IMG/VR virus record: IMGVR_UViG_3300030433_001936
Coordinates: 1-64,000 of that record
DNA: 64,000 nt
Strand: one strand, 5' to 3'
Origin: a virus
Lineage: Duplodnaviria > Caudoviricetes
Shown here: positions 1 through 64,000 of the stretch, piece by piece
Layout: every line of letters begins with the position of its first letter
Position numbering within the stretch: position 1 is the first letter of the stretch
Translations under genes and position numbers: made by a program
The notes under the pieces: generated by a model
Databases searched by the model: none
What the model was told of the DNA's origin: nothing
Seen by the model: the letters and a program-made list of their open reading frames with translations, nothing else

Positions 1-1
1 A

Positions 2-3000
2 CTTTGCTTTTTCTTCGTTGATAGGACCTATGCCGAGTTGATACATGAACGGTCCTGAACCACGAACATTGAGAATGATGACATCCAAATCCTTCTTGTT
101 TCGCATCAACACCCACTTTGGATGTCGTGATTCGCCCTTCATGTAGGTGGAGATTGCATCACGCAACAGTACACCATCGTTGCTTTCGGCTTGGATGTTT
201 TCAATCGCTTGTTCCAATCCTTCATCATCCGTTCTTCGGGTGTTGAATGGTGCGGGCATCAGCACATGTTCACTGCTTTCAAATTGAGTTCGCAATCGCA
301 CGATACGGTCTTTCAGTGGTTCTTCATACAGTTCTTTATGCCCGTGTTCCAACAAATCAATGAAGACGATTTCTTTCTTGTGAATGATTGCATCGGCAAC
401 ATATCGGTCATCATTGGCTGCTACAAGTCCTTTCCGCATATCAGCAGATAACCGTGCTTTTGTTCCATCAGCGAATCGTGCATCAACCTTCTTGCCCTGC
501 TTGTGAACCAACACACGGTATCCATCCCACCATGACGACACTACCCAATCACCGCTAAAGCCACGCAATTGCTTCATATCTTCGTATGAGAAAATGCGAT
601 GTGCAGGTTTGATTGGTGTGATTGTTCCTTTTTCCTTCAATATGTCGGGGTCAGTCAATGACTTCAGCAATGTGGATACGGGGATGTCGTCTTCGCTCAA
701 TTGGAATGCGACACTTTCACCGTCTTGACCCATCTTTTGCTGTTCGGGAATGTCTTCAGCCGATGGTGCAGATGGGTGTATTCTGCTCATTGGTTGGAGT
801 TCGGGGAAGACTGTGCGGAGTTGTTGCATTGGCACGGATAAGAACGGCATTTTGTCAGCGGATGGCATACCGTTGTTGTGCAAGACCTCAATGCCACCTT
901 CCATTCCACTGTGAGATATACCGAATGTGGGCGACATCTTCCATCCGTATTTCATCCGATACCCTGCACTGTTGAACAAACTCATTGGCATTGACCCTGG
1001 TTGTGTTTGATAATCGCCACTGTCAAGCCCTTTGGCGTGTGGGAAATAGATAGATGCCGACGCTTGCATACGGTCAAATCGGTTGGGGTTATCTTCTTCA
1101 TCAACCTCAATCCCATGCACATGGTCATTTTCCCATTCACGGTCTTTGGGTTGCGCTCGCAATGCCCACTCATTGGCTTCCGCCCATAGTGCCAAAGCGT
1201 TCACATGCGCTTGTGAATAATCACCATTTTCGTCAGGTCCGAATGGGTCGGGAAGACCGTCTTTTTCAAACTGTTCACGCACACGCTTTGCCAATGACCC
1301 TGCTACCTTTCCGACCAAATCAACAGTGGATAGATACTTGCTTGCGAAATAGTTGTTGCGTTGAGTTTGGGTTTTGTTTGCTTGTCCCATCGGTGTCATT
1401 GACATGGCTTCGGGAGTGTCTTCAAATTCTTCCATTTGACGATACCAATCTTCGTCCCTTTCGTCTTCGGGGGTTTGCAAGAATGCGTCCATACCCATTG
1501 CTCGTTGATACGGTTTCACTTGACTTTGTGCTGGCATAATGCGGGATTGCAATGCGTCTTGTGAGAAAATGTGCTTCCCCGTTCCACCACAATTCGGGCA
1601 GTCAGGTCTGTCGGGTTCAGCGCTTTCTTCACCACCGTAATCAAACAATGATTTTGGTTTGGGTACTGATGGGTCATTGCCATCATTGCCACGGGAGATG
1701 TCAAACAAATTGGATTTCTTCACATCTTCGGGGTCTAATTTGCCGTCCCCGCCACATACGGGACAATCGGTTTGCCCATCAGCCAATGCTTGTAGTGCTT
1801 CATTGCGGAATTTGAATGCAAATCTGTGTGGGCGTTGACCATCAGGTGTTTGGATTGGTTCAATGTGTTGCCTTCGGGCTAAATCACGAACCATTGATTC
1901 GTCCACAGGACCTGATTCGGGCAATTCATCCGTTGGTTGATACAAGAACCATCCTTCAGGCTCGTTGTCAAGCCACCCTGTTCCGACATCAGACCGATGT
2001 GTTTCGCCAGGGGACATACCAGGGCTTGTTGTTTCCCTTGATGGGTTCAACTCATCAGCGAATGATTCGCTGGCGGGGCGCAGAAGTGGGAAAGCAGGGA
2101 GGTCGTCTTTTTCACGACCAATATCCGCATGCAACATCAATTGACGGACACGGGTTTTGATGTCGGCTTCGGTGTGATTATGCCCAGGCAACACTGCACC
2201 GCCTTGTTCCCGTGCCAATCGGGTCAGTTCTCGTTCCCATGTGTTTGGCGCACCGACCATGTTGCCTTGTGTAATGCCAATCAATGGGTGTTCATCAGGT
2301 GCATCAGCGGGGTGTTCTTCCCATCGTCCCCACAGATTGGCTAACAACGCCTGTGCCTTTTCTTCCCTTCTTCCTGTTCCTTTGGCATTCAATATGTGAT
2401 TTAGTGTGTTGCGTGTCATACCGTAGTGTTGACCCAAATACCCACGGGCATCATTCGGACCTCCTTCAATTCCTTCGCGTTCATCCAACACATTTTGCCA
2501 ATCACCAATCGCTAGAGGTCCCATTGAATATGCCCGTGAAAAGTCATCGTGATATTGCGGGTCATGTGAAATAGCAAGTTGAGGCCAGGATTGGATTTTG
2601 CCATCCATGATGTGGAACGGCAATGCTGACCCTGCTTCCAATGGCAAATCGGACATGAAGCCCACCATGTTTTGCATTTCATTGCGGGGTTGTCCTTCTT
2701 TATTCAATGAAATTTCAAGACCTTGTTCACGGTATTCATCACCCGCAAAGCCACCTTCTTGGTTCAATCTGCCACCCGACTTAGGCCAGATTTTTTCATT
2801 GAATTGTTCGGCAGGGGACAAGCCATCCTTCAATGGGATAACAAATTGAGTTGGAGTTGGTGAATCAGGACTAGTGAATAGACCGTGTTGTTGGTTTTCT
2901 CGCCACACATCGGGGTGGAACATATGATGCAATTCTGCGATTGGTGCAGTTGGGTCATCGGCATGACCACCAGCAGCGTGATGAGGTGCCATGAAGACGG

Positions 3001-4591
3001 CATATGGACTCATTCGCACATCATCGGGGTCGCCACTGCTTTGGTGATACATGTTGATGTATGGTGCGATTCCGTTGCTGATTTGCTTGTGGCGCTCATA
3101 TTCTTGCGCTATTTGTTCCATATATTCCATGATGTAGGCATGTTGATTTTCATTGATGTATCCGTGATGGAGCAAATCGTTGAATTCAGCAATGCTTGAA
3201 AACGCATTGTCATGATGAACATCGTTGTCAAGTGTCAGTTGTAAATCGCCATTTTCGTCTTTCACATGTCGGGGTATGTGTCCGTGCGTATCCAATAGGT
3301 AATCCTTCAGACTTTGCACACCCAATTGGCTTGCTTGTCGGGTGCTGATGAGATGTGGCAGGTCTTCCTTTCGCGACCTTTGTGCCACAAGGAAATGAGA
3401 TTCTTCATGCATGGGGTCGTGAATGAAATTGCCATCATCGTCAAATGTCCCAACGGGGATTTGACCAGCCTGCAACCCTGCCATTGGGATGTCATTTGAA
3501 TACACATGCAAATCCTTCATTGCTTCCATCAATCTGCGTCCTTTGAATGCTTCCTTGACTTTTTCGTTTTGAAAGTCGTAGTTTTGTGATGGGATTGCAC
3601 TCCCTGGCATCGTTTGACTACGAAGACGATGCATCAATTCAGGTCCACCGTATCGCCCTTTCCAATTGCGAAGCAACCAACCAGGGTTGACAAACGGCAT
3701 GCGCTTGTCAGAATTGAAACCGTGTTCACTGATGTGTTGAATGACCGCATCCCTTTCGCTTGGCTTCAACCATTCCAATCCCAATGCGTATCCCAAAAAG
3801 CCCAATGTGTGTGAACCTGAATCGTATGGGTCTAGTGGGTCGGATTCAAGACCTGCCCACACCCGTTTGTATTGGTTGAGATGCATATCACGCTGTTCCA
3901 TTGGTTCAAGGTCTTGCACTTCCTTTGGTTGTGTTTGCAACCATTCATAGAAGTGTTTGGAGTACAATTGTTGTGGGTTCGCCATAGGTCCCTCACCATC
4001 AATCCTACCCAAATGCGATGGTTGATTGTGATACGAATTAGCATGGCGTTTTTCGTGTTGTTCCACTTCGGGGATGAGCCAATCTTTGTGGTGGTTCGTC
4101 AAATTGCCTTCGCTGTCATAATACGGAATCCATGATGATGCAAGTGTATCCACCCATGCGGGTCTTCCCCATTCACTGTTCTTCATGAATGGTGATAACG
4201 ACCACGGGGATATGCCACCATATGCCACTTCGGGATTGGCTTCCGTTTGCGCTGGCCATGTGGAATGTGAAGCACGGGGATTTTCATGACCGCCCGCATA
4301 TTGACGCAGTGTTGTAATCCACGGTGATTTTGCCATTCCCGATTTTTCGGAAAGTGGGCTACGGAATGTGCTGAAATATCCCCCACGCATCCGCTCGTCT
4401 TTGAGAATCCAATCGGATGCTTCGTTGAAAATGCGTTCACTGAAATGGTCAAGTTCCAATCCGTGGCGTTGTGCATTCATTTTGGAGAATTCAAAATTAG
4501 CAGCAGCGTTTTCCAAATCAATGCCATCAATCAATGACTTGTATAGTTCGTGTTTTGCACGAAGGTGGAAATCGTATGCTGAATCTCGCAT
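2..4591 (-). CDS. Giant protein (>=1530 aa, runs off the left edge) with a degenerate ATP-dependent DNA ligase adenylation domain near the window edge
   Basis: ATG at 4591 with GGGGTGAG RBS. The frame stays open to base 2, so the ORF track omits it (no stop codon). Translated by hand: PIKPAHRIF..GDWVVSSWWDGYRVLVHKQGKKV (482-625), YVADAII, FIDLL, DGVLLRDAISTYMKGESRHPKWV, DLDVIIL resemble ligase motifs I, III, IIIa, IV, V and the start of the OB fold. Confidence 0.8.
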   Translation of the reverse strand, partial: MRDSAYDFHLRAKHELYKSLIDGIDLENAAANFEFSKMNAQRHGLELDHFSERIFNEASDWILKDERMRGGYFSTFRSPLSEKSGMAKSPWITTLRQYAGGHENPRASHSTWPAQTEANPEVAYGGISPWSLSPFMKNSEWGRPAWVDTLASSWIPYYDSEGNLTNHHKDWLIPEVEQHEKRHANSYHNQPSHLGRIDGEGPMANPQQLYSKHFYEWLQTQPKEVQDLEPMEQRDMHLNQYKRVWAGLESDPLDPYDSGSHTLGFLGYALGLEWLKPSERDAVIQHISEHGFNSDKRMPFVNPGWLLRNWKGRYGGPELMHRLRSQTMPGSAIPSQNYDFQNEKVKEAFKGRRLMEAMKDLHVYSNDIPMAGLQAGQIPVGTFDDDGNFIHDPMHEESHFLVAQRSRKEDLPHLISTRQASQLGVQSLKDYLLDTHGHIPRHVKDENGDLQLTLDNDVHHDNAFSSIAEFNDLLHHGYINENQHAYIMEYMEQIAQEYERHKQISNGIAPYINMYHQSSGDPDDVRMSPYAVFMAPHHAAGGHADDPTAPIAELHHMFHPDVWRENQQHGLFTSPDSPTPTQFVIPLKDGLSPAEQFNEKIWPKSGGRLNQEGGFAGDEYREQGLEISLNKEGQPRNEMQNMVGFMSDLPLEAGSALPFHIMDGKIQSWPQLAISHDPQYHDDFSRAYSMGPLAIGDWQNVLDEREGIEGGPNDARGYLGQHYGMTRNTLNHILNAKGTGRREEKAQALLANLWGRWEEHPADAPDEHPLIGITQGNMVGAPNTWERELTRLAREQGGAVLPGHNHTEADIKTRVRQLMLHADIGREKDDLPAFPLLRPASESFADELNPSRETTSPGMSPGETHRSDVGTGWLDNEPEGWFLYQPTDELPESGPVDESMVRDLARRQHIEPIQTPDGQRPHRFAFKFRNEALQALADGQTDCPVCGGDGKLDPEDVKKSNLFDISRGNDGNDPSVPKPKSLFDYGGEESAEPDRPDCPNCGGTGKHIFSQDALQSRIMPAQSQVKPYQRAMGMDAFLQTPEDERDEDWYRQMEEFEDTPEAMSMTPMGQANKTQTQRNNYFASKYLSTVDLVGKVAGSLAKRVREQFEKDGLPDPFGPDENGDYSQAHVNALALWAEANEWALRAQPKDREWENDHVHGIEVDEEDNPNRFDRMQASASIYFPHAKGLDSGDYQTQPGSMPMSLFNSAGYRMKYGWKMSPTFGISHSGMEGGIEVLHNNGMPSADKMPFLSVPMQQLRTVFPELQPMSRIHPSAPSAEDIPEQQKMGQDGESVAFQLSEDDIPVSTLLKSLTDPDILKEKGTITPIKPAHRIFSYEDMKQLRGFSGDWVVSSWWDGYRVLVHKQGKKVDARFADGTKARLSADMRKGLVAANDDRYVADAIIHKKEIVFIDLLEHGHKELYEEPLKDRIVRLRTQFESSEHVLMPAPFNTRRTDDEGLEQAIENIQAESNDGVLLRDAISTYMKGESRHPKWVLMRNKKDLDVIILNVRGSGPFMYQLGIGPINEEKAK

Positions 4592-4605
4592 TATCTCACC
4601 CCCAC

Positions 4606-5031
4606 TCATAGGTGGCGAGATAGGTCCTCAACCTTTTTGATGAGATTGCTAACACTATGCGGGTCGTCTTCATGCCATGCACCCAACAGTTCGGACTTCT
4701 TCAGCGCTGCTGGTCGTCCTTCGCCACCTGCTTGATTGAGATGCATGCCCAATGTGGATTCGGTTTGATGGGTGTTGCCACCCGCATGGTAGTTCAAACC
4801 TGGTGGATTCTTATCCACGGTCAATTTCTTTGATACTGTTTCGGGAACGGGCAACGGTTGTTGATTCGTCCAATAGTGTTGAGCGCGAACATTCGTGCCA
4901 CTGACATCTTCAAAATGCACATCATTGTTGCCCGATTCTTCAATCATTTTTTCCAACATCTGTGCTTTTTCAAGCAACTCTTGGACTTCGCTGTTCTCAC
5001 CTGCTTCAACACGGATTGGCTTCATTTTCAT
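4606..5031 (-). CDS. Hypothetical protein (morphogenesis cluster)
   Basis: 141 aa, tightly packed with co-oriented neighbours; no recognised motif. Confidence 0.7.
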   Translation of the reverse strand: MKMKPIRVEAGENSEVQELLEKAQMLEKMIEESGNNDVHFEDVSGTNVRAQHYWTNQQPLPVPETVSKKLTVDKNPPGLNYHAGGNTHQTESTLGMHLNQAGGEGRPAALKKSELLGAWHEDDPHSVSNLIKKVEDLSRHL

Positions 5032-5408
5032 ACCTCGGGTAGTGGTTTGTTTTCAACATGCCCCAATTCTTTCGCTTGGTTGGCAAGTGCGTGAATCTCA
5101 TTCCAATCCATTTTGTAAAAGTCTTCGTTGTTGGTTGGGACATCAAAGACTTCCCCTCCGACTTCTTCATCCACACCCTTCACGATAGCGCTGCTATCGG
5201 AACGAAGTGGGTCGCCCCATACATCTTGGATTGCGGGAGTGTTAGCACGGACGAAGCCTGCTCGCTTTAGCAGACCTGCGGGGTTGATGAGCATTTTACG
5301 GAGTTGCACATTTTGTTCACGGATGTCCTGCATATCATTATCCATTTGCTCCATCTTGGTGATGAGAGCGTTCATGAGTTTGCTAGCAGCGTCATCCATT
5401 AGAATCAA
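5028..5408 (-). CDS. Hypothetical protein with N-terminal coiled coil
   Basis: 126 aa, 4-nt overlaps with both neighbours; heptad-like LITKMEQMDNDMQDIREQNVQL. Confidence 0.7.
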   Translation of the reverse strand: MILMDDAASKLMNALITKMEQMDNDMQDIREQNVQLRKMLINPAGLLKRAGFVRANTPAIQDVWGDPLRSDSSAIVKGVDEEVGGEVFDVPTNNEDFYKMDWNEIHALANQAKELGHVENKPLPEV

Positions 5409-5782
5409 CCCCGTGGAGGCGTTCCAATGTATTGACCAGGCGAGCGTTGTGGGCGCATGATGCCACCCGCACGGGATGGCATGATGAGTCCCTTCACCAT
5501 TGCATCACGGTCTTGCACATTGAAAACATGGTTGACTTCTTCGTATTGGTGAACGGGGACACCACCTGCGAAGCGAGTCACTCCAGGCAATGCCTGTGGT
5601 TCTGCTTTCTGCACAAGTGTGTAAAGGTCTTCGCTCAAGAACGAACTCGTGTTTTTGATGACATTCAGAAGGTCGCCCGCTTTGTTCGCATCGCCACTTT
5701 CAATCGCTTTGTGGAATGCTTGTACTGCGTCATTCATCTTCCGAGCCATAGCGTCCATTTTGGATAGGTCAATCCCCGCCAT
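5405..5782 (-). CDS. Hypothetical protein
   Basis: Start moved to ATG 5782 (MAGIDLSKM); lies immediately downstream of the portal gene. Confidence 0.65.
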   Translation of the reverse strand: MAGIDLSKMDAMARKMNDAVQAFHKAIESGDANKAGDLLNVIKNTSSFLSEDLYTLVQKAEPQALPGVTRFAGGVPVHQYEEVNHVFNVQDRDAMVKGLIMPSRAGGIMRPQRSPGQYIGTPPRG

Positions 5783-5814
5783 GATAACGCCACTACCGAT
5801 ACACCTATTCAACC

Positions 5815-7692
5815 TTATTGACTAAATCCACCTTCACCAGGGAACTCTCCAAGTGGGTCGCTCGCCTTTTCTTTGACTGAATGAATGCTTTCCAATGCTT
5901 GTTCTATGGGTGTTTTTTTGTGTCCCCGTTGTTGGGTTTTGCCCTTTGGCGCACCCGATGGAGTCTTCACATCCTTCACCCCTGCGATACGGTTCGGGCG
6001 TGAACCGTCCACTTTATCGGAATCACTTCCGCCACCAATTTCATTGAATGCTTTCACCATTTGTTGTGGATTCATTTGAGCCATTGGTTGTTGCGGTGGC
6101 ATCTGTGGTGTTGGTGTTTGACCCATCATTGGATTCATGCTTGGGCGTTGCATCGGGTTGCCACCCCTACCCATTTGTCCCATTGGTGGCATAGGCATAC
6201 CGCCACGACCACCCATAGGCATACCGCCAGGGACACCACCTGGTGGTGGTGGCACTTGTGGGTTGCCAGGTTGCGGTGGTGCAGGATTCTTGTACACAAA
6301 GCGGATGTCCCTGTCGCCTTCTTCTTTGAGTTCGGGTTTGAAGCCCAATTGCGCCATACGAGCAGCGATGTTGACTTCCATTTCGTCCCTGCGTAGCCGA
6401 GTAACTTCGTCTTCTTCTTCGTTGGGATAAAGGCTCAATTTCCAATCATTGACACCCATTTCTTTGAGCATGCGTGGGAACAAATCACGGGTGTACACCT
6501 TTTGTCCGTATTCAACGGCACGGTTAGTGACTAGAATTTGCAATCCTTCGTTGTTCAATCCGCCACCTTTGCCACTGTCTTGCATGAAGACATTGGATAC
6601 GCCATAAAATGCAGATATGCGTTGACGCAATTCTTCACGCACTTGTGCGTATTGCATCTCATCCATCGTATCCATGAACTTGACCCATTCAACACGACCA
6701 CGACCTGTGGACGATTCAACACCGACCTTTGGAACATAGTGTGGGTCGCGCTCCATTTTTTCTTCAACACCCTTCCAAAACGATGCCGTGGATTGGATGT
6801 TGTCAGTGGTGATTGCAAGAATACCACGAGGCATCCTTCGTTTTGAGTACATGAGATACATGTAGTTATCCATTGCCGTCAATGTCATGGCTTGTCGCCA
6901 CATGGTTGCCACAGGTGAACGACCATACAGTTTGCTTGGATTGAATTTGGAGATGTGCATGACTTCCCCTTCAAGGTAGTATTGTGTTTTACCGCTTCCT
7001 GCGGTGTTGACGAAGTGAACATCCTGCAATGGCAGATTGCATATTTCGCAATTGGTGTGTTCTTTGGTGTGAGTGTAGGTCTTGGTGCGATGCACGGGAC
7101 AGATTTGATACCGTCCACCACGGACACCACGCTTGTCAGCGACCAATCGGATGAATGTGGGGTCGCCACGCACGATTTGTTTCACACGGGTGAATTCAAT
7201 GTCGCCCGTCTTTTCGTCAAGGTAGTATTCCTTTTGCAATACGAGAAAGGCATCGTCAATGATGTTCAAATCAAATTCAATTTCACGCATGACATCCATG
7301 AATCGCTGGTCCATTGAGTTGCGTTCATCAAACAACCACTTGGGATAAACGACTTCATCGTGGTCTGGTGTTCGCACTTCGCCACCACATAGGGTGCATT
7401 GGTCAACTGCGTGTTGATATTCTTCCATGCAATCCACACACTTCTTTTGGAATTTCTTTTCCCAAAACAATCCACGCCTGAATATCTCTTGGGTTAGCGT
7501 GTTGATGGTGGTTCGGAGAATGACAGATTCTTGAACAACTGCAAACAGCGCAGGGATGGTGATACCTTGAACCAATACGGGTTCTTGGATACCACTTTTC
7601 CAAAGTGGCATGGTCGGTGCAGGTGTTTCTTTGCGTCGGAACGGCTTCGTTAAGCCACCCAAGAATCTGCGGATTGGTGATTCGTCAGCCAT
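5815..7692 (-). CDS. Portal protein
   Basis: 625 aa close to the terminase gene; portal-like segments HISKFNPSKLYGRSP, MPRGILAI, MQYAQVREELRQRISAFYGV; P/G/M/Q-rich C-terminal tail. Confidence 0.8.
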   Translation of the reverse strand: MADESPIRRFLGGLTKPFRRKETPAPTMPLWKSGIQEPVLVQGITIPALFAVVQESVILRTTINTLTQEIFRRGLFWEKKFQKKCVDCMEEYQHAVDQCTLCGGEVRTPDHDEVVYPKWLFDERNSMDQRFMDVMREIEFDLNIIDDAFLVLQKEYYLDEKTGDIEFTRVKQIVRGDPTFIRLVADKRGVRGGRYQICPVHRTKTYTHTKEHTNCEICNLPLQDVHFVNTAGSGKTQYYLEGEVMHISKFNPSKLYGRSPVATMWRQAMTLTAMDNYMYLMYSKRRMPRGILAITTDNIQSTASFWKGVEEKMERDPHYVPKVGVESSTGRGRVEWVKFMDTMDEMQYAQVREELRQRISAFYGVSNVFMQDSGKGGGLNNEGLQILVTNRAVEYGQKVYTRDLFPRMLKEMGVNDWKLSLYPNEEEDEVTRLRRDEMEVNIAARMAQLGFKPELKEEGDRDIRFVYKNPAPPQPGNPQVPPPPGGVPGGMPMGGRGGMPMPPMGQMGRGGNPMQRPSMNPMMGQTPTPQMPPQQPMAQMNPQQMVKAFNEIGGGSDSDKVDGSRPNRIAGVKDVKTPSGAPKGKTQQRGHKKTPIEQALESIHSVKEKASDPLGEFPGEGGFSQ

Positions 7693-7696
7693 TCAA

Positions 7697-8008
7697 TCAC
7701 CCCTGCAATGCTTCTTCAAGGAGTGATTTCAATCGTTGCACATCGTATTTGATGCGTTCCCAATGTGGGTTATCGTCCCCATACATTGAGTGTAAAACCT
7801 CCACCAACTGAACAATGTCGTTGGCGAGATAGTGGGCAATGCCCATGTTTTCTTTGTTGCCGTATAGCGGTTTTTGTTTTTCTTCCATCTGTTGTTCTTG
7901 TTGCGTAGTCACTGTATCCGATGGGTTGTGCCTTTGTGCGACTTCACCGTAGTCCACACCACTAACGCTTGGGTATCCGAATTTCAGAATTTTAATACTC
8001 TTTTTCAC
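7697..8008 (-). CDS. Hypothetical protein
   Basis: 103 aa filling the gap between the LAGLIDADG fusion and the portal gene. Confidence 0.6.
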   Translation of the reverse strand: MKKSIKILKFGYPSVSGVDYGEVAQRHNPSDTVTTQQEQQMEEKQKPLYGNKENMGIAHYLANDIVQLVEVLHSMYGDDNPHWERIKYDVQRLKSLLEEALQG

Positions 8009-9522
8009 AACAACGCCTCCAATCTTTCTGCTTCAATTCCGAGTTGCATCAAAGTCGGGTCGCGCCATGTCATGATGTCCTCCTCCTTGACACCCCATTC
8101 AGACAGTAGTTCATCACCTTTCTTGTCTGACCAATTATCGTATTTCACCAATTTTTCCAACTGGTCTCTTCGCTGTTTGGCGATTGCGCCCTTTCGTGGG
8201 GTGTCAATGTATTCCAACACATTGTTGGCTTGATTCTTCTTCAAACGCAGATGTGGTTCAACACCTTTCAACACCTTTCGCACATCGGCTTTGGAGTAAA
8301 ATTGTAGTCGGTGTTGGCTTCGCTTACTGCTTTTTTGATACAGTTTCAAATCCAATTGCAACACGCCACATCCGAGTGTCTTTTGCAGTTCTTCACAATG
8401 CACTTTGCCCCGTTCACCCGTGGCAATGATGCCCACACGGGGTTCACCACGCTTGGTAATGGTGATATATCCATCAGCGTCAATGAAGCCAGCAGCGTAT
8501 GCCCACGGGTCTTTGATAATCAGCCCGCCACCATCATCTTTCAATACCCAACTGTTGCGCTTCACACCTTTGACGATGTTCAATTCATCCCCATAGATTC
8601 GCATCAACCCACTTAGTTTGTTTGGTGTCAATCCTTTCAGTGCTTGACCCGATTCAATGAGATTGTTCATGATTGTGCGACTTGACATTTCGCCATGTTG
8701 CGATAATTGGTCAACTGCAAGATTCAACCATGCCATTTCGGATTTATTGAGTGCATCCAACGAATGTAGGTTAGTTCTCCACATTTTCTTGGCATCATCC
8801 TTCAAATCATGCGATTTTACCCACAATTCTTTGTCTTCGGTAGTCCATTCGTCTTCCTTTTCAAGCAGTGTGTTGATGTCGGTTTCTGCTTGTTTATACA
8901 GATTACATGCGTGAATCAGCACCCCTTTCTTCGTTTCTGCGTGTTTTGTGAGTGCTTTCAAATCACGGTCAGTCAAACCGATTGATTTGATGGTTGGAAT
9001 GTAGCCATCCGACCATGAAATTGATGATAGTGCGCCATTGATTTCATCTTGCTTCATCAAACGCACGATGTTTATCAGTTCATCAATCTCGCTCTTCACC
9101 ATTTTATGTTCCCTTCGTGCATATTTGAGTTCCTTCACCATGTCGTGAGCAGATTTGCCGAATGTGTCAAACCAATGCACAGATTTTGCAAGACCACCCG
9201 ATGCAGGTGGTTGTTCGGCTTCGTTTGCACCCGTCAGTTTTTCAGCCATGCTTTGGATTTGTTGTTGTTGTTGCATTTGACCATCGGGCAAGTCCTTTTT
9301 GCCTTCGGATGGTGTCAATTGACCGCCACTTTCACTGTTTGTGTCGGGATTTTCGTTTGCTTCGGGCGCACCCATGATGCTTTGCCCTTGTTGGGGTGGC
9401 GCACCCTTCAACAGTGGGTGTTGATACAGATGCGAACACATTTTGATGACGCTTTCGTGGTTTTCAACCTCAAATGGGATGTCAAAAACATCGGAAACCA
9501 ATAGACTGCCCCACATTTTCAT
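8005..9522 (-). CDS. Protein with C-terminal single-motif LAGLIDADG endonuclease domain and long helical N-terminus
   Basis: WAYAAGFIDADGYITI..GCG..RLQFYSKADVRKVLKGVEPHLRLKKNQA. Confidence 0.8.
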   Translation of the reverse strand: MKMWGSLLVSDVFDIPFEVENHESVIKMCSHLYQHPLLKGAPPQQGQSIMGAPEANENPDTNSESGGQLTPSEGKKDLPDGQMQQQQQIQSMAEKLTGANEAEQPPASGGLAKSVHWFDTFGKSAHDMVKELKYARREHKMVKSEIDELINIVRLMKQDEINGALSSISWSDGYIPTIKSIGLTDRDLKALTKHAETKKGVLIHACNLYKQAETDINTLLEKEDEWTTEDKELWVKSHDLKDDAKKMWRTNLHSLDALNKSEMAWLNLAVDQLSQHGEMSSRTIMNNLIESGQALKGLTPNKLSGLMRIYGDELNIVKGVKRNSWVLKDDGGGLIIKDPWAYAAGFIDADGYITITKRGEPRVGIIATGERGKVHCEELQKTLGCGVLQLDLKLYQKSSKRSQHRLQFYSKADVRKVLKGVEPHLRLKKNQANNVLEYIDTPRKGAIAKQRRDQLEKLVKYDNWSDKKGDELLSEWGVKEEDIMTWRDPTLMQLGIEAERLEALL

Positions 9523-10946
9523 ATCCCCAACACGCTTTCAGGAAACACATCGCCAATTTCATCCAAATCAACGATGCGGTCCTTGAACTCGGTAGTAGCC
9601 CAGTGAGCCAACGCTAAAGAGATTACCATGTCATCGTGCCGACCAATGGATTCCAATTTACCTGTCTTTGACATACCGAACAACAACAGTTCTTGCTTCA
9701 ATTCCGCCATCATATCACGGGAATAATCGTCGCCAGTGGGCAATGTTATCTGTTCCCGTTCAAATTTCAACACCAAACCCATCAGCAATGATTCACGCTT
9801 GGTCTTTGACGATATGAATGTCTTAATTGGCAGGTCTGTGTTAGCACGGAGTTCAGTTGCGAACACCCTTTGGAAGTGGTTGGCTTCCAATTCAATCACT
9901 TCGGGACGGAATTTGCTGTTCAGTCGTGTGATTTCCATGATTTGTGAACGGAAGTCCATGCCTTTTTTCCGTGTGATATGGACGATTTCCAACTGATTGG
10001 GGGTATCGGAAGGCATACGCAACACGGTCATCACGGTATAGTCGGCTTGTCGGTCAGATGAAATGGCTGGGTCCCAGCCAATGAAGTACTGGTCGTCATC
10101 ATTGCCACCGTCCTTTTCGGTATATGCCCGACTGACCAATGTGTGGTGGCGAGATTCGCATGGTGCGAGTACACTTGACGGGAATAAACTGGATGAATCG
10201 TCAATTGGTTCGCACAGATATTCACGGGTGAATGCAACTGCGGGCATATCCCGTCTTCGTGCTTCCAACGCATCCAAATCCCATCGCTCTGGCCACAATG
10301 GTTCGCCTTGCGGGTTGATGGCGGGGTATGTTTCCACCAAATACCCTGGCTTTGCTTCCAATTCGGTGTAAAGGTCAGTTGGTGTGAACGGTGTGCCGAC
10401 AATGCACAGTTGTGAAGTGTGGTGGAGTGTCGGAACGAGAACTTCATAGAACCATGATGCAACACGCTTCAGTTCGGTTTCAGTTGTTCCCCACAGAATG
10501 TCATCGCAAAGAATGATGTCGGGGTGAGCGCCACGAACACCACCGCCAACCGACTTGGCAGTGATACGAGAACCGTTGGTGAATCCGAAATATGTCTTTG
10601 CCCATGCATCACGCTTCTTCATTTTCGCCAACATTGGGATGCTTTCAATCATGTCATTGAGAAATCGCATGTGGCGGATGGTCTGGTCAAGACTGTGGCT
10701 GAAAATCATGGCATCCGTGTTGGGGGTGAAGCACACCTTCCACAACAAAAACGACAAGAATGCCACTGATTTACCGTGGTCGCGAGATGCTTTGACGCAA
10801 TATCGGTTATGCGTCATCAAATTGTCAATCCACTTGGCGTGATGATTGGCTAACTGCCATCCGCATATGTCTTCAAAGAAGAATTGGAAGTCTTTCTTGC
10901 ACATTTCAAAGTCAATCTCTTGAATGACTTCGTCAATGTTGCTCAA
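9519..10946 (-). CDS. terL: Terminase large subunit
   Basis: Walker A-like ASRDHGKS, Walker B ILCDD, VGTP coupling motif, nuclease IGWDPA, IELEAN, HDDMVISLALA. Confidence 0.93.
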   Translation of the reverse strand: MSNIDEVIQEIDFEMCKKDFQFFFEDICGWQLANHHAKWIDNLMTHNRYCVKASRDHGKSVAFLSFLLWKVCFTPNTDAMIFSHSLDQTIRHMRFLNDMIESIPMLAKMKKRDAWAKTYFGFTNGSRITAKSVGGGVRGAHPDIILCDDILWGTTETELKRVASWFYEVLVPTLHHTSQLCIVGTPFTPTDLYTELEAKPGYLVETYPAINPQGEPLWPERWDLDALEARRRDMPAVAFTREYLCEPIDDSSSLFPSSVLAPCESRHHTLVSRAYTEKDGGNDDDQYFIGWDPAISSDRQADYTVMTVLRMPSDTPNQLEIVHITRKKGMDFRSQIMEITRLNSKFRPEVIELEANHFQRVFATELRANTDLPIKTFISSKTKRESLLMGLVLKFEREQITLPTGDDYSRDMMAELKQELLLFGMSKTGKLESIGRHDDMVISLALAHWATTEFKDRIVDLDEIGDVFPESVLGI

Positions 10947-10962
10947 TCAATCCACCACCCCA

Positions 10963-12135
10963 TCAGTTTCCTTTCAAGATGTCTTGGATGCGAGAGAATG
11001 CGTCATTGCTGTTTTGGAAAATGCCCGCTTGGTTGCCTTGTGCAAACATGCCAGGTCCCTGTGGTGCTTGTTGTTGCGCCACTTGTCCTGCCGTTGCGGG
11101 GTCAACCTGTGCGGTTGGTTCACGCTCAATGAGTTCGTGTTGACCTTGATTGGGGTCAGGTGTTGAAACGGGTGCGCCCGATGCTGCTGTTGGTGGAGTC
11201 GCTGCTGGTGGTGCTTGTTGTGGTGGTTGTTGTTGTGCCTGTGCAGCGCGTTGTTGTTGCCGTGCCAAAGCAGGGTTTTGTTGTTGCAGGTTTGCTTGTT
11301 GTTGTGCGCCCGCTTCTTGGAATGCGTTTTGCACACCTTGAACCGCTTGTTGACCCATGTTCTTCATGCCTTGAACGGCTTTTCCGCCCAAATTCTTCAT
11401 AGCGCCAGCGACTTGACCGACTTTGCCCATTGCACCTTGTCCCGTTTGGAAATTTTGTGCTTGTTGTTGTGCGCCACTGCGGGCTGCTTGTGCGCCTTGC
11501 TTAGCAGCGTCCGTTGCCAATTGGTTCAAACCGCCTTCGCCACCCATGACTTTGCCGTATTGACCCGATTGCTTTCCTTTGTGGGCTTGATACATTGAAC
11601 CGCCAATGCCAGCAAGAACTCCGAGTGGGTTGCCCGTAGCCAATCCGCCCGCTAGTCCTGCACCCATGTGGCGAAGACCACGACCCAATGCGGGAGCAGC
11701 CCTTTCCTTAGCCCATGTTTTGAATCGTGAACCGAGTCCTTCCTTTGGTGCGTGAGATTGCATGTTGCCACCCGCAGTGCCTTGAGATGCACCGCCCGAC
11801 AATTGTTCCGACCCTTCTTGGAATTGCGGAAGCATGTTCATTGCTGCTTGGCGGTTTGCTTGTCCCAATCCCTTGCCAGGGCGTTGTGGATTGAAATTTT
11901 TGATGATTGAATCAATGTAAGTGAAGACGGCAGTGGACTTTGTGAACGAATCGCCTTGCAATACCCATGCCATTTCTTGGCGTGTGCCGTCATATTTGTG
12001 CATGACTTCAACAGCAGCGCGGTCTGCGCCTTTGTAAAGCGATTCAAGTTCAAACTCCCGAACAACACGGTTGTAAATTGCTTCATTCAACAAACTACGA
12101 CTTTCGTATCCGCCACGGGGGTTGTAATTGCTCAT
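10963..12135 (-). CDS. Hypothetical Q/A/G-rich low-complexity protein
   Basis: 390 aa with a long Gln/Ala/Gly-rich tract. Confidence 0.7.
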   Translation of the reverse strand: MSNYNPRGGYESRSLLNEAIYNRVVREFELESLYKGADRAAVEVMHKYDGTRQEMAWVLQGDSFTKSTAVFTYIDSIIKNFNPQRPGKGLGQANRQAAMNMLPQFQEGSEQLSGGASQGTAGGNMQSHAPKEGLGSRFKTWAKERAAPALGRGLRHMGAGLAGGLATGNPLGVLAGIGGSMYQAHKGKQSGQYGKVMGGEGGLNQLATDAAKQGAQAARSGAQQQAQNFQTGQGAMGKVGQVAGAMKNLGGKAVQGMKNMGQQAVQGVQNAFQEAGAQQQANLQQQNPALARQQQRAAQAQQQPPQQAPPAATPPTAASGAPVSTPDPNQGQHELIEREPTAQVDPATAGQVAQQQAPQGPGMFAQGNQAGIFQNSNDAFSRIQDILKGN

Positions 12136-14183
12136 TCAATACCACCAAATGCCACTTTGACAGTGCTAACCACAGTGGGCGACACTGATAATGCTTTCGC
12201 GACATTTAACCAATCCCCACGCACTTCAGTGATACTGAAAATGTCTTGTGGAGTGAGATGGAATTTGTTTGCCATGACCATCAAATCGTCATAATTTTCA
12301 CGGTTCATCGTGCGGTGTGGCAACATCTTCAACACTTCAGGGTTGCGAGACGCTTCCTTCTTTTGGATTGATTCCATTGCTTCAAGCAATCGTGTTTCGG
12401 CTTCGCCCAATCCATCCGAAAACGAGAACAAACTGCGTTGAGCGGGGTCAGCAGGTGGGTCAGGTGGTGCGGGTGCGGGTGCTTGCACCACTGCATGCGA
12501 ATCCATAACCGCCTGACTTGGCACTGACCGCCAATTTTGCGGTAGTGTTGGTCGGGGGTATGCTTCTTCGGGATGCCCACGCTCAAAGTCAATTTGATTC
12601 AAGCCTTGCAACCCTTCAGACCTTGCGATTCGCCCTTCAGCGATTTGATGATAGATGCGTCGGATTTCCTGTGATGTCAAATGCGATGGTGTCCCCGCAT
12701 GAAGTGGTTCACCACTGTGTTGATTCCAAACTTGATTCAAATCATGCCCCATTTCATGTGCGCCACCAAACAATGCCAACGACTCTTGCGCCCTTGCCAT
12801 TTTACCTTGACCATATGCGCCACCCGTATATCGCTGTGCGTGTCCGTGGTGTTTGTCCCACACATGGGAATGTTCACCAGGTTTCAGTTCCCACATGGTT
12901 GGGTCTTGTTTGTATTCTTGATACAGTGCATCTAAGTCATCACCCATACCCATTGGTTGTGTTTTACGCCATTGGGCAGGTGATTTAGCCCGACCAGGGT
13001 GAATACCCGTGGCTTGTCCCAACACATCGTATGTTCGGGTGTACGCACTTAACAAACCGACTTTCTTCCCATCAGTCAGCAATGCGGATATGGGCGCACG
13101 GGCTAAATCAAAAATTTGATTTTCGTTTAATCCCAATCCCAACAGTGCGTTTTCGGTTTTGAGCATGTCAATGGTCTTTGCAGATGGTCTTCCACCACGA
13201 ATCGGGATACGGAAGAAGGCATCGGGGTGATGTGGAATGGTCAATTCGGGTGCAATTTCACCGTAGTGTGAGTTCTGCGCCCGTTCCCTTTCCTGTGCGG
13301 GTGTCAATGTTCGCATACCACGATGACCTTCCGTGCTTCCTTCACGGGACATCATTGGATTCATCATGTGTGGTTCAATGTAGGGTTGGTGGACGAAGTC
13401 CATTGACATCCCACGCCCCAATCTGCGATTGAGAACTTCCTTCAGTTCTTTGTAAAACGGAACTGCACCCGATTCGGGATACGGACCTCGCTCGGGTTCA
13501 CCCTTTGTTGTGCCACTGTTCATGTAAAATGTAATCAAACGACCCATTGCATCCCTAATTGGCATGCGGTCAGATGGCAACACGCGATGTCCTTCCCGCT
13601 TTTCTTCATCCTTCGGGAATGCGCCCATGACGGTGCTTAACCACTCGGGTCGTGTGCCGTTTTCATCGTATAGTGGTGGCAAACGGTCATCGGGATTGCG
13701 TTGTTCGTTAAACAATTCAATGGCTTCCTGCACGGCTTCCATTGCCAAGTGATATGAGAACGGAATACCGTGGTCGCTTCGCCCAACAAGTGGCAAACCG
13801 TCAGTTGATTGTGCAAATCCCTTCTTTTCAATGAAATCATGGATACCTTTGACTACGGCTTCAACGGGGAACAATACTCTTCCGTTGCCACCTTCATCGC
13901 CACCGAATTCGTGATTCCATCCCGATATTCCACGCCCGTTTGGAACATGGGTATCGTGATGTCCGTGTGCATGGTGTGTGAGTGTTGCGTATTGACCCGT
14001 TGCAGGGTCAATGTTGTGATAATCAATGTCAAACGGATGGTGGTTTGCAAGCAATTCACCGTAGTGTTCGGGGTGATAACCCACTGGCACGATGTCGCCA
14101 GCAGCGTTTGTTGAATAAACACCCTTTGATTTGAGAATCATGTCATTGCTTTTGGCAATAACCATGTTGTGAAAATCAGACAT
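12132..14183 (-). CDS. Large hypothetical protein, probably virion/morphogenesis
   Basis: Start moved to ATG 14183 (MSDFHNMVIAKS) behind a GGGGAGG RBS; His-rich N-terminal part. Confidence 0.7.
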   Translation of the reverse strand: MSDFHNMVIAKSNDMILKSKGVYSTNAAGDIVPVGYHPEHYGELLANHHPFDIDYHNIDPATGQYATLTHHAHGHHDTHVPNGRGISGWNHEFGGDEGGNGRVLFPVEAVVKGIHDFIEKKGFAQSTDGLPLVGRSDHGIPFSYHLAMEAVQEAIELFNEQRNPDDRLPPLYDENGTRPEWLSTVMGAFPKDEEKREGHRVLPSDRMPIRDAMGRLITFYMNSGTTKGEPERGPYPESGAVPFYKELKEVLNRRLGRGMSMDFVHQPYIEPHMMNPMMSREGSTEGHRGMRTLTPAQERERAQNSHYGEIAPELTIPHHPDAFFRIPIRGGRPSAKTIDMLKTENALLGLGLNENQIFDLARAPISALLTDGKKVGLLSAYTRTYDVLGQATGIHPGRAKSPAQWRKTQPMGMGDDLDALYQEYKQDPTMWELKPGEHSHVWDKHHGHAQRYTGGAYGQGKMARAQESLALFGGAHEMGHDLNQVWNQHSGEPLHAGTPSHLTSQEIRRIYHQIAEGRIARSEGLQGLNQIDFERGHPEEAYPRPTLPQNWRSVPSQAVMDSHAVVQAPAPAPPDPPADPAQRSLFSFSDGLGEAETRLLEAMESIQKKEASRNPEVLKMLPHRTMNRENYDDLMVMANKFHLTPQDIFSITEVRGDWLNVAKALSVSPTVVSTVKVAFGGIE

Positions 14184-15522
14184 TTGAACCTCCCCTTCTG
14201 CTATACATGCCAGCAGCGTCAGCGCCCCAATATCGGGGGTCGTCTTCGGGGTCAGATTCGGTTGCACCTTCGTTTCGTGATGTCTTTTGAGGTCCGTTGG
14301 ACGGTGCTTCAACCATACCGTCATTGTTTGACCCACCACCTGATATGCCCATCAAACTCTTTCGTGGCAATCGTGATAACAAGTGCTTCAGTTCACGAAG
14401 CAGGTCTTTGAATTCGTGTGTGTCAATGGATGTGAGACCAGGTCCGAGATGACGGACATATGCCTTTGACACTTCCACCAATTCTTCCAATTCTGCCTTT
14501 GCAATCCGTGGCATACGGGGCGCACGGGGCTTTGGTGGACCTCGCAATGCACGGCTAGGACCTTGACGCATTGCTTGAGCCTGACCTGGCATCAATCGCA
14601 TCCTTCCCGACCCTGCTTGACCTGGATATCTCAATTGTCCCAATTGTTCACGGGGAGCGTGTGGTGTATATGGCAACATAACACCTGCACCACCAGCGCC
14701 ACGGTATGCGGATTGACGACCCAACCATGAAATGTACTTGCCAGGGTTTTCCAACCGACCAGGTCTTGGCTTTCCGACCAATGAACCGACACCCAAGTGG
14801 TGTGGGCTTAGCGTATATCGCTGACGCATCATACCCGTCTTTGAATTTGAACGAAGGCTTTTGCCTCCCTGCCCTTTGATGTTGCCAAACAACCGTTGGT
14901 GAACGGATGCACGACGCTTTGTTGAAGCCCACGGACTTCTTCCACCGATTGGTCGTGGGAATGCAGTTACTCGGTGTGCTTTTCTGCCTTTGACACCGCC
15001 AGGTCCGATACCTGACCGCATTTTGCGGTCAACAGATTCCAATGTTTCAGTGCCAACGGGGTCGCCCAACACTTTGAGAAGCAAACCGTCCCATGCTTGT
15101 TCCATTGCTTCGCTTCGTGTCAGTCCGAATGCACCCATTGTCGGCAGTTGTGGTGGGATTTCACCCATTGCCGACCCCGTGCCTGTTCGTGCGCCAACGG
15201 CTTGGTCAAGATTTTCGCCCATGCTTCCCGCAGGACCTGTGTTTTCCGAGATTTCGTTTTGTTCAGCCAACGGTGTGGATTCTTCAAACGGTTCTTCTTC
15301 GTGGTCTTTCTTTGTTGAAATTTTGAGATGTTGCAATCCCGTCCACTTGCGTTGTTGTTCTTCACGGGATTCCTTCTTCTTTTGCGATTCCAACTCCCTT
15401 TGGTCGGGGTCGCCAGGTGCATAGACTTCTTCATCATCCGCATACATGAATTCTTCAGATTCACTGCGCGGACTATACATCCGTGTGTCAGAACCAGTGC
15501 CTTGCTTCACGATTCTTGACAC
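14176..15522 (-). CDS. Hypothetical protein with acidic N-terminus, basic G/R-rich middle and an AW..LK-like motif
   Basis: 448 aa; MEQAWDGLLLK at 15073-15105. Confidence 0.7.
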   Translation of the reverse strand: MSRIVKQGTGSDTRMYSPRSESEEFMYADDEEVYAPGDPDQRELESQKKKESREEQQRKWTGLQHLKISTKKDHEEEPFEESTPLAEQNEISENTGPAGSMGENLDQAVGARTGTGSAMGEIPPQLPTMGAFGLTRSEAMEQAWDGLLLKVLGDPVGTETLESVDRKMRSGIGPGGVKGRKAHRVTAFPRPIGGRSPWASTKRRASVHQRLFGNIKGQGGKSLRSNSKTGMMRQRYTLSPHHLGVGSLVGKPRPGRLENPGKYISWLGRQSAYRGAGGAGVMLPYTPHAPREQLGQLRYPGQAGSGRMRLMPGQAQAMRQGPSRALRGPPKPRAPRMPRIAKAELEELVEVSKAYVRHLGPGLTSIDTHEFKDLLRELKHLLSRLPRKSLMGISGGGSNNDGMVEAPSNGPQKTSRNEGATESDPEDDPRYWGADAAGMYSRRGGSNV

Positions 15523-15533
15523 ACCGAACCACC

Positions 15534-15941
15534 TTACTGCATTTTTAGTAGTTCGCTAAGGACTTGCGCCCCAAAGTGTTCGGCTTTGGTTGTGATTTCG
15601 GGTTTGCTGTCCCGTGTTTTGGCTTCAGCCCGCAACTCGGACAACGCAGACGATGTCGTGTCGTCGTCGTCATTAGCGGGGTTATCAATGTGTGCCATAA
15701 CTTCGGGGTGGTATCCTACGCTTCCACCTTCATCATGCCCTGGTTTGTGTGGCATGCCGTGATGTGGGTCATCAGGGTTTTCGGGGAAAACGCCAACACT
15801 GTGTGGAACATAAATCAGTTCGTCTTTGTAGCGAAACACATCATGCGGTTCATCATCCTTCATTTCTGTTCGCAAAAACTTGGCATCATCGGGCAAACTA
15901 ACGCCCTTTAGAATACTCATCATGTCTTTCAGTACACTCAT
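15534..15941 (-). CDS. Hypothetical protein
   Basis: 135 aa, 4-nt overlap with its upstream neighbour. Confidence 0.65.
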   Translation of the reverse strand: MSVLKDMMSILKGVSLPDDAKFLRTEMKDDEPHDVFRYKDELIYVPHSVGVFPENPDDPHHGMPHKPGHDEGGSVGYHPEVMAHIDNPANDDDDTTSSALSELRAEAKTRDSKPEITTKAEHFGAQVLSELLKMQ

Positions 15942-16378
15942 ACGAAATCCTCCACTATTGATTCAAAGGTGGAACGGATACGGGATGCCAAATTGTGATA
16001 GAAGTCATGGATTTCAGCAGGACCTGTAAATGGTCGTGCCATGTCATCACAAAATTGGTCAAATTGGTTGACCATCAAAGCAAAGCGTTGGCGCAATGGC
16101 CAGGCTTCTTCGGGGTCATCGTTTTCATATACGGCTTCAACGGTATCACGGAGCATTGCTACAAATTCATAGCGTGAATCTGCCCAACCTTCGGGGGTTG
16201 GTGCGATTCGCCCGACCAAATCCACCCAAACTCCAACGCTCGCTTGAAGCGTGTTGAAGAATGTGATGACATCTTCTTCGGGGATTGCGCCTTCTTCGGT
16301 CAAAATTTCTGCGCGTGGCATTTCCACACACATTAAATCGGCTACGGGAACGGAAACATAAGTCGGTTTGTCATTCAT
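15938..16378 (-). CDS. Hypothetical acidic helical protein
   Basis: 146 aa in operon context. Confidence 0.65.
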   Translation of the reverse strand: MNDKPTYVSVPVADLMCVEMPRAEILTEEGAIPEEDVITFFNTLQASVGVWVDLVGRIAPTPEGWADSRYEFVAMLRDTVEAVYENDDPEEAWPLRQRFALMVNQFDQFCDDMARPFTGPAEIHDFYHNLASRIRSTFESIVEDFV

Positions 16379-17072
16379 CTTGGCTCACCTCAATTACATC
16401 CGACGCATCCGTATTCAATAAGGATTCCCGCACCCGTCGCCATGTGTCGGGCGATTCTTTCGCCAATTCAATCTTCATGATGTTGATGGTGTCTGCCTTC
16501 ATATTGGTTTCAGACAACGACATCCCCGTGCCGTCTTGGATTTTGATGATGTCCTTCACCGTTTCACGGACTTCTTTGCTCAAGCCCGTCAAATTACGGA
16601 CATATTGCGGGTCATTTCTGTCGGCTTCATCCAACATCAATTCCAATTCCCCGTTCAACCGTTCAGCGTTCTTTCGCAGTTGGTCAATCTCTTCGCCAGC
16701 AGCCAACGCAATGATTGGGGCTGCTGATGCTTTGACGATTGGCTTCAAATGATGACGCATGTGGTGATAAACAGTGGATTCAGCACATCCCAATAGTTCT
16801 GCAATGTCAGCAGATGGGAAGCCTTCAATCATGTAGCGATGTTCAAGTTCTGCCCGTTGGTCGGATGTGCAAACTACGCATTGTGAATTTGAACCCATGT
16901 GATATTCGCCCATGTGATTGCGAAAATGGCGGTCAGATGTGCCTTCACGCCATCCCATGTCCTTATCCAATTGCTTCGGGACACTGATTCCCGACACCAA
17001 ATCCTGTTCAAAAGAATCGCGTGATTCATGCACACAAAAGGGACATGACTTGCGTGTGATTCTCTCCGCCAT
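16371..17072 (-). CDS. Putative terminase small subunit (two Zn/HTH units plus coiled coil)
   Basis: CPFCVH..RHFRNH and CVVCTS..SADIAELLGCAESTVYHHMRHH, followed by a helical oligomerisation-like region; first gene of the packaging operon. Confidence 0.5.
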   Translation of the reverse strand: MAERITRKSCPFCVHESRDSFEQDLVSGISVPKQLDKDMGWREGTSDRHFRNHMGEYHMGSNSQCVVCTSDQRAELEHRYMIEGFPSADIAELLGCAESTVYHHMRHHLKPIVKASAAPIIALAAGEEIDQLRKNAERLNGELELMLDEADRNDPQYVRNLTGLSKEVRETVKDIIKIQDGTGMSLSETNMKADTINIMKIELAKESPDTWRRVRESLLNTDASDVIEVSQDE

Positions 17073-17120
17073 TGGTCAGTCGTAGCAATGGTTATGAAAT
17101 GAACCTTTTGTAAAACTACT

Positions 17121-17363
17121 ATGGGCAGGTTGGGTCGTGCGCCAAAAAAGAACTCGTTGCCAAAAACACTGAAAGAATTGGGTGTAGCGGGCATTGACAT
17201 TGCGTTGGGGCGCACAGTTTCGCCCGCCAAAGCGAATGAACGGTTGAGTATGTGCAAAGATTGTGAATACTACAACGGTTCACGGTGCAAACTGTGTGGT
17301 TGCTTTATGCAAACCAAAGTGGGGTTGAAGAATTCCACTTGCCCGATTCATAAATGGGACTAG
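17121..17363 (+). CDS. Small Cys-rich protein of a common phage family (RL..CxxC..CxxCGC..CP..KW)
   Basis: RLSMCKDCEYYNGSRCKLCGCFMQTKVGLKNSTCPIHKW. Confidence 0.75.
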   Translation: MGRLGRAPKKNSLPKTLKELGVAGIDIALGRTVSPAKANERLSMCKDCEYYNGSRCKLCGCFMQTKVGLKNSTCPIHKWD

Positions 17364-17620
17364 CGAGATAACCGACGATATACCGTCCCCGCCAATACGA
17401 AGAACCCCATGACCATGACGACAATCCATGTGAGATTGTCGCCACTCAATTGGTTGCCACGGGTTGCCAAAATAAGGAATGCACCGAGGAATAGTGAAAT
17501 CACTTGCACCATAATCATGTCAACCATGACACTGTTGCTTGTGTCATGCATGATTTTCCAGCCATCGGATAGTTGACCCACAATGCTTGTTTGTGATTTT
17601 GGTTGTTGACCTGGTTGCAA
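17360..17620 (-). CDS. Small two-TM membrane protein (holin-like topology)
   Basis: Two hydrophobic segments (MIMVQVISLFLGAFLILA; LTWIVVMVMGFFVLAGTVY) and a basic C-terminus. Confidence 0.65.
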   Translation of the reverse strand: MQPGQQPKSQTSIVGQLSDGWKIMHDTSNSVMVDMIMVQVISLFLGAFLILATRGNQLSGDNLTWIVVMVMGFFVLAGTVYRRLSR

Positions 17621-17627
17621 AATTGTA

Positions 17628-18236
17628 TCACCGTCCCGTCAATACTGACCTTACAAATCCACCCGCACCTTGTCCCACAGATTGCAACACCCCTGGGTCT
17701 GCCAATGCGTTATCCAACATACCTTGCATCATGCTTTGTTGTGCCATTTGCAACAGTTGTTGCTGTTGCATGAGCGATTGTTGCACGGCTTGATTGCAGT
17801 TTGATTGCAATTGCGTCATGTCGGCTTGGATGTTTTCGGGTGATAGCGTTTGCAAAGGCGTTGGCAACGATGTTATGTCAACACACAGGTTGCCGTCTTT
17901 GTCTTCAGTGAATTTTGCGTTGCGAAAAAACTCAACCAACGATAGGTTGACGATGTTCGCAATGATGTTGGTCAGTGTTGCGAGATTTTGACCCGATAGG
18001 AATTGTTCAACGGGGCGTTGTTGATGCAACAACCGTGAAACGATTTCCAATTCGGATGGTGGCATCACGGGTTGGTTTGGATTGTACTGACCGCCCGTTG
18101 CACCCGCCATGAACGAATTCATTGCGGATGATTGTTGCTGATACGAATTGAATTGTGGGTGAGAACCGTATTGCTGACCGCCACCCAATGCCATTGGTTG
18201 TTGCGGTTGGGCTTCTTTGTTGCTGAACCACATCAT
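17628..18236 (-). CDS. Hypothetical Gln-rich helical protein
   Basis: 202 aa in the GTPase operon. Confidence 0.65.
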   Translation of the reverse strand: MMWFSNKEAQPQQPMALGGGQQYGSHPQFNSYQQQSSAMNSFMAGATGGQYNPNQPVMPPSELEIVSRLLHQQRPVEQFLSGQNLATLTNIIANIVNLSLVEFFRNAKFTEDKDGNLCVDITSLPTPLQTLSPENIQADMTQLQSNCNQAVQQSLMQQQQLLQMAQQSMMQGMLDNALADPGVLQSVGQGAGGFVRSVLTGR

Positions 18237-18260
18237 AACACCCCAAGCATTGGCAGTTAA

Positions 18261-19226
18261 TCAGGGCTTCGGCACTGCGGGTGCATTGAATTCCACTTGA
18301 TTTTCTTGAATAAGGTCTTGCAACATGCCAACTTGTGCAACTGCAGGTTGAGCCGAAGGAGCAGCATGCAACAGCGGGCTGTTGTCGCCCAATCGTGCGA
18401 ATTGGCGTTGGTCAAACACAATAACAGTCAAATCATTCATGCCCGTTTCTTTGTTGGTGAAGTGTTGGATGGGAATGCCATCAGCCTTCAACATTCGGAA
18501 GAACTCTTCATATTTGACAAGTTGATGTGGAGTGTTGTCATTGTTTGACTTTCGCACAGCAGCGATTGGCACGGCAACGGTGGATACGCCACGCTTCAAC
18601 TTGTCTTTGAGTGTGCCTTTTTCAGTTTCGTGTGCTTTTTCTTCTTCGTCTTCCCATTGGCAAAGCAAATCGTATAGATGCAAATGTTCGGGGCAATATG
18701 TCGCAGTCAATGTTCGTCCACTGGTCACTCCTTCCCGTGCCAAAAATGCACGGGGTTGCCCACTTACTTGGTCAACGAAATACTTGTCCCAAAGGGACAA
18801 TCCCGTTTCTTCATCACGAATATCGGCATAGATGTTGCCAACGATTTGCAAAAGGTTGCCAACATCACAACCATCAACAGCACACTGCGTGGTGTTGTGA
18901 TTGTATCGGTATTTACCGCCAATCCATCGTCGTGGCGACCACCATTTGCGTTTCATTGGTTTCAACAACTGATACGCTTGCTTGATGTCTTTTCGTCTTC
19001 GTTTCTTTGGGTTCGGATGCACACTTGGATAGAAATTGACCTTCGGTATTTCAATGTGCGGTGTTTGTTCGGCAGCAGCCATCATTGCACCCTGCGCTTG
19101 AGCAGCGCTTTGTAGTTGATGCACATTCATGTTGGATTCGGCTGATAACTTCACCAAATCTGCTTGTGTGTTCATTGCCAATTGGTTGTATTGCATTTGT
19201 CGGTTCTTATCAAACATTTTTTTCAA
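18261..19226 (-). CDS. Hypothetical protein with possible Zn site
   Basis: 321 aa; CAVDGC and YCPEHLH; 4-nt overlap with the GTPase gene. Confidence 0.7.
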   Translation of the reverse strand: MKKMFDKNRQMQYNQLAMNTQADLVKLSAESNMNVHQLQSAAQAQGAMMAAAEQTPHIEIPKVNFYPSVHPNPKKRRRKDIKQAYQLLKPMKRKWWSPRRWIGGKYRYNHNTTQCAVDGCDVGNLLQIVGNIYADIRDEETGLSLWDKYFVDQVSGQPRAFLAREGVTSGRTLTATYCPEHLHLYDLLCQWEDEEEKAHETEKGTLKDKLKRGVSTVAVPIAAVRKSNNDNTPHQLVKYEEFFRMLKADGIPIQHFTNKETGMNDLTVIVFDQRQFARLGDNSPLLHAAPSAQPAVAQVGMLQDLIQENQVEFNAPAVPKP

Positions 19227-19936
19227 CTCCCTAACATGTTCATGAGACTGTTCTCAACATTCCACCCGATGCGGGTTGCCATCATACTCACCTGACATAC
19301 AACCCCATGCTTCTGCAATTTTATCATTGCGGGTCGGAATGGGTCAAAAATGCGGTGTTCCCGCAATCGTTGTTGTTGCCAAAGCACACTTGCTTGCTCA
19401 TCCCACCACTTGTCGGCTTTGTTTGCAACCAAAAATACGAACTTGGGTTTGTACTTCTTCCCTTTGATTCGTCTTGACCACCTTCGGTATCGGTATCTGC
19501 GTTCAATGATTGAATCAACGAGATATTCAAAACCTGCAATGGCATCAACAGCGGCAGTACCACCAGTTCGTGAACGGTCATCAAACATGAAAATGATTCC
19601 TTCCACTTGTCGGTCAACCATATCGTCAACCCATAGCGACCAAAATTTGCGTTCACCACCGAGGTCTGCCGAATGCACCACACGCTTTTTCCCTTCATAT
19701 CGGATACGCTTCCGTGTTGGCATTGGCAAAACATAGTCCTTGCCAATCAGTTTTTTGAAATGGGTGGTTCGGTGTTTTTCGCCCAATTCTTCCATTTCGC
19801 CAGGTGTGGTCATATACATGTCAAGTGTGGTTTTGCCGACTTCGGTAGGTCCGTAAATGCCGACCCTTCGTGGCTTCCAATAATCGTACAACTCTTTGCC
19901 GTAAAGAGCAGCACCGAGCAACACTGTTCCTGCCAA
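19223..19936 (-). CDS. Small GTPase, Ras superfamily, Arf/Sar-like
   Basis: G1 GPTEVGKTT, G3 DLGGE, VEGIIFMFDD, G4 ANKAD, G5-like SMMAT; hydrophobic N-terminal helix. Confidence 0.85.
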   Translation of the reverse strand: MAGTVLLGAALYGKELYDYWKPRRVGIYGPTEVGKTTLDMYMTTPGEMEELGEKHRTTHFKKLIGKDYVLPMPTRKRIRYEGKKRVVHSADLGGERKFWSLWVDDMVDRQVEGIIFMFDDRSRTGGTAAVDAIAGFEYLVDSIIERRYRYRRWSRRIKGKKYKPKFVFLVANKADKWWDEQASVLWQQQRLREHRIFDPFRPAMIKLQKHGVVCQVSMMATRIGWNVENSLMNMLGS

Positions 19937-20176
19937 TCAAAACAACCCCGTAATCCAACCTAGCGTTGAATTTAGAACGATGTTGTAAAGGCTCACATCC
20001 GTGTAGTATTCCACACCCGATGTGATAATAGTTGCAATTGCAGAACAAATCAATGCCTTTACCCAACCCCATGTTCGCTCATACACACGGTCAACTTGAT
20101 TTGCCATGTGCAATTGGCGCAGTGTTCCTTCAACTGCGTCGTCGCTTGGTGTTTTGAATAGCCAACCCATGTTCAT
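19937..20176 (-). CDS. Small membrane protein
   Basis: WGWVKALICSAIATIITSGV hydrophobic segment; abuts the GTPase start. Confidence 0.6.
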   Translation of the reverse strand: MNMGWLFKTPSDDAVEGTLRQLHMANQVDRVYERTWGWVKALICSAIATIITSGVEYYTDVSLYNIVLNSTLGWITGLF

Positions 20177-20757
20177 TCCTTCTTATATCGCTTGTCAGGT
20201 TTGCCATCCTTTGTCAACGGCACTTCTTTTGTCAAATCAACACCGAGATTAACTGCTTCCTTCTTGTCGGTGCGGTGTTTTGGTGGTGGATTGAATTCGG
20301 ACGGTTGTTCTTTGAATGTCTGTGGTTTCGGCTCAACAATCTGTGGGATGGCTTCATACCCTGACATTGACATTGCCATATACGCATCGGGGTTCTCTTC
20401 CAACATCCGCAACTGCTTTTCCATTTGCATCTGTCGCATTTTCAGTTCGGTTTCCAACTGTGCATTTGCAAATTGCGAGTTCATTTCACGCAATCGTGCA
20501 TCACGCACTCTTTGGGTGCGTTGCCATTGGGCTTTGCTATCCATGTTGTCTTGTAGCAACAACTTGTAAAAGAAATACGACATACCTTGCAGGGTAAATG
20601 CCCCCATTGCATATGTCAAAGCGTTGCTATATGTGTCTTGACTTTTCAGCCACAAATCTGCGTCAAACACGGCAATAGCAGCCCCAACCAAAATGGATAC
20701 GAAGCCGATAAAACCCATGACACGCAGTATGTCTTCATTCGTTTGAGCGTCTGTCAT
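20173..20757 (-). CDS. Two-TM membrane protein with cytoplasmic coiled coil
   Basis: Start moved to ATG 20757 (MTDAQTNE); two hydrophobic helices, then RDARLREMNSQFANAQLETELKMRQMQMEKQL. Confidence 0.7.
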   Translation of the reverse strand: MTDAQTNEDILRVMGFIGFVSILVGAAIAVFDADLWLKSQDTYSNALTYAMGAFTLQGMSYFFYKLLLQDNMDSKAQWQRTQRVRDARLREMNSQFANAQLETELKMRQMQMEKQLRMLEENPDAYMAMSMSGYEAIPQIVEPKPQTFKEQPSEFNPPPKHRTDKKEAVNLGVDLTKEVPLTKDGKPDKRYKKE

Positions 20758-20815
20758 ACAGTTCTCCCTCGGTATATGGGTGCAATTGCCCCTCAATAAC
20801 CATTCCCATGAAACA

Positions 20816-20891
20816 GTATTGATATTATCATGTATTGTGTAAGACAATAATAGCCGTATTATTCCCATATGATACATGGGAATATCAATAC
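20816..20891. repeat. AT-rich dispersed element, copy A, with internal inverted repeat
   Basis: GTATTGATATTATCATGTATTGTGTAAGACAATAATAG (20816-20853); GTATTGATATT is mirrored by AATATCAATAC at 20881-20891. Confidence 0.75.
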
Positions 20892-20981
20892 GATGGGTGG
20901 GTCGGACGGGAGTGAAGGCGAGAGAGAACCAATCACACGGGCATCCGCCCGACCCGCATGCATGCTGGCTTATACGGCATA

Positions 20982-21689
20982 TCAGGCTTGGCGTTGACGA
21001 CTACCCGTTGATTGGGGTTCATCAGCGCGACCTCGGACACCAACACGAGCGGGCGCTCGCATTTCAGCACGACGAGATGTTTGGGCAAACGGATTGCTTG
21101 GTTGTTCATTTCGTTGTTTGAATGATTCCGCCAAATTGTCAAGAATGTCATCAGCGTCCCCATCTTCAGCCATTTCAGCATGGCGATGTTCGTGGGGAGC
21201 AGCCTCAACACGACCAGGAATTTGTGCGGTCAGTGTTCCCGTCTTCATGCCAGGGGCGATACCGCCTTGCACATCGGGCGAAGTGCCAGGGAAAAATTGA
21301 CGGGATGGGATACCGAGTCTTCGCATTGCACCCATCAATCCACCACCGCCACGGGCTTTGGGTTCACGACCCGAATGGGGAATGGGTGGGCGACCTTCTT
21401 CCATGCGAGCCATATGATGTGCGGGGACATCTGCGCCACCACGCATTCTTTCGTAGTACTTTTCCGATGCGGGTGTGCGACCTACGCCACCCATACCTGA
21501 CCCATCATCGCTTGGGTATCCACGGGGGACACCACGGCTACCGAACATACCGCCACCCAAATCGGGTGGGGTGATTCCACGGCTTGCCATAGCCAATTCT
21601 TTAGGTCCAATCGCTTTCATCACTGCGACTCGCATATCACTGCGTAGTGCAATGTAATTTATGAACATGTCTGCCATACGGGGTATCAT
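20982..21689 (-). CDS. Hypothetical G/R/P-rich low-complexity protein (start uncertain)
   Basis: 235-aa ORF; the true start is probably downstream because it overlaps the divergent 21661 gene. Confidence 0.55.
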   Translation of the reverse strand: MIPRMADMFINYIALRSDMRVAVMKAIGPKELAMASRGITPPDLGGGMFGSRGVPRGYPSDDGSGMGGVGRTPASEKYYERMRGGADVPAHHMARMEEGRPPIPHSGREPKARGGGGLMGAMRRLGIPSRQFFPGTSPDVQGGIAPGMKTGTLTAQIPGRVEAAPHEHRHAEMAEDGDADDILDNLAESFKQRNEQPSNPFAQTSRRAEMRAPARVGVRGRADEPQSTGSRQRQA

Positions 21690-21975
21690 GGCGGGTCAAT
21701 CCGAACAAGCACACCGCCACAAAATTCAGTATGATACTGAATACGAATCGTCCCCCGAGCGCATCAAATATCGGGAAGAACTCAACCGTGAGCGAAGGCG
21801 AAGGGGCATTTACGGGCGTGGTGGACCTGATGTTAGCCACACCCGTGCAAACACATTGGTGTTGGAAAGTCCACACAAAAATCGTGCGCGACACTTCAAA
21901 GAGCGTGGGACTTTGAAATCAAACCCCGCACCCATTGACCAAGCGTGGTCAGTTTTGAAGCATCAATTGGATTGA
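21661..21975 (+). CDS. Basic HNH-like protein with C-terminal AW..LK tag
   Basis: YESSPERIKYREELNRERR..GPDVSH..LVLESPHKNRAR resembles degenerate phage HNH proteins; PIDQAWSVLK at the end. Confidence 0.55.
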   Translation: MNMSAIRGIMAGQSEQAHRHKIQYDTEYESSPERIKYREELNRERRRRGIYGRGGPDVSHTRANTLVLESPHKNRARHFKERGTLKSNPAPIDQAWSVLKHQLD

Positions 21976-22765
21976 CAGTGCCAACGCCATTGTCATTCGC
22001 CCATTGCAACAATGTTTCAGTTGCCAAATTTGCACCCGACCCTTTGACAAACGGACACCCACCGATACCGCCAATGCTTGTGTCAAACTGACGAATGCCA
22101 ACATCGTATGCCATTTGCACATTGCCGATAAGCGAATCCCCATGTTCGTTTTCATGCAAATGCACTGCCCACTTTGTTGACGGCATACGGGCAATGATGT
22201 CGCCAATGCGTTGAATGGATTGAGCATCGGCAATACCCGCAGTATCTGACAACACAACGGTGTAGCCCAACAATGCCGATTGTTGCAACACATTGGCTAT
22301 GAACAAATCGTCATACTGACCGTCAGTGGGACAACCGAATGCGTGTGAGATATACACACGGATGTTTTCTTTGGGAATACCCCACAACATGCTACGGTAT
22401 GTTGCATGCAACACTGCCAACGATGAATTAAAATTTTCAGCGTTGAATGTTTCCGATGGCGATAGGCACACATTGATGTTGGTTGCGCCCACTGCTTTTG
22501 CCCGTTCCAATCCTTTTTCGTTTGGCACTAGCACACTCAAATGACACGGCAATTTTTTGATTTCATTAAATACTGTTGCAGATGCGCTCATGTTTGGCAC
22601 AAGTTTGGGATGCACAAAACTGCCGACTTCTATATTGCGGATTCCACAATCATACAATTGTTCTATCATGCTGACTTTGTCAGCCACTGACACATCACAC
22701 TTTGCAGATTGCAGACCATCACGAGGTCCGACTTCGTAAATCTCAATCGTACTGCTTCCCTTCAT
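21896..22765 (-). CDS. hmgL: Hydroxymethylglutaryl-CoA lyase (DRE-TIM family), auxiliary metabolic gene
   Basis: IYEVGPRDGLQS, IEVGSFVHPKLVPNM, LSDTAG, AVHLH, GIGGCPF..GANLATE; start moved to ATG 22765. Confidence 0.88.
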   Translation of the reverse strand: MKGSSTIEIYEVGPRDGLQSAKCDVSVADKVSMIEQLYDCGIRNIEVGSFVHPKLVPNMSASATVFNEIKKLPCHLSVLVPNEKGLERAKAVGATNINVCLSPSETFNAENFNSSLAVLHATYRSMLWGIPKENIRVYISHAFGCPTDGQYDDLFIANVLQQSALLGYTVVLSDTAGIADAQSIQRIGDIIARMPSTKWAVHLHENEHGDSLIGNVQMAYDVGIRQFDTSIGGIGGCPFVKGSGANLATETLLQWANDNGVGTVNPIDASKLTTLGQWVRGLISKSHAL

Positions 22766-22938
22766 GACGCAATCCACCCATGCACATGGCTTGCAGTTCT
22801 TCGTCATTTTGGAAAACAACAACATCTTTTCCGATGTCATCAAACAACGAAATTATATGCTCAATCAACGCTAATCCAACAATTGCGGTAATGACCCAAC
22901 CCCACATATGAAGGGGTATGTCGGTGCAAAAAATAAAC

Positions 22939-25900
22939 CTATCTGCCTTTGAGTAGTGAATCCCACGCTAAATCAATGGGGTCGCCACGAGTGAAACCTG
23001 TTTCTTCATTCCATCGTGTGCCTTGAAATGTCGGAATGTTTTGTTCGCCTTCCGTTTGGTCGTGTTCACTTGGCAAGTTCAATCCCATTTCACCTGCGAT
23101 GTTCCTTTCATTGGGTGGGTGCGGTTCATTGTCAAACGCATTCGTCATTCTGCGTGTGCGTCGTGGGACTCGTGTGCGTCCTTGAATTTCTTCTTGTTCA
23201 CGCTTCATGTCAGCCATCATGTCGTCGTTATCGGGCATGATACCCATACGAGTGTCGGGCATACCCGTGTTTGGGTTGATGAAGACTTCAAGACCAGGGT
23301 TGGGTATCTCCATGCCCGCTTCTTTCATGGCTTCCAAAATTTCGGGTGGGATGCCATCCATTGTCAGTGCTTCGGGATAGTTCTGCATAAGCCACCGTGC
23401 AAAGTCAACATTGTCGTCTTCCAAATCCATTTCCACTGCAGGTCTTGAATATGGGCGCACTCTTCTCATCATCTCAAACGGGTGGTGTCCGTGTGCCGCT
23501 GCATCTTCAAGGAAACCGTGCATTCGTGCCATTGCTTTATCGTCAATATCATTGTAGGTGATGTCGCCCGCTTCCAATGCTTCAAACAACGCTTGCATAG
23601 TCTTTGGGTCTGCCTTTGCACCAGTGGCTAATGATTTGAAGTGGTCAAATGCCAAATCTTCGGGTTCGTTGTCAACTAATATCTCGGGCAAGTCCATCCC
23701 AAACCTTTCATTCAACATGTTGCTGAGTGCGTAGTGCATTGGGTGTTGTGAATTGAATTCGTTTGGTTGCATTTGAGATGCAAGCAAATCAGCATATTTG
23801 TTGGGGTCGTTGTAAAACGCCATCATTTCTTCATCGCTCAACGGACTACCAGGATGCCCGCCCGCTGCTTGTCGCTCAAACATCGCTTCCATTTCTTTTC
23901 GGGCGCGTTCTTGTGCGCGTTGTTGCCGAATCTGCTCTTCTTCTTTTCGTCGCTTACCACGGTTGCGAGCCAATGACCCACTAAGGAATGCAGTTTTACC
24001 CGCTTGGTCTAGTCCCGCTTTTCCTTCGGGTCGCCTTTTTCCTTGTGGCTTTCCTGCTTTGCGGTCTTCGGCACTCAATCCCATACGACCTTGTTGCGCG
24101 ATTTTGTTGCGCTCAGCCTCTTTGCGTCCACTGCTTTGTGGTCGCACATCACGGTTTTTGCGATTCCTTGCGCCAGTGCCACGCAATCGTTCTTCAAGCA
24201 CATCGCCCCTCTCTTCTTGGTCTTCTTCATCCCAATCCAACTTGGCAAACAATGTAGCCCATGATTTCAATGTGTCAGTGCTAAATTGCGGTTCGTCAAA
24301 AGCGCGTGGATAACCTGTAGTGTCAATTGCTTCTTCATTGTCAGGACCGCCTTGGGTCGGGTAATTTCGCCCACCTTGTCCCGCTCTTTTCCGATAAGGG
24401 GCGAGAGAGTCATAGGAATTTCGTGCGCGTCCCCCTCTCAATTCCACTTTTGTACTGGGTTTTTCAAAAATCGGACCTGGACTGTTTGCTTCCAATGCTT
24501 CTTGTAATGCTTGTTCACTTACTCTTTCCATCTGTCTGCTTCTCATGCCCTGTATAGCAGGGTGCATAGTTTGACGGGAAAAATGTCCGTGTACTTGCTC
24601 AATATCAGCCTTGAGAACTGCCCATGCAATATCCATCGGTTCGCCCGCATTCTTTTGGTCGTCATCGCCTTCTTCGTCTTTGATGTCAAACAACGACTTC
24701 TTTGGTTTTTCAGCACCTTTGGCTCGTTGTGATGTGTTCCTTCGTGCGGGCGGTGCAGGTCTTGGATTCTTCTTTTGAGATTCAGCCAATGCGCCAATGT
24801 CAGCGAACATGCGTTCTTCATTGCGCTTTTGTTCTTCGGTCATCACTGACCCTTTGGGGTCAACGGGCAGATTCGCCATTGCTTGTTCACGATTCTTCTG
24901 TTCTCTTGCCCTTCTTCGGTCAGCCAATTTTTGTGCGGGCGTTCTTTGACCGCTTTCTTCCAAATCAGTTGTGATTGCACCGCCAGTGGCTTCCGCCATC
25001 TCCCGTGCCATCTCAAGCAATCTGTCGTTTTCTTTTTCTTCTTCAGTTCGCTCGTCCCGTGGCAAATGCCGTCTTGTGTAGTTTCGTAGTGGCGCTCGCA
25101 TTGGCAATCCTTCAACTCGTTTGGTGTCTTTGACACCCGCTTCTCGTTGTTTTGCACTTTGCACATTCATGCGCCCCGTTTTGAATTCACGACCATGCAC
25201 ACGACCAATGGCTTCATTCAATCGGTCTTCTGCCGACATTTCATCCAATTTTTTGCGTTGCTTTGGTGTGATGACACGCACACGCTTCCCTGCGTGGTCT
25301 TTGTCATCACCGATAAATTCACGATACCAATTCGCAGTTTCTTCACCACGGTCTTTCACTGAAACCTTATTCGCACCGAGTCTGCGTTGACCTTTTTCGG
25401 GTGCAAGCAGATTGTGAACATCAACGGGAATGCCACGACCCATTGCTTGCATCATTGCATCATTCGTCCAATTGTCATGCAGTGGATGGTGAATTCCCAA
25501 CATGTGCGTGGCATTGTCAAGAATTTTACCGTTGCGTGTGCCGATGGCAGTGTATTTTCCATCGCCTTTGAAATCGGGCGGGATAACTTTGACGGGAATG
25601 TTGTTGTCATTCGCCCATCGCTCAACCATTTCATCAACGCCACCATGACCGCCCGTGATGATTGAATCGGGCATACCGTTCTTGTCAATCCATGCACCCA
25701 TCTGGTCATCAATAACACCCAATGCGTCATAGTACTCATTCAACCGATTCATTGGGTTGATTGGCAACAATTCGTTTGGTGGGAAATTGCCGAAGTCTTT
25801 GTGTCCGAGAACTGCCAAATGTGTTCCTTCCAATTCGGGCTTTGGTGCTGCTGGCGCTGCTGTTTTTGCGGGCGCTCGCACTTTTGCCTTTGGTGCAGTG

Positions 25901-26109
25901 GCGGGTTTGGGTTCGTTGCCCGTTCCGCCAAATTCGGGGGTCAAGTTTGCCATTGTCCCGCCCGTCAACACTGACAACAAATCTTTTGCTTCCGCAATTT
26001 GTCGCTTTTGGTCAGCGTATTCGTCTTCTTCTTCGTCGTCGTCATCGGAAGCATAGTCAAACAATGACTTCTGCTTCAGCATATACCATGCCTTGTCAAT
26101 AGCCGACAT
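22939..26109 (-). CDS. Large multi-segment protein with YspA/SLOG-like domain and three AW..LK tags
   Basis: Start moved to ATG 26109 (MSAIDKAWYMLK). SLOG-like LAVLGHKDF..IITGGHGGVDEMVERWANDNNIPVKVIPPDF..RNGKILDNATHMLGI. Confidence 0.75.
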   Translation of the reverse strand: MSAIDKAWYMLKQKSLFDYASDDDDEEEDEYADQKRQIAEAKDLLSVLTGGTMANLTPEFGGTGNEPKPATAPKAKVRAPAKTAAPAAPKPELEGTHLAVLGHKDFGNFPPNELLPINPMNRLNEYYDALGVIDDQMGAWIDKNGMPDSIITGGHGGVDEMVERWANDNNIPVKVIPPDFKGDGKYTAIGTRNGKILDNATHMLGIHHPLHDNWTNDAMMQAMGRGIPVDVHNLLAPEKGQRRLGANKVSVKDRGEETANWYREFIGDDKDHAGKRVRVITPKQRKKLDEMSAEDRLNEAIGRVHGREFKTGRMNVQSAKQREAGVKDTKRVEGLPMRAPLRNYTRRHLPRDERTEEEKENDRLLEMAREMAEATGGAITTDLEESGQRTPAQKLADRRRAREQKNREQAMANLPVDPKGSVMTEEQKRNEERMFADIGALAESQKKNPRPAPPARRNTSQRAKGAEKPKKSLFDIKDEEGDDDQKNAGEPMDIAWAVLKADIEQVHGHFSRQTMHPAIQGMRSRQMERVSEQALQEALEANSPGPIFEKPSTKVELRGGRARNSYDSLAPYRKRAGQGGRNYPTQGGPDNEEAIDTTGYPRAFDEPQFSTDTLKSWATLFAKLDWDEEDQEERGDVLEERLRGTGARNRKNRDVRPQSSGRKEAERNKIAQQGRMGLSAEDRKAGKPQGKRRPEGKAGLDQAGKTAFLSGSLARNRGKRRKEEEQIRQQRAQERARKEMEAMFERQAAGGHPGSPLSDEEMMAFYNDPNKYADLLASQMQPNEFNSQHPMHYALSNMLNERFGMDLPEILVDNEPEDLAFDHFKSLATGAKADPKTMQALFEALEAGDITYNDIDDKAMARMHGFLEDAAAHGHHPFEMMRRVRPYSRPAVEMDLEDDNVDFARWLMQNYPEALTMDGIPPEILEAMKEAGMEIPNPGLEVFINPNTGMPDTRMGIMPDNDDMMADMKREQEEIQGRTRVPRRTRRMTNAFDNEPHPPNERNIAGEMGLNLPSEHDQTEGEQNIPTFQGTRWNEETGFTRGDPIDLAWDSLLKGR

Positions 26110-26140
26110 ATGTAGTGGGATGTCAGCGCAGGTTATGGAG

Positions 26141-26605
26141 TTAACCACGATTTCGCCTTCTTTTTTCCGCCAACACTTTTTCAACCGCTTTGCGGTCAAA
26201 TTGGCGCAAATGTGCGACATTGCGTGGCATCACCACAATTTGTGATGGGTCGGGCATGTCGTCTTTACCGACAACACGCACCCCACCACCGTCTTTGATA
26301 TTCCGTGCAGGTCCTGTTGTTGGCATATCACCAATCGGTGCATCACCACGAATACCCACTGCAACATAATTGCCTTCGGGGTCGGCTCGCCATCGTGATG
26401 CACCATGACCATCTGCGCCCGATGGGTCATCGCCCATCATTGACCAAAATTGCTCGGGATACTTGCCTTCCAAATAGTCGGCAATGTGTTGCAATGGTTG
26501 TGCGCTGATTTGCTGAATTGGTGGTTGGTCGGGGTAATCGGGAATCCAATTGTACAACTTTGTTTGTCGTTTCAACAACAACCATGCAGTGTCAATTGGC
26601 AACAT
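26141..26605 (-). CDS. Hypothetical protein with N-terminal AW..LK tag
   Basis: MLPIDTAWLLLK; start moved to ATG 26605. Confidence 0.7.
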   Translation of the reverse strand: MLPIDTAWLLLKRQTKLYNWIPDYPDQPPIQQISAQPLQHIADYLEGKYPEQFWSMMGDDPSGADGHGASRWRADPEGNYVAVGIRGDAPIGDMPTTGPARNIKDGGGVRVVGKDDMPDPSQIVVMPRNVAHLRQFDRKAVEKVLAEKRRRNRG

Positions 26606-26610
26606 GCATA

Positions 26611-27408
26611 TCACGGAAACCTTTCGTCATATGCCTGTTGTGCATCAGCAATCGCTTGCAATGCGCTTTGCTCATAATCACCAGTTATTGCTTCTCGCTT
26701 GTCAGTCATTGCATCACCCTTTTTCCGTGCGTCTGCAATTGCATCCATTTCATCACTATTAGTGCGTCCATGACTGTGTGGATAAAGTGCTAATTGCCTT
26801 CGCAATTTGTTTGGGTTCATATTTGCCAATCTCGGATAATTCTTACTGTATGCTTCTAATGCATCTTCTAGTGCCGTTGCCCATACATTGTTGGACGGGC
26901 TATCGCCCAATGGCACTTGTTCAGTCGTGCGATAACCGCCACGGGATGTCGCAGTTTTGCGTTTATCCATGTCCCCACGAGTCCATCGTCGTGGCACACC
27001 TTCATGTATTGGCAATCTGCTCAATTCATCTTTTTGCTCAATGGCGTTTCTCAAAGCACGACCACGCAGTTTGCCTTTCATCACACTCCATGCCATATCA
27101 ATGGGGTCGCCTTTGACCATCGTTGGCTTTCCACCAACACCTTGCTTTTTACTGCGTTTGCGTTGCGTCATTGCCCGCTTTTCGCCTTTGCTGTGATGCC
27201 GTGCAAGTTTTGGTGTCTTGCTACTGACACGCTTTGATGGTCGGCACTTTGGGTATCCACGCTTGCTTTTGTTCGCTTTACTGCGACCACACGGGGGATG
27301 CGAACCGTCTTTGTTCGTGCGTGATACATCCACCCACTTTTCTTTGAACCAACGATTCAGGTTTTTGACAACCATGACATCTTGGCAACCGCACAATTCA
27401 CCATCCAT
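26611..27408 (-). CDS. Basic phage-type domain (RWFKEKWVD..CGR..YPKCRP) plus internal AW..MK tag
   Basis: LNRWFKEKWVDVS..PCGRS..YPKCRPSKRVSSKTPK, then DPIDMAWSVMK. Confidence 0.7.
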   Translation of the reverse strand: MDGELCGCQDVMVVKNLNRWFKEKWVDVSRTNKDGSHPPCGRSKANKSKRGYPKCRPSKRVSSKTPKLARHHSKGEKRAMTQRKRSKKQGVGGKPTMVKGDPIDMAWSVMKGKLRGRALRNAIEQKDELSRLPIHEGVPRRWTRGDMDKRKTATSRGGYRTTEQVPLGDSPSNNVWATALEDALEAYSKNYPRLANMNPNKLRRQLALYPHSHGRTNSDEMDAIADARKKGDAMTDKREAITGDYEQSALQAIADAQQAYDERFP

Positions 27409-28130
27409 TAACCAAACCTCCGTCTGTCTTTTCTTCGTTCAGCGGCAATCAGTTTGTCCCATTGTTCGGCAGTTTTTATGTTATTCGCTCTTCGCAAATG
27501 TGGATTTCTTGCTCGCAATCCCATAATTTCTCTAAACCGTTGTTCTTTTTGCCGTGGGGTCAATTTGTTGGAAGTCAACGATATTGTACCATCCTTTCCA
27601 ACTGATGTGCGAGTCGGTGAATCAAGTTGTTGTATGATGTCCGCGATGCCCCGCATGGGATGGTCTTCGCTAACTCTTTGACCAAACATAGCAGCAAGCA
27701 TCCCCTTTGCACCTGCGTTTCTATGTTGATGAGCATTGAGGTCATGCATCAATTCTCGGTGTGCTGTAAGTGCTGATTCGGGATACTCCATAATGACGGC
27801 TGGGTGTTCGGTTCGTGCAGTTGCATCTATGTCTTGACTATATTTGCCATATTTACTGTCTCTTAAATCGCCCACCCCTGGTTGGTTATCTGTGGTTGCA
27901 TGACCCCATTCGTGTGCGTTCAATCTCGCCAACGCATTTGCAGTGAATTTGTCAGCGTCAGCGTCAGAAAAGCCCATGTTTCGTCCATAAGGCAAAATCG
28001 CAGCCAAATTGACATTTACCGTATCAGTCCACGGGTCATAATGCCCCGCCCTGTCCCGTCCATCAAACTCCAAATTGTAGTCAGCGTCATCACTTTTCAA
28101 AAATGACCAAGCCGTATCAAATGGGGTCAT
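27408..28130 (-). CDS. Putative zincin-like metallopeptidase with N-terminal AW..LK tag
   Basis: MTPFDTAWSFLK; G.YDP..DTVNVNL; HEWGH followed by TEHPA. Confidence 0.55.
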   Translation of the reverse strand: MTPFDTAWSFLKSDDADYNLEFDGRDRAGHYDPWTDTVNVNLAAILPYGRNMGFSDADADKFTANALARLNAHEWGHATTDNQPGVGDLRDSKYGKYSQDIDATARTEHPAVIMEYPESALTAHRELMHDLNAHQHRNAGAKGMLAAMFGQRVSEDHPMRGIADIIQQLDSPTRTSVGKDGTISLTSNKLTPRQKEQRFREIMGLRARNPHLRRANNIKTAEQWDKLIAAERRKDRRRFG

Positions 28131-28318
28131 TTCTTCTTCCCCTTCCCCTTAAACTTGCCACGGCAGTATTGAACTGCCCAACCATTGGCATAAGCGGAAG
28201 GATAGACCTTGAATTTGCGCTTAGCAGCCGCTTTTCCTGCGGGGCATAACTTCTTTTCCAAATGGTCAAACGCAGCGTTTGTAGCAACACACAAATCGCA
28301 ATTGCCACACCCCGTCAT
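28127..28318 (-). CDS. Small basic phage-type protein (YPSAYAN motif)
   Basis: AKRKFKVYPSAYANGWAVQ. Confidence 0.7.
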   Translation of the reverse strand: MTGCGNCDLCVATNAAFDHLEKKLCPAGKAAAKRKFKVYPSAYANGWAVQYCRGKFKGKGKKK

Positions 28319-28322
28319 GTCA

Positions 28323-28859
28323 TCACCACTTCACTTTGTCTGCCCAATACGCTGCTGACATCGGACCTCGTGCGATGTTCTTGCGGTGTCGTGCTTTGAA
28401 TGACCTTTGCCGTGCCTTTTCCTTCGGTGTCTTTGGATTTGCACCCGCACCTGACTTACCTTGTTGACCAAATCGGATGGTTTTCACTTTGCCACCTGAC
28501 CGTGCCACTACAATGTGCGATTTCTTGCCATGACCTGGTGTGCGCTTCGGTTTGTTGTATCCCGACACACCCGCACGGGCAAGCCGTGGGTCTTTTTTGC
28601 CCTTTGCAAATGACGCATTGATACTCTTTCGGAAACGCTTCATCTTCTTCATTTTGCATCCCGTTTCGGGTGTGCAATCGCACATCCCCATTGATGCAAT
28701 GTCGCATAATTCGTCGTCATCTGACGGATAATGCAGTTGCAATGATTTGTTGGTCGTTTCATTTTCCAACTTGCATTCACCATCGGCACAACCGCATCCA
28801 CGGGCTTTGCCTACGCACCCCGTTTTCAAAAACAACCATGCAGTTTCGTGTGCCGTCAT
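28323..28859 (-). CDS. Tagged protein with Cys-rich N-terminus and basic phage-type C-terminal domain
   Basis: MTAHETAWLFLK; KDPRLARAGVSGYNKPKRTP..IRFGQQG..SFKARH..SAAYWADKVKW. Confidence 0.75.
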   Translation of the reverse strand: MTAHETAWLFLKTGCVGKARGCGCADGECKLENETTNKSLQLHYPSDDDELCDIASMGMCDCTPETGCKMKKMKRFRKSINASFAKGKKDPRLARAGVSGYNKPKRTPGHGKKSHIVVARSGGKVKTIRFGQQGKSGAGANPKTPKEKARQRSFKARHRKNIARGPMSAAYWADKVKW

Positions 28860-28890
28860 CACACTACCCGATGCGAAAGAATGCAATAAA

Positions 28891-29502
28891 CTAATCGTTC
28901 TTCAATAATTGCCATGCAATATCCATTGGCTCACCTTTCATTTGGTCTTGCCACGCCATCCGCTCATCTGCATTCTGAATTCCAAAATCGGGATATTCGT
29001 CAGTTTCATTGAAAACTCTGCTCATGGCTTGCTGATTGTTATCTGTGTTGGGTTGCATGTCAATTGATGTATGACCACGCAAATTCAACTCGTCTAACAC
29101 TTGCTTGCGTTCTTCCGCATGCTCAGGCTTAATCATCCACAACAAATTGCCTTCCAATTCTTCCGTAGTGATGTTAGCATACGGGCGTGGGTGCAATCCC
29201 AACTCCATTTGCCGTTGGCGTTCTATCTGTTCGTCTTTGGATTCTTGTGGTTGGGCATCGTCTTCAACTGCACCAATGCTCAACAACAAATCCAACAAAC
29301 CTTGCATCACTTCGGGTGGCATATCATCATCGTCATCGTCATCCACTTTCAACAAACGATACGCCAATTTCATTGGCTCACTGTAGCGGAACATGGCATC
29401 CTTTTCCGAAGAACTACCCCCTTCACCACATCGTTCTTCGCATATCATCCGCTGATGCGGAATCGCATGTTCTTGACCACAATAAAAACAACTGTTGCTC
29501 AT
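28891..29502 (-). CDS. Acidic hypothetical protein with two AW/AY..LK tags
   Basis: EPMKLAYRLLK and EPMDIAWQLLK. Confidence 0.7.
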   Translation of the reverse strand: MSNSCFYCGQEHAIPHQRMICEERCGEGGSSSEKDAMFRYSEPMKLAYRLLKVDDDDDDDMPPEVMQGLLDLLLSIGAVEDDAQPQESKDEQIERQRQMELGLHPRPYANITTEELEGNLLWMIKPEHAEERKQVLDELNLRGHTSIDMQPNTDNNQQAMSRVFNETDEYPDFGIQNADERMAWQDQMKGEPMDIAWQLLKND

Positions 29503-29517
29503 TTTTATGACCCCTTA

Positions 29518-30267
29518 TCACATTCTTCCTGCCTGTCTTTCTGATTCTGCCCACGCTAACCATCGGTCTAATTCCCGTTGGAAATCTTCGGGGTCAATCG
29601 CCAATGTTGGGTCATGACCCACTGCATTGTTGATGTATTTGATTGCGTCATTCATGTATTGATGCCCGTCAGGGTGGTCGTCCATTATCGCATGATGAGC
29701 GAACTGCAACGGCAAATAGTCGGGCATGTGCTGTTCCATCAATTGACGAAACATGCCAGGATGTTTCTGTTGAAGCGCATCAATCCACCCTTGACCCATA
29801 TCAGTGAAACCATCAAGGAATGGCGAGAACTTCATGTCGGGGTTGCGAGCCAACACATGCGGAAGCATTTCAGCCAAGCCTTCAGCGTATCCACGACCAC
29901 GGACATCTTCATCCACATGTAGTGCTAAATCCCGTTCTGTGCTTATGTCAGGTACAGTTTCTTCCGACAACGGGTGATACACAAGTTCACCATTCGGCAT
30001 AAGCGTTGACCCAATTTCCAAACTCCCACGGTATGTAGGTCCGTATGGAGTGGGCTTTTCGCCAATATGCCCAGTCATTTGCCCACGCTCTTTGTCATGC
30101 TCAAAATAAACGGGAACATCCTTTTTCTCTTCGGGGTCATAGAACTGACCTTCATATTCATCCATGTCGTCATCAGTGTTGACCCGTCGCACGGTTTCGT
30201 GCCGTAGTGGGGCTTTGACGACATGCGTTTTGAGAAGCAACCATGCTTGCTCAAACGCCCCCTGCAT
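29518..30267 (-). CDS. Tagged protein with GNAT-like acetyl-CoA-binding motif
   Basis: MQGAFEQAWLLLK; LHVDEDVRGRGYAEGL resembles GNAT motif A. Confidence 0.55.
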   Translation of the reverse strand: MQGAFEQAWLLLKTHVVKAPLRHETVRRVNTDDDMDEYEGQFYDPEEKKDVPVYFEHDKERGQMTGHIGEKPTPYGPTYRGSLEIGSTLMPNGELVYHPLSEETVPDISTERDLALHVDEDVRGRGYAEGLAEMLPHVLARNPDMKFSPFLDGFTDMGQGWIDALQQKHPGMFRQLMEQHMPDYLPLQFAHHAIMDDHPDGHQYMNDAIKYINNAVGHDPTLAIDPEDFQRELDRWLAWAESERQAGRM

Positions 30268-30347
30268 GGCACACGCTAAGTGCGACTGCCCGATAAACAA
30301 TTCCTTCCAGAAAAATTTTTTTCGCGATAACGCGCGCTGCTAGGAAG

Positions 30348-30775
30348 GGCAAAACTGACGGGTAAAACTGTCCCTCCGCCTATCTGCGGGTAAAACTGAC
30401 GGGTAAAACTGCCACTGCCACCCTCGGTGGCACACTGACTGCACCGCACTGCGGTGGCACTGTCTGAACGGCGCACTGCGCCACTGTGGTGGTGGGTAAA
30501 ACCTCACACACACAGACAAGCACGGGCAGTGCTAGGCACTGCCCTACACATGCGTGTAAGTACCCAACCAACGGTTGGGTAAAACTACAGCGACGGTTCG
30601 CCCAAACCGAATCAGTCGCGCAGGCACAGTGGCTAGTGCCACTGTGAAGCCAGCCCCCTTCATCCCAACCGTATGGTTGGGCAATCTCATTGTCATCCCA
30701 TCTGATACAGGGTAAAACCGTAGGGTAAAACCACCGAACCCTACCCCAAACATCAGGTAAAACACAGGGTAAAAC
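30348..30775 (+). repeat. GGTAAAAC direct-repeat array interleaved with hairpins (origin/terminus candidate)
   Basis: Exact copies at 30361, 30389, 30402, 30495, 30578, 30711, 30724, 30756, 30768, plus GGCAAAAC at 30348; located at the coding-strand switch. Confidence 0.85.
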
Positions 30776-30820
30776 TGCCGACCAAAAGTGAAGGGAAAGT
30801 GATGGGAAATCGCAGTTTGG

Positions 30821-30853
30821 TTAAATACCCCTCAAACAACACCATTTATGGTG
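30821..30853 (+). promoter_or_regulatory. Early promoter cassette TTAAATACCCCTC-N6-CACCAT-TT-ATGGTG
   Basis: TATA-like box plus palindrome, directly upstream of the 30848 gene; one of 10 copies. Confidence 0.8.
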
Positions 30854-32044
30854 AAACAAATGTTGAATACCAAATACGAAGAAACCAACGAAGCATTGAT
30901 TGAAGCGATTACCAACGATTTCCTCGTTGGCTTGTCTGATGACCGAATGGATGATGGCGTTGCCATCATTTCCACATTGGTGCATTGCACCAATGTCCTC
31001 TCTGGCAACACCGAAGGTGATAAGAAACTGGCAGCCAAAGACATCCGTGATGTCTTTGAAACAAAGAAGCGAAGTTATGCCGACCTTGTCGGCATTGCTA
31101 CCGAAGCCCTCAACCAACCTGAAGGTTGGGTTGACCGAATCAATGCCATCCTTGATGGCATGGAAGCCGAAGAAGTCAACGACCCTGTCGTTGAAGAAGA
31201 CAACACCGAAGTGGTGGCATCTGCCACCACCCCTGTTGATGTCCCTGACATCAACGGATTGGTTGCCTCCGCTGTTGCTGAAGCAACAGCACCAATCATG
31301 GCAATGCTTCAATCAGCGATTGAAACCATGAAGACCAACCACAACGCTGTTGTGGTTGTTGATGACCCAACTCCTCAACCGAAGGTTGAAACCCAACCGA
31401 AGGTTGAAGCACCATCCAATCCTTCGGGATTGGATGAAAAGAAGTCCTACGGCAACCCGAAGGGTTGGTCGGACAAAACCCACTACTCGGTTTCTGTTGT
31501 TGCCGACTTCGTCGGAACAAACAAAACCGATGCCAAATACGGAGTATTTGTTTGCCGTGGTCTGACTCCTGAAGAAGCGACCCTTCAGGGTCGGAAGGTC
31601 GTCCTCCGAAGAATCATCCAAACCATTGACAAGGTCAATGGAAACAAAGCAATCACCAAAGCCACCCAATCCGAGGATTGGATGGCGGTTGCTTCGGATT
31701 CCTTCGGAATCACTGATGCTGTGTTGGATTCGTTCTTGACGAATCCCAACAAATTCCAACAACAGTCCCGAAGGACTGGTGAATCCCTTCGTTCCCGTCT
31801 CGGTATCACCGATACCGAAACCTTCCACAACCTCGTTGTGGAATTGATTGATGCCAACCCTCAACCGAAGGTTGCAGCAAAGCCGAAGGCTTCCACCTCA
31901 ACTCTGTTGACCATGAAGACCGAACCAACGGTGCAACCGAAGGTTGCACCTGCGGTTGCCACTCTTGACCCTGACGAAGTCAAAGCGGTCATGGCGACCT
32001 TCGGTATGACCTTTGCTGAGGCAAAGGCTTACCTCACCGAGTAA
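30848..32044 (+). CDS. Hypothetical 398-aa protein encoded by hairpin-tiled DNA (alternative start 30860)
   Basis: Long ORF with its own promoter and terminator; QPKV peptide repeats; no recognised domain. Confidence 0.8.
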   Translation: MVKQMLNTKYEETNEALIEAITNDFLVGLSDDRMDDGVAIISTLVHCTNVLSGNTEGDKKLAAKDIRDVFETKKRSYADLVGIATEALNQPEGWVDRINAILDGMEAEEVNDPVVEEDNTEVVASATTPVDVPDINGLVASAVAEATAPIMAMLQSAIETMKTNHNAVVVVDDPTPQPKVETQPKVEAPSNPSGLDEKKSYGNPKGWSDKTHYSVSVVADFVGTNKTDAKYGVFVCRGLTPEEATLQGRKVVLRRIIQTIDKVNGNKAITKATQSEDWMAVASDSFGITDAVLDSFLTNPNKFQQQSRRTGESLRSRLGITDTETFHNLVVELIDANPQPKVAAKPKASTSTLLTMKTEPTVQPKVAPAVATLDPDEVKAVMATFGMTFAEAKAYLTE

Positions 32045-32052
32045 TCGGTGAA

Positions 32053-32181
32053 CGGGGTTGGCAACCCCGACCCACCTTCGGTGGGACTCGGTTGACCACC
32101 GCCCTTCGGGGCGGTGGTTGACCACTCGTTCTCCTTGTTGGTTTTGGGGGGCAGGGCTATCGCCCTGCCTCCCTTTTTTTT
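32053..32181 (+). terminator. Four consecutive stem-loops ending in hairpin plus T8 (intrinsic terminator / structured 3' UTR)
   Basis: Stems 32053-32069, 32071-32085, 32095-32118 (10 bp, C-TTCG-G loop), 32146-32173 (12 bp with one G-U), then T8 at 32174-32181. Confidence 0.75.
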
Positions 32182-32385
32182 ATACGCGCGCGATTCTCCA
32201 CCCCTCTTGAGGGGCTTCTCCCTCATGCGTGTGTAGGAATCGGTTTGATTCTGCAGTGGTTCTGCACCGATTCTGTATCCAATCCTAGTGGATTGACTAG
32301 TGTTTTGCCGTCTTCTGTGTCATGCTAGTGCATGACACTGCATCCATTTTGATTCAATGGCAGACCAGACCCAGTGGATTCAGTG

Positions 32386-32455
32386 GTTTTACCCAGTGAA
32401 AACGACGATGATTAGCAGGTAAAACAGCAGGTTCACTGCAGGTAAAACTGCAGTG
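32386..32455. repeat. Second GGTAAAAC cluster
   Basis: Inverted copy GTTTTACC at 32386; direct copies at 32418 and 32441, the latter within the hairpin CACTGCAG-GTAAAA-CTGCAGTG. Confidence 0.75.
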
Positions 32456-32719
32456 GGTTGTCGTTTCGTACGACAGTGTCGGCTTAGTGCCTCCACTGCC
32501 ACTCCAACCATACGGTTGGAAACCCTACAGATTCTGGATGACACTGCATCGCCTCCCCGAAACCTGATGTCCCCCATATCAATCGCTGTGGTTGCCCTGC
32601 CGACCACCCATCAGGGTTATCCAAACCCCTACTAGTATGCCGATGAGATGGCATGGATGATTCAGCATGATGATAGTGCGTCCGTAGTGGACGCAGTTGT
32701 TGTGCAGTTTTGCTGTAGT

Positions 32720-32828
32720 GTATTGATATTATTCAGTATTGTATTAAACAATAATAGAGTATATTTATCCTAAAGGATACAGGATACGACCAAAGGTAAT
32801 ACAGTCCAATACGATACAGAATAATATC
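32720..32828. repeat. AT-rich dispersed element, copy B, with inverted partner
   Basis: GTATTGATATTATTCAGTATTGTATTAAACAATAATAG (32720-32757), 32/38 identical to copy A; ATACAGAATAATATC at 32814-32828 is a 14/15 inverted match. Confidence 0.75.
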
Positions 32829-32842
32829 GGGACAACCGCCGA

Positions 32843-32878
32843 TTAAATACCCCTCAACCATCACCATCTTTGATGGTA
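32843..32878 (+). promoter_or_regulatory. Early promoter cassette
   Basis: TTAAATACCCCTC-AACCAT-CACCATC-TTT-GATGGT. Confidence 0.8.
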
Positions 32879-33139
32879 TCAATGGATGAAATCAATGAAA
32901 TGGAAAGGAAGATGGGTGGCTTTGTCATCAGAACGAATCAAAGAAACGAAAAGGTGTTTTGGGTGGTTGGCAATCGCAAAAGGTTGCTGTATCGTCATCA
33001 AATGACCACTGGCAAGTTCTTCAACAAAGACGACAAAGAAATGTCGGCAAAAGCGGTTCGTGAAGCCAAAGCCTTCATTGCTGAAATGTCAAAGCCGAAG
33101 TCGTTGTTCGCTATCAAGTCCGAAGGTGATTCCCAATGA
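32870..33139 (+). CDS. Hypothetical early protein
   Basis: 89 aa directly behind the promoter cassette. Confidence 0.7.
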   Translation: MMVSMDEINEMERKMGGFVIRTNQRNEKVFWVVGNRKRLLYRHQMTTGKFFNKDDKEMSAKAVREAKAFIAEMSKPKSLFAIKSEGDSQ

Positions 33140-33753
33140 AGACCCAACTAGTTCATTGGGTTGAAGGTGGTTCAATCACCACTGGTGCTGATGTTCCCGT
33201 TGTTTGCCAATCCCATGCTGGTTTCATTGAATGTCCTCACTGTGGCAACGATAAGGCATCGGTATTATCTGACATGGAGAATGGTCATCCCAACACTATG
33301 TGGAGAACCGATTGTGGTGATTGCGACCACAATCAGCATGTCTATGTCATTGAACTGAACAAGTATGCTTTTGCTTACCTCAAGTCCATTCGTTTCAATT
33401 GCATTGAAGCGATAATGAATTGGGGTCATCAGTACTCAATGATTGGAGAACAAGTCGCCAAAGACCGTGCCACACTCAAAGAGATACTCATGGATGACCA
33501 ACGACTTGATGGTTTTGACATGGAGTACTTGTTCGGTGATGATTGGAAGGAAGAGTTCGGTATCACTCAATCAATTGAGATGACCTATGATGGTGTTTTC
33601 TATCATGGTTATCGTGGTGATGTTCCCACTGAAGTCATTGCCGAAGGCAAAGACGCAGTTCGGATATGGTTGACTGAACATGGTGAACCGATGCCGTATG
33701 ACTATGATGCTTTTGACAATATCAGATTCAATGGAAAGAAGGATGTGGAATGA
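33136..33753 (+). CDS. Hypothetical protein with Zn ribbon
   Basis: CPHCGND..CGDCDH; ATGA overlap. Confidence 0.7.
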   Translation: MKTQLVHWVEGGSITTGADVPVVCQSHAGFIECPHCGNDKASVLSDMENGHPNTMWRTDCGDCDHNQHVYVIELNKYAFAYLKSIRFNCIEAIMNWGHQYSMIGEQVAKDRATLKEILMDDQRLDGFDMEYLFGDDWKEEFGITQSIEMTYDGVFYHGYRGDVPTEVIAEGKDAVRIWLTEHGEPMPYDYDAFDNIRFNGKKDVE

Positions 33754-34085
33754 TGACTGAATGCGACTGTAGCAACATTGGATTTGTGAACAACGATTGG
33801 CTATGTCTTGATTGTGGAGACAAGGTTGAACCACCGAAGGACGACGATGAGTTCCTCAAGATGGATGAGATGTTGAACGAAGCAACGGGTTGTCCCCACT
33901 ATGAACTCATTATTGATTCAATTCAAGAACACTTTGACAATGCCCCTGGCGACTTGATACCTCAAGATGTATTGCTGAATGCCATTCGGCATTATGGCAA
34001 AGCGTTGGAAGATGCACTGAAACTAAATGAAGCCATGAAGAAATCCCTTCGTGAGTATTTAGACATTGAACACGGGTGGTGCTGA
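33750..34085 (+). CDS. Hypothetical protein with Zn ribbon
   Basis: CDC..CLDC; ATGA overlap. Confidence 0.65.
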   Translation: MMTECDCSNIGFVNNDWLCLDCGDKVEPPKDDDEFLKMDEMLNEATGCPHYELIIDSIQEHFDNAPGDLIPQDVLLNAIRHYGKALEDALKLNEAMKKSLREYLDIEHGWC

Positions 34086-34093
34086 TTTTGTTG

Positions 34094-34123
34094 TTAAATA
34101 CCCCTCAACAAACACCAAAGGTG
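34094..34123 (+). promoter_or_regulatory. Early promoter cassette
   Basis: TTAAATACCCCTC-AACAAA-CACC-AAA-GGTG. Confidence 0.8.
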
Positions 34124-34132
34124 ATGATTGAA

Positions 34133-34468
34133 ATGGAACGAAGTTATTGGTTTGAAGAAGCGGTGTGGACTCGTTCATGCACTGGTTGTAAAAAGGTTGG
34201 AACACAAAAGGTCGTCAAGATACTCGGTGATGCCCCTGACCAAACCCATGCTTTAGTTCGTTGTTTCAATGACAGATGCAATTGGAATGATTGCAATTTG
34301 CACTTGGTCTTCAACAAGCCCGAGTTCAATGGATGGAAGCCGAAGGGCATTGATGTTCCAAAGACGATGGTGAAACCATCGCCACAAAAGAAACCCACTG
34401 TTGGTTTGGGTGCTTTCTTGAAAGCAAAGCCAACAACCCCAAAGCGCAAGTCGCTGTTTGACCTATGA
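34133..34468 (+). CDS. Hypothetical Cys-containing protein
   Basis: Start moved downstream of the promoter cassette; CTGC..CFNDRC; ends KRKSLFDL. Confidence 0.65.
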   Translation: MERSYWFEEAVWTRSCTGCKKVGTQKVVKILGDAPDQTHALVRCFNDRCNWNDCNLHLVFNKPEFNGWKPKGIDVPKTMVKPSPQKKPTVGLGAFLKAKPTTPKRKSLFDL

Positions 34469-34546
34469 GGTGAAGAAGATGAATGAAAGAAAACCATACA
34501 GACCTGCTGATGAATTTGATGACATGGCTGGATTTGAACCAACGGA

Positions 34547-36925
34547 GTGATTGAGATGACGAATTTGTTTGACATAATGAACAGTAAGAAGACACAACCA
34601 AAGAAGGAAGACCCGACAACGGTGTTGTCGGCAACGCAGTTGCATCAACTGTGTCAAGCCATGAGTGGTCGGGGCGCACCGACTCAACATGATGACATGG
34701 GATGGTGCAAAGACACTTGGACTGAAGGTAATCGGCTTGCCGATTTGCCATCGTTGAATCGTGAAGATGCCTATCAAGCATCAGTCATCCTTTACAAGTT
34801 TGCCAACACTCAACTGCCATTGATTGCCGATGGCTTTGGGTTCAAGTGCAACAATGAAATCATGTGGGCGACTCGTCAGCATTTGAAACTGAACACCCTT
34901 GTCTTCAAAGACAATTGGGGTGAAAGGATTGCACTGCTCGGTTGGTATAATACCGATGCCAAAGACGCACTCAAAGCGGAACTCAAGTTCCCCGCCATTG
35001 CTTGGACTACATCGGACAAGATTCCCGACTTCCCTGACCCCAATGTTCACGGTGCTTGGACTATCCAAAACAAACCCGATGTTGTTTCAAAGGTCGTTGA
35101 GATTCTTCAACGGTTTGACATTGACTTCGCTGACCAAGTGGATGCCATGCCGATTCAAAGTGAGCAACCACCGACTAAGGCAACAGCGACCCAACCGAAG
35201 GTTGACCCACGGTACAAAGCCATCGTCAACATTGATTCACTTGAGTTGACCTGGCCCTTCCTCAACAACAATGCCGACATTCGTTCAGCCATCAAACAAG
35301 TTGATGGTTGGAAGTGGGATGGTGAAAAGAAAGTGTGGCGTATTCCTTTGGCTCAAGCCACCCGTGTGGCTGATTTGGTTCGTCCCCACTCCGCTCAATT
35401 GGCTGATGCCATCATCGCTGTTCCCGAAGTGGCAACGGCATTGGAAGCCACGCTAAAGCGTGTTCAATTGTCCCAAGCAGTGGAAGCACCTGATGTCATG
35501 GTTGATGACATCAAGCAAAGACTTGACGGCAAATTCCCCGATGGTCTTGAGTTGTTCCCATTCCAATATGTCGGTGTCGGATTCATTGAGGCTGCTAATG
35601 GCAGGGCAATGATTGGTGATGAGATGGGTGTTGGAAAGACCATTCAAGCCATCGGCTATGCCGTTCTTCATCCCGAACTCTGGCCTTGTTTGGTCATCAG
35701 CCCTGCGAATGTCAAGTACAATTGGGGCAAAGAAATCGCCAAGTGGATTCCCGATGCTTCATGCACTGTTGTGAAGAACGGCAAGTCCATCATTGAAGAT
35801 GCAGATTTCACCGTCATCAATTATGACTTGCTTGCCAAGCGAAAGGATGAGTTGTTGGCAAACGGATACAACCTTGTCATCATGGATGAATCCCACTACA
35901 TCAAAGAAGAAAAAGCACAGCGCACTCAAGCCGCGATTGCCATTGCCCAACAATCAACGGGGTTGATTTGTTTGACGGGGACTCCCATCACCAACCGACC
36001 TGCCGAGTTCTTTACACAGTTGAATCTGTTGCGACCTGGTCGGTTCGCCAATGTTTGGAATTACCGAAAGCGATACTGCGCTGCTCGGAAGACCAAGTGG
36101 GGAATGAAATACGATGGTGCATCCAACCTCGCTGAACTCAATGCCGAGTGTCGGGACTTCATGGTTCGTCGGTTGTTGTCGGAAGTCATTCCTGAAATGC
36201 CCGACCTCATCACCGAGTATCAATCGGTGGAACTTGACGATGCCGATTGGAAGAACTACATGGAACTTGTTCGTCAATGGCAACAATCGTATGAGTACTA
36301 CCTTGACAATCCACCGATGCCCGCTGGCTTTGTCTTGAATATGTTGACGGAACTCCGTCATCATTGTGGATTGTTGAAGTGCAAATACACCGCTGATTAC
36401 ATCGTGGACTATGTTCACTCGCAATCCAAACCATTGGTTGTGTTCACTCATCACCGTGATGTCATGGATGACATCATTGCCAATCTAAGTGATAAGACAA
36501 TCCGCTATGGCATCATTCGTGGTGGAACATCACCTCAAGCACGACAGCAACTCGTTGATGAATTCCAATCCGATGGATTGGATGTATTGTTTTGTGCCAC
36601 TGTAGCAGCGAAGGAAGGTATCACATTGACCAACGCTGACACTGTGGTGTTTGTTGAAAGGGAATGGGTGCCTGGTTGGGAGGCTCAAGCCGCGGCTCGG
36701 ATTCGTCGTATCTCCCAACAATCATCCCACTGCCGTCAAGTGTTCTTGTCGGTTGCAAAGTCCATTGACCAGCACTTTGATGCTGTGGTTTCGGCTAAAG
36801 CCGAAGTGTTGACATCAGCCCTTGATGGGGATGAAGAAGCCCGTGCCACCAATCAAATCGTGAACGATTTGTTGAAGCGACTGATTGCTGACAATGGATG
36901 GAGAACAAAGAAGGTGAACGAATGA
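34547..36925 (+). CDS. SNF2-family helicase with HARP-like N-terminal domain (SMARCAL1-like)
   Basis: GDEMGVGKTIQA, IMDESHYIK, LTGTPITNRPAE, GITLTNA, QAAARIRRISQ; IRSAIKQVDGWKWDGEKKVWRIP. Confidence 0.88.
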   Translation: MIEMTNLFDIMNSKKTQPKKEDPTTVLSATQLHQLCQAMSGRGAPTQHDDMGWCKDTWTEGNRLADLPSLNREDAYQASVILYKFANTQLPLIADGFGFKCNNEIMWATRQHLKLNTLVFKDNWGERIALLGWYNTDAKDALKAELKFPAIAWTTSDKIPDFPDPNVHGAWTIQNKPDVVSKVVEILQRFDIDFADQVDAMPIQSEQPPTKATATQPKVDPRYKAIVNIDSLELTWPFLNNNADIRSAIKQVDGWKWDGEKKVWRIPLAQATRVADLVRPHSAQLADAIIAVPEVATALEATLKRVQLSQAVEAPDVMVDDIKQRLDGKFPDGLELFPFQYVGVGFIEAANGRAMIGDEMGVGKTIQAIGYAVLHPELWPCLVISPANVKYNWGKEIAKWIPDASCTVVKNGKSIIEDADFTVINYDLLAKRKDELLANGYNLVIMDESHYIKEEKAQRTQAAIAIAQQSTGLICLTGTPITNRPAEFFTQLNLLRPGRFANVWNYRKRYCAARKTKWGMKYDGASNLAELNAECRDFMVRRLLSEVIPEMPDLITEYQSVELDDADWKNYMELVRQWQQSYEYYLDNPPMPAGFVLNMLTELRHHCGLLKCKYTADYIVDYVHSQSKPLVVFTHHRDVMDDIIANLSDKTIRYGIIRGGTSPQARQQLVDEFQSDGLDVLFCATVAAKEGITLTNADTVVFVEREWVPGWEAQAAARIRRISQQSSHCRQVFLSVAKSIDQHFDAVVSAKAEVLTSALDGDEEARATNQIVNDLLKRLIADNGWRTKKVNE

Positions 36926-37089
36926 AGAAAGAGATAATCGGAATTGGACCAGTGAAAGAAGGTGAAAGCGCGGCTATGAAAATCATGCAACTGATGTACA
37001 ACAAACCGCCAGGTATTGGTTGGAGATGGAACAGATTTGAAGCCCACTGGGAAAGAGAAGTCTTCACCAAAGGAGTTGAAGAAGAATGA
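36922..37089 (+). CDS. Hypothetical small protein
   Basis: ATGA overlap with the helicase stop; ends GVEEE. Confidence 0.55.
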   Translation: MKKEIIGIGPVKEGESAAMKIMQLMYNKPPGIGWRWNRFEAHWEREVFTKGVEEE

Positions 37090-37155
37090 AACAGTACGAA
37101 CATAATGTAGTCATGTGTGCATGCAAGAAGCAAAGTCTTGGATGGTGTGTTGCCA

Positions 37156-37185
37156 TTAAATGCCCCTCAAACGACACCGAAGGTG
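37156..37185 (+). promoter_or_regulatory. Early promoter cassette (1 mismatch)
   Basis: TTAAATGCCCCTC-AAACGA-CACC-GAA-GGTG. Confidence 0.75.
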
Positions 37186-37194
37186 GTGAAGCAA

Positions 37195-37818
37195 ATGAAT
37201 GAATTGAAAGAACCAAAGCAAATGATTGATGAAGAGCATGAAGAGATTACTATGTCAAAGGCGGGGTGGGTTCATTTGAACTACATCAATGTCTGCCGAC
37301 AATATCGGGCTAGTGATTTCATCAAAGCACGAAGACCAATGGACTCGCACTATCTCTTCGGAGTATTGGATGAGTTGTTCCACGACAATGGTGGACGGCA
37401 CTTGGAAGCATTCGTTCACTTGTTCATTCAAGATGAACCTGACCATGACTGTGAAGACGAAGACTTTGATGAGTGGGAAGACGAATGTGGTGGTTGCAAC
37501 CATATGCACAGGGCTGACAATCGTGGTATGACTGACCAATTCATGAGCGAGTTTGAAGACTTCTGTGCGGGGTTCAAGATGACATGGATGATGGGTGGTG
37601 AATCACTACCGCTTGAACAAAAGCGAATGATGTTCCCACTCATCGTTGACTTCGTCAACCGCACTCGGGACTTCTTGATTGATGACGAAAGCGATGACAC
37701 CAAGTACATTGGTCGTTGGACTATGCGAAAATTGGATTCCAAATATCCACTGTTCTTTGGCAACGATGCCATTGATAACTACATCTCCACATACACTGTG
37801 AAGGAGGAAGAAGAATGA
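37195..37818 (+). CDS. Hypothetical acidic protein
   Basis: Start moved to ATG 37195 behind the promoter and GGTGA RBS; ends VKEEEE. Confidence 0.7.
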   Translation: MNELKEPKQMIDEEHEEITMSKAGWVHLNYINVCRQYRASDFIKARRPMDSHYLFGVLDELFHDNGGRHLEAFVHLFIQDEPDHDCEDEDFDEWEDECGGCNHMHRADNRGMTDQFMSEFEDFCAGFKMTWMMGGESLPLEQKRMMFPLIVDFVNRTRDFLIDDESDDTKYIGRWTMRKLDSKYPLFFGNDAIDNYISTYTVKEEEE

Positions 37819-38072
37819 ACGGAGAAGAGAAACACATACACGAAATTGTACGAAAATGGAAGCGACAACATGGGGGAAGCGGTGGTGAAACTGCTATCGT
37901 GAAACTCATCAAAGCCATGTGCGACTGTGGTCTGACATCAGCATGCATTGGTGTCCTCGGACAAGGATGGCAACATGACATCAAGACCGTACTCGCTGAC
38001 CAAGATGCACTTGACCGTGTGGCTCGCCACTTGTGGTGGGGCGAAGACCCAGCAAAGGAGGAAGAAGAATGA
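37815..38072 (+). CDS. Hypothetical protein
   Basis: GAAGAAGAATGA junctions at both ends. Confidence 0.65.
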   Translation: MNGEEKHIHEIVRKWKRQHGGSGGETAIVKLIKAMCDCGLTSACIGVLGQGWQHDIKTVLADQDALDRVARHLWWGEDPAKEEEE

Positions 38073-38377
38073 GGCGAAGGATGAACACACTAAGCGGAAA
38101 CGGATGCAGTCTTGACCATGCAATGTTGATTGATGTATTGACAATCACACTTGAGCAGGGTCGTGAACAGATTCGTATCATGATGGCTGAAGCCAATGGT
38201 CTTGATGGCAGGTTGTTGCATATCAAGTGGGAACGGATTGAACAAATGGTTCAACATATATCTGATGTGGCTTCGTTGCTTCATGTGCTTCAGCACATGA
38301 CCACTGACAAAAGACAAGAAGGATTCCGATGGGAAAACCTACCACTAACCGAAGGAGATGAAAACAATGATGAGTAA
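38069..38377 (+). CDS. Hypothetical helical protein
   Basis: Start moved to the ATGA overlap at 38069. Confidence 0.6.
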   Translation: MRRRMNTLSGNGCSLDHAMLIDVLTITLEQGREQIRIMMAEANGLDGRLLHIKWERIEQMVQHISDVASLLHVLQHMTTDKRQEGFRWENLPLTEGDENNDE

Positions 38378-38951
38378 AGGAATATGCACGGGAGAAAACA
38401 AGTACGCTGAAAGCCGAGTATATGTGGCATGCCTCGGATGCTACAACGAAGGAAGGCTGACAGGGAAGACGATGACATCAAACGAACTATCGGAAGCGTT
38501 GTTGAAAGCCAACGACTATGATGGTGATGAGTGGCATTTGCATCTTCATGGATGCAATCAGCCTGACCATGATGAGTGGGCTATCCATGATTATGATGGG
38601 GACATCGCTAGGGTGATGTCATCGGAACACCCCGACCTTCCAGACCTGATATGGATGATGGACTTCGTTGATACTCAAACCAATGCCGTTCCTGCCATTC
38701 AGTTGGCATGGGGTATCCACAACATTCCAACGCCTGATGACATTGAACATGTCTATGAGAACATGGAAATCATAGAAGACATTGCTGATTGGGCATATGA
38801 AACCTGCAAAGACTGTGGGTATTTTGAAGAACCGAATGGTTGGCATCCAATCAACTACATTGATTGGGAACGAGTGGGCAATGATATGCTCATGGATTAT
38901 CACTACCAACAGTATGGCAACTACACATACGCCATCCACAGTATGGCGTGA
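38358..38951 (+). CDS. ardA: ArdA-like antirestriction DNA-mimic protein
   Basis: RVYVACLGCYNEGRLTG, EWAIHDYD, NYIDWERVGNDM; acidic. Confidence 0.8.
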   Translation: MKTMMSKGICTGENKYAESRVYVACLGCYNEGRLTGKTMTSNELSEALLKANDYDGDEWHLHLHGCNQPDHDEWAIHDYDGDIARVMSSEHPDLPDLIWMMDFVDTQTNAVPAIQLAWGIHNIPTPDDIEHVYENMEIIEDIADWAYETCKDCGYFEEPNGWHPINYIDWERVGNDMLMDYHYQQYGNYTYAIHSMA

Positions 38952-38978
38952 AATGATGATAGTCGTTGAAATGGGGGA

Positions 38979-39215
38979 ATGAACATGGGAAGAACATACA
39001 GTTATGAAACAACATGGGAACAGATTGAGACTATGCTTGACAGAGCGGAACGGGAAGCCAACAGGCATCTATCAGCGTTGAACGCGACCAAAGACCGCCA
39101 TCAAAAGATGTTTCACATGAGGAACTACAAAGCCTTGCAAGGTGTTATCACTGCACTGCGTTGGACTCTTGGCGATGTCAGTATCTCCGAGAACAAGTTA
39201 TTAGGTCGTGATTGA
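38979..39215 (+). CDS. Hypothetical helical protein
   Basis: 78 aa with upstream GGGGA RBS; RNYKALQGVITALRWTLGD. Confidence 0.65.
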   Translation: MNMGRTYSYETTWEQIETMLDRAEREANRHLSALNATKDRHQKMFHMRNYKALQGVITALRWTLGDVSISENKLLGRD

Positions 39216-39219
39216 CCGA

Positions 39220-39252
39220 TTAAATACCCCTCAACCGACACCATTTATGGTG
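39220..39252 (+). promoter_or_regulatory. Early promoter cassette
   Basis: TTAAATACCCCTC-AACCGA-CACCAT-TT-ATGGTG. Confidence 0.8.
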
Positions 39253-39259
39253 AAAGTGA

Positions 39260-39442
39260 ATGAACGATGAAGAATATGTCATGATGATTACTGACAAGTG
39301 CGAAGCAACTGGTCATGTGTGGAAATTGAAGTCCTGCACAGTATGTGCATCCCTTTCTGCCGATAGATACGGTGGAGAGAACTGTGAGAAATGTGGGGGA
39401 GTTCACAGGAAAGGACAAATCTGCCCCCTTTATGGAGAGTGA
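39260..39442 (+). CDS. Small Cys-rich protein
   Basis: CTVC..CEKC..H..C behind the promoter cassette. Confidence 0.55.
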   Translation: MNDEEYVMMITDKCEATGHVWKLKSCTVCASLSADRYGGENCEKCGGVHRKGQICPLYGE

Positions 39443-39446
39443 AACG

Positions 39447-39755
39447 ATGACGAAGAAACTAAACTTAACCGTTGAATGTGCCGATGGATACCGTATATCC
39501 ATTCAAGCGAGCCAATATCACTACTGTAGTCCCCGTGTGGATTATCCATTGGATGGATACACTGTAGTGGAATTGGGCTTCCCTTCGGAAGCCGATGATT
39601 TGATTCAACCATATGCAGAATCACCAGACGACCCGTGTGGAACTGTATATGGATTCGTGCCATCTAGTGTGGTGCTTGAACTGTTGACCAAACATGGCGG
39701 GATGGTCAAGGGAGAATTACCGCCACTAAACACAAAAGGAAGTGAAGAAGAATGA
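39447..39755 (+). CDS. Conserved phage-type hypothetical protein
   Basis: ISIQASQYHYCSPR..VELGFPS..TVYGFVP..KHGG; start moved to 39447. Confidence 0.7.
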   Translation: MTKKLNLTVECADGYRISIQASQYHYCSPRVDYPLDGYTVVELGFPSEADDLIQPYAESPDDPCGTVYGFVPSSVVLELLTKHGGMVKGELPPLNTKGSEEE

Positions 39756-40129
39756 GCGAAGCGAAGAGAATAATTGGAACGATTGCCAATGGACTGAAGG
39801 ATGGAGATGAGTTTCATTTCCATTATTTTGACAAGCCTGTTGGTTGCCAGATAACCAGTTGGAATGGAGAGAACGACAGTGCATCCTGCATCAACATATG
39901 GATGGATGGAAGCACTTCAGCATACATCAGCAATGGTGGCATGAGCAACGAGTACGCTGCCCTGATTGTGGTGCAGACCATCGTTGAACATGTTGTTGAG
40001 AAGGACTACGGTGATGGCAAAGCCCATCAAATTCATGCTGAATTTTGGGAGTCAATTGACACTGACCCGTGGCTCAATGCCATTTGGATGGAGAACGCAG
40101 ACAACAGGAAGAAGGAGGAAGAAGAATGA
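39752..40129 (+). CDS. Hypothetical protein
   Basis: GAAGAAGAATGA junctions at both ends. Confidence 0.65.
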   Translation: MSEAKRIIGTIANGLKDGDEFHFHYFDKPVGCQITSWNGENDSASCINIWMDGSTSAYISNGGMSNEYAALIVVQTIVEHVVEKDYGDGKAHQIHAEFWESIDTDPWLNAIWMENADNRKKEEEE

Positions 40130-40542
40130 AGGCGATGACGCAAAATGGAGAAATGGAAGTCATTCCATATGACTTCAGCGAATGGAAAGAGAATGATGAT
40201 GATGGCTACACACAGATGTGTGTCTGGCCTAGTACCATCGTTGAGCCTTGTGATGAAGAAAAAGTGCAGGAATGGTTCACGGAAGCATTCGGATTGAAGA
40301 ATCCAGTCCACATAGTGGGTTGTGTTATCACACAACCAGACAAAGTGAATGGAGAACCTGTGCCAGATACGGGTGGTCGTTGCGACTTCCTGTTCTTTGT
40401 ACACAATGATGACATTGGCAGGTTCGCAGTACCACGATTACAGTATGGAATATCGTGGTGGGAAGATGTCGTTGGCAACAAGAGGCACAAGATATATCCG
40501 AGCAGTTTCTTGAGTGAAGCGAAAGAGGTGTACTCGTGGTAA
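40126..40542 (+). CDS. Conserved phage-type hypothetical protein
   Basis: GGRCDFLFFVHNDDIGRFAVPRLQYGISWWEDV; start moved to 40126. Confidence 0.7.
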   Translation: MKAMTQNGEMEVIPYDFSEWKENDDDGYTQMCVWPSTIVEPCDEEKVQEWFTEAFGLKNPVHIVGCVITQPDKVNGEPVPDTGGRCDFLFFVHNDDIGRFAVPRLQYGISWWEDVVGNKRHKIYPSSFLSEAKEVYSW

Positions 40543-40561
40543 GGGGATGGTGTTGGGGTCA

Positions 40562-40595
40562 TTAAATACCCCTCCCCGACCACCATAAATGGTGG
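40562..40595 (+). promoter_or_regulatory. Early promoter cassette
   Basis: TTAAATACCCCTC-CCCGAC-CACCAT-AA-ATGGTG. Confidence 0.8.
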
Positions 40596-40635
40596 GGAAC
40601 ACCAACAAACAACCAAAGAAAAAAGGTGAAGAAAA

Positions 40636-41403
40636 ATGAGCGAAGGAAACGAAGCAAACAACGAAGCAAGCAACGGAACAAACATGATTGAGTTGGGTAT
40701 TCAAGCGGTTGTCAAAGACGCTGTTGATGCCAAGTTCAATGATTGGGTGCAGTCGGGATTTGACCCGTCAGCAATCAACCCCAAGTTGTCCGATGAACAG
40801 ATTGAGCAAGTGAAGGAAGCCATCATGGATGACATCTTGGATGACCTTGACATTGATGCGATTGTCAGCAACATCACCGATGGTGATACCGATTGGGTTT
40901 GGGAAGTCGTCCAAAACAAGTTCTCAAACGGACACATTGACCTATCAGATTACATTGATGCTGATGACATGTTGTACCACATGAGCAGTTATGACCTTTG
41001 GGAAAAGGTTTCAGACCACATTGATTACGATGACATTGCCTACAACCTTGATGTTGATGACAAAGTGGTATCTGCATTGCAGGATTATGCCAATGGTGGT
41101 GGATGTGAAGAAGTCGGCAGAATTGCATGGCGTGGTCTTGAACACTGTGCCAACCAATCCGACAACAAATATGTCATCCTGACCCGTGAAGACTATGACC
41201 GAATCATGGAAGTGGTGAACATGATTAAGCCACTGCCACCACAGCCTCCGACCAACCGTGATGTTGTGGATGGACTTGTCGCTAACATGGATGTTGCCGA
41301 ACTCCAAGCGATGATTGCCGTGTCTGTTGCTGACAAAGCCAAGCGTGATGCCGAAGCACAAACAACCGAAGGTGGTTCTGATGGCAATTCAGATAACAAC
41401 TGA
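40636..41403 (+). CDS. Highly acidic protein with about 9-residue periodic repeats
   Basis: LDIDAI..IDADDM..IDYDDI..LDVDDK. Confidence 0.75.
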   Translation: MSEGNEANNEASNGTNMIELGIQAVVKDAVDAKFNDWVQSGFDPSAINPKLSDEQIEQVKEAIMDDILDDLDIDAIVSNITDGDTDWVWEVVQNKFSNGHIDLSDYIDADDMLYHMSSYDLWEKVSDHIDYDDIAYNLDVDDKVVSALQDYANGGGCEEVGRIAWRGLEHCANQSDNKYVILTREDYDRIMEVVNMIKPLPPQPPTNRDVVDGLVANMDVAELQAMIAVSVADKAKRDAEAQTTEGGSDGNSDNN

Positions 41404-41680
41404 TGGCAAAATTGTCAAGATGAAAGACCGCCCGACTCTTGCTGAATTGCATGAAGCGGTTGGTGGCTACATTGAGTATGTACCGATTACCGAGTGGGCA
41501 AAGCAACTCACGGGGCATACTCACATGTACTGCAATGACGAAGGAAAATTGATGGGTCTTGAACCGAATCTTCTCGCCACAGAAATGATGCTTAGCGACA
41601 ACGATGTTATCGTTGGCAATGTGGTGTTGATGACTGACGATGATGACCTTGACCGTGAAGCGGATGGGGAGGAAGAATGA
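41381..41680 (+). CDS. DUF3846-like protein
   Basis: PTLAELHEAVGGYIEYV..YCNDEGKLMGLEPN..IVGNVV; start moved to 41381. Confidence 0.75.
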   Translation: MAIQITTDGKIVKMKDRPTLAELHEAVGGYIEYVPITEWAKQLTGHTHMYCNDEGKLMGLEPNLLATEMMLSDNDVIVGNVVLMTDDDDLDREADGEEE

Positions 41681-41877
41681 GTGTCAGTTTCAAACCTGTG
41701 CCTTGCGTTATCTGTGGAGCAATTTGTGAATCCCTCCTTGATGAGGATGGGAATGTCCGATGGAACATCGGTGAAGAAGCCTGGCCTGTGGCTGATGGTA
41801 GGTGTTGCATGGAGTGTTATCATGACCTCGTGCTACCGCGCCGTATCTATGAAACAGAGCAACCACAAAGGAAGTGA
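41677..41877 (+). CDS. Small Zn-finger-like protein
   Basis: CVICG..AWPVADGRCCMEC. Confidence 0.6.
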   Translation: MSVSFKPVPCVICGAICESLLDEDGNVRWNIGEEAWPVADGRCCMECYHDLVLPRRIYETEQPQRK

Positions 41878-41883
41878 AGAAAA

Positions 41884-42021
41884 ATGAGTGAAGAAAGAGA
41901 GATGAAGACATACACGCTGACCATTATCATGGACGCTGTTGATGAAGACGATTTCGTTGACGCAGTTCTTGAGATGAATCACGGTGAACTAAAGCAACAT
42001 GTGGAGTGTGAAGAAGAATGA
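41884..42021 (+). CDS. Small hypothetical protein (45 aa, absent from ORF track)
   Basis: MSEEREMKTYTLTII..ECEEE; RBS GGAAGTGA and an ATGA overlap with the next gene. Confidence 0.5.
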   Translation: MSEEREMKTYTLTIIMDAVDEDDFVDAVLEMNHGELKQHVECEEE

Positions 42022-42371
42022 ATCTATTGGAATTGGCAAAAGAGATTGAAGAACTGAAAGCAAAGGCGGATGCCTTTGACGACATCTATGCCTATTTGGA
42101 ATCAAAGGCTCACATGAGTCAGCATGATGCCGATGAGTTCTATGCCGTCCGTTGGTTGATGCAGAATCGTGGTGCATCATTGTTTGATGCACCGTTCAAC
42201 ATCGCTTCGTTTGAAGAAGACCCACTGTTGTCTGATTTTGATGATGAGAATTGGGACATGAACATGTCCGAAGCCGAAGAACGACGACTGTATCTGTTGG
42301 AAAAGGAACGGGTATCAGGTCTTGACAAAGCGGAGTTGTATGAGTTGACATTTGGGAGTGAAGAAGAATGA
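42018..42371 (+). CDS. Hypothetical acidic protein
   Basis: GAAGAAGAATGA junctions at both ends. Confidence 0.65.
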   Translation: MNLLELAKEIEELKAKADAFDDIYAYLESKAHMSQHDADEFYAVRWLMQNRGASLFDAPFNIASFEEDPLLSDFDDENWDMNMSEAEERRLYLLEKERVSGLDKAELYELTFGSEEE

Positions 42372-42718
42372 ATGAAGATGTGAAGACATACTGTGGAATT
42401 GCGGATGCACATGGACTTGAGTCCTTTATGGAATGTGAAGGGATGGGTTCAGCCCCATTCACTCTGACCATGCGAGCGCAATTGAACCGACAACGACACG
42501 CTATGGTCTATTGGGTTGAACTACCCGATGACAAAGCGGATGAAATGAGGAATGCTATCAAGCAAGCACAAGCGGATGGGAACTGGCATGAGCCATTGTT
42601 GCTCTTGAAGAATCCCGACTTCTGTGAAACAGTGTCATTTGAACATGACATGCGGAACAGTTGGGATATGATACCCAATGACAGACTTGACCCTTATTGG
42701 GGAGGTGAAGAAGAATGA
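42368..42718 (+). CDS. Conserved phage-type hypothetical protein
   Basis: YCGIADAHGLESF..RAQLNRQRHAMVYWVEL. Confidence 0.7.
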   Translation: MNEDVKTYCGIADAHGLESFMECEGMGSAPFTLTMRAQLNRQRHAMVYWVELPDDKADEMRNAIKQAQADGNWHEPLLLLKNPDFCETVSFEHDMRNSWDMIPNDRLDPYWGGEEE

Positions 42719-42975
42719 CTGTAAAGTGGAAGTGTCCGTGTTGTGGATTTGAAGGTGATTGGGAAGACCATGCCATACCTGTTCTTGATGACAAAGATGC
42801 GGTCTGTGAACATTGCATCATAATCGTGAAGGGTGGTGCTATATCTGTTGATGCCGACTTGTGTGAGTTCTGTAGCGATGCATTGGCTGATTGCCGAATC
42901 TATGCTGAAGACACACACCGAGTCTGTAAAGCATGCAAAGAGCAGTCGGATAAGGAAACGGGGTGGTGGATGTGA
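42715..42975 (+). CDS. Small Cys-rich protein
   Basis: Four CxxC pairs. Confidence 0.6.
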   Translation: MTVKWKCPCCGFEGDWEDHAIPVLDDKDAVCEHCIIIVKGGAISVDADLCEFCSDALADCRIYAEDTHRVCKACKEQSDKETGWWM

Positions 42976-43487
42976 ATATCTTCGTACTTGATGAAGACCC
43001 ATTCGTAGCAGCCACTATGATGGACTGTCAGCGTGTGCCGAAGATGATTGTGGAAACCGCTCAAATGATGGCGTGTGCTGTACTGCGTCATGGTGCTACC
43101 GAAGCACAGATGCCATTGACAAAGAAGGGAACGCCATACCGTGGTGGCTACGCCAACCACCCATGCAGTAAATGGGCTGGTGATTGCCGTGAAAATTTCC
43201 ATTGGCTTGCTAAGCATGGCATTGAACTATGTCGTGAATATGAAAAGCGGTTTGGCAAAAACCATGTCAGTCGTAAAGCCATTGTCAAAATGGGGTTGGT
43301 CGGTTTGACACTCATTCCCGAAAACGGTTCTATGACACCGTTTGCTCAAGCCATGCCTGACGAGTTCAAGCATGATGATGCCGTTGTCGCATACCGACGA
43401 TACTACAAATCAAAGGACAATGTTCATTACCGCCACACTGAAGCCCCATCATGGTTCACCCAACGGGTGAACCTGTTTGCTTTTTGA
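42972..43487 (+). CDS. Pyrimidine-dimer DNA glycosylase (T4 endonuclease V-like family)
   Basis: (M)NIFVLD..KMIVETAQM..NHPCSKW..ELCREYEKRFGKNH..TPFAQAMPDE..VVAYRRYY. Confidence 0.8.
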   Translation: MNIFVLDEDPFVAATMMDCQRVPKMIVETAQMMACAVLRHGATEAQMPLTKKGTPYRGGYANHPCSKWAGDCRENFHWLAKHGIELCREYEKRFGKNHVSRKAIVKMGLVGLTLIPENGSMTPFAQAMPDEFKHDDAVVAYRRYYKSKDNVHYRHTEAPSWFTQRVNLFAF

Positions 43488-43498
43488 GGTGATTCAAC

Positions 43499-43840
43499 AT
43501 GACAGTTGAGAGCAACCCGTATATTGGAGACGCTAATTTCACATGGAAACTAGCACCCAAAGACATTGATGATGAAGGCATGTACTCATTGGTTGGCATC
43601 CGTTCAGACCTCATCGGAACGGAACTCCGTCCACCACCGCCTGACCACAATGACATGTATCCAGTCATCGCTATGAAGCGAGCAAAAGACTGCGAAGGAT
43701 TCAATAGATGCCCATCATGTGCCAAGCGTGTTGAGCCAAACAGACCTGTGTTTGCAGTTGGTCGGTGGATTGTTCTGCCGTGCCGTTTGTGCAACCAGTG
43801 GGTTTGGAAGGCAACAAACGCACTTGAGGGCAACGAATGA
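43499..43840 (+). CDS. Hypothetical protein with Zn ribbon
   Basis: CPSC..CRLC; GAGGTGA RBS. Confidence 0.65.
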   Translation: MTVESNPYIGDANFTWKLAPKDIDDEGMYSLVGIRSDLIGTELRPPPPDHNDMYPVIAMKRAKDCEGFNRCPSCAKRVEPNRPVFAVGRWIVLPCRLCNQWVWKATNALEGNE

Positions 43841-44565
43841 GAGAAGAAACCGATTGGCAACCAACGGAAGAAGAAGTGGCGTGGACTCGCGCTGCTGTTG
43901 AACAGTTAGATGATGACGGTGGCGTATGGTCGCCACATGGTCTTGAATACCAGCGTCATGGCAACTCGCTGAAACTCGTCAGCATGGTGCATCATGCGGG
44001 TACAGTGGAAGCCCACTCCCGCATCTGCAAAGTCATGGATGATATGGGGTGGGCTGTGCATGATGATAGTGTTGAGCGTGTATCACACGAAGTCCCACCC
44101 GAACTGATTGCTTCCCAACAGGAAGAGGAACTGAAGCGTATCCAACACATCGTATCTGGATGGCTTTGCACTAACGAAGAGTGTGGAGAACATATCGTCA
44201 ACATGCCACTACATGATGTGGCGTGGGTCAATCACGGAAAACAACCGTTTGTCAATCCCCAAACAGGGGACGAAGGGGAAGCCGACAGGTGGCTTGCCCA
44301 CATTCACTGCCACAGTTGTGGTACAGAGATTCAGATGAACCCGCTAGACTATGGCTATATCGCGGGCGAGGATTTGTTTTACACTTGGAGATACAGTCCC
44401 ACGCATGCGTGGCGAGTTCTGACAAGAGAATCAACGGTTGCTTTGATAGACTCGGGTGAGTCTGGCACAGCACTGGGTTCATTCTATGATGATAATGAGG
44501 TGCCTCCCCACATGCAAGGCACATATTGTCAACAGATTCTGTTATCAGAACTTGAAGAAGAATGA
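43837..44565 (+). CDS. Hypothetical protein with Zn ribbon
   Basis: CTNEEC..CHSC; ends ELEEE. Confidence 0.7.
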   Translation: MREETDWQPTEEEVAWTRAAVEQLDDDGGVWSPHGLEYQRHGNSLKLVSMVHHAGTVEAHSRICKVMDDMGWAVHDDSVERVSHEVPPELIASQQEEELKRIQHIVSGWLCTNEECGEHIVNMPLHDVAWVNHGKQPFVNPQTGDEGEADRWLAHIHCHSCGTEIQMNPLDYGYIAGEDLFYTWRYSPTHAWRVLTRESTVALIDSGESGTALGSFYDDNEVPPHMQGTYCQQILLSELEEE

Positions 44566-44585
44566 CCCCAAAAATTGTCCGTCCA

Positions 44586-44619
44586 TTAAATACCCCTCAA
44601 CCCCCACCATATATGGTGG
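44586..44619 (+). promoter_or_regulatory. Early promoter cassette
   Basis: TTAAATACCCCTC-AACCCC-CACCATATATGGTG; CCACCATATATGGTGG is a perfect 16-bp palindrome. Confidence 0.8.
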
Positions 44620-44625
44620 AAACCA

Positions 44626-46326
44626 ATGGAAAAGAAAGGAAACCAAAGAATTGTGATTGTTGGTGATATTGAATCGTCAAACGATAAGCAAACAAAAGTA
44701 CGATATGAAGCGATTGGCGGTCAACGGATTTGTTATATCCCTCGGCAAGCCATGATTTCAACGACCAAGACCTCTGACGGCAAAACCGCATTCTTGATTG
44801 AGTCATGCGACTTGCAACATGGAAGATATGACATCCATCAGCAGTTCGCTGATGTTAGAGCGCCACAAATCGTTGATGCAGAACACATTGAAGCCGTTGA
44901 AGTCCTTGAGCATGGGGAAGACGGCGCTGAAGAAGTCTTGAACAAGCCTATCCAACCCCCAACGGGTGGTTTGTTCAGCATCGCTAATGGTGGTGCAAAC
45001 AACGACATCAGCGATGATGAAGAAGATTGGGATGACGAAGTCATGCCAACGGATGTAGGCTCATCCATTGAGATTAGCACGATGGATGTTGGTGGCAATG
45101 ACCCCGTTTGGAACGGGGCGTTGACGAAGGGTGGTCGTGATGAGTTGGCTGCTCATGACTGGCGATTTGAGCCAACCATGAAGCCGTTGTTCTCGGCTAT
45201 CCAAGAAAACGAAAACATGGCACCTACCTTCAGCCCTGTGAACGATGCCAAAGGCAACCCAATGGCATTCGGTGTCTTCAATCCGACCTATGCATCTGAA
45301 GCCCGCCCCGAAGGGGCGTTGCTTTCAACGGTGTCTAAGGATTATTTCCCTGTGTCATACCCAACGGTCTTTGACCCGTTGCTTGACATGTCTGCAAAGC
45401 ATGGTTGGAAGGCTTCAGTTACTGCATACAACGAAGGTGGCAAAGCCCGTTTGGATTGTGATGTATCACAAGCCACGCAATCAAAGCAACTCGCTGCTCA
45501 ACGCTTGAAGGACAAAGGACACGCATGGATTAGCACTGATGTCTTCAACGACACCGCCAAGTCCCTTGACGGTCTTTACCGATATGGGTTCAGCGTCAAC
45601 AACTCGCTTGACGGCACTCGTGCCTTGTCGGTTCAAGCCGTAGCAATGCGTGTGTATTGTACCAACCTTGCGGTGATGGGCAATTCACAAACCATCGCTG
45701 CTCTGCGACACCGTAAAGGTGTCATGCAAGACCGCAACTGGAACTCGTTTGCAACGAAGGTCAACGACATCATCATGGACGCACAGAACTCATTGATTGA
45801 GATGGAATTCATGCAACACATCCCTGTGGATGTTCAATTGTTTGAACGCTTGATGACCCTTTGTGAAACAAAGGGATTGATGTCCTGGCCTGCAAAGAAG
45901 CCTGACATCGTCAACGGAAAGAATGTCGGTGAAAAATTGACTGGAGGACACATGTGGCGACTAGCAATGGATGGTTGGACGAAGCCCCAAAACGAATGGG
46001 TCAATGTCAGCGATGAGCAAAGTGGCACACTATACCACGCTTACAATGTTCTGAACGGTGCAATCACCCACCGTCCCGAGTGGTCTGATGGAAAGACGAC
46101 CTTGAAGGGTCGTGCGGTTGGCTTTGACACCCTCAACCGAAGGTTGGGAACTGTTCACAATGTCATGACCGACATCCTTCACACTGCTGCTAACGATTAC
46201 CGCGTTGAAACTGGCGCAAAGAAAATCGGGTTTGACGAATTGAAGGACTTCAATTCATACATCAAGTCGGACGGACTTGGTGTGCTAAACGACATTCCAA
46301 TGGCATCCGAGGTCTTGAACATCTGA
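44626..46326 (+). CDS. DUF932-family protein with extra N-terminal domain and acidic linker
   Basis: TVSKDYFPVSY..YNEGGK..NSLDGTRAL..RVYCTNL..LRH. Confidence 0.7.
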   Translation: MEKKGNQRIVIVGDIESSNDKQTKVRYEAIGGQRICYIPRQAMISTTKTSDGKTAFLIESCDLQHGRYDIHQQFADVRAPQIVDAEHIEAVEVLEHGEDGAEEVLNKPIQPPTGGLFSIANGGANNDISDDEEDWDDEVMPTDVGSSIEISTMDVGGNDPVWNGALTKGGRDELAAHDWRFEPTMKPLFSAIQENENMAPTFSPVNDAKGNPMAFGVFNPTYASEARPEGALLSTVSKDYFPVSYPTVFDPLLDMSAKHGWKASVTAYNEGGKARLDCDVSQATQSKQLAAQRLKDKGHAWISTDVFNDTAKSLDGLYRYGFSVNNSLDGTRALSVQAVAMRVYCTNLAVMGNSQTIAALRHRKGVMQDRNWNSFATKVNDIIMDAQNSLIEMEFMQHIPVDVQLFERLMTLCETKGLMSWPAKKPDIVNGKNVGEKLTGGHMWRLAMDGWTKPQNEWVNVSDEQSGTLYHAYNVLNGAITHRPEWSDGKTTLKGRAVGFDTLNRRLGTVHNVMTDILHTAANDYRVETGAKKIGFDELKDFNSYIKSDGLGVLNDIPMASEVLNI

Positions 46327-46367
46327 TGACCATTTGAAACACACAAAACAAAAGGAAGTGAAAACAC

Positions 46368-47501
46368 ATGAGTACGAGAGGAAGAAGAGTGAAAGCGATT
46401 GCACGGAGCATTGAGTTGATTGACCTTGTCAGCAATGACGAGGGACATAGTCATGCATACTACCGTGAGAAAATGGGGTGGACTGCTGGCGAAATGCAAA
46501 CAGCGGTGCGCTATGCTTTGGAAGACAAACAGTTGCGTCAAGTCGGCAATCGCCGTAGCGCCAAACTGTATGCACCGTTTGGTGATGTCAGCGAAGAAGA
46601 AGCGGAACAAAAGGATACGAGTCTTCGTATCCCACTAGCATGCACCGAAGACTGTTCATACTGTCAACAAGCACCCGTTGAACAATTGGTGTACAATGTT
46701 GACGATGATGGCAATGTTGACATGAGTATCAAAGCGAGATACGCTGTTGGTCTGCGTCAGACATTCCACCTGTGTCGCAGTTGTATGAACCACCGTCTTC
46801 CATCGTCAGCCGAGTATCATGAGGATACTGCGGGGTATGGTGAATGGCAAGGACTTTCACAAGTCGGGGTGCAACAAGTGTTGCGAGCCAAAGAGTGGAA
46901 GATTCTGCAGATTGATGATGATTACAGCGACATGGGTTGCACCACATCAGCAATGTGTTTGATTGTTGAGCAACTTGATGAGCATGGTGAAGAAACGGAC
47001 TTCCCCGATGTGTACATTCGGTTCACATTCCCTCAAATGGTTGATGGCTCAAGTCCAAGTGGAAAAGTGCCAAACGGTCAAACATCGTTTGCCCGTGGCT
47101 ACCGCTACATCCAACGGATGTTCAGCAATCCAGATGCATTGTTGGGTCAGCGAGTTACTGTATCCCGTGAATGGAATCGTGGAAAGAAAGGATGGTTCTG
47201 GTCATGGACTCCGTTCCCACGCATCCCGACTCAAGTCATTCGTTCCAACCGATTCATGGCGGATGTTGCCACCACAGTGGCTAACGACATCCCACCTCAT
47301 GATGTTTCAGTACCCGAACACCACATTCACACCATCATGGATGATGGTGAGTTCACGGTCATCAAAATCAAGAAGAATTTGCACACAGTCTCCGATACAC
47401 GATACGAGCATCTCCGTGATGCCGTCATGGATTTCCTACAGGGGGAATGCACAATCGTGGATTTGAGCGAAACACTGAAAGAAACGGAAGGTGATGAATG
47501 A
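46368..47501 (+). CDS. Hypothetical protein with wHTH-like N-terminus and Cys cluster
   Basis: HAYYREKMGWTAGEMQTAVRYAL; CTEDCSYC..CRSC. Confidence 0.7.
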   Translation: MSTRGRRVKAIARSIELIDLVSNDEGHSHAYYREKMGWTAGEMQTAVRYALEDKQLRQVGNRRSAKLYAPFGDVSEEEAEQKDTSLRIPLACTEDCSYCQQAPVEQLVYNVDDDGNVDMSIKARYAVGLRQTFHLCRSCMNHRLPSSAEYHEDTAGYGEWQGLSQVGVQQVLRAKEWKILQIDDDYSDMGCTTSAMCLIVEQLDEHGEETDFPDVYIRFTFPQMVDGSSPSGKVPNGQTSFARGYRYIQRMFSNPDALLGQRVTVSREWNRGKKGWFWSWTPFPRIPTQVIRSNRFMADVATTVANDIPPHDVSVPEHHIHTIMDDGEFTVIKIKKNLHTVSDTRYEHLRDAVMDFLQGECTIVDLSETLKETEGDE

Positions 47502-48223
47502 TGGCGAAGAAAGTAGGCATATCAAAAGGGAAGAAGGCACACGAGAGCAACAGTTTTCTGGCACCGTGGAAGCCAAAGCGAGAACGACCAATCACGGTGA
47601 ACCGTGCCAACGAGATTGAGCGGTTGCTGACAACGCATGGTGGGGACTTCACAGCGAAAGAAGTCTGCGACATGATTGATTGGTGCAACAAGGACAACAT
47701 CCGAGCACCGATGAGGAAACTGATTACCGAAGGTCGTGCGAAGGTTGACATTGCGGGAAAGTTTTTGAGATTCTCCGCACCACCAAACACGGCTGGTACA
47801 AAGACCTGCAAAGGAAAGCGGAAGGATGGTCAGCGTTGTGGTTGGCAGATTGAAGAGGTCTCGGCACACGACTACTGCCAATGGCATCGCAGACAAGACC
47901 CGAACCACTTCAGCAACAATCGTGTTGACCGAAGCAAAACGCCACCAGCGATTCGGAAGGAGCAAAGACCAGGCATCATGCCTGAGTACGATGTTGTCGT
48001 TATTCCTGACGAAAACAAAACCGTCGCTGATGTTGATGAGCCGTGGACGATTCTTGTTCCGACTGACCGACACAATGAGTTGGTTATCAAGTTGCTGAAG
48101 CCCGACAAAGGCGATGATGACAACATGTATCGGGACTTGATTCTGTCTTTCCTTGAAGGTGAAGCCACGATTGCAGACCTACGGAAAGCGGTGAAGGATG
48201 TTCAAGAGGAGTTGAAAGAATGA
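47498..48223 (+). CDS. Hypothetical protein with wHTH-like region and C3H Zn knuckle
   Basis: FTAKEVCDMI..IRAPMRKLITEG; CKGKRKDGQRC..YCQWH. Confidence 0.7.
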   Translation: MMAKKVGISKGKKAHESNSFLAPWKPKRERPITVNRANEIERLLTTHGGDFTAKEVCDMIDWCNKDNIRAPMRKLITEGRAKVDIAGKFLRFSAPPNTAGTKTCKGKRKDGQRCGWQIEEVSAHDYCQWHRRQDPNHFSNNRVDRSKTPPAIRKEQRPGIMPEYDVVVIPDENKTVADVDEPWTILVPTDRHNELVIKLLKPDKGDDDNMYRDLILSFLEGEATIADLRKAVKDVQEELKE

Positions 48224-49140
48224 GCGATGAAATGCCAAGCGAAGAATCAGATTTGAGACAAACACTGAACGCACGAAGGACGCTGACCGAAGCGGTATTG
48301 GAAACATACCTTCGTCAGATTTTCAGAAACCGACGACAATACAGCATGTTCAAGAAAGATGGTGGAGATGGTGGATGGGTCAGTCAAGCAGTTGACGATG
48401 TCGTTGCCAAACACAAACTCGGTGAAGAGATTGAAGGCGAAGCCTTTGGAGTGTCAAAGTGTTGGGATGCCATGAATCAAGTTCTGTGCGAAGTCGGTTT
48501 CTATTTCCGTGATGTATCACCCTTTGACACACTACACACCAAGCAGATATTCAACGCATTGTTCAGCGGAATGAATCAAGACTTCGTTGCCCAAACCACG
48601 GCAGAGATGATAGCATCAGCGGTTCAAACAGCGTTTGATTGGAATGATGTGGAATACGACCCATCGGATGAAAACATCCGTCAACTGGTCGTTGACATCT
48701 ATGACATGCAGTTCGCAGCCCTTGAGAATCATGATGACATGAGGCAAGTTATCACAGCGGTGGAACAAATCATCCCCGAACAAATGCAAATGACTGTTGG
48801 TAGTGTGATTGAAATTATCTGCTCCTCGGTTCAGCGTGGTTTGCCCCATGTTGTCATCAAGTCTTGGGCAAAGGATACCATCCTGTCTTTGTGCGGTGAG
48901 TTTTCTGAAGGTGATGGCATCATTGGTCATGCTTACTACCGTGAATGGGTGTGGGACATGTTTGCATCTCGCGCTGGTTGGGCTAAGACAATGGAATGGG
49001 AAACCCTCGCCAATCACGGTGTCTGCAATGCTACACTGTGGGACATTGTGGAAGACCACATGATGACATATTTCGCTGACCGAGTGAAGGCAATTGAATC
49101 CGAAGACACGACATACAAGTTCTCGGAGGACATGTCATGA
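48220..49140 (+). CDS. Hypothetical acidic helical protein
   Basis: 306 aa with ATGA overlaps. Confidence 0.7.
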   Translation: MSDEMPSEESDLRQTLNARRTLTEAVLETYLRQIFRNRRQYSMFKKDGGDGGWVSQAVDDVVAKHKLGEEIEGEAFGVSKCWDAMNQVLCEVGFYFRDVSPFDTLHTKQIFNALFSGMNQDFVAQTTAEMIASAVQTAFDWNDVEYDPSDENIRQLVVDIYDMQFAALENHDDMRQVITAVEQIIPEQMQMTVGSVIEIICSSVQRGLPHVVIKSWAKDTILSLCGEFSEGDGIIGHAYYREWVWDMFASRAGWAKTMEWETLANHGVCNATLWDIVEDHMMTYFADRVKAIESEDTTYKFSEDMS

Positions 49141-49478
49141 GTCGTGGAAAGAAACCAACAGTCGTTCATATTGGTGGCAATGACCCCTTCGGTGAGAAGG
49201 GCAGTCCGTATCTGTGTGGGCAACCGTATGTCTTAATCGCTGACAAGTATCTGACGGATGAATTCTATCGTACTCTTCCCACATGTGAAGAGTGCTTAGC
49301 GAAGTCCAACGGAAAGCAAAGGGCGGAATGGATTCCCGTCCCTACTGGTGGGTTGTTTGATATTGCGAATTCAAATACCTCTCAATCACCACCAAAGGTG
49401 GATGATAAAGAAGAATCCGAGGTGGTGTCAACCAGCCTTGAATGGTGGGCAAACAAAGCAAAGGAAGTGAAACAATGA
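49137..49478 (+). CDS. Hypothetical protein
   Basis: YLCG..TCEECL; contains a degenerate promoter cassette. Confidence 0.6.
   Translation: MSRGKKPTVVHIGGNDPFGEKGSPYLCGQPYVLIADKYLTDEFYRTLPTCEECLAKSNGKQRAEWIPVPTGGLFDIANSNTSQSPPKVDDKEESEVVSTSLEWWANKAKEVKQ
49371..49400 (+). promoter_or_regulatory. Degenerate early promoter cassette inside an ORF
   Basis: TCAAATACCTCTC-AATCAC-CACC-AAA-GGTG (2 mismatches, same spacing). Confidence 0.55.
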
Positions 49479-49732
49479 GAGTTGGTAGTTGCAAATGTAA
49501 AGGAAAGAAATGCGATGGTGGATTCGGTTGGAAGTGGCGAACCGCAGACCTCGGAAACCGTATCGCTGGACACAAAGCAGGGCGAACATGGGCTGAACCA
49601 TGTCCCGAATGGGACGGCACACTTGATGTGTATGGTTTGCCTCCTGCCCCGCCAGGAATAACGAACATGCGACCTTATCTGACACAGAAGTGGAAGGATA
49701 ATGTTGACAATTATGTTGGAGGTGATGAATGA
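49475..49732 (+). CDS. Hypothetical protein
   Basis: Start moved to the ATGA overlap at 49475. Confidence 0.6.
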   Translation: MRVGSCKCKGKKCDGGFGWKWRTADLGNRIAGHKAGRTWAEPCPEWDGTLDVYGLPPAPPGITNMRPYLTQKWKDNVDNYVGGDE

Positions 49733-50172
49733 TGGGAACACGAAGTACTACATCGTTTTACAAGCGAGACCATAAGCATGGGACACCACAGCATCTGCTG
49801 ACATATTACCGTCAGTACGATGGATACCCAACATACTACGGAAGCCAATTGGCAGAATTCATTGACAACTGTGAGATTGTGAACGGCTTCACAACAGCGA
49901 TGAAGGGTGGCACTCATGCCAACGGAGTTGGTTGTTTGGTCGCTCAAATTCTGATGTATTGGAAAAACAATGACGGTCAGTATAACACTGGCTTGGGTGG
50001 ATTGTATATCCAACCAGAATCCACGAAGAATGGCGAAGCATATCACTATGATGTCGTCTTTGATGAGAACAATGAATGTTCCATATTGGTCTTCCGATAC
50101 GGTGAACCAGTTGGTTCATTTACTCCTGAAGAGTTAATCAACAACGCTGTTCACATTGAGGCAGGTGAATGA
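49729..50172 (+). CDS. Conserved phage-type hypothetical protein
   Basis: YRQYDGYPTYYGSQLAEF..NGVGCLVAQI. Confidence 0.7.
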   Translation: MMGTRSTTSFYKRDHKHGTPQHLLTYYRQYDGYPTYYGSQLAEFIDNCEIVNGFTTAMKGGTHANGVGCLVAQILMYWKNNDGQYNTGLGGLYIQPESTKNGEAYHYDVVFDENNECSILVFRYGEPVGSFTPEELINNAVHIEAGE

Positions 50173-50173
50173 A

Positions 50174-50380
50174 ATGATGAAGGTCAAATCCATCAAAGAA
50201 GCGGAGTGGTTGATTCTGAATTTCCTCATCACGGGGGAAGGTGGCAACCTATCCGATGTCCTTGACATCTATGACATTGATGACCCCGTTCAGTTGAAGC
50301 GATTCACAACGGCATCTGACAACATACGCACGGTGCTTGTCAACATGAGAAGCAAGCGTGATGAACCACAGGAGCGATGA
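50174..50380 (+). CDS. Hypothetical small protein
   Basis: GGTGA RBS; ATGA overlap with the next gene. Confidence 0.55.
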   Translation: MMKVKSIKEAEWLILNFLITGEGGNLSDVLDIYDIDDPVQLKRFTTASDNIRTVLVNMRSKRDEPQER

Positions 50381-50655
50381 GAATGGCGAAGGATTATTCA
50401 AACCAAGAGAACATCAACTACGCCAAGATTCCCGTGAAGGGAAGCGGTGCAGACAAATTCAGCATTCATGTTGACCGTATCCGATTCACAGATGATGATA
50501 GTCGCCATGAGGTTGACATCCGTGTGTGGTCTAACACTGGTCGCCCTTCGGGGAAGGGATTGCGATTGACGCTTGACCAAGCAGAATGGTTGGCTACATC
50601 ACTCCGTGTGCTAGTCAATGACCTCGGTGAGGAATTGTATGGCAAAGAAGAGTGA
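50377..50655 (+). CDS. PC4/YdbC-like ssDNA-binding protein
   Basis: VDIRVWSNTGRPSGKGLRLTLDQAEWL. Confidence 0.7.
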   Translation: MRMAKDYSNQENINYAKIPVKGSGADKFSIHVDRIRFTDDDSRHEVDIRVWSNTGRPSGKGLRLTLDQAEWLATSLRVLVNDLGEELYGKEE

Positions 50656-51013
50656 ACTCATTGCTTTTCGGAAGCAATTTGATACAGCATCTGACATGGT
50701 CAGTTGGTTGGCATCGGAAATCAACGATTGGTTTCAAGCACCACAACCCGTCATTGGGTTGGCATTGAAACTGTTCCACAAAGTCAACCTTGAACCCATC
50801 AATGTCATGGCGCACAAGTTGATTCTTGATTGCATCTATCTGACATTCAATGGGTTGGGATACCGACTTACCATCCGTGAACTGGTGAAGAAGTCCGATG
50901 ACATCATTGGTATCAAGGTCAGACCCGAGCCACACAAGTGGGCTAGACCATACATGGATGTGATTTGCGACACGCTCAACTGTCTTCCATCTGACTTGCC
51001 AATGCGAACATAA
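50639..51013 (+). CDS. Putative single TFIIB/TFB cyclin-repeat protein
   Basis: SEINDWFQAPQPVIGLALKLFHKV..LILDCIYLTFNGLGYRLTIRELVK resembles one TFB core repeat; judged by eye only. Confidence 0.4.
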   Translation: MAKKSELIAFRKQFDTASDMVSWLASEINDWFQAPQPVIGLALKLFHKVNLEPINVMAHKLILDCIYLTFNGLGYRLTIRELVKKSDDIIGIKVRPEPHKWARPYMDVICDTLNCLPSDLPMRT

Positions 51014-51045
51014 TGACCATAAAGCAGATATGCGTAGGGTTCACT

Positions 51046-51774
51046 ATGTCAGTGGCGTTTGACAAGGCGTGGGCGGTATTGAAAGCCGACCCAGCGCAGT
51101 CCGTATTCATCGCCCAAAGGGACGACCCCATAGAATATCAAACTGAACGCTATGGTGAACCAAGAACGGTTGATGATGATTGGCATAAGCGATTGGGGAC
51201 ATTGCACCCTGCACTTCAATGGCATCGTGATAAGATGTTCAGTCCCAATCGGGCTATCCGCCATGCGAATTTGCGAGTGTCCCCCGAACTAGACCACGAC
51301 CCCGAAAATCGCATCATTCAAAACATCAAGGATGGTGCTAAAACAGGTAAAGAATTGTTTGAAGGGTTGACTTTGGAACAGATTCACGGAATCATGGATG
51401 TGCAACATGACCGTAGCAGAGGGGGCAGAATTCTTGATGTTCCAACAATGAGGTCTCCTGACCTTGACAGATGGAATGAGTTTGAGGCACGACCTGAATC
51501 AATGCAATGGCTACGAAACAAATTCGGTAGCGCACGAACTGATGGAAAAGAACCCCGTGATGATATTGGACGAGGGAAGGCATACATGGGCTTCGGTGGA
51601 GGAATGGATGATGCATCCCGATATGAAGACCAGAAGTGGCAATGGGATGGGCATGACAATTACTTCACCCGCAATTTTGACCCATACAACAAACCTGTAG
51701 GTCCAGCACTTACCGCACAAGAAATGGAAGACCTCCGAAGACAAGGAGGACAATTCTTATCAGAGTTCTCTTGA
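51046..51774 (+). CDS. Hypothetical protein with N-terminal AW..LK tag
   Basis: MSVAFDKAWAVLKAD; start moved to ATG 51046. Confidence 0.7.
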   Translation: MSVAFDKAWAVLKADPAQSVFIAQRDDPIEYQTERYGEPRTVDDDWHKRLGTLHPALQWHRDKMFSPNRAIRHANLRVSPELDHDPENRIIQNIKDGAKTGKELFEGLTLEQIHGIMDVQHDRSRGGRILDVPTMRSPDLDRWNEFEARPESMQWLRNKFGSARTDGKEPRDDIGRGKAYMGFGGGMDDASRYEDQKWQWDGHDNYFTRNFDPYNKPVGPALTAQEMEDLRRQGGQFLSEFS

Positions 51775-51792
51775 TGGCGACATTGAGGGAGA

Positions 51793-53172
51793 ATGGAACT
51801 ATGGCGAGTAGCCCATTTAGCGGAGCATCTTCGGAGTGATGCACCCACGGGCGAGAAATATCTGGTGATTCAATCATTCGTTGAATTGCATGACGATTGG
51901 ATGGAAGCCATCGTCCTGCTGTATCACGACAGTCCGAGTATCAGCGCGGGGTGGTTCACATCCCGTGCGCCCAAGCACTTCGGTATTCATCCCGAAGAGT
52001 GGCTAGAACTCACACGGGAGTCCCCCATAGTCCCCCTTATCGCATCTGAATCGGATGCATACGATAGCGAGTGGACTGTTGATGATACATTCCTGTTCTT
52101 GTCGTCATTGCCACAGCGAAGGATTGGCGACATCATATCCGACCTATCAAAGAGTGAAGCCCATTTGTTTTGGCAAGTGGCGTTGAACGATTCACCATGT
52201 TTCAGCAAAAGGCACATGATTCGTGCTTTTGCACAGTTCACGGACTACACCGTTGAAGAATTGAAAAGAGCCGTTGCTTTTACCCCATTTTTGGAAGTGC
52301 TTGAGCGGTCAGTCCGTGGAGATTTGGTCATATCGGTCAAAATGGAAGCAGGGAAGCATTTGACCCCACCAGCACTATACAGGGTATGGAACAAGGTCGG
52401 ATTGCCATTTAGAACAACGGTTGCGGTCTTAATTCCATCACCCCGACTGTATTTGCACTACACAGGGACTGATGCTATCGTGTACACCCGTACAGGTGAA
52501 CTAGTTCAATCGTGGGACTCAACCCACGAAAAAGCGATTTTTGAAATTGAGTGTTCGGATGATTATGACCCTGCCACCATCATGTACGCAGATGTGCTTC
52601 TTTTGGGCGAAAAGGAGTGGTGGAAGGAAAAATTCAGTTTGCGTCATGCGTTTTTGTCCGAGCATTATAAGCAAAGGGTAGTCGGAGGCGGGCGGAAAAT
52701 TGACACTGTGGCAGAATTTAGAATGCTTTTGACCGAAACAGACCCCACGCACACAGTCAGACTCATAGATGATGTAGCATACTACGATGATGATTTCAAC
52801 GGTGGCTATATTCTGCACCAACAGTCATACCGATTGCCGTTGTTGCTGACCCACATTTGCGAAACACCCATTGGAATAAGGGTGAGGCTAGGTGCATTGG
52901 ATGGATACTCCGTAGTGTATGTAGGTGAAATGACATGTGGAGATGATATTGGTCAGCATCTGCGTCAGATACTGGGTCATCGGATAACATCAAAGTGGAC
53001 TCCCATAGATGATGTCGGTTGCATTTCACGGGTCGTTGCATCGGACATTGTATCAAACAATGGGCATTATCATTTGGCATCTCCAAACATCATCTCCATT
53101 GACACAAAAATGGGCTTCGGTGATGCGATTCAACTAAGCGATATATTCTCATTTATGATGAAGGAGTATTGA
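51793..53172 (+). CDS. Degenerate ATP-dependent DNA ligase-like protein
   Basis: DBD-like LSKSEAHLFWQVALND, then PP..VAVLIPSPRLYLH..VYTRTG, IFEIE, YADVL and an OB-like C-terminus; the KxDG motif is absent. Confidence 0.55.
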   Translation: MELWRVAHLAEHLRSDAPTGEKYLVIQSFVELHDDWMEAIVLLYHDSPSISAGWFTSRAPKHFGIHPEEWLELTRESPIVPLIASESDAYDSEWTVDDTFLFLSSLPQRRIGDIISDLSKSEAHLFWQVALNDSPCFSKRHMIRAFAQFTDYTVEELKRAVAFTPFLEVLERSVRGDLVISVKMEAGKHLTPPALYRVWNKVGLPFRTTVAVLIPSPRLYLHYTGTDAIVYTRTGELVQSWDSTHEKAIFEIECSDDYDPATIMYADVLLLGEKEWWKEKFSLRHAFLSEHYKQRVVGGGRKIDTVAEFRMLLTETDPTHTVRLIDDVAYYDDDFNGGYILHQQSYRLPLLLTHICETPIGIRVRLGALDGYSVVYVGEMTCGDDIGQHLRQILGHRITSKWTPIDDVGCISRVVASDIVSNNGHYHLASPNIISIDTKMGFGDAIQLSDIFSFMMKEY

Positions 53173-53222
53173 TATTATTCTGTATTGTATAAGATAAGAA
53201 TGAGATGTAATGCACAATAATA
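53166..53222. repeat. AT-rich dispersed element, copy C
   Basis: GTATTGATATTATTCTGTATTGTATAAGA (26/29 vs copy A), with ACAATAATA reappearing at 53214-53222. Confidence 0.7.
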
Positions 53223-53235
53223 CGGGTGATACACA

Positions 53236-53607
53236 ATGCACAACATGGATGATGTCATGGTCGGATGGTTGGCGAGGGAGTGTCGTTTCTATCTCGGTGT
53301 CAATCTGTGTGAGCGTAGCCCCATTGGGTATGCGGTAAAACGACGGTGCGTTATCGCAAAGGATGATAGTGCATTGTTGCAATCGTGGTTGTCGGAACGG
53401 CATGGCATCAACGCACGGTCAATCCAAGACACCGATACGATACGCAAAGTGATTGAGATTCTCAAGCCATACGAAGCCATCGTCAAGGACAAGCGCGGTA
53501 TGGAGAACATGGAAAGAGCGCTGAATGAGTTCCCAAGACGGTGGAAACATGACGATGTGCTACGGTTTGTGGCATTTCTTGATGGTGAATCACCTTCGTT
53601 TCATTAA
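53236..53607 (+). CDS. Degenerate LAGLIDADG-fold protein
   Basis: MVGWLARECRF..GYAVKRRCVI..LLQSWL..IQDTDTIRKVIEILKPY. Confidence 0.45.
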   Translation: MHNMDDVMVGWLARECRFYLGVNLCERSPIGYAVKRRCVIAKDDSALLQSWLSERHGINARSIQDTDTIRKVIEILKPYEAIVKDKRGMENMERALNEFPRRWKHDDVLRFVAFLDGESPSFH

Positions 53608-53636
53608 ATACCCCTCAATTACCACCGTGTTCGGTG
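53604..53636 (+). promoter_or_regulatory. Promoter cassette heading the replication operon
   Basis: TTAAATACCCCTC-AATTAC-CACCG-TGTT-CGGTG. Confidence 0.8.
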
Positions 53637-53643
53637 AAGCGAT

Positions 53644-54603
53644 TTGGAACATTGGCGTGAACGATACCGACCAAAGGTTGTGGAACATCTTGTGGGATGT
53701 CCCGACTTTGCATCGGACTGTGAAGAGTGGCGGGATAGAAACGAATACCCATCGGCAGTTCTCTTTGTCGGACCTCCTGGCACGGGGAAGACAACGGCTT
53801 CCCTTATCATGGCACGACAGATGTTGGGCGAACATTTCAATTCAATGAATTACATTCAGTACAATGCTTCGGATGACCGTGGCATCAATCTCATCCGCAA
53901 TGAAGTCAAGCGGGCTGCTCAACAAGGTGGTGTCGGAACGACACGAAAGGCGTTGTTCTTTGACGAAGCGGATGGTCTGACCAAACAAGCCCAAGAAGCA
54001 ATGCGAAACACGATGGAAAAATATGCCAAGTACGCGCTGTTCATTCTTACCGCCAACGATGAGTCGGCAATCATTCCTGCATTGCTATCACGGTGTATGG
54101 TGTATCGGTTCGGTCCTGCACGGGACGCAGATGCTGTCAAGTTGTATCGTCGTATCGCTGAAGCCGAGTGCCTTCCCGATGAATGGGATGATGAATTTGA
54201 ATATCTGAATCAAGTGTGCGGTGGCGACTTGCGAAGTGGGATTGACATCCTTCAATCGCTACCCCGTACTGCCGATGCTTTGACCGAAAGGTTGAGCGTT
54301 GAACAAGCAAATTATTCTGACCCCGCCATGTCCGTAGCGGCTGGCGATTGGACGAACCTCGCAACGGAGTTGCGAAAGATTGCACAGACAGGTGTGCAAA
54401 GGTTGTACGCAATGAAGCAATTGCGGAACAACATTTACTCGCTCGGTCTATCAGCCGAGCAATACTATTCCTTCATTGTGGTGTGGGGTGAGTTCGTTGA
54501 ACGAGTTCATACCTGGCCTGCTGGCGATGATGCGTACTACGATTACTTCATTGCCACATTGATGGATAAAGAAAAAAGAAAAGGAAGTGAAACAAGTGTT
54601 TGA
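53644..54603 (+). CDS. rfcS: Replication factor C small subunit (clamp loader)
   Basis: WRERYRP, GPPGTGKTT, NASDDRGI, DEADGLT..AQEAMR, SRC. Confidence 0.92.
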   Translation: MEHWRERYRPKVVEHLVGCPDFASDCEEWRDRNEYPSAVLFVGPPGTGKTTASLIMARQMLGEHFNSMNYIQYNASDDRGINLIRNEVKRAAQQGGVGTTRKALFFDEADGLTKQAQEAMRNTMEKYAKYALFILTANDESAIIPALLSRCMVYRFGPARDADAVKLYRRIAEAECLPDEWDDEFEYLNQVCGGDLRSGIDILQSLPRTADALTERLSVEQANYSDPAMSVAAGDWTNLATELRKIAQTGVQRLYAMKQLRNNIYSLGLSAEQYYSFIVVWGEFVERVHTWPAGDDAYYDYFIATLMDKEKRKGSETSV

Positions 54604-55903
54604 TGTACCAGGAAAAAGAGACGAAGATGAGAATTTGCCAAACTCCGTGCTTGAAAGACTTCAAGCGTGGGCGGAAGCGCAGGGCTTGAGCATTGACGAT
54701 GCCGTTGAGAAATTCAACGAGTATCTGTCCGACAAGTTTGCGGTTGACGATTGGCGTGAAGAAGACGAAGACTTCTTGCTTGAAGCAAGTGAAGGCATGG
54801 TCGTTCAGCGACGAAGCGGTGGCGGTGGTCTGAAGACCACCAATTTCGTGGGGATGTTCGTTGGCGTTGATGCCCGTTCAAGGGACAAGCGAGAAAGGAC
54901 ACGCAACGAAGTGGTGAAGGCGTACTGTGAGAACCCACAGAAGGCAATCAACGCAGGTCTGTGTGCCGAGGTCGTGCAACAAGACGGTGTGTGGGCTTTG
55001 AAGAAAGCCGATGGCATCCACCCAACTGAAGAACCCGTTGAGAAGAAGGCGTGGTTCACAGTTGACACCAACGAAGGACCTATCGCATTGTTGCAAACAG
55101 GAAATTGGTCAAGCAAGGGCAACCCGATTTACCCCGAGTTGCACTCCCGCTTCTATTATTTCCTCGGCAATACCGAAGGCGACTTTGGCAATGACATCAA
55201 GTTGTGGCGATTGGATTCACCACACCCCGATGCCTATGTGGATTTGTACAAGCCGTGCCGTGTGAAGGTCGTTCCGAATGACCCCAACCGTGAAGTCAAT
55301 CCTGACTTCGCTGACATCCTTCGGTTGCCGAAGGGTTGGCACAAAGAAGTGGCACACACCGTTGACTTCGTGGAAGAAGAGTTGCAACCGCAACTCGCAC
55401 CCGAAAAATTCTGCGTGAATCCTGCCATCCACCAATACCATGTGTCGCTGACCGACACCCTTGAGCATTTCCACGCCAACCAAAAGGTGGTTGCAGGTCT
55501 GAACCCAATCGGACCTCTTGTGATTCTCAAAGGCAAAGTCACCAGCCTCTTCAAGGAAGGATGGGACAACGACTACGATGAAACGGGGAAGGTGTACAAC
55601 CTTCGCTTCACATCATGGGACTTGCAGAAGGAATACCCAAGCGGTATGCGTTCCGAGATGCAAGCAATCATCGGTGGCAACGCTGCTGATAACTTCCATG
55701 CTTTTGATTTCAAGGATGATGACGGACAATGGAAGCCATATGCCGAGCGCTCAACCGTGCTTGTCTTTGGTCGTCTGAAGGTTCGCCAAACCGAGAACGA
55801 TGGGGAAGTCCCCCAGATTACCGCCTTCGGTGTGTTCGCAGTGCCACGCTTCGTGGTGCCAGCGGCTGAAGGTGGCAATCCAAACGCTGACCAATTTAAT
55901 TGA
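54587..55903 (+). CDS. Putative RPA/OB-fold ssDNA-binding protein
   Basis: Lies between RFC and the ATPase; beta-rich aromatic segments and an RPA-like helical N-terminus; no diagnostic motif. Confidence 0.45.
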   Translation: MKQVFDVPGKRDEDENLPNSVLERLQAWAEAQGLSIDDAVEKFNEYLSDKFAVDDWREEDEDFLLEASEGMVVQRRSGGGGLKTTNFVGMFVGVDARSRDKRERTRNEVVKAYCENPQKAINAGLCAEVVQQDGVWALKKADGIHPTEEPVEKKAWFTVDTNEGPIALLQTGNWSSKGNPIYPELHSRFYYFLGNTEGDFGNDIKLWRLDSPHPDAYVDLYKPCRVKVVPNDPNREVNPDFADILRLPKGWHKEVAHTVDFVEEELQPQLAPEKFCVNPAIHQYHVSLTDTLEHFHANQKVVAGLNPIGPLVILKGKVTSLFKEGWDNDYDETGKVYNLRFTSWDLQKEYPSGMRSEMQAIIGGNAADNFHAFDFKDDDGQWKPYAERSTVLVFGRLKVRQTENDGEVPQITAFGVFAVPRFVVPAAEGGNPNADQFN

Positions 55904-55914
55904 GGTGAAAAACA

Positions 55915-56895
55915 ATGAGTGGATTTAACGCTGTGAAGAAAGAAGAGAACCAGATTGATGAGAAGGATGAACCCGATGTCAACATCCCCGATGTTGCACC
56001 GACATCACTCTTCTCATCAATAGAAGCAGAAGTGGATGCGGCTGGCAGTGCTGACATGGGAAGCCATGTATTCTGTGGCATCATCGGCTTTGAAGGAACA
56101 GGAAAATCGGGTATCGTCATGGATAGTCTGACGGATGAACAAATCGCCAACGGTGATTACATCCTAGCGGTTGACTTTGACGGTGGTGCTGCTGCATGCA
56201 AGTCAGCATATCACCGTGGCATCGCACAGAACATCCGTTGTCTGTCCCCGTATGTCATGTCAACTGAAGACCGAACAACCTACGACTACCCAGCGACCCA
56301 TGCTCGTGTCATGGAGATTGGTCGCTATGCCGTGAACCAAGCGGTGAAGCAAAACAAACCCGATTACACAGGACCTCGGCTCGCCAAGTTCCTGGTGACT
56401 GCGGTTGACCAATGGGACAATGTATGCGTGGTCAACATGAAGGTCATTGAACTGGGTTCAAAGACGGGTGCGAAGGACGGCATTGATGCATCTGACCCGA
56501 ACAAGTTGGTGGGCAACCAATGGAATTGGAGTATCCGTTCCACACGATTCCATCAACTCACCGCCATCTGTCGTGAACTCATGCGCTTCGGTGTTGAAGT
56601 GTATTGGGAAACTCACTTGAAACCTGAAGTGTTCCGCAATGAACAGACGGGCAATTGGAAGGCTGATTGGGAGAAGAATACCGACAACAATCTGAACCAA
56701 ATTCTTTGGTGTCGTCGTGAATCAGTTCTTGATGATGACGGGAAGAAGACGGGGAAGACCGAGTACACGGTTGAGTTTTACAAACAGAAGACCAACATCT
56801 CATTGCAGGGGAAGAAGCGCACAGTCGCCATCACCCGTGAAAACGGTGAACCCGAATGGTATGGTCTTGCCGAGTTGAAGGAGGGATTACTATGA
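55915..56895 (+). CDS. P-loop ATPase, RecA/Sak4-like recombination protein
   Basis: GFEGTGKS, VDFDGG, VTAVD, ETHLK. Confidence 0.6.
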   Translation: MSGFNAVKKEENQIDEKDEPDVNIPDVAPTSLFSSIEAEVDAAGSADMGSHVFCGIIGFEGTGKSGIVMDSLTDEQIANGDYILAVDFDGGAAACKSAYHRGIAQNIRCLSPYVMSTEDRTTYDYPATHARVMEIGRYAVNQAVKQNKPDYTGPRLAKFLVTAVDQWDNVCVVNMKVIELGSKTGAKDGIDASDPNKLVGNQWNWSIRSTRFHQLTAICRELMRFGVEVYWETHLKPEVFRNEQTGNWKADWEKNTDNNLNQILWCRRESVLDDDGKKTGKTEYTVEFYKQKTNISLQGKKRTVAITRENGEPEWYGLAELKEGLL

Positions 56896-57656
56896 CCAAG
56901 ATGAATGTTGCAAAGAACGAACTTGTTCGTTTCGTTGGTGGCTTCGGACCTGGTGTGAAAGACCTCAAACTCAAAGTGGAAAGCAATCAGTTGAAGGCGG
57001 GGGTTGCATTGTCAACCCACTTCCTTTCTAAAGCAATCGTTGTTGAACAGATTGAAGCGGGTGATTTGATTATCAGCGACATCGCCAAGTTCAACAATTT
57101 CTTGAAGGCTGCTCAAGGCACGGATGTGCAACTCCAACAGAACCTAGCGGGACGCAACACCGAGTTGCGTATCACATGTGGGAAGTCGGTGTTCACCATC
57201 CCGTCCACCAATGAGGTGGCGAGTTGTGCTTCGCTTGAGGCTGCTGGCAATCTCGTGAAGGCATCCGCTGAATCCAATTGGAAGGAGTTCGGTGGCAACG
57301 CACTGTCGTGCTACGCCATCGTGGATGTTGTTGATGTTCAAGCGGTTGCACCGTTGGGTAAGGTCGTTGGAACAGACAACCCATACCGATTGGTGTTGAC
57401 CAACAAACAGAAGCAAGGTGTCATCAGCACGGGGAAGCATCACAACGGACAAGTGTTTCACAAATTTGATTTGATTGACCCGTCCGTTGATGAAACGATT
57501 CAAACACAGTTCGGACCTTGGTTTCCCGAAGTCCTCGGCACATTGCCGTTGGGTAAAGCGGAGATTTACACAGGTGAGAATGCCGTGCTTGTCTTCAACC
57601 ATCAAGACAAAGACTGTCTGCTTGTTGTGATTGACCAACGACCCGATGAGGAGTGA
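56892..57656 (+). CDS. pcn: DNA sliding clamp (PCNA-like)
   Basis: About 254 aa with a repeated helix/strand pattern, directly upstream of PolB and downstream of RFC. Confidence 0.6.
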   Translation: MTKMNVAKNELVRFVGGFGPGVKDLKLKVESNQLKAGVALSTHFLSKAIVVEQIEAGDLIISDIAKFNNFLKAAQGTDVQLQQNLAGRNTELRITCGKSVFTIPSTNEVASCASLEAAGNLVKASAESNWKEFGGNALSCYAIVDVVDVQAVAPLGKVVGTDNPYRLVLTNKQKQGVISTGKHHNGQVFHKFDLIDPSVDETIQTQFGPWFPEVLGTLPLGKAEIYTGENAVLVFNHQDKDCLLVVIDQRPDEE

Positions 57657-59956
57657 TTCACATGATTGTGGATACGCTCTATGATGGGGGCATCGTAGGG
57701 AGATACCGTGATGAAGAGAACAACCGTGTGGTCATGGGCGACACTGGCTTCAAGGATTATTTCTTTGTGGATAAGGAAGAAGCGTTTGTCGTCAATCTCA
57801 ATGCGGAGTGGAAGCGTGAGTTTTCTCATGCTGACATTGTGTTCAATGGATACGAATCGGTTGATGGTGTTGCATTGGCGCAGGTCATCTGCGACCACCC
57901 ATACGACAAGACACGCATGAAGAAGTACTTCACAAAGACATGGGAAGGCGACATACCGTTTGCCGACAGGTGGATGATTGACAATATGTACGAGCAACCC
58001 AATTGGAATCCACGCAAGTGTTGGTTTGACATTGAATGGAATCCCGATGACAACAATGACTTCACTACATGTTGGGCTGGACTTGACTCATACACCAACG
58101 AAGCAACATGCTTCGCATGGCGTGAAGGTCAAGATGGATATGAAAAGGTTGAGCGGGACAACTACACTCTTCACATATACACATGTGAGGAAGAACTCCA
58201 CGAAGCCGTCATTGATTACATCGTCAGCCATGACTTTGACATGCTGATTGCCCACGCTGCTATGTGGGCTGACATGCCACACATGGTCAAGCGATTCAAG
58301 AACATCAAACGCATCTCCCCGTATGGTGAAGTGCGAAGGGTGAGGGAAGGCAACGATGGATACCGTCATGATGACCAACCCATCGTGGGTCGCCTTGTCT
58401 TTGACACCGCTGCTCGCGCTGGTGATGGCACGGGCTTTGAACGGGTGTGGATGGATAGTGGCAATGGTCAGTTCCCATCACGCAAGTTGAATGAGATTGG
58501 TGTGCATCTTGGATTGGGTGAAAAGGACGACATTGATTTAACCAACGATTGGCGAGAAAATTTCTTCCGCTATTGCGACTACTGTGTGCGAGATGTTGAG
58601 TTAATGAAGGACATTGATGTGTATCTCCATGCGACTGACTTCTTCATGAACATGGTTCGTTTCTGTGGTGTGTCGTTCACATCCACATTTGAAGTGGGCA
58701 AGTTCGCACGGGGATTGGTGAACCGAAGGACGGAACTCAAGTTCCCTTCACGGGCAAAGGACAGAAGGCGTGAGCGTGGTTCAGTACAAGGTGCTACGGT
58801 CATGTCGCCAACGCCAGGTCTGCACAACGGTGTGGCTGTTTTGGATTTCAAGGGATTGTATCCTTCAATCATGTTGGGGGACAACCTATGTTGGACGACA
58901 TATCGTGATGAACCAACGGAAACCACACGCACACTATCCAATGGCACACACTGGTGTCAAGAGAACAAAGGTATCCTTCCCCGAATCGTTGAGTATCTGT
59001 TTGAAGAACGACAGGAGTTGAAGCGACAAGGCAACCGCATTCTTGAGAAGGCGGTCAAGCGTGTGATGGCTTCGCTGTATGGTCTGGTGAATGAAACACT
59101 TGGTCATGGCATGGCGGATGAACGCATTGGTGCGACCATCACGGCACAAGGTCGCTACTCATTGGATGTGTTGAGGGCAAAGTGTGAAGCCATCGGACAC
59201 CCCGTACTCTTCGGACACACGGACAGTTGTTTTATTCTGTGTCGTAAGGATGATGTTGGAAGGGTCGCACAAGCAGTGACTGATGTTATTCAAGACGCTA
59301 CGGGCAACAAGAAATTGTTTGCGGAAGCGGAAGCGTGGATGCCATTGTGGTTCTGCGGTGATGTCAAGAACCGATACGCAGGTCTGATTGACTGGCCTGT
59401 TGAAGACGCTGGCAAATTGAAAGTGTCGGGCTTTGAAATGAAGCACAGTTCAACACCACCATTGGTTCGCGACATCCAAAAGCAGGTATTGATGAGCGTG
59501 GTGCAGGGTGATACCGAATGGGAAACCACCGCCTTTGTGAAATCACACATGGACGCATTGCGAAACGGGGATGTACCCGTTGAGGACATCTCCATCATCA
59601 CACGGTTGTCAAAGGACATTGAACCTGCACCCGCATACAAACACAACCCCGAGAAGCATTACCCTATTACTGCGGGTGGGTATGCGAAGGCTGCTCGCTT
59701 TGCGAACTGGTACAACGGGGGTCAATTCAAGAAGGGCGACAGTGTGCGTTGGGTCTATGTATCCAACAACATGCTGACTACCCATGATACGGATGTGATT
59801 GCATACGATGACCCGAAGGATTTGGATGCATTTGAAATAGATATTGAGGGTGTCATCAACAAATCGGTGCGGAAGAAACTCCGACTGATTTACGATGTAC
59901 TCGGATGGGATTTGAACAAAGCGTTGGATAAACACCAACCAAAAACATACTGGTGA
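57653..59956 (+). CDS. polB: Family B DNA polymerase
   Basis: ExoI FDIE, ExoIII YCVRD, DFKGLYPSIM, KRVMASLYG, FGHTDS, KNRYAG, GFE. Confidence 0.95.
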   Translation: MIHMIVDTLYDGGIVGRYRDEENNRVVMGDTGFKDYFFVDKEEAFVVNLNAEWKREFSHADIVFNGYESVDGVALAQVICDHPYDKTRMKKYFTKTWEGDIPFADRWMIDNMYEQPNWNPRKCWFDIEWNPDDNNDFTTCWAGLDSYTNEATCFAWREGQDGYEKVERDNYTLHIYTCEEELHEAVIDYIVSHDFDMLIAHAAMWADMPHMVKRFKNIKRISPYGEVRRVREGNDGYRHDDQPIVGRLVFDTAARAGDGTGFERVWMDSGNGQFPSRKLNEIGVHLGLGEKDDIDLTNDWRENFFRYCDYCVRDVELMKDIDVYLHATDFFMNMVRFCGVSFTSTFEVGKFARGLVNRRTELKFPSRAKDRRRERGSVQGATVMSPTPGLHNGVAVLDFKGLYPSIMLGDNLCWTTYRDEPTETTRTLSNGTHWCQENKGILPRIVEYLFEERQELKRQGNRILEKAVKRVMASLYGLVNETLGHGMADERIGATITAQGRYSLDVLRAKCEAIGHPVLFGHTDSCFILCRKDDVGRVAQAVTDVIQDATGNKKLFAEAEAWMPLWFCGDVKNRYAGLIDWPVEDAGKLKVSGFEMKHSSTPPLVRDIQKQVLMSVVQGDTEWETTAFVKSHMDALRNGDVPVEDISIITRLSKDIEPAPAYKHNPEKHYPITAGGYAKAARFANWYNGGQFKKGDSVRWVYVSNNMLTTHDTDVIAYDDPKDLDAFEIDIEGVINKSVRKKLRLIYDVLGWDLNKALDKHQPKTYW

Positions 59957-59960
59957 TAAC

Positions 59961-60077
59961 ATGACAGGAAGAGGAACATTACGGTTTTGGGGATTGATAC
60001 TTGACGGACAACGGAAGATTACTGATTGGTTGTTAAATACCCCTCCGAAACCACATGACACGGAGGAAGAAGAATGA
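59961..60077 (+). CDS. Possible 38-aa ORF spanning a promoter copy
   Basis: MTGRGTL..TEEEE, ending in the standard GAAGAAGAATGA junction. Confidence 0.35.
   Translation: MTGRGTLRFWGLILDGQRKITDWLLNTPPKPHDTEEEE
60033..60054 (+). promoter_or_regulatory. Promoter cassette without the palindrome's right arm
   Basis: TTAAATACCCCTC-CGAAAC-CAC. Confidence 0.65.
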
Positions 60078-60277
60078 GCGACATTGAAGATAAGGTTGCT
60101 GAAAAAATCAAGCAACGAGGCAAAGTCGGTGAAAAGAAATATGGAGTCAGCATGGCTGACGAACATCGGTTGTCATTCAATGAATGGCTGACCCACTTGC
60201 AAGAAGAATTGATGGATGCATCGGTGTACTTGGAGAAACTCATGGAGATGATGGAGGCGAAGAAGGATGGCGAATAA
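60074..60277 (+). CDS. Small all-alpha NTP pyrophosphatase-like protein
   Basis: GEKKYG..EWLTHLQEELMDASVY. Confidence 0.55.
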   Translation: MSDIEDKVAEKIKQRGKVGEKKYGVSMADEHRLSFNEWLTHLQEELMDASVYLEKLMEMMEAKKDGE

Positions 60278-60497
60278 AGGGAAATGGTATGACAACATGA
60301 TTGACAAATACCTTGTTGAGTTCTTGTCATCGGATTGGAAGTCAGCGAAGTCGTGCTGTGAATACATCATCAGTGAAGGCAATACGAATGTGCCGAATGC
60401 CAATGCGATGTCATCGTATCTCAAGCGACATCCGAAAGTCAAGAGCAGATACTCCACTCCGTGGAGTCATGACCGATTATACAGGTGGGACTCATGA
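60267..60497 (+). CDS. Small wHTH-like protein
   Basis: WKSAKSCCEYI..PNANAMSSYLKRHP. Confidence 0.55.
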   Translation: MANKGKWYDNMIDKYLVEFLSSDWKSAKSCCEYIISEGNTNVPNANAMSSYLKRHPKVKSRYSTPWSHDRLYRWDS

Positions 60498-60829
60498 GTA
60501 TCGTTGACGACATCATTGCGTTGCAACAGGAAAACGATACGCTTCGCGCTACCTTACATGATGTTCGGGACGCATTGCAGATGCTGATGACCATCGTGGA
60601 TGGATTGATTGAAGAGAATGTGGGTGAGCCTGAACCCGTTGAAGAAGCAACAACGGATGAAGAACTCATGGAAGAAGAAGAAGGTGAGGAAAGCGTGTGG
60701 GAAGTCATAGATGCACCCGAGCCTGAAGAAGCACGGTATGAGTTGACACACTTCGGCAACGAAGACAAACAAGGCTCGGCTACATACCGTGTGGATGTGA
60801 GTGATGTGCTTGGCGGGAGGGGATTCTAA
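60494..60829 (+). CDS. Coiled-coil/acidic protein
   Basis: LQQENDTLRATLHDVRDAL, then a Glu-rich tract. Confidence 0.6.
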   Translation: MSIVDDIIALQQENDTLRATLHDVRDALQMLMTIVDGLIEENVGEPEPVEEATTDEELMEEEEGEESVWEVIDAPEPEEARYELTHFGNEDKQGSATYRVDVSDVLGGRGF

Positions 60830-61749
60830 TGGGGGAACTCAACGAAACATCCACATACGCATGGACGGTTGATTCCGACAAGCGCATTCGTATCAGCAAA
60901 TCCACATTGGATACATATTCCAATTGGTGCGCTCAACAAATGTGGTTGGATAAGGTCATCCCATCGGGTGAGAAGATAGAGGATTATCTCATCATCGGAA
61001 GCAATGTGCATGACCGCACGGAACATTTTTACAACAACGGTTGGGATAATACCGATGTCATTGACGAAGCGATTGCGGATGCAAAGCAGGGCAACTACAA
61101 ATCAGCCCGTGCAAAACTCCGTGGTTTGTTTCCCGATGCGGAAGGGGATTACATTGACCGTGAGCAACAGTATCAAGATTGGATTCTTGACAACGACATT
61201 CAACGACTGAAGCATTGTGAAGACCACACCGACTTCCTTCCCGTTGGGAATGAGTTGGACTTGGATGCAATCATTGAGGTGGATGTGGACGGCACGACAT
61301 ACGAAGTGCATCTGCGTGGTATCATTGACCGCATTTTCAAATCGGATGAAGGCATAGCCCTCATGGAATTGAAGACGGGGAAGTGGCACAACGCTAACAC
61401 ATCTAAAATGAAGGGTGAGATGTCATACTACGCATATCTGCTTGAAGAATCGGGGGCGGGTTTGGAACTCGGACCAGTGACTCATTACGGGTGGAGGTAT
61501 CCAAAGGCTGACTATTGGGATTACATGGAAGCAAAGAAGGTATCCATCACCGCCATGAAGAAGCGGTTGCACAAGTTGGTGCGGGCATATGTTGAGCATG
61601 ACTTCCCACCAACGAAGGCTGAATTCAAGTGTGGCTACTGCGACTTCATGGCGTTCTGCCCGAAGTGGACTCCGTATGAGAATCCAATAGAAGTGGCGAA
61701 TGGTGAAGAACCGATATGGAAGGAGGGTCGTCATGGCGAGAATTTCTGA
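60829..61749 (+). CDS. Cas4/AddB-like PD-(D/E)XK exonuclease with Fe-S ligands
   Basis: SKSTL..WC, GSNVH, RGIIDRI, MELKTG, CGYCDFMAFC. Confidence 0.85.
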   Translation: MGELNETSTYAWTVDSDKRIRISKSTLDTYSNWCAQQMWLDKVIPSGEKIEDYLIIGSNVHDRTEHFYNNGWDNTDVIDEAIADAKQGNYKSARAKLRGLFPDAEGDYIDREQQYQDWILDNDIQRLKHCEDHTDFLPVGNELDLDAIIEVDVDGTTYEVHLRGIIDRIFKSDEGIALMELKTGKWHNANTSKMKGEMSYYAYLLEESGAGLELGPVTHYGWRYPKADYWDYMEAKKVSITAMKKRLHKLVRAYVEHDFPPTKAEFKCGYCDFMAFCPKWTPYENPIEVANGEEPIWKEGRHGENF

Positions 61750-62029
61750 CCAACGGTTGGAAACAACCGCATTCACTGTAGCGATGGAGTGGTGGTTGCA
61801 ACGCATGATTGTCAATGGAGAGGTGAGTGTTCGCATGGGCGATGCGAAGAAAGCCCGTGGCTTTGATGCACACCACGATGACCGTGAAGCCATGTTCGTA
61901 GTGGATAGACGATACCTTTCCGACCCCGAAGAAACGATTGACATCATTGAGAAATTGTATGCGTGGGTTGAGCATTGGAATGAGATTGAGGAGAGAAAGA
62001 GATGCAACTATCAGTTCAAGCAAATTTGA
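61733..62029 (+). CDS. Hypothetical protein
   Basis: Start moved to 61733 behind a GGAGGG RBS. Confidence 0.6.
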   Translation: MARISDQRLETTAFTVAMEWWLQRMIVNGEVSVRMGDAKKARGFDAHHDDREAMFVVDRRYLSDPEETIDIIEKLYAWVEHWNEIEERKRCNYQFKQI

Positions 62030-63120
62030 TTCACCTTGATTACCCACGGGAAGTCAATCTGTTCCGTCGCATTGTTCACGACAAAGAACAATTCAACCGA
62101 TGGTGGGTTTCTTTGGATAATGCTTCGGATGCCTACATGACAGTGTATGGTTTCCGTGAAACCAAAGCACCGAACCACAGGCGTGGTGATTATCAAACCG
62201 CTATCGTGCGACACTTTGTTCTTGACTTTGACTGCACATCCATTGTCGGTGGCAAGCGGATTGATGTGCCATTGGAAGTCCCCTTCGGTGAAGTCCAACG
62301 GTTGCATGAGTATCTGGTTGAGCAGAACATATGTCATGGCGTATGGTTCAGCGGTGGTGGATTCCATGTGTGGATTAAACTGGCAAAGGTGCATACCCCA
62401 CGGACAGGTATGGAGTCATCCATTCTCAAAGGTGCGGGTCGTTGGATGGTTCGTCAATGGGCGGAGCATTTGAAACTCAATTGCATTGACCCTACAGTGA
62501 CTTTTGATTTGGCATCGTTGATTCGTGTGCCGAATTCGTATAGCGTCAAGCGTCAACTGTGGAGCATTCCATTGACCACGGAAGAGATTCAATCATGTAG
62601 CGTGGATGATATTCAAGCGCTCGCAAAGAAACACAGGTCTGGATATTTCCAATACGGCATGGAAGGTGCAGTGTTGGATTTGGAAAGCAGACCAACGGTT
62701 GCTTTAACGGGGATGTTGAATGATACGCAGGACATACCCACCATCACGATGGATGGGATTGCAGTTCTGCCGTGCCTTCAAGCGTCGTCGTGTCGTCAAG
62801 GTAGCAACCCAACACACGATGCACGGTATCACCTTGCGTCATACCTTGCATCACGGTTGCGGAATTTCGCACCGCCACAGTCCCAACCACACAACGAGGA
62901 TAAGCACATCCTAACGATTGTGGACTTCATTGAGTCGTTGGGATGGGTGGATTACAAAAGAGATATAACGCGTGAGCGTGTGGCGCATATTGTCCGAGGA
63001 CCGTATTCGCACACCCCATGCTGGAGCCTATTCAATCGTGGTTATTGCGTTGGCAAATGCCACTTGTGGGATGGTACGGGTACTATCCCCAGTATCAACA
63101 AAGGAAGTGAAAACAAATGA
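62002..63120 (+). CDS. Archaeo-eukaryotic primase, PriS catalytic domain fused to PriL-like C-terminal domain
   Basis: LDFD, FSGGGFHVW, ID..LIRVPNS; LPC..HDAR..TPC..YCVGKC. Confidence 0.85.
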   Translation: MQLSVQANLIHLDYPREVNLFRRIVHDKEQFNRWWVSLDNASDAYMTVYGFRETKAPNHRRGDYQTAIVRHFVLDFDCTSIVGGKRIDVPLEVPFGEVQRLHEYLVEQNICHGVWFSGGGFHVWIKLAKVHTPRTGMESSILKGAGRWMVRQWAEHLKLNCIDPTVTFDLASLIRVPNSYSVKRQLWSIPLTTEEIQSCSVDDIQALAKKHRSGYFQYGMEGAVLDLESRPTVALTGMLNDTQDIPTITMDGIAVLPCLQASSCRQGSNPTHDARYHLASYLASRLRNFAPPQSQPHNEDKHILTIVDFIESLGWVDYKRDITRERVAHIVRGPYSHTPCWSLFNRGYCVGKCHLWDGTGTIPSINKGSENK

Positions 63121-64000
63121 AGAGAGAGAAGACATGTGAGATATTGGTCGGACATGCCATTGACCGACTGCGGGGATTGCCAGACAATAGTGTGGATTTG
63201 ATAGTCACCAGCCCACCGTATTGGGCGTTGCGTGATTACAAGACTGACCCCGTGGTGTTTGGCGGTGATGTTGACTGTGAACACGAATGGGGAGAAGACA
63301 CAAGCGAAAAGGCGTGGACCTACAATGTGCCACAGACCGAGCGCGGAGATGATGTCTATCCCGATGAAGAACAGGAGAAAACGAAGCACGACATATGCAA
63401 CAAGTGTGGGGCATGGCGTGGGCAATTGGGTCTTGAAGCAACACCCGATTTGTTCGCTGACCATTTGGTTGAAATCTTTGAAGAATGCCGAAGGGTGTTA
63501 AAACCAACGGGCAATCTATGGGTCAACCTCGGTGATTCCTACATGCGAAAGTCGGTCTTCAAAGAACCCGAAACATACGGTTTCCAAAAGCATCGTGATT
63601 GGGCGGGGCAGTTCCGACCACAGGAGATACCCGAAGGATACAAGCGAAAGGACTTGGTCGGGTTGCCGTGGTTGTTTGCCTTCGGTGCAAGGCGAGCGGG
63701 ATGGTATCTGCGAAACGACATCGTGTGGGCGAAGTCCATCAGTGGACCTCATTACCGTGGCGGTTCGTGTATGCCCGAACCCGTGGCTGACCGTTGCACA
63801 CGAAGCCATGAGTACTTCTTCCACTTCACGAAGAAACCAAAGTACTACTATGACCTTGAAGCCACGGCTGAACCGTTGGCGGAAGGAGATGATATTGACA
63901 TGACTCGCAACATGCGAACCGTGTGGCACTTCAATCCGAAGCCATACGCTGGCGCACACTTCGCAGTCTATCCAAAGCGATTGATTGAACCAATCATCCG
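63117..64000 (+). CDS. Beta-class amino-DNA methyltransferase (SPPY, probably m4C), runs off the right edge
   Basis: Translated by hand: DLIVTSPPYW, RRVLKPTGNLWVNLGD, LRNDIVWAK, HEYFFHF, RTVW, HFAVYPKRLIEPII; frame open to the end. Confidence 0.9.
   Translation, partial: MKREKTCEILVGHAIDRLRGLPDNSVDLIVTSPPYWALRDYKTDPVVFGGDVDCEHEWGEDTSEKAWTYNVPQTERGDDVYPDEEQEKTKHDICNKCGAWRGQLGLEATPDLFADHLVEIFEECRRVLKPTGNLWVNLGDSYMRKSVFKEPETYGFQKHRDWAGQFRPQEIPEGYKRKDLVGLPWLFAFGARRAGWYLRNDIVWAKSISGPHYRGGSCMPEPVADRCTRSHEYFFHFTKKPKYYYDLEATAEPLAEGDDIDMTRNMRTVWHFNPKPYAGAHFAVYPKRLIEPII

Follow-up and report, generated by a model that had tools for sequence, protein, structure and literature searches.

A conserved gene cassette built around an Arf-like small GTPase in a putative magrovirus of marine group II archaea

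Six tightly packed genes at positions 17360 to 20757, on the minus strand of the 64,000-nucleotide stretch of viral DNA analyzed here (the window), were found to encode a two-transmembrane (2-TM) protein carrying a long charged helix, a small protein with a TM segment, a small GTPase of 237 amino acids (aa), a protein with a Cys/His cluster, one rich in Gln, and another 2-TM protein (g1 to g6, respectively). The GTPase is a member of the Ras superfamily (TRAFAC class) and is closest to Arf/Arl, and the genes g1 to g5 have been passed on together as a block, even between deeply diverged relatives. The cassette is tentatively read as a late, GTP-switched membrane remodeling or egress module of a magrovirus, which we regard as possible but short of probable.

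Cassette layout, genomic setting, and synteny

A preliminary description of this DNA had reported a co-oriented cluster of six overlapping or abutting genes, and all six ORFs were recovered at that place, with intergenic gaps of 0 to 24 nt. Hydrophobic segments were called by the Kyte-Doolittle method with a 19-residue window. Gene g1 (20173 to 20757, minus strand; 194 aa) was delimited by its ORF, hydropathy, ribosome-binding site, and homologue alignment; its ATG lies at 20757 with GAGGGAG 8 nt upstream, and the alignment to distant homologues begins only there. Gene g2 (19937 to 20170, minus strand; about 77 aa, one TM segment) was placed by ORF, hydropathy, and homologue starts, its homologues beginning MGWLF, and the TTG start of g3 (19223 to 19936, minus strand) directly abuts its stop. 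The ATG of g4 (18261 to 19217, minus strand; 318 aa) lies 5 nt past the GTPase stop and has GGGAG upstream. Genes g5 (17628 to 18236, minus strand; 202 aa), called from ORF and composition, and g6 (17360 to 17620, minus strand; 86 aa, two TM segments), called from ORF and hydropathy, complete the cassette.

The downstream edge is marked by a convergent Cys-rich gene (17121 to 17363, plus strand; 80 aa; phrog_13558, E = 3e-14), a soft limit to the operon, as conserved co-oriented genes resume beyond it. This gene went undetected in two related loci (L016 and L017) and was unrecognizable in three others (L019 to L021), which makes it a variable neighbor of the cassette. In L020, its position is occupied by a 94-aa Cys-rich ORF on the cassette strand. 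Upstream of g1, a 225-nt gap contains an AT-rich palindrome, TATTGT-N5-ACAATA (20833 to 20849, no strand), which occurs twice in the window (at 20833 and 32737) against 0.14 copies expected by chance and is a candidate promoter or operator.

The minus-strand block of the window encodes the portal, TerL, and a ligase domain, and the plus-strand block encodes SNF2, an RFC-like ATPase, and PolB. In orientation the cassette agrees with the packaging and head genes; it lies 7 to 9 kb upstream of the terminase gene, within a late block that has genes for tagged putative head-internal proteins on one side of it and the packaging genes on the other. Gene features agree with those of magroviruses (PMC5434244), for which HMG-CoA lyase is reported as an AMG (PMC10160649). 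Full-length matches of PolB in the phage collection (80% or more coverage) were haloarchaeal tailed viruses, and a related 106-kb contig was found in a Poseidoniales single-cell genome. Judged from gene content, PolB matches, and this contig, the virus looks like a group A-like magrovirus (Magrovirales), a tailed virus infecting the abundant marine group II archaea.

Synteny among relatives had been suggested as a check on the cassette. Gene order was kept in every related locus examined (13 IMG/VR loci and 6 genome-collection loci), and the cassette was present in 23 of the 24 loci of a terminase-anchored census. The five-gene core persisted where the identity of the GTPase falls to 30% and, in a lineage whose TerL is 36% identical, had relocated as a unit to a position immediately behind the capsid gene. 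In lineage G328, the cassette directly follows a 460-aa capsid-like gene and three small head-type genes; in L013, genes sharing an AW..LLK tag are inserted between the GTPase gene and g4; and P0273, a still more divergent GTPase, is likewise encoded after a run of small TM proteins.

Partner proteins differed in constancy. The product of g1 contains one strong hydrophobic segment and a weaker second one, which scores as TM in homologues, followed by an extended helical region of charged residues and a tail rich in Lys. The two segments of the earlier "2-TM plus coiled-coil" reading were thus retained; the coiled coil amounts to a long charged helix-type stretch, its sole support being a Pfam MXRA7_helical match at threshold. 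Analogues of the same build were found in L019, L020, L021, and G328. In g2, a conserved soluble N terminus (MGWLFKTPSDD...) precedes the TM segment. For g4, 606 homologues were found; in an alignment, residues C115, C178, H181, and H183 were invariant and C120 was 90% conserved, giving the pattern C-x4-C ... C-P-E-H-L-H with the cluster within TYCPEHLHLY; of the zinc-site protein described previously, the Cys/His cluster is therefore present and a metal site is plausible. The AF2 model of g4 (pLDDT of 61, core of about 80) matched no known fold (best structural Z, 4.5). The g5 product, as described, is Gln rich (15.8% Gln); its central domain is conserved, and its C terminus forms a hydrophobic tail rich in Gly. 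It had analogues in L020, L021, and G328 and no family or Atlas match. The least constant member, g6, encodes two TM segments and a basic C terminus (YRRLSR), and no counterpart was recognized in L021 and G328, the two most distant loci.

The small GTPase and its family

The g3 product opens with a hydrophobic helix at its N terminus and contains the G1, G3, G4, and G5 boxes. The motifs reported earlier (G1, G3, and G4) were found and were mostly conserved over 32 homologues (G-x4-GKT, DLGG, NKAD, and a G5-like M-A-T that becomes S-A in distant members), in which TPGEM and R-T-x-H were invariant; the boxes were also conserved in a second set of 23 homologues. The P-loop of g3 is GPTEVGKT. Its switch II string, DLGGERKFWSLW, had been likened to that of Arf, and it aligned to DLGGQLHFRNLW of the Arf-like chain PDB 8oun_A, reading DLGGE-RKFWSLW where the Arf pattern is DVGGQxxxRxxW; Trp102 is near-invariant in the family. 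The Glu noted at the catalytic Gln position is present in this virus and in 67 of 125 full-length family members, the others having Q (37), D (14), H (5), N (1), or A (1). This varied residue (E, Q, D, or H) suggests slow intrinsic hydrolysis completed by a partner, which would fit a timer. A long switch I insert (about 25 residues) and a basic insert, RRYRYRRWSRRIKGKKYKPK, before G4 are further features of g3.

The AF2 model of g3 (pLDDT of 76) matched more than 500 small-GTPase chains in Foldseek at E < 1e-3. The best structural match gave a Z of 16.3 over 162 residues (rmsd, 2.3), and the top 30 matches were all Arf/Arl/ArfR (Z of 15.1 to 16.3), about 1.5 to 2 above Rag (14.7), Sar1 (14.1), and Rab5 (14.0). 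Profile comparison against the PDB ranked the Asgard-type Arf-like 8oun_A (E = 6e-6) ahead of Arl8/Arl8A (2.8e-4), Rab33B (9e-4), and KRas (0.06). Arf/Arl is therefore nearest by profile and by predicted fold, with a modest margin, consistent with the original Arf-like label. With Pfam Arf (PF00025), g3 scored 13.8 bits against a gathering cutoff of 22.3; Arf was the commonest weak match among 23 members scanned (11/23; best E = 0.0048), with 0/23 above the gathering score.

An N-terminal helix was predicted at residues 2 to 20 (AF2 pLDDT of 58 to 70) and superposes on the N-terminal helix of Arf1 in full-length structures (2ksq and 9c59). The hydrophobic helix claimed for g3 is conserved in the family as a hydrophobic, aromatic segment (mean hydrophobicity, 0.2 to 0.4; moment, 0.3 to 0.5), short and weakly amphipathic. 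The Gly2 used for N-myristoylation is absent, as g3 starts M-A-G and its homologues start MS.., MV.., or MA..; to our knowledge, N-myristoylation is not known in archaea, and Asgard ArfRs may also lack Gly2.

All 436 homologues of g3 came from marine sequences. A phmmer search of 1.84 billion representative proteins returned 74 hits only, a closed family with no strong cellular match and no ArvA-like hit. The g3 profile had no match in 200 further genomes from the host order, and in the Poseidoniales single-cell genome its match was confined to the viral contig. By these searches, the family is closed and virus-only. Magroviruses are documented to capture host genes (thermosome subunits and HMG-CoA lyase; PMC5434244 and PMC10160649), and recent host capture amid unrelated neighbors had been put forward as a reading that would undo the cassette. 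Such a capture, with g3 as an accessory gene, is highly improbable and already contradicted, because no homologue was found in those 200 genomes; base composition is not distinct from that of the rest of the window, and the neighbors of g3 are conserved along with it. Of the refuting conditions named in the preliminary description, the three open to computation favored its reading or at least did not speak against it.

Candidate functions

A lysis or egress role is proposed because of gene content and position. GTP-bound g3 would, in the manner of Arf and Sar1, expose the hydrophobic helix at its N terminus and dock on the host cytoplasmic membrane, where the cytoplasmic parts of g1 and g2 might act as receptors or exchange factors. 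The translationally linked g4 could be an effector or GTPase activator, and g5, with its hydrophobic tail, a multivalent scaffold. Where present, the hairpin protein g6 might add a holin-like membrane lesion. Late in infection, the cassette proteins would together bend the membrane, form vesicles from it, or perforate it, leading to virion release.

Consistent with an egress module, three cassette proteins are TM proteins (g1, g2, and g6), no other lysis candidate was found among 36 ORFs of the window, and the co-orientation with late genes ahead of the terminase gene resembles the placement of the lambda lysis genes. The absence of a recognized lysis gene, as first described, was borne out, none of the 36 ORFs matching a PHROG "lysis" family at E ≤ 0.01. 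Both g6 (86 aa, two TM segments, YRRLSR) and g2 (77 aa, one TM segment) have generic holin features; g2 gave weak matches to Phage_holin_3_1 (E = 0.025) and phrog_126 (E = 0.15), which were not reproduced in five g2 homologues, and five g6 homologues gave none. Cassette members had no detectable homology to holins, spanins, Arf GAPs, or Arf GEFs. Counting against egress are the short, weakly amphipathic N-terminal segment of g3 and the failure to recognize a counterpart of g6, the member that most resembles a holin, in the two lineages that are most distant. Haloarchaeal tailed viruses lyse their hosts with no detectable g3 homologue, so an egress system of this kind would not be general to archaeal tailed viruses.

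An assembly role would suit the location within the morphogenesis block equally well. In that case, g3 and its partners would serve head, tail, or packaging steps as a chaperone or a platform anchored in the membrane, and the membrane itself would not be their target. The place of the cassette among head-internal and packaging genes, its position after the capsid-like gene in G328, and the tagged genes inserted in L013 are in keeping with this role. However, we know of no requirement for membrane proteins or a small GTPase in Caudoviricetes assembly, the AW..LLK tag was found in 0/6 cassette proteins, and related haloarchaeal viruses keep the same morphogenetic block without the GTPase, and we consider this role unlikely. 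The anatomy of an Arf-like switch with TM partners would also suit host takeover at the membrane unrelated to release, such as superinfection exclusion, a change of envelope or division, or a membrane-bound replication or assembly compartment. OapB/ArvB was found in 0/61 genomes of the host order and in 74/151 in the phylum, and the virus may therefore bring a vesiculation-type function missing from its host. Takeover nevertheless seems rather doubtful, since the cassette is contiguous and co-oriented with the late genes, not with the plus-strand replication block, and genes that are present in nearly all relatives, at a fixed place, more typically serve a core step than an accessory takeover. 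Least in keeping with the cassette among these functional readings is protein targeting by an SR-beta-like, membrane-anchored receptor that inserts or sorts viral membrane proteins. SR-beta is itself an Arf-like GTPase with an N-terminal anchor, and 2/23 members gave weak Pfam SRPRB matches; these fell far short of the threshold, the N-terminal segment lacks the length and the hydrophobicity of a TM anchor, and the cassette has no SRP-type partner, all of which make targeting very improbable.

The egress reading bears on a step of infection whose players in tailed archaeal viruses are "completely uncharacterized" according to a 2024 review (PMC10791045). The magrovirus and archaeal-virus literature searched made no mention of a GTPase in these viruses, and none of it describes a very divergent Arf-type GTPase cassette in magroviruses. 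A core, deeply conserved, membrane-directed gene set around a recognizable enzyme offers a concrete candidate for archaeal virus exit that can be tested despite a host that does not grow in culture. The range of Arf-like GTPases with dedicated partners also widens to include viruses of archaea other than Asgard, a point relevant to how GTPase-controlled membrane remodeling evolved. More speculatively, and with considerable doubt, the cassette could be a GTPase-driven machine for egress or membrane scission, the first in a tailed virus of prokaryotes. An Arf-type switch, served by dedicated receptor, effector, and scaffold proteins, would then do in a non-Asgard archaeon the work that Arf and Sar1 coats perform in eukaryotes; the g3 family would then be an independent virus-borne Arf-like branch, relevant to the origin of the Arf family.

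Comparison with known systems

With the Arf family (Arl8, Arf1, Arf6, Arl1, Arl3, and Asgard ArfRs such as GerdArfR1, PDB 8oum, and chain 8oun_A), g3 shares the G domain fold, for which no other solved chain compared gave a higher Z, a switch II string of DxGG followed by aromatic-x-x-W, and the placement of the N-terminal helix seen in Arf1. In contrast to Arfs, g3 has only about 16 to 20% identity to them and is below the gathering score in all 23 members scanned, carries the switch I and pre-G4 inserts, lacks Gly2, has Glu in place of the catalytic Gln (variable in its family), and is encoded by a virus of non-Asgard archaea. Compared with SR-beta, g3 gives sub-threshold Pfam matches, lacks a genuine TM anchor, and has no partner resembling SR-alpha.

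In lambda, the lysis genes lie ahead of the terminase genes, and we know of no lysis cassette with a small GTPase. Holin-based cassettes (lambda S-R-Rz) likewise contain small proteins with one or two TM segments and charged ends upstream of packaging genes, and g6 has the build of a class II holin (two TM segments and a basic C terminus), which are generic features; in contrast, the magrovirus cassette has no homology to any holin family and no endolysin. An endolysin would be unexpected for a host without murein (PMC10791045).

Ras superfamily GTPases like g3 are also found on other viruses and mobile elements. Giant eukaryotic viruses carry Rab/Ras-like GTPases. Small GTPases occur on mobile elements of Asgard archaea (PMC11529989). 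Both groups cluster with host Arf/Rab and look captured, whereas the g3 family has no cellular counterpart and has fixed partners.

A further comparison was made with the archaeal ArvA-ArvB-ArvC (OapABC) operon, using an ArvA homologue from an OapB-bearing locus. Membership of g3 in the ArvA family was rejected, as homology did not extend over the whole G domain: hhalign aligned 39 columns around the P-loop only, BLASTP aligned 15 residues, and G3 is DTPG in the ArvA homologue and DxGG in g3. The hhalign probabilities of g4 with ArvB and ArvC were 0.1% and 0.5%, which marks g4 as unrelated to either, no cassette protein had a Pfam match to ArvB (OapB, PF09846) or ArvC (Zn-ribbon), and the Arv operon has no TM proteins, where the cassette has three. 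The parallel with ArvA drawn in the preliminary description thus holds as one of function, not of sequence beyond the P-loop. The Arv operon joins a small GTPase with an N-terminal amphipathic helix to a Zn-type protein, much as the cassette joins g3, with its weakly amphipathic helix, to the putative metal-site protein g4; the Arv GTPase has been shown to drive membrane vesiculation in an archaeon (PMC10927574), which makes ArvABC the best functional analogy for the magrovirus cassette.

Genes and flanks of the membrane cassette

ORF reading confirmed all six minus-strand genes of the preliminary description (g1 to g6, positions 17360 to 20757), with intergenic gaps of 0 to 24 nt. The first, g1 (20173 to 20757), starts at an ATG with GAGGGAG upstream, and distant homologues align from that point only. 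It is followed by g2 (19937 to 20170), whose homologues begin MGWLF; g3, the small GTPase (19223 to 19936), with a TTG start directly after the g2 stop; g4 (18261 to 19217), with an ATG 5 nt past the GTPase stop; g5 (17628 to 18236); and g6 (17360 to 17620). Hydropathy segments were found in g1 (one strong and one weaker), g2 (one), and g6 (two). The g5 product is Gln-rich, as had been described (15.8% Gln), and ends in a hydrophobic, Gly-rich tail. The GTPase was the best-kept member of the cassette: at about 60% GTPase identity, g4 and g2 were each about 50% identical, and g1, g5, and g6 were about 30 to 40% identical.

The g4 product had been called a Zn-site protein. Conserved Cys and His residues were indeed found in homologues (C115, C178, H181, and H183 in 24 of 24 aligned sequences and C120 in 90%), and the metal site itself is putative. 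The g4 structural model (pLDDT, 61) had no structural match above Z = 4.5; a homeodomain-like fold was not assigned, the matching rows spanning only a low-confidence N-terminal stretch of three helices. A search of the ESM Atlas returned no usable match for g4 or g5. Weak family matches of g1 (MXRA7_helical) and g4 (CxC6) were treated as composition effects, and those of g2 to holins did not recur in its homologues and were not accepted.

The 225 nt upstream of g1 are a gap that contains the AT-rich palindrome TATTGT-N5-ACAATA (20833 to 20849). A second copy lies at 32737 to 32753 (two copies in the window versus 0.14 expected by chance), and each copy sits in an AT-rich gap heading a gene block. 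Downstream, a conserved, convergent plus-strand gene for an 80-amino-acid Cys-rich protein (17121 to 17363; phrog_13558, E = 3e-14) shares 4 nt with the end of g6. This gene was not detected in the related loci L016 and L017, and a 94-amino-acid Cys-rich ORF occupies its position on the cassette strand in another, L020. Immediately past the cassette, all loci but the most distant, L021, keep a minus-strand gene (16371 to 17072) whose 233-amino-acid product combines a CxxC at the N terminus with a helix-turn-helix of the sigma-70 region 4 type; this HTH/Zn protein could serve as a small terminase or as a late regulator. A short peptide tag, [I/M/F][D/E]xAWxx[L/M]K, occurred 11 times in the window (21934 to 30255 and 51058 to 51084), located N terminally, internally, or C terminally in proteins that have no other relationship to one another and are encoded just upstream of the cassette, and was absent from all six cassette proteins. 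In one relative (L013:6712-7525), two small genes starting with this tag are inserted between the GTPase gene and g4.

One RNA-Seq run labeled "viral metagenome" contained contigs of a relative 95 to 99% identical across the whole region, and two marine metatranscriptome runs contained short contigs 100% identical within g4. These were not taken as evidence that the genes are transcribed or share an operon transcript, being contigs only, with DNA carry-over possible; none bridged two cassette genes by enough letters. A sigma-70 promoter scan, a model that does not apply to archaea, performed at chance level, and the count of terminator-like structures was about 2 standard deviations above that of its shuffles.

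Virus, host, and conservation of gene order

The IMG/VR virus record is linear and 74.8 kb long, with the window as its first 64 kb. Positions 1 to 30300 form a minus-strand block including genes for the portal (5815 to 7692), the large terminase (TerL; 9519 to 10946), and a 1,536-amino-acid protein that contains an ATP-dependent ligase domain. A minus-strand gene (8005 to 9522) situated between those for the terminase and the portal encodes a 505-amino-acid protein with an HNH endonuclease domain (phrog_5046, E = 2.5e-10). Two genes upstream of the cassette is a gene of the HMG-CoA lyase family (HMGL-like; 21896 to 22843, minus strand; Pfam E = 2e-27), which several relatives have at a similar place. 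The plus-strand block encodes an SNF2 helicase, an RFC-like ATPase, and a family B polymerase. A further plus-strand gene (38358 to 38951) encodes a 197-amino-acid protein matching a PHROG anti-restriction family (phrog_2059, E = 6e-17).

In the phage collection, full-length matches to the polymerase were haloarchaeal tailed viruses. Group A magroviruses are described as having an SNF2 helicase, an archaeal-type replisome, and a ligase within the structural block (PMC5434244), and HMG-CoA lyase is given as a magrovirus auxiliary gene (PMC10160649). A 106,262-base contig (AG-422-I20_NODE_2; L020) in a single-cell genome labeled "Candidatus Poseidoniales" carries the whole cassette, with a GTPase 36% identical, and thereby ties this virus type directly and physically to the host presumed for it. 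Because of these polymerase matches, group A features, HMG-CoA lyase, and the single-cell contig, the virus is taken as a tailed virus of the magrovirus type, with marine group II archaea as its hosts.

The cassette was syntenic in relatives. All 13 IMG/VR loci found with the GTPase (60 to 85% identity) have g1 to g6 in identical order, with the HTH/Zn protein gene next in line each time, and six genome-collection loci carry the cassette order down to 30% GTPase identity. At loci with 43%, 36%, and 30% GTPase identity, BLAST detected some members only, and ORF sizes, order, and build were alike: a protein with two transmembrane segments and a charged helix, a transmembrane protein of about 75 amino acids, the GTPase, a Cys/His protein, and a Q/G/M-rich protein. 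A census anchored on TerL covered 24 loci whose upstream sequence extended for at least 9.5 kb; in 23 of them, the GTPase was 7.1 to 9.2 kb upstream of TerL. The exception, G328, belongs to an AT-rich lineage (TerL 36% identical) in which a five-gene core (136, 75, 222, 225, and 244 amino acids; G328:C1:1500-9500) directly follows a gene for a 460-amino-acid capsid-like protein, about 13 kb downstream of TerL. The core, downstream rather than upstream of TerL here, has thus moved as a block. No g6 counterpart was recognizable in the two most distant lineages, G328 among them. A very divergent GTPase relative, P0273, is preceded by four small single-transmembrane genes.

Sequence, fold, and distribution of the GTPase

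The G1, G3, and G4 motifs reported for the GTPase were conserved across homologues, along with a G5-like motif, a basic insert before G4, and TPGEM and R-T-x-H within a long switch I region. Residues 2 to 20 were conserved, hydrophobic, aromatic, and weakly amphipathic, in agreement with the hydrophobic N-terminal helix described, and in the model this helix superposes on that of Arf1 in full-length structures. The residue after DxGG, at the catalytic Gln position, is Glu, as had been noted; among 125 full-length members it was E in 67, Q in 37, D in 14, H in 5, N in 1, and A in 1.

Profile and fold comparisons took the place of a tree with Arf, Sar, Roc, and ArvA, identities being below 20%. 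The GTPase passed no Pfam, NCBIfam, or PHROG model; among weak Pfam matches of the family, Arf was the commonest (11 of 23 members). A profile built from 23 family members and searched against PDB chains matched 8oun_A best (E = 6e-6), over the N-terminal helix, the P-loop, and DLGGQ..F.NLW, followed by Arl8A/B (about 3e-4), Rab33B (9e-4), and KRas (0.06). The AlphaFold2 model (pLDDT, 76) scored Z = 15.1 to 16.3 against thirty Arf, Arl, and Asgard ArfR entries, compared with 14.7 for Rag, 14.1 for Sar1, and 14.0 for Rab5, a margin that is modest though consistent. "Arf-like" is thus a fair description of resemblance, as profile and fold are nearest Arf/Arl; formal membership in the Pfam Arf family was not obtained.

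A phmmer search of 1.84 billion representative proteins returned only 74 matches, which form a closed family and include no strong match to a cellular protein, and all 436 homologues in the big protein database were unnamed marine metagenome proteins. In the Poseidoniales single-cell genome the family profile matched the viral contig alone, and 200 further genomes from the host order gave no match; five other matches in the genome collection fell on contigs that were short or looked viral and had been binned with unrelated organisms. A tblastn search of the phage and archaeal-virus collection gave no match at E ≤ 1e-5. A divergent member, P0277 (32% identical), which itself has a single relative, lies on an 11-kb contig (Logan SRR31155651) with Tad2-like, Acb5, and integrase genes, and the family may therefore extend into other, possibly bacterial, viruses. 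Base composition did not stand out against the remainder of the window.

Possible function and comparison with known systems

Late membrane remodeling or egress is put first, tentatively, because of enzyme type, membrane partners, the g5 tail, position in the late block, and the lack of other lysis candidates. The sole recognizable enzyme of the cassette is a GTPase, a type of switch that governs membrane binding, and three of its partners are predicted membrane proteins. The cassette belongs to the core gene set, and it precedes the packaging genes within the late block, a position that many phages use for their lysis genes. As the preliminary description had it, no lysis gene was recognized; among 36 ORFs of the window, no other candidate appeared. 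The egress machinery of tailed archaeal viruses has been described as completely uncharacterized (PMC10791045).

Against egress, cassette proteins showed no homology to holins, GAPs, or GEFs; g6, the most holin-like gene, has no counterpart in some lineages; and cultured haloarchaeal tailed viruses lack the GTPase. Some other takeover of host membranes is a possible though doubtful alternative to late remodeling or egress, and a role in morphogenesis is unlikely. Targeting in the manner of SR-beta is improbable. Capture of the GTPase from the host is very improbable: the family is closed, the 200 other host-order genomes searched gave no match, and the base composition is undistinguished.

The papers searched on magroviruses, archaeal Caudoviricetes, and egress make no mention of a GTPase in such viruses. 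The archaeal vesiculating operon ArvA-ArvB-ArvC (PMC10927574) was read for comparison from two OapB-bearing loci of the phylum; of 151 genomes searched from the phylum, 74 contained OapB (ArvB; PF09846), compared with 0 of 61 from the host order. Because the hhalign alignment of ArvA with the viral family covers only 39 columns around the P-loop, and ArvB and ArvC show no relation to g4, the ArvA parallel is one of analogy and not of homology. Small GTPases reported on Asgard mobile elements cluster with host Arf proteins (PMC11529989), whereas the viral family is closed and without a strong cellular match; the cassette would represent a putative membrane switch based on a small GTPase, in a viral context without precedent.

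Follow-up and report, generated by a model that had tools for sequence, protein, structure and literature searches.

A portable peptide tag on unrelated proteins of magrovirus-like archaeal viruses: a candidate capsid-loading and processing signal

The internal proteins IPI-III and the Alt protein of phage T4 bear a capsid targeting sequence (CTS), which is removed by the gp21 head protease (PMC7411985). In the giant phages SPN3US and phiKZ, many head-internal or ejection proteins are cut by the prohead protease at one consensus, and their propeptides are thought to target these proteins into the prohead (PMC7411985). In phage P1, the head protease cuts DarA, a protein attached to the inner surface of the capsid (PMC12810830). 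Encapsulin cargo-loading peptides, short terminal peptides on unrelated cargo, dock on the inner face of an HK97-fold shell and occupy either terminus in different systems. Their usual consensus is Gly-Ser-Leu-rich, they remain uncleaved, and the shell is not a virus. The adenovirus protease recognizes one short consensus on many virion precursors, which are cut inside the capsid during maturation, and Duda et al. are said to have described a C-terminal targeting tail on the HK97 protease in 2013.

Magroviruses rank among the most abundant archaeal viruses in surface ocean waters, with most of their genes unknown, and we know of no cultured member. We analyzed a window of 64,000 nucleotides (positions 1 to 64,000 of IMG/VR record IMGVR_UViG_3300030433_001936) from an uncultured ocean archaeal virus in which about a dozen unrelated proteins carry one peptide tag of 10-12 residues with the consensus x-x-P-h-[D/E]-x-A-W-x-h-L-K (Table 1). 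The strict pattern [DE]xAWx(2-3)[LM]K matched 11 times in six frames of the entire 74,759-bp record, against a mean of 0.075 and a maximum of 1 in 200 shuffled sequences (an excess of ~150-fold), and every tag match in a six-frame regular-expression scan of this record falls in a long ORF. That scan recovered all 13 peptides listed in a preliminary description of this DNA, the one at 15073-15105 through a longer spacer. The core of the motif proposed there stood, but its extent did not: the conserved unit is longer, with a Pro at the second position ahead of the acidic residue and a hydrophobic residue preceding Leu-Lys. The tags share a mean pairwise nucleotide identity of 62% and use different codons, so conservation is at the peptide level, as the description had proposed. 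The residue pattern (h at position 1, A-W at 4-5, h-L at 7-8) is that of an amphipathic helix. AlphaFold2 modelled the tag itself as disordered; compared with untagged proteins, its carriers are more hydrophilic and more prone to disorder. The tag is a short, portable linear motif, Pro-capped and able to form an amphipathic helix, that belongs to magrovirus-like archaeal tailed viruses.

Table 1 Tags and tag-like sites in the window; positions are those of the window.
Feature	Position	Strand	Gene and remarks
Diverged C-terminal tag	10972..11004	-	Gene 10963-12135, directly upstream of large terminase
Junction tag, four-residue spacer	15073..15105	-	Gene 14176-15522
Bare h-L-K at both ends	15534..15941	-	Small late gene; M-S-V-L-K... 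and ...L-L-K-M-Q-stop
C-terminal tag	21934..21960	+	Gene 21661-21975; four residues ahead of stop
C-terminal tag, three-residue spacer	22948..22977	-	Gene 22939-26109; two residues ahead of stop
Mid-protein junction tag	24610..24636	-	Gene 22939-26109; 16.7 bits
N-terminal tag	26074..26100	-	Three-tag protein 22939-26109, 1056 aa
N-terminal tag	26570..26596	-	Gene 26141-26605
Junction tag	27076..27102	-	Inside gene 26611-27408; 17.8 bits
N-terminal tag	28095..28121	-	Gene 27408-28130, 240 aa; 18.6 bits
N-terminal tag	28824..28850	-	Gene 28323-28859
C-terminal tag	28900..28926	-	Gene 28891-29502, 203 aa; stop two residues on; 18.8 bits
Degenerate junction tag (D replaced by K, W by Y)	29347..29373	-	Inside gene 28891-29502
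N-terminal tag	30229..30255	-	Gene 29518-30267, 249 aa; 13.3 bits
N-terminal tag	51058..51084	+	Gene 51046-51774, 242 aa, no family; 14.1 bits

An alignment of 31 tagged proteins revealed the tag alone in common, with a mean column identity of 8% in the flanks; most tagged proteins lack a Pfam family, and no Pfam family is common to them. The earlier view of a portable peptide at N-termini, C-termini and junctions of unrelated domains is borne out by this alignment, and the tag is not part of a larger shared folded domain, the outcome that would have overturned it. The domains are indeed unrelated, but the labels first given to some of them are weaker than proposed: the SLOG (SLOG/YAcAr) match, at residues 180-218 of the 1093-aa ORF of the three-tag protein, is below the Pfam cut-off, the GNAT-like label of the 29518-30267 product is a weak language-model lead only (ESM Atlas), and the HNH-like label corresponds to a PHROG of unknown function. 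Other carriers include a protein with a Cys-rich part and a phrog_7595 basic domain (28323-28859), one with an H-E-x-x-H invariant across 14 homologues (27408-28130), one in which a DUF5872 N-terminal domain is followed by the tag and a C-terminal domain (26611-27408), and one with a phrog_6437 domain (21661-21975; E 3.6e-18). A poly-Asp linker follows the degenerate tag at 29347..29373. A PDB sequence search with four tagged proteins returned nothing below E 0.3, the H-E-x-x-H protein as lone query in a locus search found no relatives, and its AlphaFold2 model (mean pLDDT 57) was too poor for a fold search.

The tag at 15073-15105 is not N-terminal; it falls around residues 139-150 of a 448-aa core protein that is conserved and largely disordered, and to which 63 relatives align from residue 7-16 on. 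This family has a degenerate second site that keeps only S-[D/E]-I-L-K-A, with the full tag there in one member. Gene 10963-12135 ends D-A-F-...-D-I-L-K-G-N-stop, and the gene at the matching position in a relative (G002) closes with a full tag. The h-L-K ends of gene 15534-15941 are a candidate minimal form of the tag site.

Of 167 distinct tags, 76 are N-terminal leaders (52 with Met at position -4) and the other 91 are of a second form, found at junctions or C-termini. Tags behave as module boundaries: genes that are separate here are a single protein elsewhere, with one tag at the junction. Gene 26141-26605 corresponds to residues 197-333 of a protein of relative G001, directly after its internal tag, and the three-tag ORF corresponds to two G001 genes, the tag at 24610..24636 matching a gene boundary in G001. 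In database proteins P0009 and P0010, three domains that are separate genes in this record (DUF5872, phrog_6437 and H-E-x-x-H) are fused, together with one tag placed after the phrog_6437 domain and ahead of the H-E-x-x-H domain. Several proteins carry 2-4 tags; one from G002 reads domain-tag-zinc finger-tag-zinc finger-tag-domain. As expected of polyprotein sites, tags lie between independently foldable modules found elsewhere as separate genes. Stand-alone genes nevertheless retain the tag, 2-4 residues from the C-terminus or straight after Met, which argues that the peptide itself is needed and not merely a cut between modules. The possibility that the G-E-P-M of junction tags conceals a start codon with its ribosome-binding site was rejected. 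In 81 of 97 cases the codon for Gly/Ser reads R-G-Y, GGC or AGC for the most part, a pattern indicating descent from a common ancestor through transitions rather than a GGTGA-like site, and C-terminal tags bear the identical G-E-P-M.

Three complete relatives hold 10-15 tags each, and the scan of related viral genomes suggested by the preliminary description yielded 167 distinct instances, every one in coding frame. All 54 IMG/VR loci found with the junction-form pattern share genes with magrovirus-like viruses, and, judged by sequence, the tag is a lineage-wide feature of this group. The companion scan of cellular genomes showed that it is not a host motif. Of 301 genomes (about 500 Mb) from the order to which a Poseidoniales MAG belongs, presumably that of the host, 299 lacked it, and one of the three matches in the other two sits on a 2.8-kb contig that is probably viral. 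A scan of 185,579 species genomes gave 72 matches, about as many as chance would produce, mostly in IS630-type transposases or out-of-frame sequence. The IS630/Tc1 DDE transposase helix, with the look-alike N-P-I-E-x-A-W-x-K-L-K, was found in cellular genomes only; tagged viral proteins gave no transposase match, and no DDE domain surrounds the tags. No tag was found in HVTV-1, the closest cultured relative by capsid protein, or in two distant terminase relatives (L067 and L071), but the latter are fragments only 24-41% complete. A megablast of 10 kb against a phage collection returned no match, and we found no mention of the tag in two papers on magroviruses.

The ending of the tag recurs in head proteins. 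The head protease of these viruses matches Pfam Peptidase_S78, and in 71-80 relatives h-L-K is found in core head proteins at three sites that are candidates for processing. Among 80 relatives, the leader of the protease is hypervariable, yet all 51 variants end h-[LIV]-K, 4-7 residues ahead of the catalytic domain; the protease/scaffold boundary, where the conserved protease domain gives way to a variable acidic linker, reads F-R-I-L-K, or rarely I-I-K or F-K-I-L-K; and the capsid N-arm reads [D/E]-[I/L]-L-K-A-D-[A/S]-P in 71 of 71 capsid genes found. Both protease sites fall in low-confidence unstructured segments of AlphaFold2 models. In the capsid N-arm, as in many tags, h-L-K is followed by A-D (h-L-K-A-[D/N] is observed 11 times against 1.8 expected, five times in tags and three in capsid proteins), and K-A-D is retained in the HVTV-1 capsid protein. 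In HK97, which has the archetypal S78 protease, gp5 carries Lys at 103 and Ser at 104 and is cleaved between them. Contrary to expectation, late proteins do not avoid h-L-K; the opposite was found, an observed/expected ratio of 2.55 for late-strand proteins versus 0.99, with enrichment strongest within the first 30 residues. The h-L-K string is very short, and structural constraints may account for its being conserved in the capsid protein. Two other tag candidates were rejected. The scaffold C-terminal tail has no tag-HMM score in this clade, and D-S-A-Y-D-F-H-L-R at the N-terminus of the 1536+ aa protein after portal is a conserved orthologous helix that differs in G002. Separately, the scaffold tail bears a loose pattern likeness only to the tag (W, acidic, aliphatic, basic).

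Tagged genes are almost confined to morphogenetic-strand blocks (~34, versus 2 in replication blocks). Gene 51046-51774 is the sole tagged gene in the replication block of this record. In relatives, tagged genes also lie between terminase and portal, directly downstream of the capsid gene and upstream of terminase, embedded among terminase, portal, capsid and tail genes. The main cluster of this record (21.6-30.3 kb) opens the leftward block, adjoins a divergent control region, and has non-structural neighbours, namely an HMG-CoA lyase-like gene and an Arf-like GTPase cassette (17.4-20.8 kb) directly downstream of it; from this position the cluster could be early rather than late. One RNA library contained contigs of a 90-97% identical strain across the entire stretch at flat depth, which has no bearing on transcription or timing.

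The reading that we favour, at about an even chance, is that the tag is both a docking peptide and a maturation-protease site, loading a set of accessory proteins into the prohead much as the T4 CTS does. The tag alone would be disordered and fold upon binding one common viral receptor, most likely located in the prohead as it assembles and being either the scaffold or the inward side of the HK97-fold capsid protein, so that a tag-bearing module of any kind could be co-assembled into the head. The S78 (HK97-type) head maturation protease would cut at the closing h-L-K, which would form P3-P1 of its site, with N-terminal tags clipped away and multi-module proteins cut into pieces that each retain a C-terminal tag. 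Such an address would work at either end or at a junction, so that modules could be freely fused, split or swapped, which we propose as the source of rapid turnover in the tagged gene set. On this inference tagged proteins would bind a head component, be cleaved after Lys, reside in the virion and be ejected; calling them 'ejected effectors' is likewise putative. One point counts against a head address alone: one copy per polypeptide should be enough, yet some proteins carry three.

It is possible, though unlikely, that the tag instead tethers its carriers to some shared hub that has nothing to do with the capsid, such as the Arf-like GTPase/membrane cassette, a viral or host chaperone or another host takeover factor, with h-L-K part of a binding helix and not a cut site. 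The tag looks like a disordered binding motif, its terminal or junction placement on many unrelated carriers is typical of hub-binding peptides, and two tagged genes lie in replication blocks, while the main cluster adjoins the control region and non-structural genes, directly upstream of the Arf-like cassette. However, the relatives' tagged genes are embedded among structural ones, absence of the motif from host genomes speaks against mimicry of a host motif, and the recurrence of h-L-K at the three candidate protease and capsid sites would be left unexplained. Very unlikely, in our judgement, is the extension of this idea to a virus-encoded sorting code that would send shuffling modules to a compartment or hub built by the virus and organised by its Arf-like GTPase/membrane cassette, not to the capsid, with h-L-K for regulated release; if true, an archaeal virus would have invented short-peptide targeting, with exon-like module exchange at tags.

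We think it distinctly unlikely that the tag is a processing site only, at which the S78 head protease or a tagged zinc protease would cut precursors made of several modules, with no addressing involved. Tags do mark module junctions and points of fusion or fission, their h-L-K ending is common to protease and capsid proteins, and the second site of the 448-aa family is reduced to little more than that ending. But cutting a stand-alone full tag after Met or just before the stop would achieve almost nothing, the invariant upstream part (P, D/E, A, W) exceeds the minimal site of the core proteins, and the H-E-x-x-H protein is missing from G001 and G003, so it is not a general processing enzyme. 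Tags that bind one another and gather carriers in one mixed protein body without a separate receptor seem highly improbable to us: the amphipathic pattern and the cross-linking potential of proteins with 2-4 tags would suit this, but nine to ten residues are short for a stable self-associating helix, AlphaFold2 gave no tag structure, and neither the invariant Lys nor the ending common to protease and capsid sites would be explained. The probability that the motif reflects chance or composition, or shows the tip of a larger folded domain common to its carriers, is practically nil; the transposase look-alike illustrates that a capped helix can arise in other contexts, but shuffles, flank alignment and Pfam search refute this origin.

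On the capsid-loading reading, one readable label on 10-15% of magrovirus genes defines a candidate set of head-packaged, possibly injected proteins, among them putative nucleotide-binding, zinc-protease and acetyltransferase-like modules, and lets such proteins be picked out directly from any magrovirus contig. It also suggests a route for quick exchange of accessory modules, and a 12-residue tag that packs proteins into a capsid could be a useful tool for protein encapsulation.

Should the tag indeed load cargo, no cargo-addressing code would have been described before it in an archaeal virus. Like the T4 CTS, it is a short peptide common to several unrelated accessory proteins that make up a variable cargo set, and it would similarly bind the prohead core and be clipped at a protease consensus also used in the capsid protein. 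The CTS is strictly N-terminal, whereas the tag would work at either end and at junctions, on 10-15 proteins per genome; the T4 cut site ends in Glu and the tag in Leu-Lys; and the T4 protease is of gp21 type while that found here is Peptidase_S78, with no sequence similarity between the systems, an archaeal host and a putative function. The SPN3US and phiKZ propeptides are long (over 100 residues), are not one common short peptide, and have a cleavage motif ending in Glu. P1 Dar proteins are accessory anti-defence proteins built into the head, some of them protease-processed, and delivered with the DNA, but their loading is ordered and protein-specific, with no common short tag. Adenovirus belongs to a different realm and has an unrelated protease whose sites are not terminal address peptides. 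The tag has no visible likeness to the encapsulin consensus, P-h-[D/E]-x-A-W-x-h-L-K being far from Gly-Ser-Leu-rich, but it resembles encapsulin peptides in being a short terminal peptide on unrelated cargo, and it would link phage cargo loading to encapsulin cargo peptides, since both use HK97-fold shells.

The preliminary description proposed that at least ten unrelated proteins of the window share a peptide tag, D-x-A-W-x-x-L-K. All 13 of its peptides are present where it placed them, their codons vary as it had said, and the strict form of the motif occurs 11 times in the 74,759-bp record, against 0.075 times in shuffles. The window covers bases 1-64,000 of this IMG/VR virus record, which is an estimated 62% complete. 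In addition to a portal and a large terminase (table), the window encodes a family B DNA polymerase and an SNF2 helicase. Leftward-running genes start at ~30.3 kb and rightward-running ones at 30.8 kb. A terminase search recovered 70 related viral contigs (35-93% identity), and we took three relatives whole (G001, G002 and G003; ~105-110 kb each, CheckV 98-100% complete, with direct terminal repeats in G002). A profile built from tag instances gave ~37 clear matches in four genomes, set apart from noise, and each complete relative holds 10-15 tags, every one in coding frame. The carriers are indeed unrelated: mean column identity in the flanks of 31 tagged proteins is 8%, and just 4 of the 31 contain a Pfam family. 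The attached domains likewise differ, as claimed; in the window they include DUF5872, phrog_7595, phrog_6437 (carried by a protein encoded on the opposite strand) and an H-E-x-x-H domain, whose His-Glu-His is invariant in 14 homologues; the SLOG/YAcAr match is weak. The phrog_6437 gene converges on an HMG-CoA-lyase-like gene with an 80-base ORF overlap, and its tag codons are antisense to the last codons of that ORF.

Features of the window and the two forms of the tag (h, hydrophobic residue)
Feature	Position	n	Description
Portal	5815-7692		
Large terminase	9519-10946		T4-type
Conserved 448-aa core protein	14176-15522		two genes upstream of terminase
phrog_6437 gene	21661-21975 (+)		tag codons 21934-21960 (+)
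HMG-CoA-lyase-like gene	21896-22843 (-)		
Three-tag ORF (1093 aa; 1056-aa protein at the position given)	22939-26109 (-)		tags 26074-26100, 24610-24636, 22948-22977
DUF5872 gene	26611-27408 (-)		junction tag
H-E-x-x-H gene	27408-28130 (-)		
N-terminal form		76	M-[S/T/N/G]-[P/A]-[F/I/M]-[D/E]-x-A-W-x-[L/V]-L-K; A-D-P often next
Junction/C-terminal form		91	[K/A/T]-[G/S]-E-P-M-D-[L/I]-A-W-[R/Q]-L-L-K

Across 167 distinct instances the full unit reads x-x-P-h-[D/E]-x-A-W-x-h-L-K and takes two forms (table), which bear out the original placement of tags at N-termini, C-termini and domain junctions. C-terminal copies meet a stop codon 2-4 residues past the Lys, and in some variants (22948, 15073) W is separated from L-K by three or four residues. 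Of 97 junction-form codons at position -4, 81 are R-G-Y, so the Gly/Ser alternation there reflects single transitions and common descent of the copies. In an AlphaFold2 model of the H-E-x-x-H protein the tag is unstructured (pLDDT <50 at residues 1-19), as would be expected of a peptide that folds upon binding. Relative to untagged proteins, tagged ones are more hydrophilic and contain more disorder-promoting residues (p about 1e-13 to 1e-15).

Tags recur where proteins are joined or split. Gene 26141-26605 has its tag at the start, while its G001 counterpart is a module of a 355-aa protein, placed after an internal tag; gene 29518-30267 corresponds to the portion of a 494-aa G001 protein after an internal tag variant; and the three-tag ORF is represented in G001 by two genes, split near the middle tag. 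Two database proteins (P0009 and P0010) combine DUF5872, a phrog_6437 domain, one tag and an H-E-x-x-H domain in a single chain, parts that are three genes in the window; there one tag closes the phrog_6437 gene and a separate one opens the H-E-x-x-H gene. Domains and tags alternate three times in one G002 protein (L078:2975-4705, 577 aa). In this protein, a tag with Met for Trp precedes each of two DnaJ-type CxxCxGxG zinc-finger modules, which are near-identical, and a third, canonical tag stands ahead of the C-terminal domain. Comparison of the window with 90-97% identical contigs from an RNA library uncovered two replacements. One (24246-24622) exchanges 375 bases for 21 in frame, beginning with the codon that follows Trp in the middle tag of the three-tag ORF, and these 21 encode N-L-L-K-A-M-L; the other (26599-27112) exchanges 512 bases for 44, and its ends adjoin the junction tag of the DUF5872 gene and the N-terminal tag of 26141-26605. 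Module exchange between strains seems to break at tags.

The motif is virus-specific. One junction-form DNA pattern matched 54 IMG/VR loci (<1 expected by chance), all 54 of which have genes in common with these viruses, and nine tags fall within a single 6.5-kb locus. An N-terminal-form pattern gave 72 matches in 185,579 prokaryote species genomes, about the chance level, mostly in IS630/Tc1-type transposases or out of frame. Such transposases, in Acidobacteriota and others (L096, L097, L099, L138, L147 and further loci), contain a look-alike, P-D-x-N-P-I-E-x-A-W-x-K-L-K; the viral proteins have no DDE domain, so the two probably converged on a Pro-capped helix. A general pattern gave 3 matches in 2 of 301 genomes (~500 Mb) from the order of a Poseidoniales MAG, and both matching genomes had been picked beforehand because of their matches. 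One of the 3, a perfect tag (P-M-D-R-A-W-A-V-L-K), lies on a 2.8-kb contig of a MAG of that order (G006:C67:1268-1297, L164); the contig is probably a piece of a magrovirus genome that was mis-binned with the host's. Haloarchaeal virus HVTV-1 has no tags in the 100 of its 102 kb that were scanned. Near-absence from cellular genomes, and absence from the scanned part of HVTV-1, argue that the tag is an invention of this virus lineage and not, as the preliminary description had considered, a motif equally common in hosts.

Nor are tags equally common among replication genes. All four genomes have both a morphogenetic-strand block and a replication block; the morphogenetic-strand blocks hold ~34 tagged genes, the replication blocks 2. 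The largest tagged cluster opens the morphogenetic-strand block in the window record, G001 and G003; tagged genes come after the capsid gene and a 5,545-aa giant gene in G002. Other relatives have them in the interval between terminase and portal, at 4-6 kb upstream of the terminase, or at 4-5 kb downstream of the protease. Giant ORFs (5,545-5,980 aa) follow tail-region genes in relatives (G001 35359-53301, G002 7627-24264); the right end of the record, outside the window (73428-74759), is homologous and matches the G002 giant over residues 4925-5107. Tagged proteins of the record are 31-71% identical to their G001 counterparts or missing there (terminase, 90%), and the untagged neighbours compared are mostly 55-84% identical; judging from these identities, the tagged gene set is turning over fast.

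The record stops before the protease-scaffold and capsid genes; relatives encode both downstream of the portal, the protease being of S78 type and fused to the scaffold, the capsid protein of HK97 type. The closest cultured relatives of the capsid protein are haloarchaeal HVTV-1, HCTV-1 and HCTV-5 (33-35% identity), in agreement with Philosof et al. 2017 on magroviruses (PMC5434244). We compared head-protein sites in 80 relatives found via the protease (L222-L301). The 80 loci hold 51 variants of the hypervariable protease leader (e.g. L223:4001-4090), which always ends in h-[L/I/V]-K then G, A or S, 4-7 residues ahead of the catalytic domain. Many of these leaders follow the pattern M-(A/L)-I-L-...-P-h-h-L-K, resembling the tag minus its middle. 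At the scaffold boundary the conserved protease domain closes with F-R-I-L-K (rarely I-I-K or F-K-I-L-K), followed by a variable acidic linker. AlphaFold2 folds protease residues 31-165 (pLDDT ~70-78) and leaves the leader (1-29) and boundary (168-189) unstructured, so both candidate protease sites would be accessible. All 71 capsid genes found encode [D/E]-[I/L]-L-K-A-D-[A/S]-P ~35 residues from the start, with K-A-D invariant even in HVTV-1, and A-D(-P) also follows many N-terminal tags. HK97 gp5 has Lys103-Ser104, the bond cut by the HK97 protease. More broadly, late-strand proteins have an excess of h-L-K (observed/expected 2.55 vs 0.99 in other genes), which peaks in their first 30 residues. 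The conserved 448-aa protein, with 63 matches in related loci, has a full tag at ~residue 140 and, at a second position, S-[D/E]-I-L-K-A alone in most family members and a full tag in one. It is Gly/Pro/Arg-rich and mostly low-complexity, has conserved ends (N-terminal G-S-D-T-R-x-Y-N-P-R-S-E-S; C-terminal G-A-T-E ... W-G-A-H-P), and may be a head protein, either internal or associated with DNA.

Because stand-alone genes keep full tags at their ends, the peptide itself appears to be needed, and docking is the role this suggests. Its placement at junctions and an ending common to core head proteins make the tag a candidate cleavage site too. A rival reading, in which tags bring their carriers to a non-capsid hub, draws on the position of the main cluster (21.6-30.3 kb) next to a control region and non-structural genes. 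That tagged genes are found among head genes, and the kind of proteins they encode, would fit a head-internal location. The tag is, as far as searchable, new to the literature: the magrovirus literature searched does not mention it, and a text search on Poseidoniales virus motifs returned nothing relevant. As candidate head-internal proteins, the carriers would resemble those of the T4 capsid-targeting sequence (PMC7411985) and the Dar proteins of P1 (PMC12810830).

What the first reader, a model, noticed from the sequence alone, without database searches (positions are those of the whole stretch)
30848..32044. Protein-coding gene tiled end to end with about 32 perfect short hairpins
Seen: non-identical perfect inverted repeats recur roughly every 35 nt through the whole ORF. 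Stems of 8 bp or more: 30951-30969, 30974-30996, 31036-31058 (CAAAGACATC-CGT-GATGTCTTTG), 31143-31161, 31176-31194, 31211-31230, 31235-31255, 31271-31290, 31336-31358, 31413-31436 (CATCCAATCC-TTCG-GGATTGGATG), 31623-31641, 31726-31746, 31800-31818, 31823-31843, 31930-31950. About 17 further stems of 4-7 bp occur, many with GAA or TTC loops (CAACC-GAA-GGTTG appears four times). That is 15 stems of >=8 bp in 1.2 kb, against a rough chance expectation below 0.1. The frame stays open for 398 codons with its own promoter and terminator, so protein and structure are both encoded. I saw nothing this dense in other genes. Inference: this is the first gene after the strand switch. The array could make a nuclease- or guide-resistant mRNA, a dual-function RNA, or a ssDNA/cruciform platform for genome entry, origin firing or packaging. 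A neutral alternative is palindrome-perfecting template switching near a terminus. I know of no described system like this.
Basis: partly seen in the sequence, partly recalled or inferred. Interest (0 to 1): 0.92.

Follow-up and report, generated by a model that had tools for sequence, protein, structure and literature searches.

The report
Hairpin-tiled gene in iteron-flanked viral module
A real, conserved virus protein gene and its two non-coding flanks are packed with about fifty short perfect DNA palindromes built for stable hairpins. Evolution has kept them across the whole gene family, most likely as part of a replication or early-control region, a layout not described for viruses.

Summary
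ORF 30848-32044 (likely start 30860) holds 29 perfect hairpins with stems of 6 bp or more, 16 of them 8 bp or more. Synonymous-codon shuffles give 0.84 and codon permutations 0.15. Other genes have 0-2 per kb against 13 per kb here.

The gene is real:
- dN/dS is 0.27-0.48 and codon position 3 diverges most.
- It belongs to an orphan family of about 25 metagenomic proteins with no known fold.

Hairpin density persists in homologues, though it thins in the most distant ones. 48 of 215 pairs show two-sided changes, and some hairpins are replaced by others.

The hairpins are not confined to the gene. They fill a 2.2 kb module (30.36-32.52 kb) where the two gene blocks diverge. The module is bracketed by GGTAAAAC iterons and CAACC-N3-4-GGTTG palindromes, both conserved in every lineage.

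The design is strictly Watson-Crick with no G-U excess on either strand. Loops are 3-4 nt and closed by 5'C-G3' in 38 of 49 hairpins, against 31% in the genome background.

My best reading (about 0.4) is a DNA-level hairpin array in an origin or early-control module. The rivals are an armoured mRNA and template-switch maintenance.

This scan has noted similar hairpin-tiled early genes in unrelated phages. I did not check those notes.

The parts
30311..30325 (.). A5-T7 tract (AAAAATTTTTTT) at the left edge of the module, next to a CGCG-rich stretch
   Evidence: Read directly. Kept in relatives in alignment A5. A role as an unwinding element is inference only.
30361..30775 (+). Left iteron field. 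Nine direct GGTAAAAC repeats (30361, 30389, 30402, 30495, 30578, 30711, 30724, 30756, 30768) are interleaved with seven perfect hairpins (30416-30681), including CCCAACC-GTAT-GGTTGGG
   Evidence: 12 of the window's 15 copies lie in the module. One search lists the hairpins. In one search the iterons are invariant across six lineages, and the hairpins are kept with different stem sequences. Searches show the same layout in L012, L014-L016, L018-L020 and L141.
30821..30853 (+). Promoter-like box TTAAATACCCCTCAAAC followed by the 5' hairpin CACCAT-TT-ATGGTG, which covers a GGTG Shine-Dalgarno-like box
   Evidence: five copies, all on the + strand and all just upstream of genes (30821, 32843, 34095, 39222, 44588). 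Related boxes occur in L011 and L012. No sigma-70 consensus match. Function not tested.
30860..32044 (+). Protein gene of 394 aa (398 aa if read from ATG 30848) from an orphan family, tiled with 29 perfect hairpins of 6-11 bp
   Evidence: for the ORF and hairpin counts. Homologues. dN/dS 0.27-0.48 with codon position 3 > 1 > 2. Covariation. AlphaFold model. No Pfam, PHROG or fold match.
32034..32181 (+). 3' end of the transcription unit. Four GC-rich hairpins (32034-32125, including a 10-bp C(TTCG)G hairpin) are followed by an intrinsic-terminator-like 12-bp stem and a T8 run (32146-32181)
32201..32520 (.). Right non-coding flank. It holds further perfect hairpins, three GGTAAAAC iterons (32386 inverted, 32418, 32441) and a second CCAACC-ATAC-GGTTGG palindrome (32503-32520)
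   Evidence: The same downstream iteron pair and palindrome occur in L012, L014, L015, L016 and L141.

Best explanation
The 2.2 kb between the leftward and rightward gene blocks (about 30.36-32.52 kb) is one conserved control module. It reads: GGTAAAAC iterons plus a CCAACC-NTAT-GGTTGG palindrome, then a single gene, then the same elements again. Throughout the module, in coding and non-coding parts alike, about half of all bases sit in short perfect palindromes. These have 6-11 bp Watson-Crick stems and 3-4 nt loops closed by 5'C-G3', so either DNA strand can snap into stable mini-hairpins.

I read this as a DNA-level device of a replication-origin or early-control region. A protein binds the iterons and palindromes. 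That protein may be the product of the embedded gene, as in lambda ori-in-O or the P1/F 'iterons-rep-iterons' replicons. Negative supercoiling from divergent transcription, or initiator-driven unwinding, lets the palindromes extrude. Small C-G-closed hairpins are known to do this at phage N4 early promoters. The extruded hairpins would hold the region open and structured.

The gene has had to evolve inside this constraint, so its codons serve both the protein and the hairpins.

Shown here: the hairpin array, its conservation and covariation, its design rules, the module layout, and that the gene codes for a protein.

Inferred: that the structure acts as DNA, that the module is an origin, which protein binds, and whether extrusion happens.
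For: 1. The hairpin excess is real and specific to the module.
2. It is kept in homologues: 11-18 stems of 8 bp or more per gene down to about 39% protein identity, and about 3 times the local background at 27%.
3. On an 8-sequence alignment, 80% of cells are paired against 28-43% for slid partners. 48 pairs change on both sides, against 16-31 slid and 25 +/- 3 shuffled (0 of 500 shuffles reach it). Paired sites diverge half as fast as unpaired ones.
4. The same design fills the non-coding flanks upstream of the promoter-like box and downstream of the terminator. There, homologous positions keep a hairpin with entirely different stem sequences.
5. Stems are strictly Watson-Crick. Perfect stems far outnumber one-mismatch stems (16:2, 18:1, 11:0). 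G-T is not enriched at stem ends on either strand (11% against 16% in the control, p = 0.28). Both strands fold equally well as ssDNA, at -7 to -10 kcal/mol per hairpin.
6. The loop-closing pair is 5'C-G3' in 38 of 49 hairpins (20 of 21 triloops, 10 of 11 tetraloops). The genome background is 31%, and 38% of all stem pairs in the module are C-G. The bias is kept in homologues. This is a stability signature and reads the same on both strands.
7. Hairpins are spread evenly over folded, conserved protein parts and disordered linkers (25-31 per kb). Residues in stems are as conserved as the others.
8. Iterons and the CAACC...GGTTG palindrome are conserved in every lineage and bracket the gene.
9. 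The strand switch and the cumulative GC-skew minimum lie at 31-32 kb.
10. Small hairpins extrude at physiological superhelicity at N4 promoters (PMC4496689).
Against: - There is no direct evidence that the DNA extrudes or that this is an origin.
- The GC-skew minimum is confounded with the change of gene orientation.
- The protein has no recognisable Rep or initiator fold, and no clear AT-rich unwinding element beyond a 12-bp A/T tract.
- Hairpins in single strands would be expected to hinder helicase loading rather than help it.
- I could not show that the flanks are untranscribed.
- Hairpin density falls in the most distant homologues (L019 has 4 and L020 has 2 stems of 8 bp or more), which is odd for an essential origin feature.
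- Every sequence feature I take as DNA-level is also what a conversion-type mutational process would leave behind.
Confidence: 0.4

Rival explanations
1. RNA-level function. The hairpins armour the messenger of the first early gene, and a leader or trailer. They could act against endonucleases, Rho-type termination, or RNA-guided defences (type III/VI CRISPR, antisense RNA). They could also pace translation, or make the RNA a scaffold or decoy.
For: The gene has its own promoter-like box and a strong terminator, so most hairpins would lie on one transcript. RNA MFE has z = -12. Two C(UUCG)G loops are present. 5'C-G3' closure also stabilises RNA loops (my own knowledge). The hairpins are conserved and covary. 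Earlier notes of this scan describe hairpin-tiled early genes in other phages (unchecked).
Against: There is no G-U tolerance. Only 2 of 23 one-mismatch stems carry a sense-strand G-T, and G-T is not enriched at helix ends. C-G exceeds G-C in stems, the reverse of typical RNA stems (PMC8794818). Triloops dominate over tetraloops. Hairpins of the same design lie upstream of the promoter-like box and downstream of the terminator. No Rfam family matches.
Confidence: 0.25
2. No function. The palindromes are created and kept perfect by replication template switching or another arm-to-arm conversion. This process is especially active at this site, for example next to an origin or in a region that is often single-stranded. 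The palindromes persist as quasi-selfish passengers in a tolerant gene, as proposed for hairworm mitochondria.
For: The perfect/imperfect pattern is binary. Two-sided changes occur even between sequences 5-10% apart, including transversions with no wobble intermediate. Stems are strictly Watson-Crick and symmetric between strands. Hairpins turn over and shift. Density is graded among lineages. Template switching is known to create and repair perfect stems (PMC8794818), and the same argument was made for coding palindromes (PMC6649704).
Against: The 78-95% 5'C-G3' loop-closing bias and the narrow 3-4 nt loop sizes are thermodynamic optima that a copying error has no known reason to favour. The edges of the domain are sharp and coincide with the module: neighbouring genes a few hundred bases away are at background. 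Hairpins are as dense over the conserved, folded core as over linkers. Hairpin positions in the non-coding flank are kept while their sequences are replaced. The trait is retained across a family down to 27% identity.
Confidence: 0.22
3. The palindromes act as double-stranded binding sites for dimeric proteins, as a dense operator or centromere-like array, and never extrude.
For: The CAACC-N3-4-GGTTG family is sequence-specific. Nine of its 13 genome copies lie in the module, in the gene and in both flanks, and it is conserved in all lineages. Iterons show that the module is a protein-binding region.
Against: Apart from the CAACC family the stems share no sequence. Homologous hairpins also change their whole stem sequence. 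That fits selection for pairing, not for a recognition sequence. A loop-closing-pair bias has no meaning in duplex DNA.
Confidence: 0.08

Closest known systems
[quoted passage not shown] 2019, PMC6649704)
   Same: Perfect inverted repeats lie inside functional protein genes, and both arms encode conserved residues. Repeats are almost always perfect, gains and losses are dynamic, and the function is unknown. Conversion was proposed as the maintaining force.
   Different: Those repeats are long (up to 284 bp), scattered over several genes of an animal mitochondrial genome, and not tied to iterons or a control region. Here they are 6-11 bp stems with 3-4 nt C-G-closed loops, about 35 nt apart. 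They are confined to one gene plus its flanks in a tailed virus, and kept across a whole protein family.
Origins embedded in or bracketing the initiator gene: lambda ori inside gene O; P1 and F plasmid 'iterons-rep-iterons' replicons (my own knowledge)
   Same: Clusters of short direct repeats sit on both sides of, or inside, one gene at a key regulatory point. The coding sequence carries cis-acting DNA signals.
   Different: Those origins have a few sequence-specific sites, not about 50 sequence-diverse hairpins. The protein here matches no Rep or O family. Origin activity is untested.
Phage N4 early promoters: supercoil-extruded DNA hairpins read by the virion RNA polymerase (PMC4496689)
   Same: Hairpins have 5-7 bp stems and 3-nt loops of unusual stability. 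They extrude from duplex DNA at physiological superhelicity early in infection.
   Different: N4 has three promoters with a fixed consensus (-11 purine, -10G, -8G, +1C) upstream of genes. Here there are dozens, with no consensus beyond the closing pair, mostly inside a gene. No N4-like polymerase was found.
Template-switch-made and -maintained hairpins (Monttinen and Loytynoja 2022, PMC8794818)
   Same: Perfect stems, multi-base and two-sided changes, and turnover.
   Different: That work describes a mutational mechanism in RNA genes. It does not predict one 2 kb hot spot, a loop-closing C-G bias, or conservation over a protein family.
Rickettsia palindromic elements inserted in frame in protein genes (cited in PMC6649704; my own knowledge)
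   Same: Palindromic DNA is tolerated inside coding sequence.
   Different: Those are copies of one mobile 100-150 bp family that decay with time. Here the stems are mutually unrelated and kept perfect.

Membership tests
Coding palindromes (Nematomorpha type) | Perfect inverted repeats inside a functional protein-coding gene, with both arms coding | tested here: met
   16 stems of 8 bp or more lie in an ORF with dN/dS 0.27-0.48 and conserved residues inside stems.
Coding palindromes (Nematomorpha type) | Near-binary perfection, with few imperfect repeats | tested here: met
   Perfect versus one-mismatch stems: 16:2, 18:1, 15:2 and 11:0 in four lineages.
Coding palindromes (Nematomorpha type) | Long arms (tens to hundreds of bp) scattered over many genes of the genome | tested here: not met
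   The longest stem is 11 bp. The excess is confined to one 2.2 kb module.
Iteron-type replication origin with embedded or adjacent initiator gene | Clustered direct repeats (iterons) conserved among relatives | tested here: met
   GGTAAAAC occurs 9 times upstream and 3 times downstream. It is invariant in six lineages and present in all nine loci with flanks.
Iteron-type replication origin with embedded or adjacent initiator gene | AT-rich DNA unwinding element | tested here: inconclusive
   Only a 12-bp A5T7 tract at 30311-30325. The module has 50% G+C.
Iteron-type replication origin with embedded or adjacent initiator gene | Gene product belongs to a known initiator family (Rep, O, DnaA-like, Orc/Cdc6) | tested here: inconclusive
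   No Pfam or PHROG hit. No fold match: best VIA Z 4.7 for the whole model and 3.0 for the core domain.
Iteron-type replication origin with embedded or adjacent initiator gene | Replication starts there | not testable with these tools
   Only a GC-skew minimum at 31-32 kb, which coincides with the strand switch.
N4-type hairpin promoters | Short stem with a 3-nt loop, an unusually stable DNA hairpin | tested here: met
   21 of 49 loops are 3 nt, and 20 of those 21 are closed by C-G.
N4-type hairpin promoters | Conserved recognition bases in loop and stem, and a fixed start site | tested here: not met
   No information content at any position except the closing pair.
N4-type hairpin promoters | Virion RNA polymerase encoded by the virus | tested here: inconclusive
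   No PF00940 match in the 74.8 kb record, which is about 62% complete. The control genomes did not match either.
Known structured RNA family (Rfam 15) | Match to a covariance model | tested here: not met
   Only four chance-level hits (E 0.07-0.8), far below the gathering scores.
Mobile palindromic repeat families (REP/BIME, RPE) | Many near-identical copies dispersed in the genome | tested here: not met
   The stems are mutually unrelated. The only repeated family, CAACC...GGTTG, has 13 copies, 9 of them inside the module.

The most novel reading that the evidence does not exclude
Arrays of sequence-free DNA mini-hairpins (C-G-closed tri- and tetraloops on perfect 6-11 bp stems, roughly every 35 nt) are a distinct, undescribed kind of cis-acting element of tailed-virus origin or early regions. 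What is selected is foldability of either strand, not sequence. The element is strong enough to be written over a conserved protein gene. It would be recurrent in unrelated viruses, as earlier notes of this scan suggest.
Probability: 0.3. Interest if true: 0.9.

Novelty: new variant of a known kind. Interest (0 to 1): 0.78.

Why it matters
If the hairpins are functional, one 1.2 kb stretch is under two full-length constraints at once: a folded protein and a tiled nucleic-acid structure. That would make it one of the densest dual-coding cases known. It would also point to a structural, sequence-independent signal in virus replication or early expression that ordinary annotation cannot see.

If the hairpins are maintained by conversion alone, this is a clean microbial model for how template switching can overwrite a conserved gene, a question left open by the hairworm mitochondria.

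In both cases the module gives a testable candidate origin, with iterons, palindromes and an orphan protein, for a clade of about 105 kb uncultured freshwater viruses whose family B polymerase is closest to those of archaeal tailed viruses.

Tried and rejected
- Rfam scan of 29.5-33.5 kb: only chance-level hits.
- Pfam and PHROGs on the protein: nothing.
- Two AlphaFold models (whole protein, and core domain 195-340) searched against PDB by Foldseek, BFVD, and VIA-align wide twice: no convincing fold.
- ESM Atlas: no usable hit.
- blastn of the module against cultured phages: no match.
- Scan of IMG/VR for iteron pairs (GGTAAAAC-N4-5-GGTAAAAC): 119 loci. None encodes a relative, and none has iterons next to a hairpin field. 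These are chance matches or unrelated tandem repeats.
- Search for prophage copies in 185,000 species genomes: none, so there is no host assignment.
- No tRNA genes and no T7-type RNA polymerase domain in the record.
Transcription is therefore untested.
- An apparent excess of A-C over G-T next to stems suggested wobble on the minus strand. It vanished against a proper local control.
- TA depletion (obs/exp 0.20) is only a stronger form of a bias shared by the coding DNA on either side of the module (0.39 and 0.41).
- L007-L009, found with the linker peptide, match only 48 low-complexity residues. I did not use them.
Full report
**Observation**

A centre-based search for perfect inverted repeats (loop up to 8 nt) finds 52 stems of 8 bp or more in the 64 kb window. 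24 of them lie in 30000-33000.

ORF 30848-32044 holds 29 non-redundant stems of 6 bp or more, 16 of them 8 bp or more.

| Control | Mean stems of 6 bp or more | Mean stems of 8 bp or more | Maximum of 8 bp or more |
|---|---|---|---|
| Observed | 29 | 16 | - |
| 300 synonymous-codon shuffles | 5.4 | 0.84 | 5 |
| 300 codon-order permutations | 2.3 | 0.15 | 2 |

The RNA MFE is -480 kcal/mol, z = -12 against synonymous shuffles. Eleven other genes of the window have 0-2.1 stems of 8 bp or more per kb, against 13.4 here. 54% of the gene's bases lie inside hairpins, against 15% elsewhere. 15 of 28 centre-to-centre distances are 30-39 nt.

**Context**

The window is the first 64 kb of a 74.8 kb IMG/VR virus record. 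Identical or near-identical proteins occur on contigs of about 105 kb.

The genome has a portal, an HNH-bearing protein, a SNF2 helicase and a family B DNA polymerase. The polymerase's best matches among cultured viruses are haloarchaeal tailed viruses, at about 22% identity. The host is unknown and may be archaeal.

Genes left of 30300 are on the minus strand and genes right of 30848 are on the plus strand. The cumulative GC skew has its minimum at 31-32 kb.

**The gene is real**

Twelve close homologues (48-100% identity) and thirteen more distant ones from a profile search form an orphan family of about 390-420 residues. The family has invariant residues, mostly in the C-terminal half.

dN/dS is 0.27-0.48, and divergence follows codon position 3 > 1 > 2.

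AlphaFold, using the family alignment, gives four parts:
- a helical N-domain, residues 15-106;
- a disordered acidic linker, 107-193;
- a confident alpha/beta core, 200-336, with pLDDT 83-93;
- a small two-helix C-terminal motif.

No Pfam, PHROG, Foldseek, BFVD or VIA-align match is convincing.

The likely start is ATG 30860. It lies behind GGTGA, the same arrangement as at four other copies of a promoter-like box, TTAAATACCCCTCAAC plus a CACCAT..ATGGTG hairpin. It also aligns with the start of homologues. An intrinsic-terminator-like stem plus T8 ends the unit at 32146-32181.

**Conservation of the hairpins**

I fetched DNA for ten homologous loci.

| Protein identity to the window | Stems of 8 bp or more per gene |
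|---|---|
| 83-92% | 15-18 |
| about 48-54% | 12-14 |
| L018 (about 39%) | 11 |
| L141 | about 17 |
| L019 (about 31%) | 4 |
| L020 (about 28%) | 2 |

L020 still has 10 stems of 6 bp or more per kb, against 2.9 per kb in its 10 kb of flanks.

In a codon alignment many hairpins sit at homologous places with both arms changed. Examples:
- ATGCCGAC/GTCGGCAT becomes ATGCTGAC/GTCAGCAT.
- CATCC..GGATG becomes CAACC..GGTTG, a transversion with no wobble intermediate.

Others are replaced. The conserved peptide GITDA is a palindrome, GGCATCA-C-TGATGCC, in six lineages and has a 12-bp stem in L018. In the window a synonymous GGA instead builds the neighbouring GATTCC-TTC-GGAATC hairpin.

I projected the window's 215 pairs on an independent MAFFT alignment of eight sequences:
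- 80.3% of cells pair, against 28-43% for partners slid by 1-3 columns.
- 48 pairs change on both sides, against 16-31 slid and 25 +/- 3 in shuffles (0 of 500 shuffles reach it).

Paired sites diverge half as fast as unpaired ones among close relatives (0.05-0.07 against 0.10-0.16).

**The array belongs to a module, not just a gene**

Hairpins of the same kind fill the 550-bp upstream and about 480-bp downstream non-coding flanks.

These flanks carry GGTAAAAC nine times (30361-30768, partly in pairs 12-13 bp apart) and three times (32386 inverted, 32418, 32441). Only three other copies exist in the window.

The palindrome CAACC-N3-4-GGTTG has 9 of its 13 genome copies in the module: three in the flanks and six in the gene, where it encodes QPKV-type linker motifs.

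Every lineage with flanking DNA, including the most distant, shows the same order. It runs minus-strand block, then 5-11 iterons plus CAACC-RTAT-GGTTG, then the hairpin gene, then (where downstream flank is held) one to three iterons and in five loci a second palindrome, then the plus-strand block with SNF2.

In the flank alignment the iterons are invariant. Several hairpins keep their place with unrelated stem sequences, for example CACAGTGGC-TAGT-..., CTGATTAC-AGTCA-... and GCAGTTTCAC-TGTA-....

**Design rules**

1. Loops are short: 3 nt in 21 hairpins, 4 nt in 11, and 1-2 nt in 11 of 49. The background distribution is flatter, spread over 1-8 nt with a mild peak at 3 nt.
2. The loop-closing pair is 5'C-G3' in 38 of 49 hairpins (20 of 21 triloops, 10 of 11 tetraloops).
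   - The genome background is 31%, and 38% of all stem pairs in the module are C-G.
   - No other position carries information.
   - The bias holds in homologues, for example 24 of 27 in L017 and 15 of 21 in L011. By inspection it holds in 13 of 18 flank hairpins.
   - C-G closure is the known optimum for compact DNA and RNA loops (my own knowledge). It reads the same on both strands.
3. Stems are strictly Watson-Crick.
   - Perfect stems far outnumber one-mismatch stems (16:2, 18:1, 11:0).
   - Random substitution at 5% would leave 7 perfect and 4 imperfect.
   - Only 2 of 23 imperfect stems carry a sense-strand G-T.
   - The first pair beyond a stem is G-T in 11% and A-C in 20% of cases, no different from local controls at 16% and 19% (p = 0.28).
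   - Both strands fold equally well as ssDNA.
4. Hairpins are as dense over the conserved core (25 per kb) as over the disordered linker (31 per kb). Stem residues are as conserved as the others (0.53 against 0.54; core 0.65 against 0.62).

**Interpretation**

The data show a nucleic-acid-level constraint, or an active maintenance process, laid over a real protein gene and its control region.

Three features point to DNA rather than the messenger:
- the design continues outside the likely transcription unit;
- there is no wobble signature on the sense strand;
- the features are symmetric between strands.

The iteron/palindrome bracket at the divergence point resembles replicons whose origin lies in or around the initiator gene (lambda O; P1 and F; my own knowledge). 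Small C-G-closed hairpins are known to extrude at physiological superhelicity at N4 early promoters (PMC4496689).

I therefore favour, at about 0.4, a structured origin or early-control module in which unwinding or divergent transcription lets the palindromes extrude.

The RNA reading (about 0.25) keeps the promoter-to-terminator logic and the very low folding energy. It lacks any RNA-specific signature, and I could not test expression.

The neutral reading (about 0.22) rests on template switching, which creates and repairs perfect stems (PMC8794818), and was proposed for the only published coding-palindrome case (PMC6649704). It fits the binary perfection and the fast two-sided changes. It does not predict the closing-pair bias, the sharp module borders, the even tiling over conserved residues, or positional conservation with sequence replacement.

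A pure duplex-operator reading (about 0.08) fits only the CAACC family.

**Novelty**

I found no description of such a module in viruses.

The closest published case is the hairworm mitochondrial coding palindromes. Those are much longer, not localised, and not linked to iterons.

Earlier notes of this scan report hairpin-tiled early genes in unrelated phages, including the mycobacteriophage Patience gp47 family, a jumbo phage, and others. I did not verify them. If they hold, the phenomenon is recurrent and deserves a systematic survey.

Noticed in passing
window 30821, 32843, 34095, 39222, 44588 (+ strand): Five copies of a 16-nt box, TTAAATACCCCTCAAC, each followed by a CACCAT..ATGGTG hairpin and an ATG about 10 nt further on. 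It looks like a virus-specific promoter with a 5' hairpin that hides the GGTG ribosome-binding box. TTAAATA could also be an archaeal TATA box. Related boxes occur in L011 and L012.
   Followed up: partly
window 27408-30300 (- strand ORFs): Consecutive minus-strand proteins start with, or contain, a shared peptide of the type (D/E)xAWxxLK: TAWSFLK, TAWLFLK, IAWQLLK, QAWLLLK. The same tag appears in the minus-strand block of L141. Other readers of this scan noted it as a possible capsid-targeting or processing signal.
   Followed up: no
window 57653-59956: The family B DNA polymerase finds its best cultured-virus matches in haloarchaeal tailed viruses (HRTV, HSTV-2, HCTV), at about 22% identity over 83-97% of its length. 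The host of this freshwater virus clade may be archaeal. No prophage copy of the hairpin gene exists in 185,000 species genomes.
   Followed up: partly
window 2-4609 (- strand, runs off the record): A very large ORF of more than 1536 aa has no PHROG match. Its only Pfam hit is a weak ATP-dependent DNA ligase domain at residues 1413-1499.
   Followed up: no
L115:1361-2571 (unrelated IMG/VR contig found by chance): Fifteen perfect 7-8 bp hairpins with 0-6 nt loops (mostly 2-4 nt) lie within 1.2 kb. They cover a small gene (1290-1709), the stretch after it, and an intergenic region with a terminator. This may be another, milder hairpin-rich early region.
   Followed up: no
L100:4656-5124 and L040:9228-9384: Tandem arrays of identical small palindromes in a giant-virus MAG fragment and in another viral contig. 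These are repeats of one unit, unlike the sequence-diverse array studied here.
   Followed up: no
window 30524-30544, 30625-30646, 32280-32295, 32317-32338: Four flank hairpins have TAG or TAGT loops (…GC-TAG(T)-GC…), so the palindrome centre is CTAG. This may be a sub-family with its own binding protein, or a restriction-type site.
   Followed up: no
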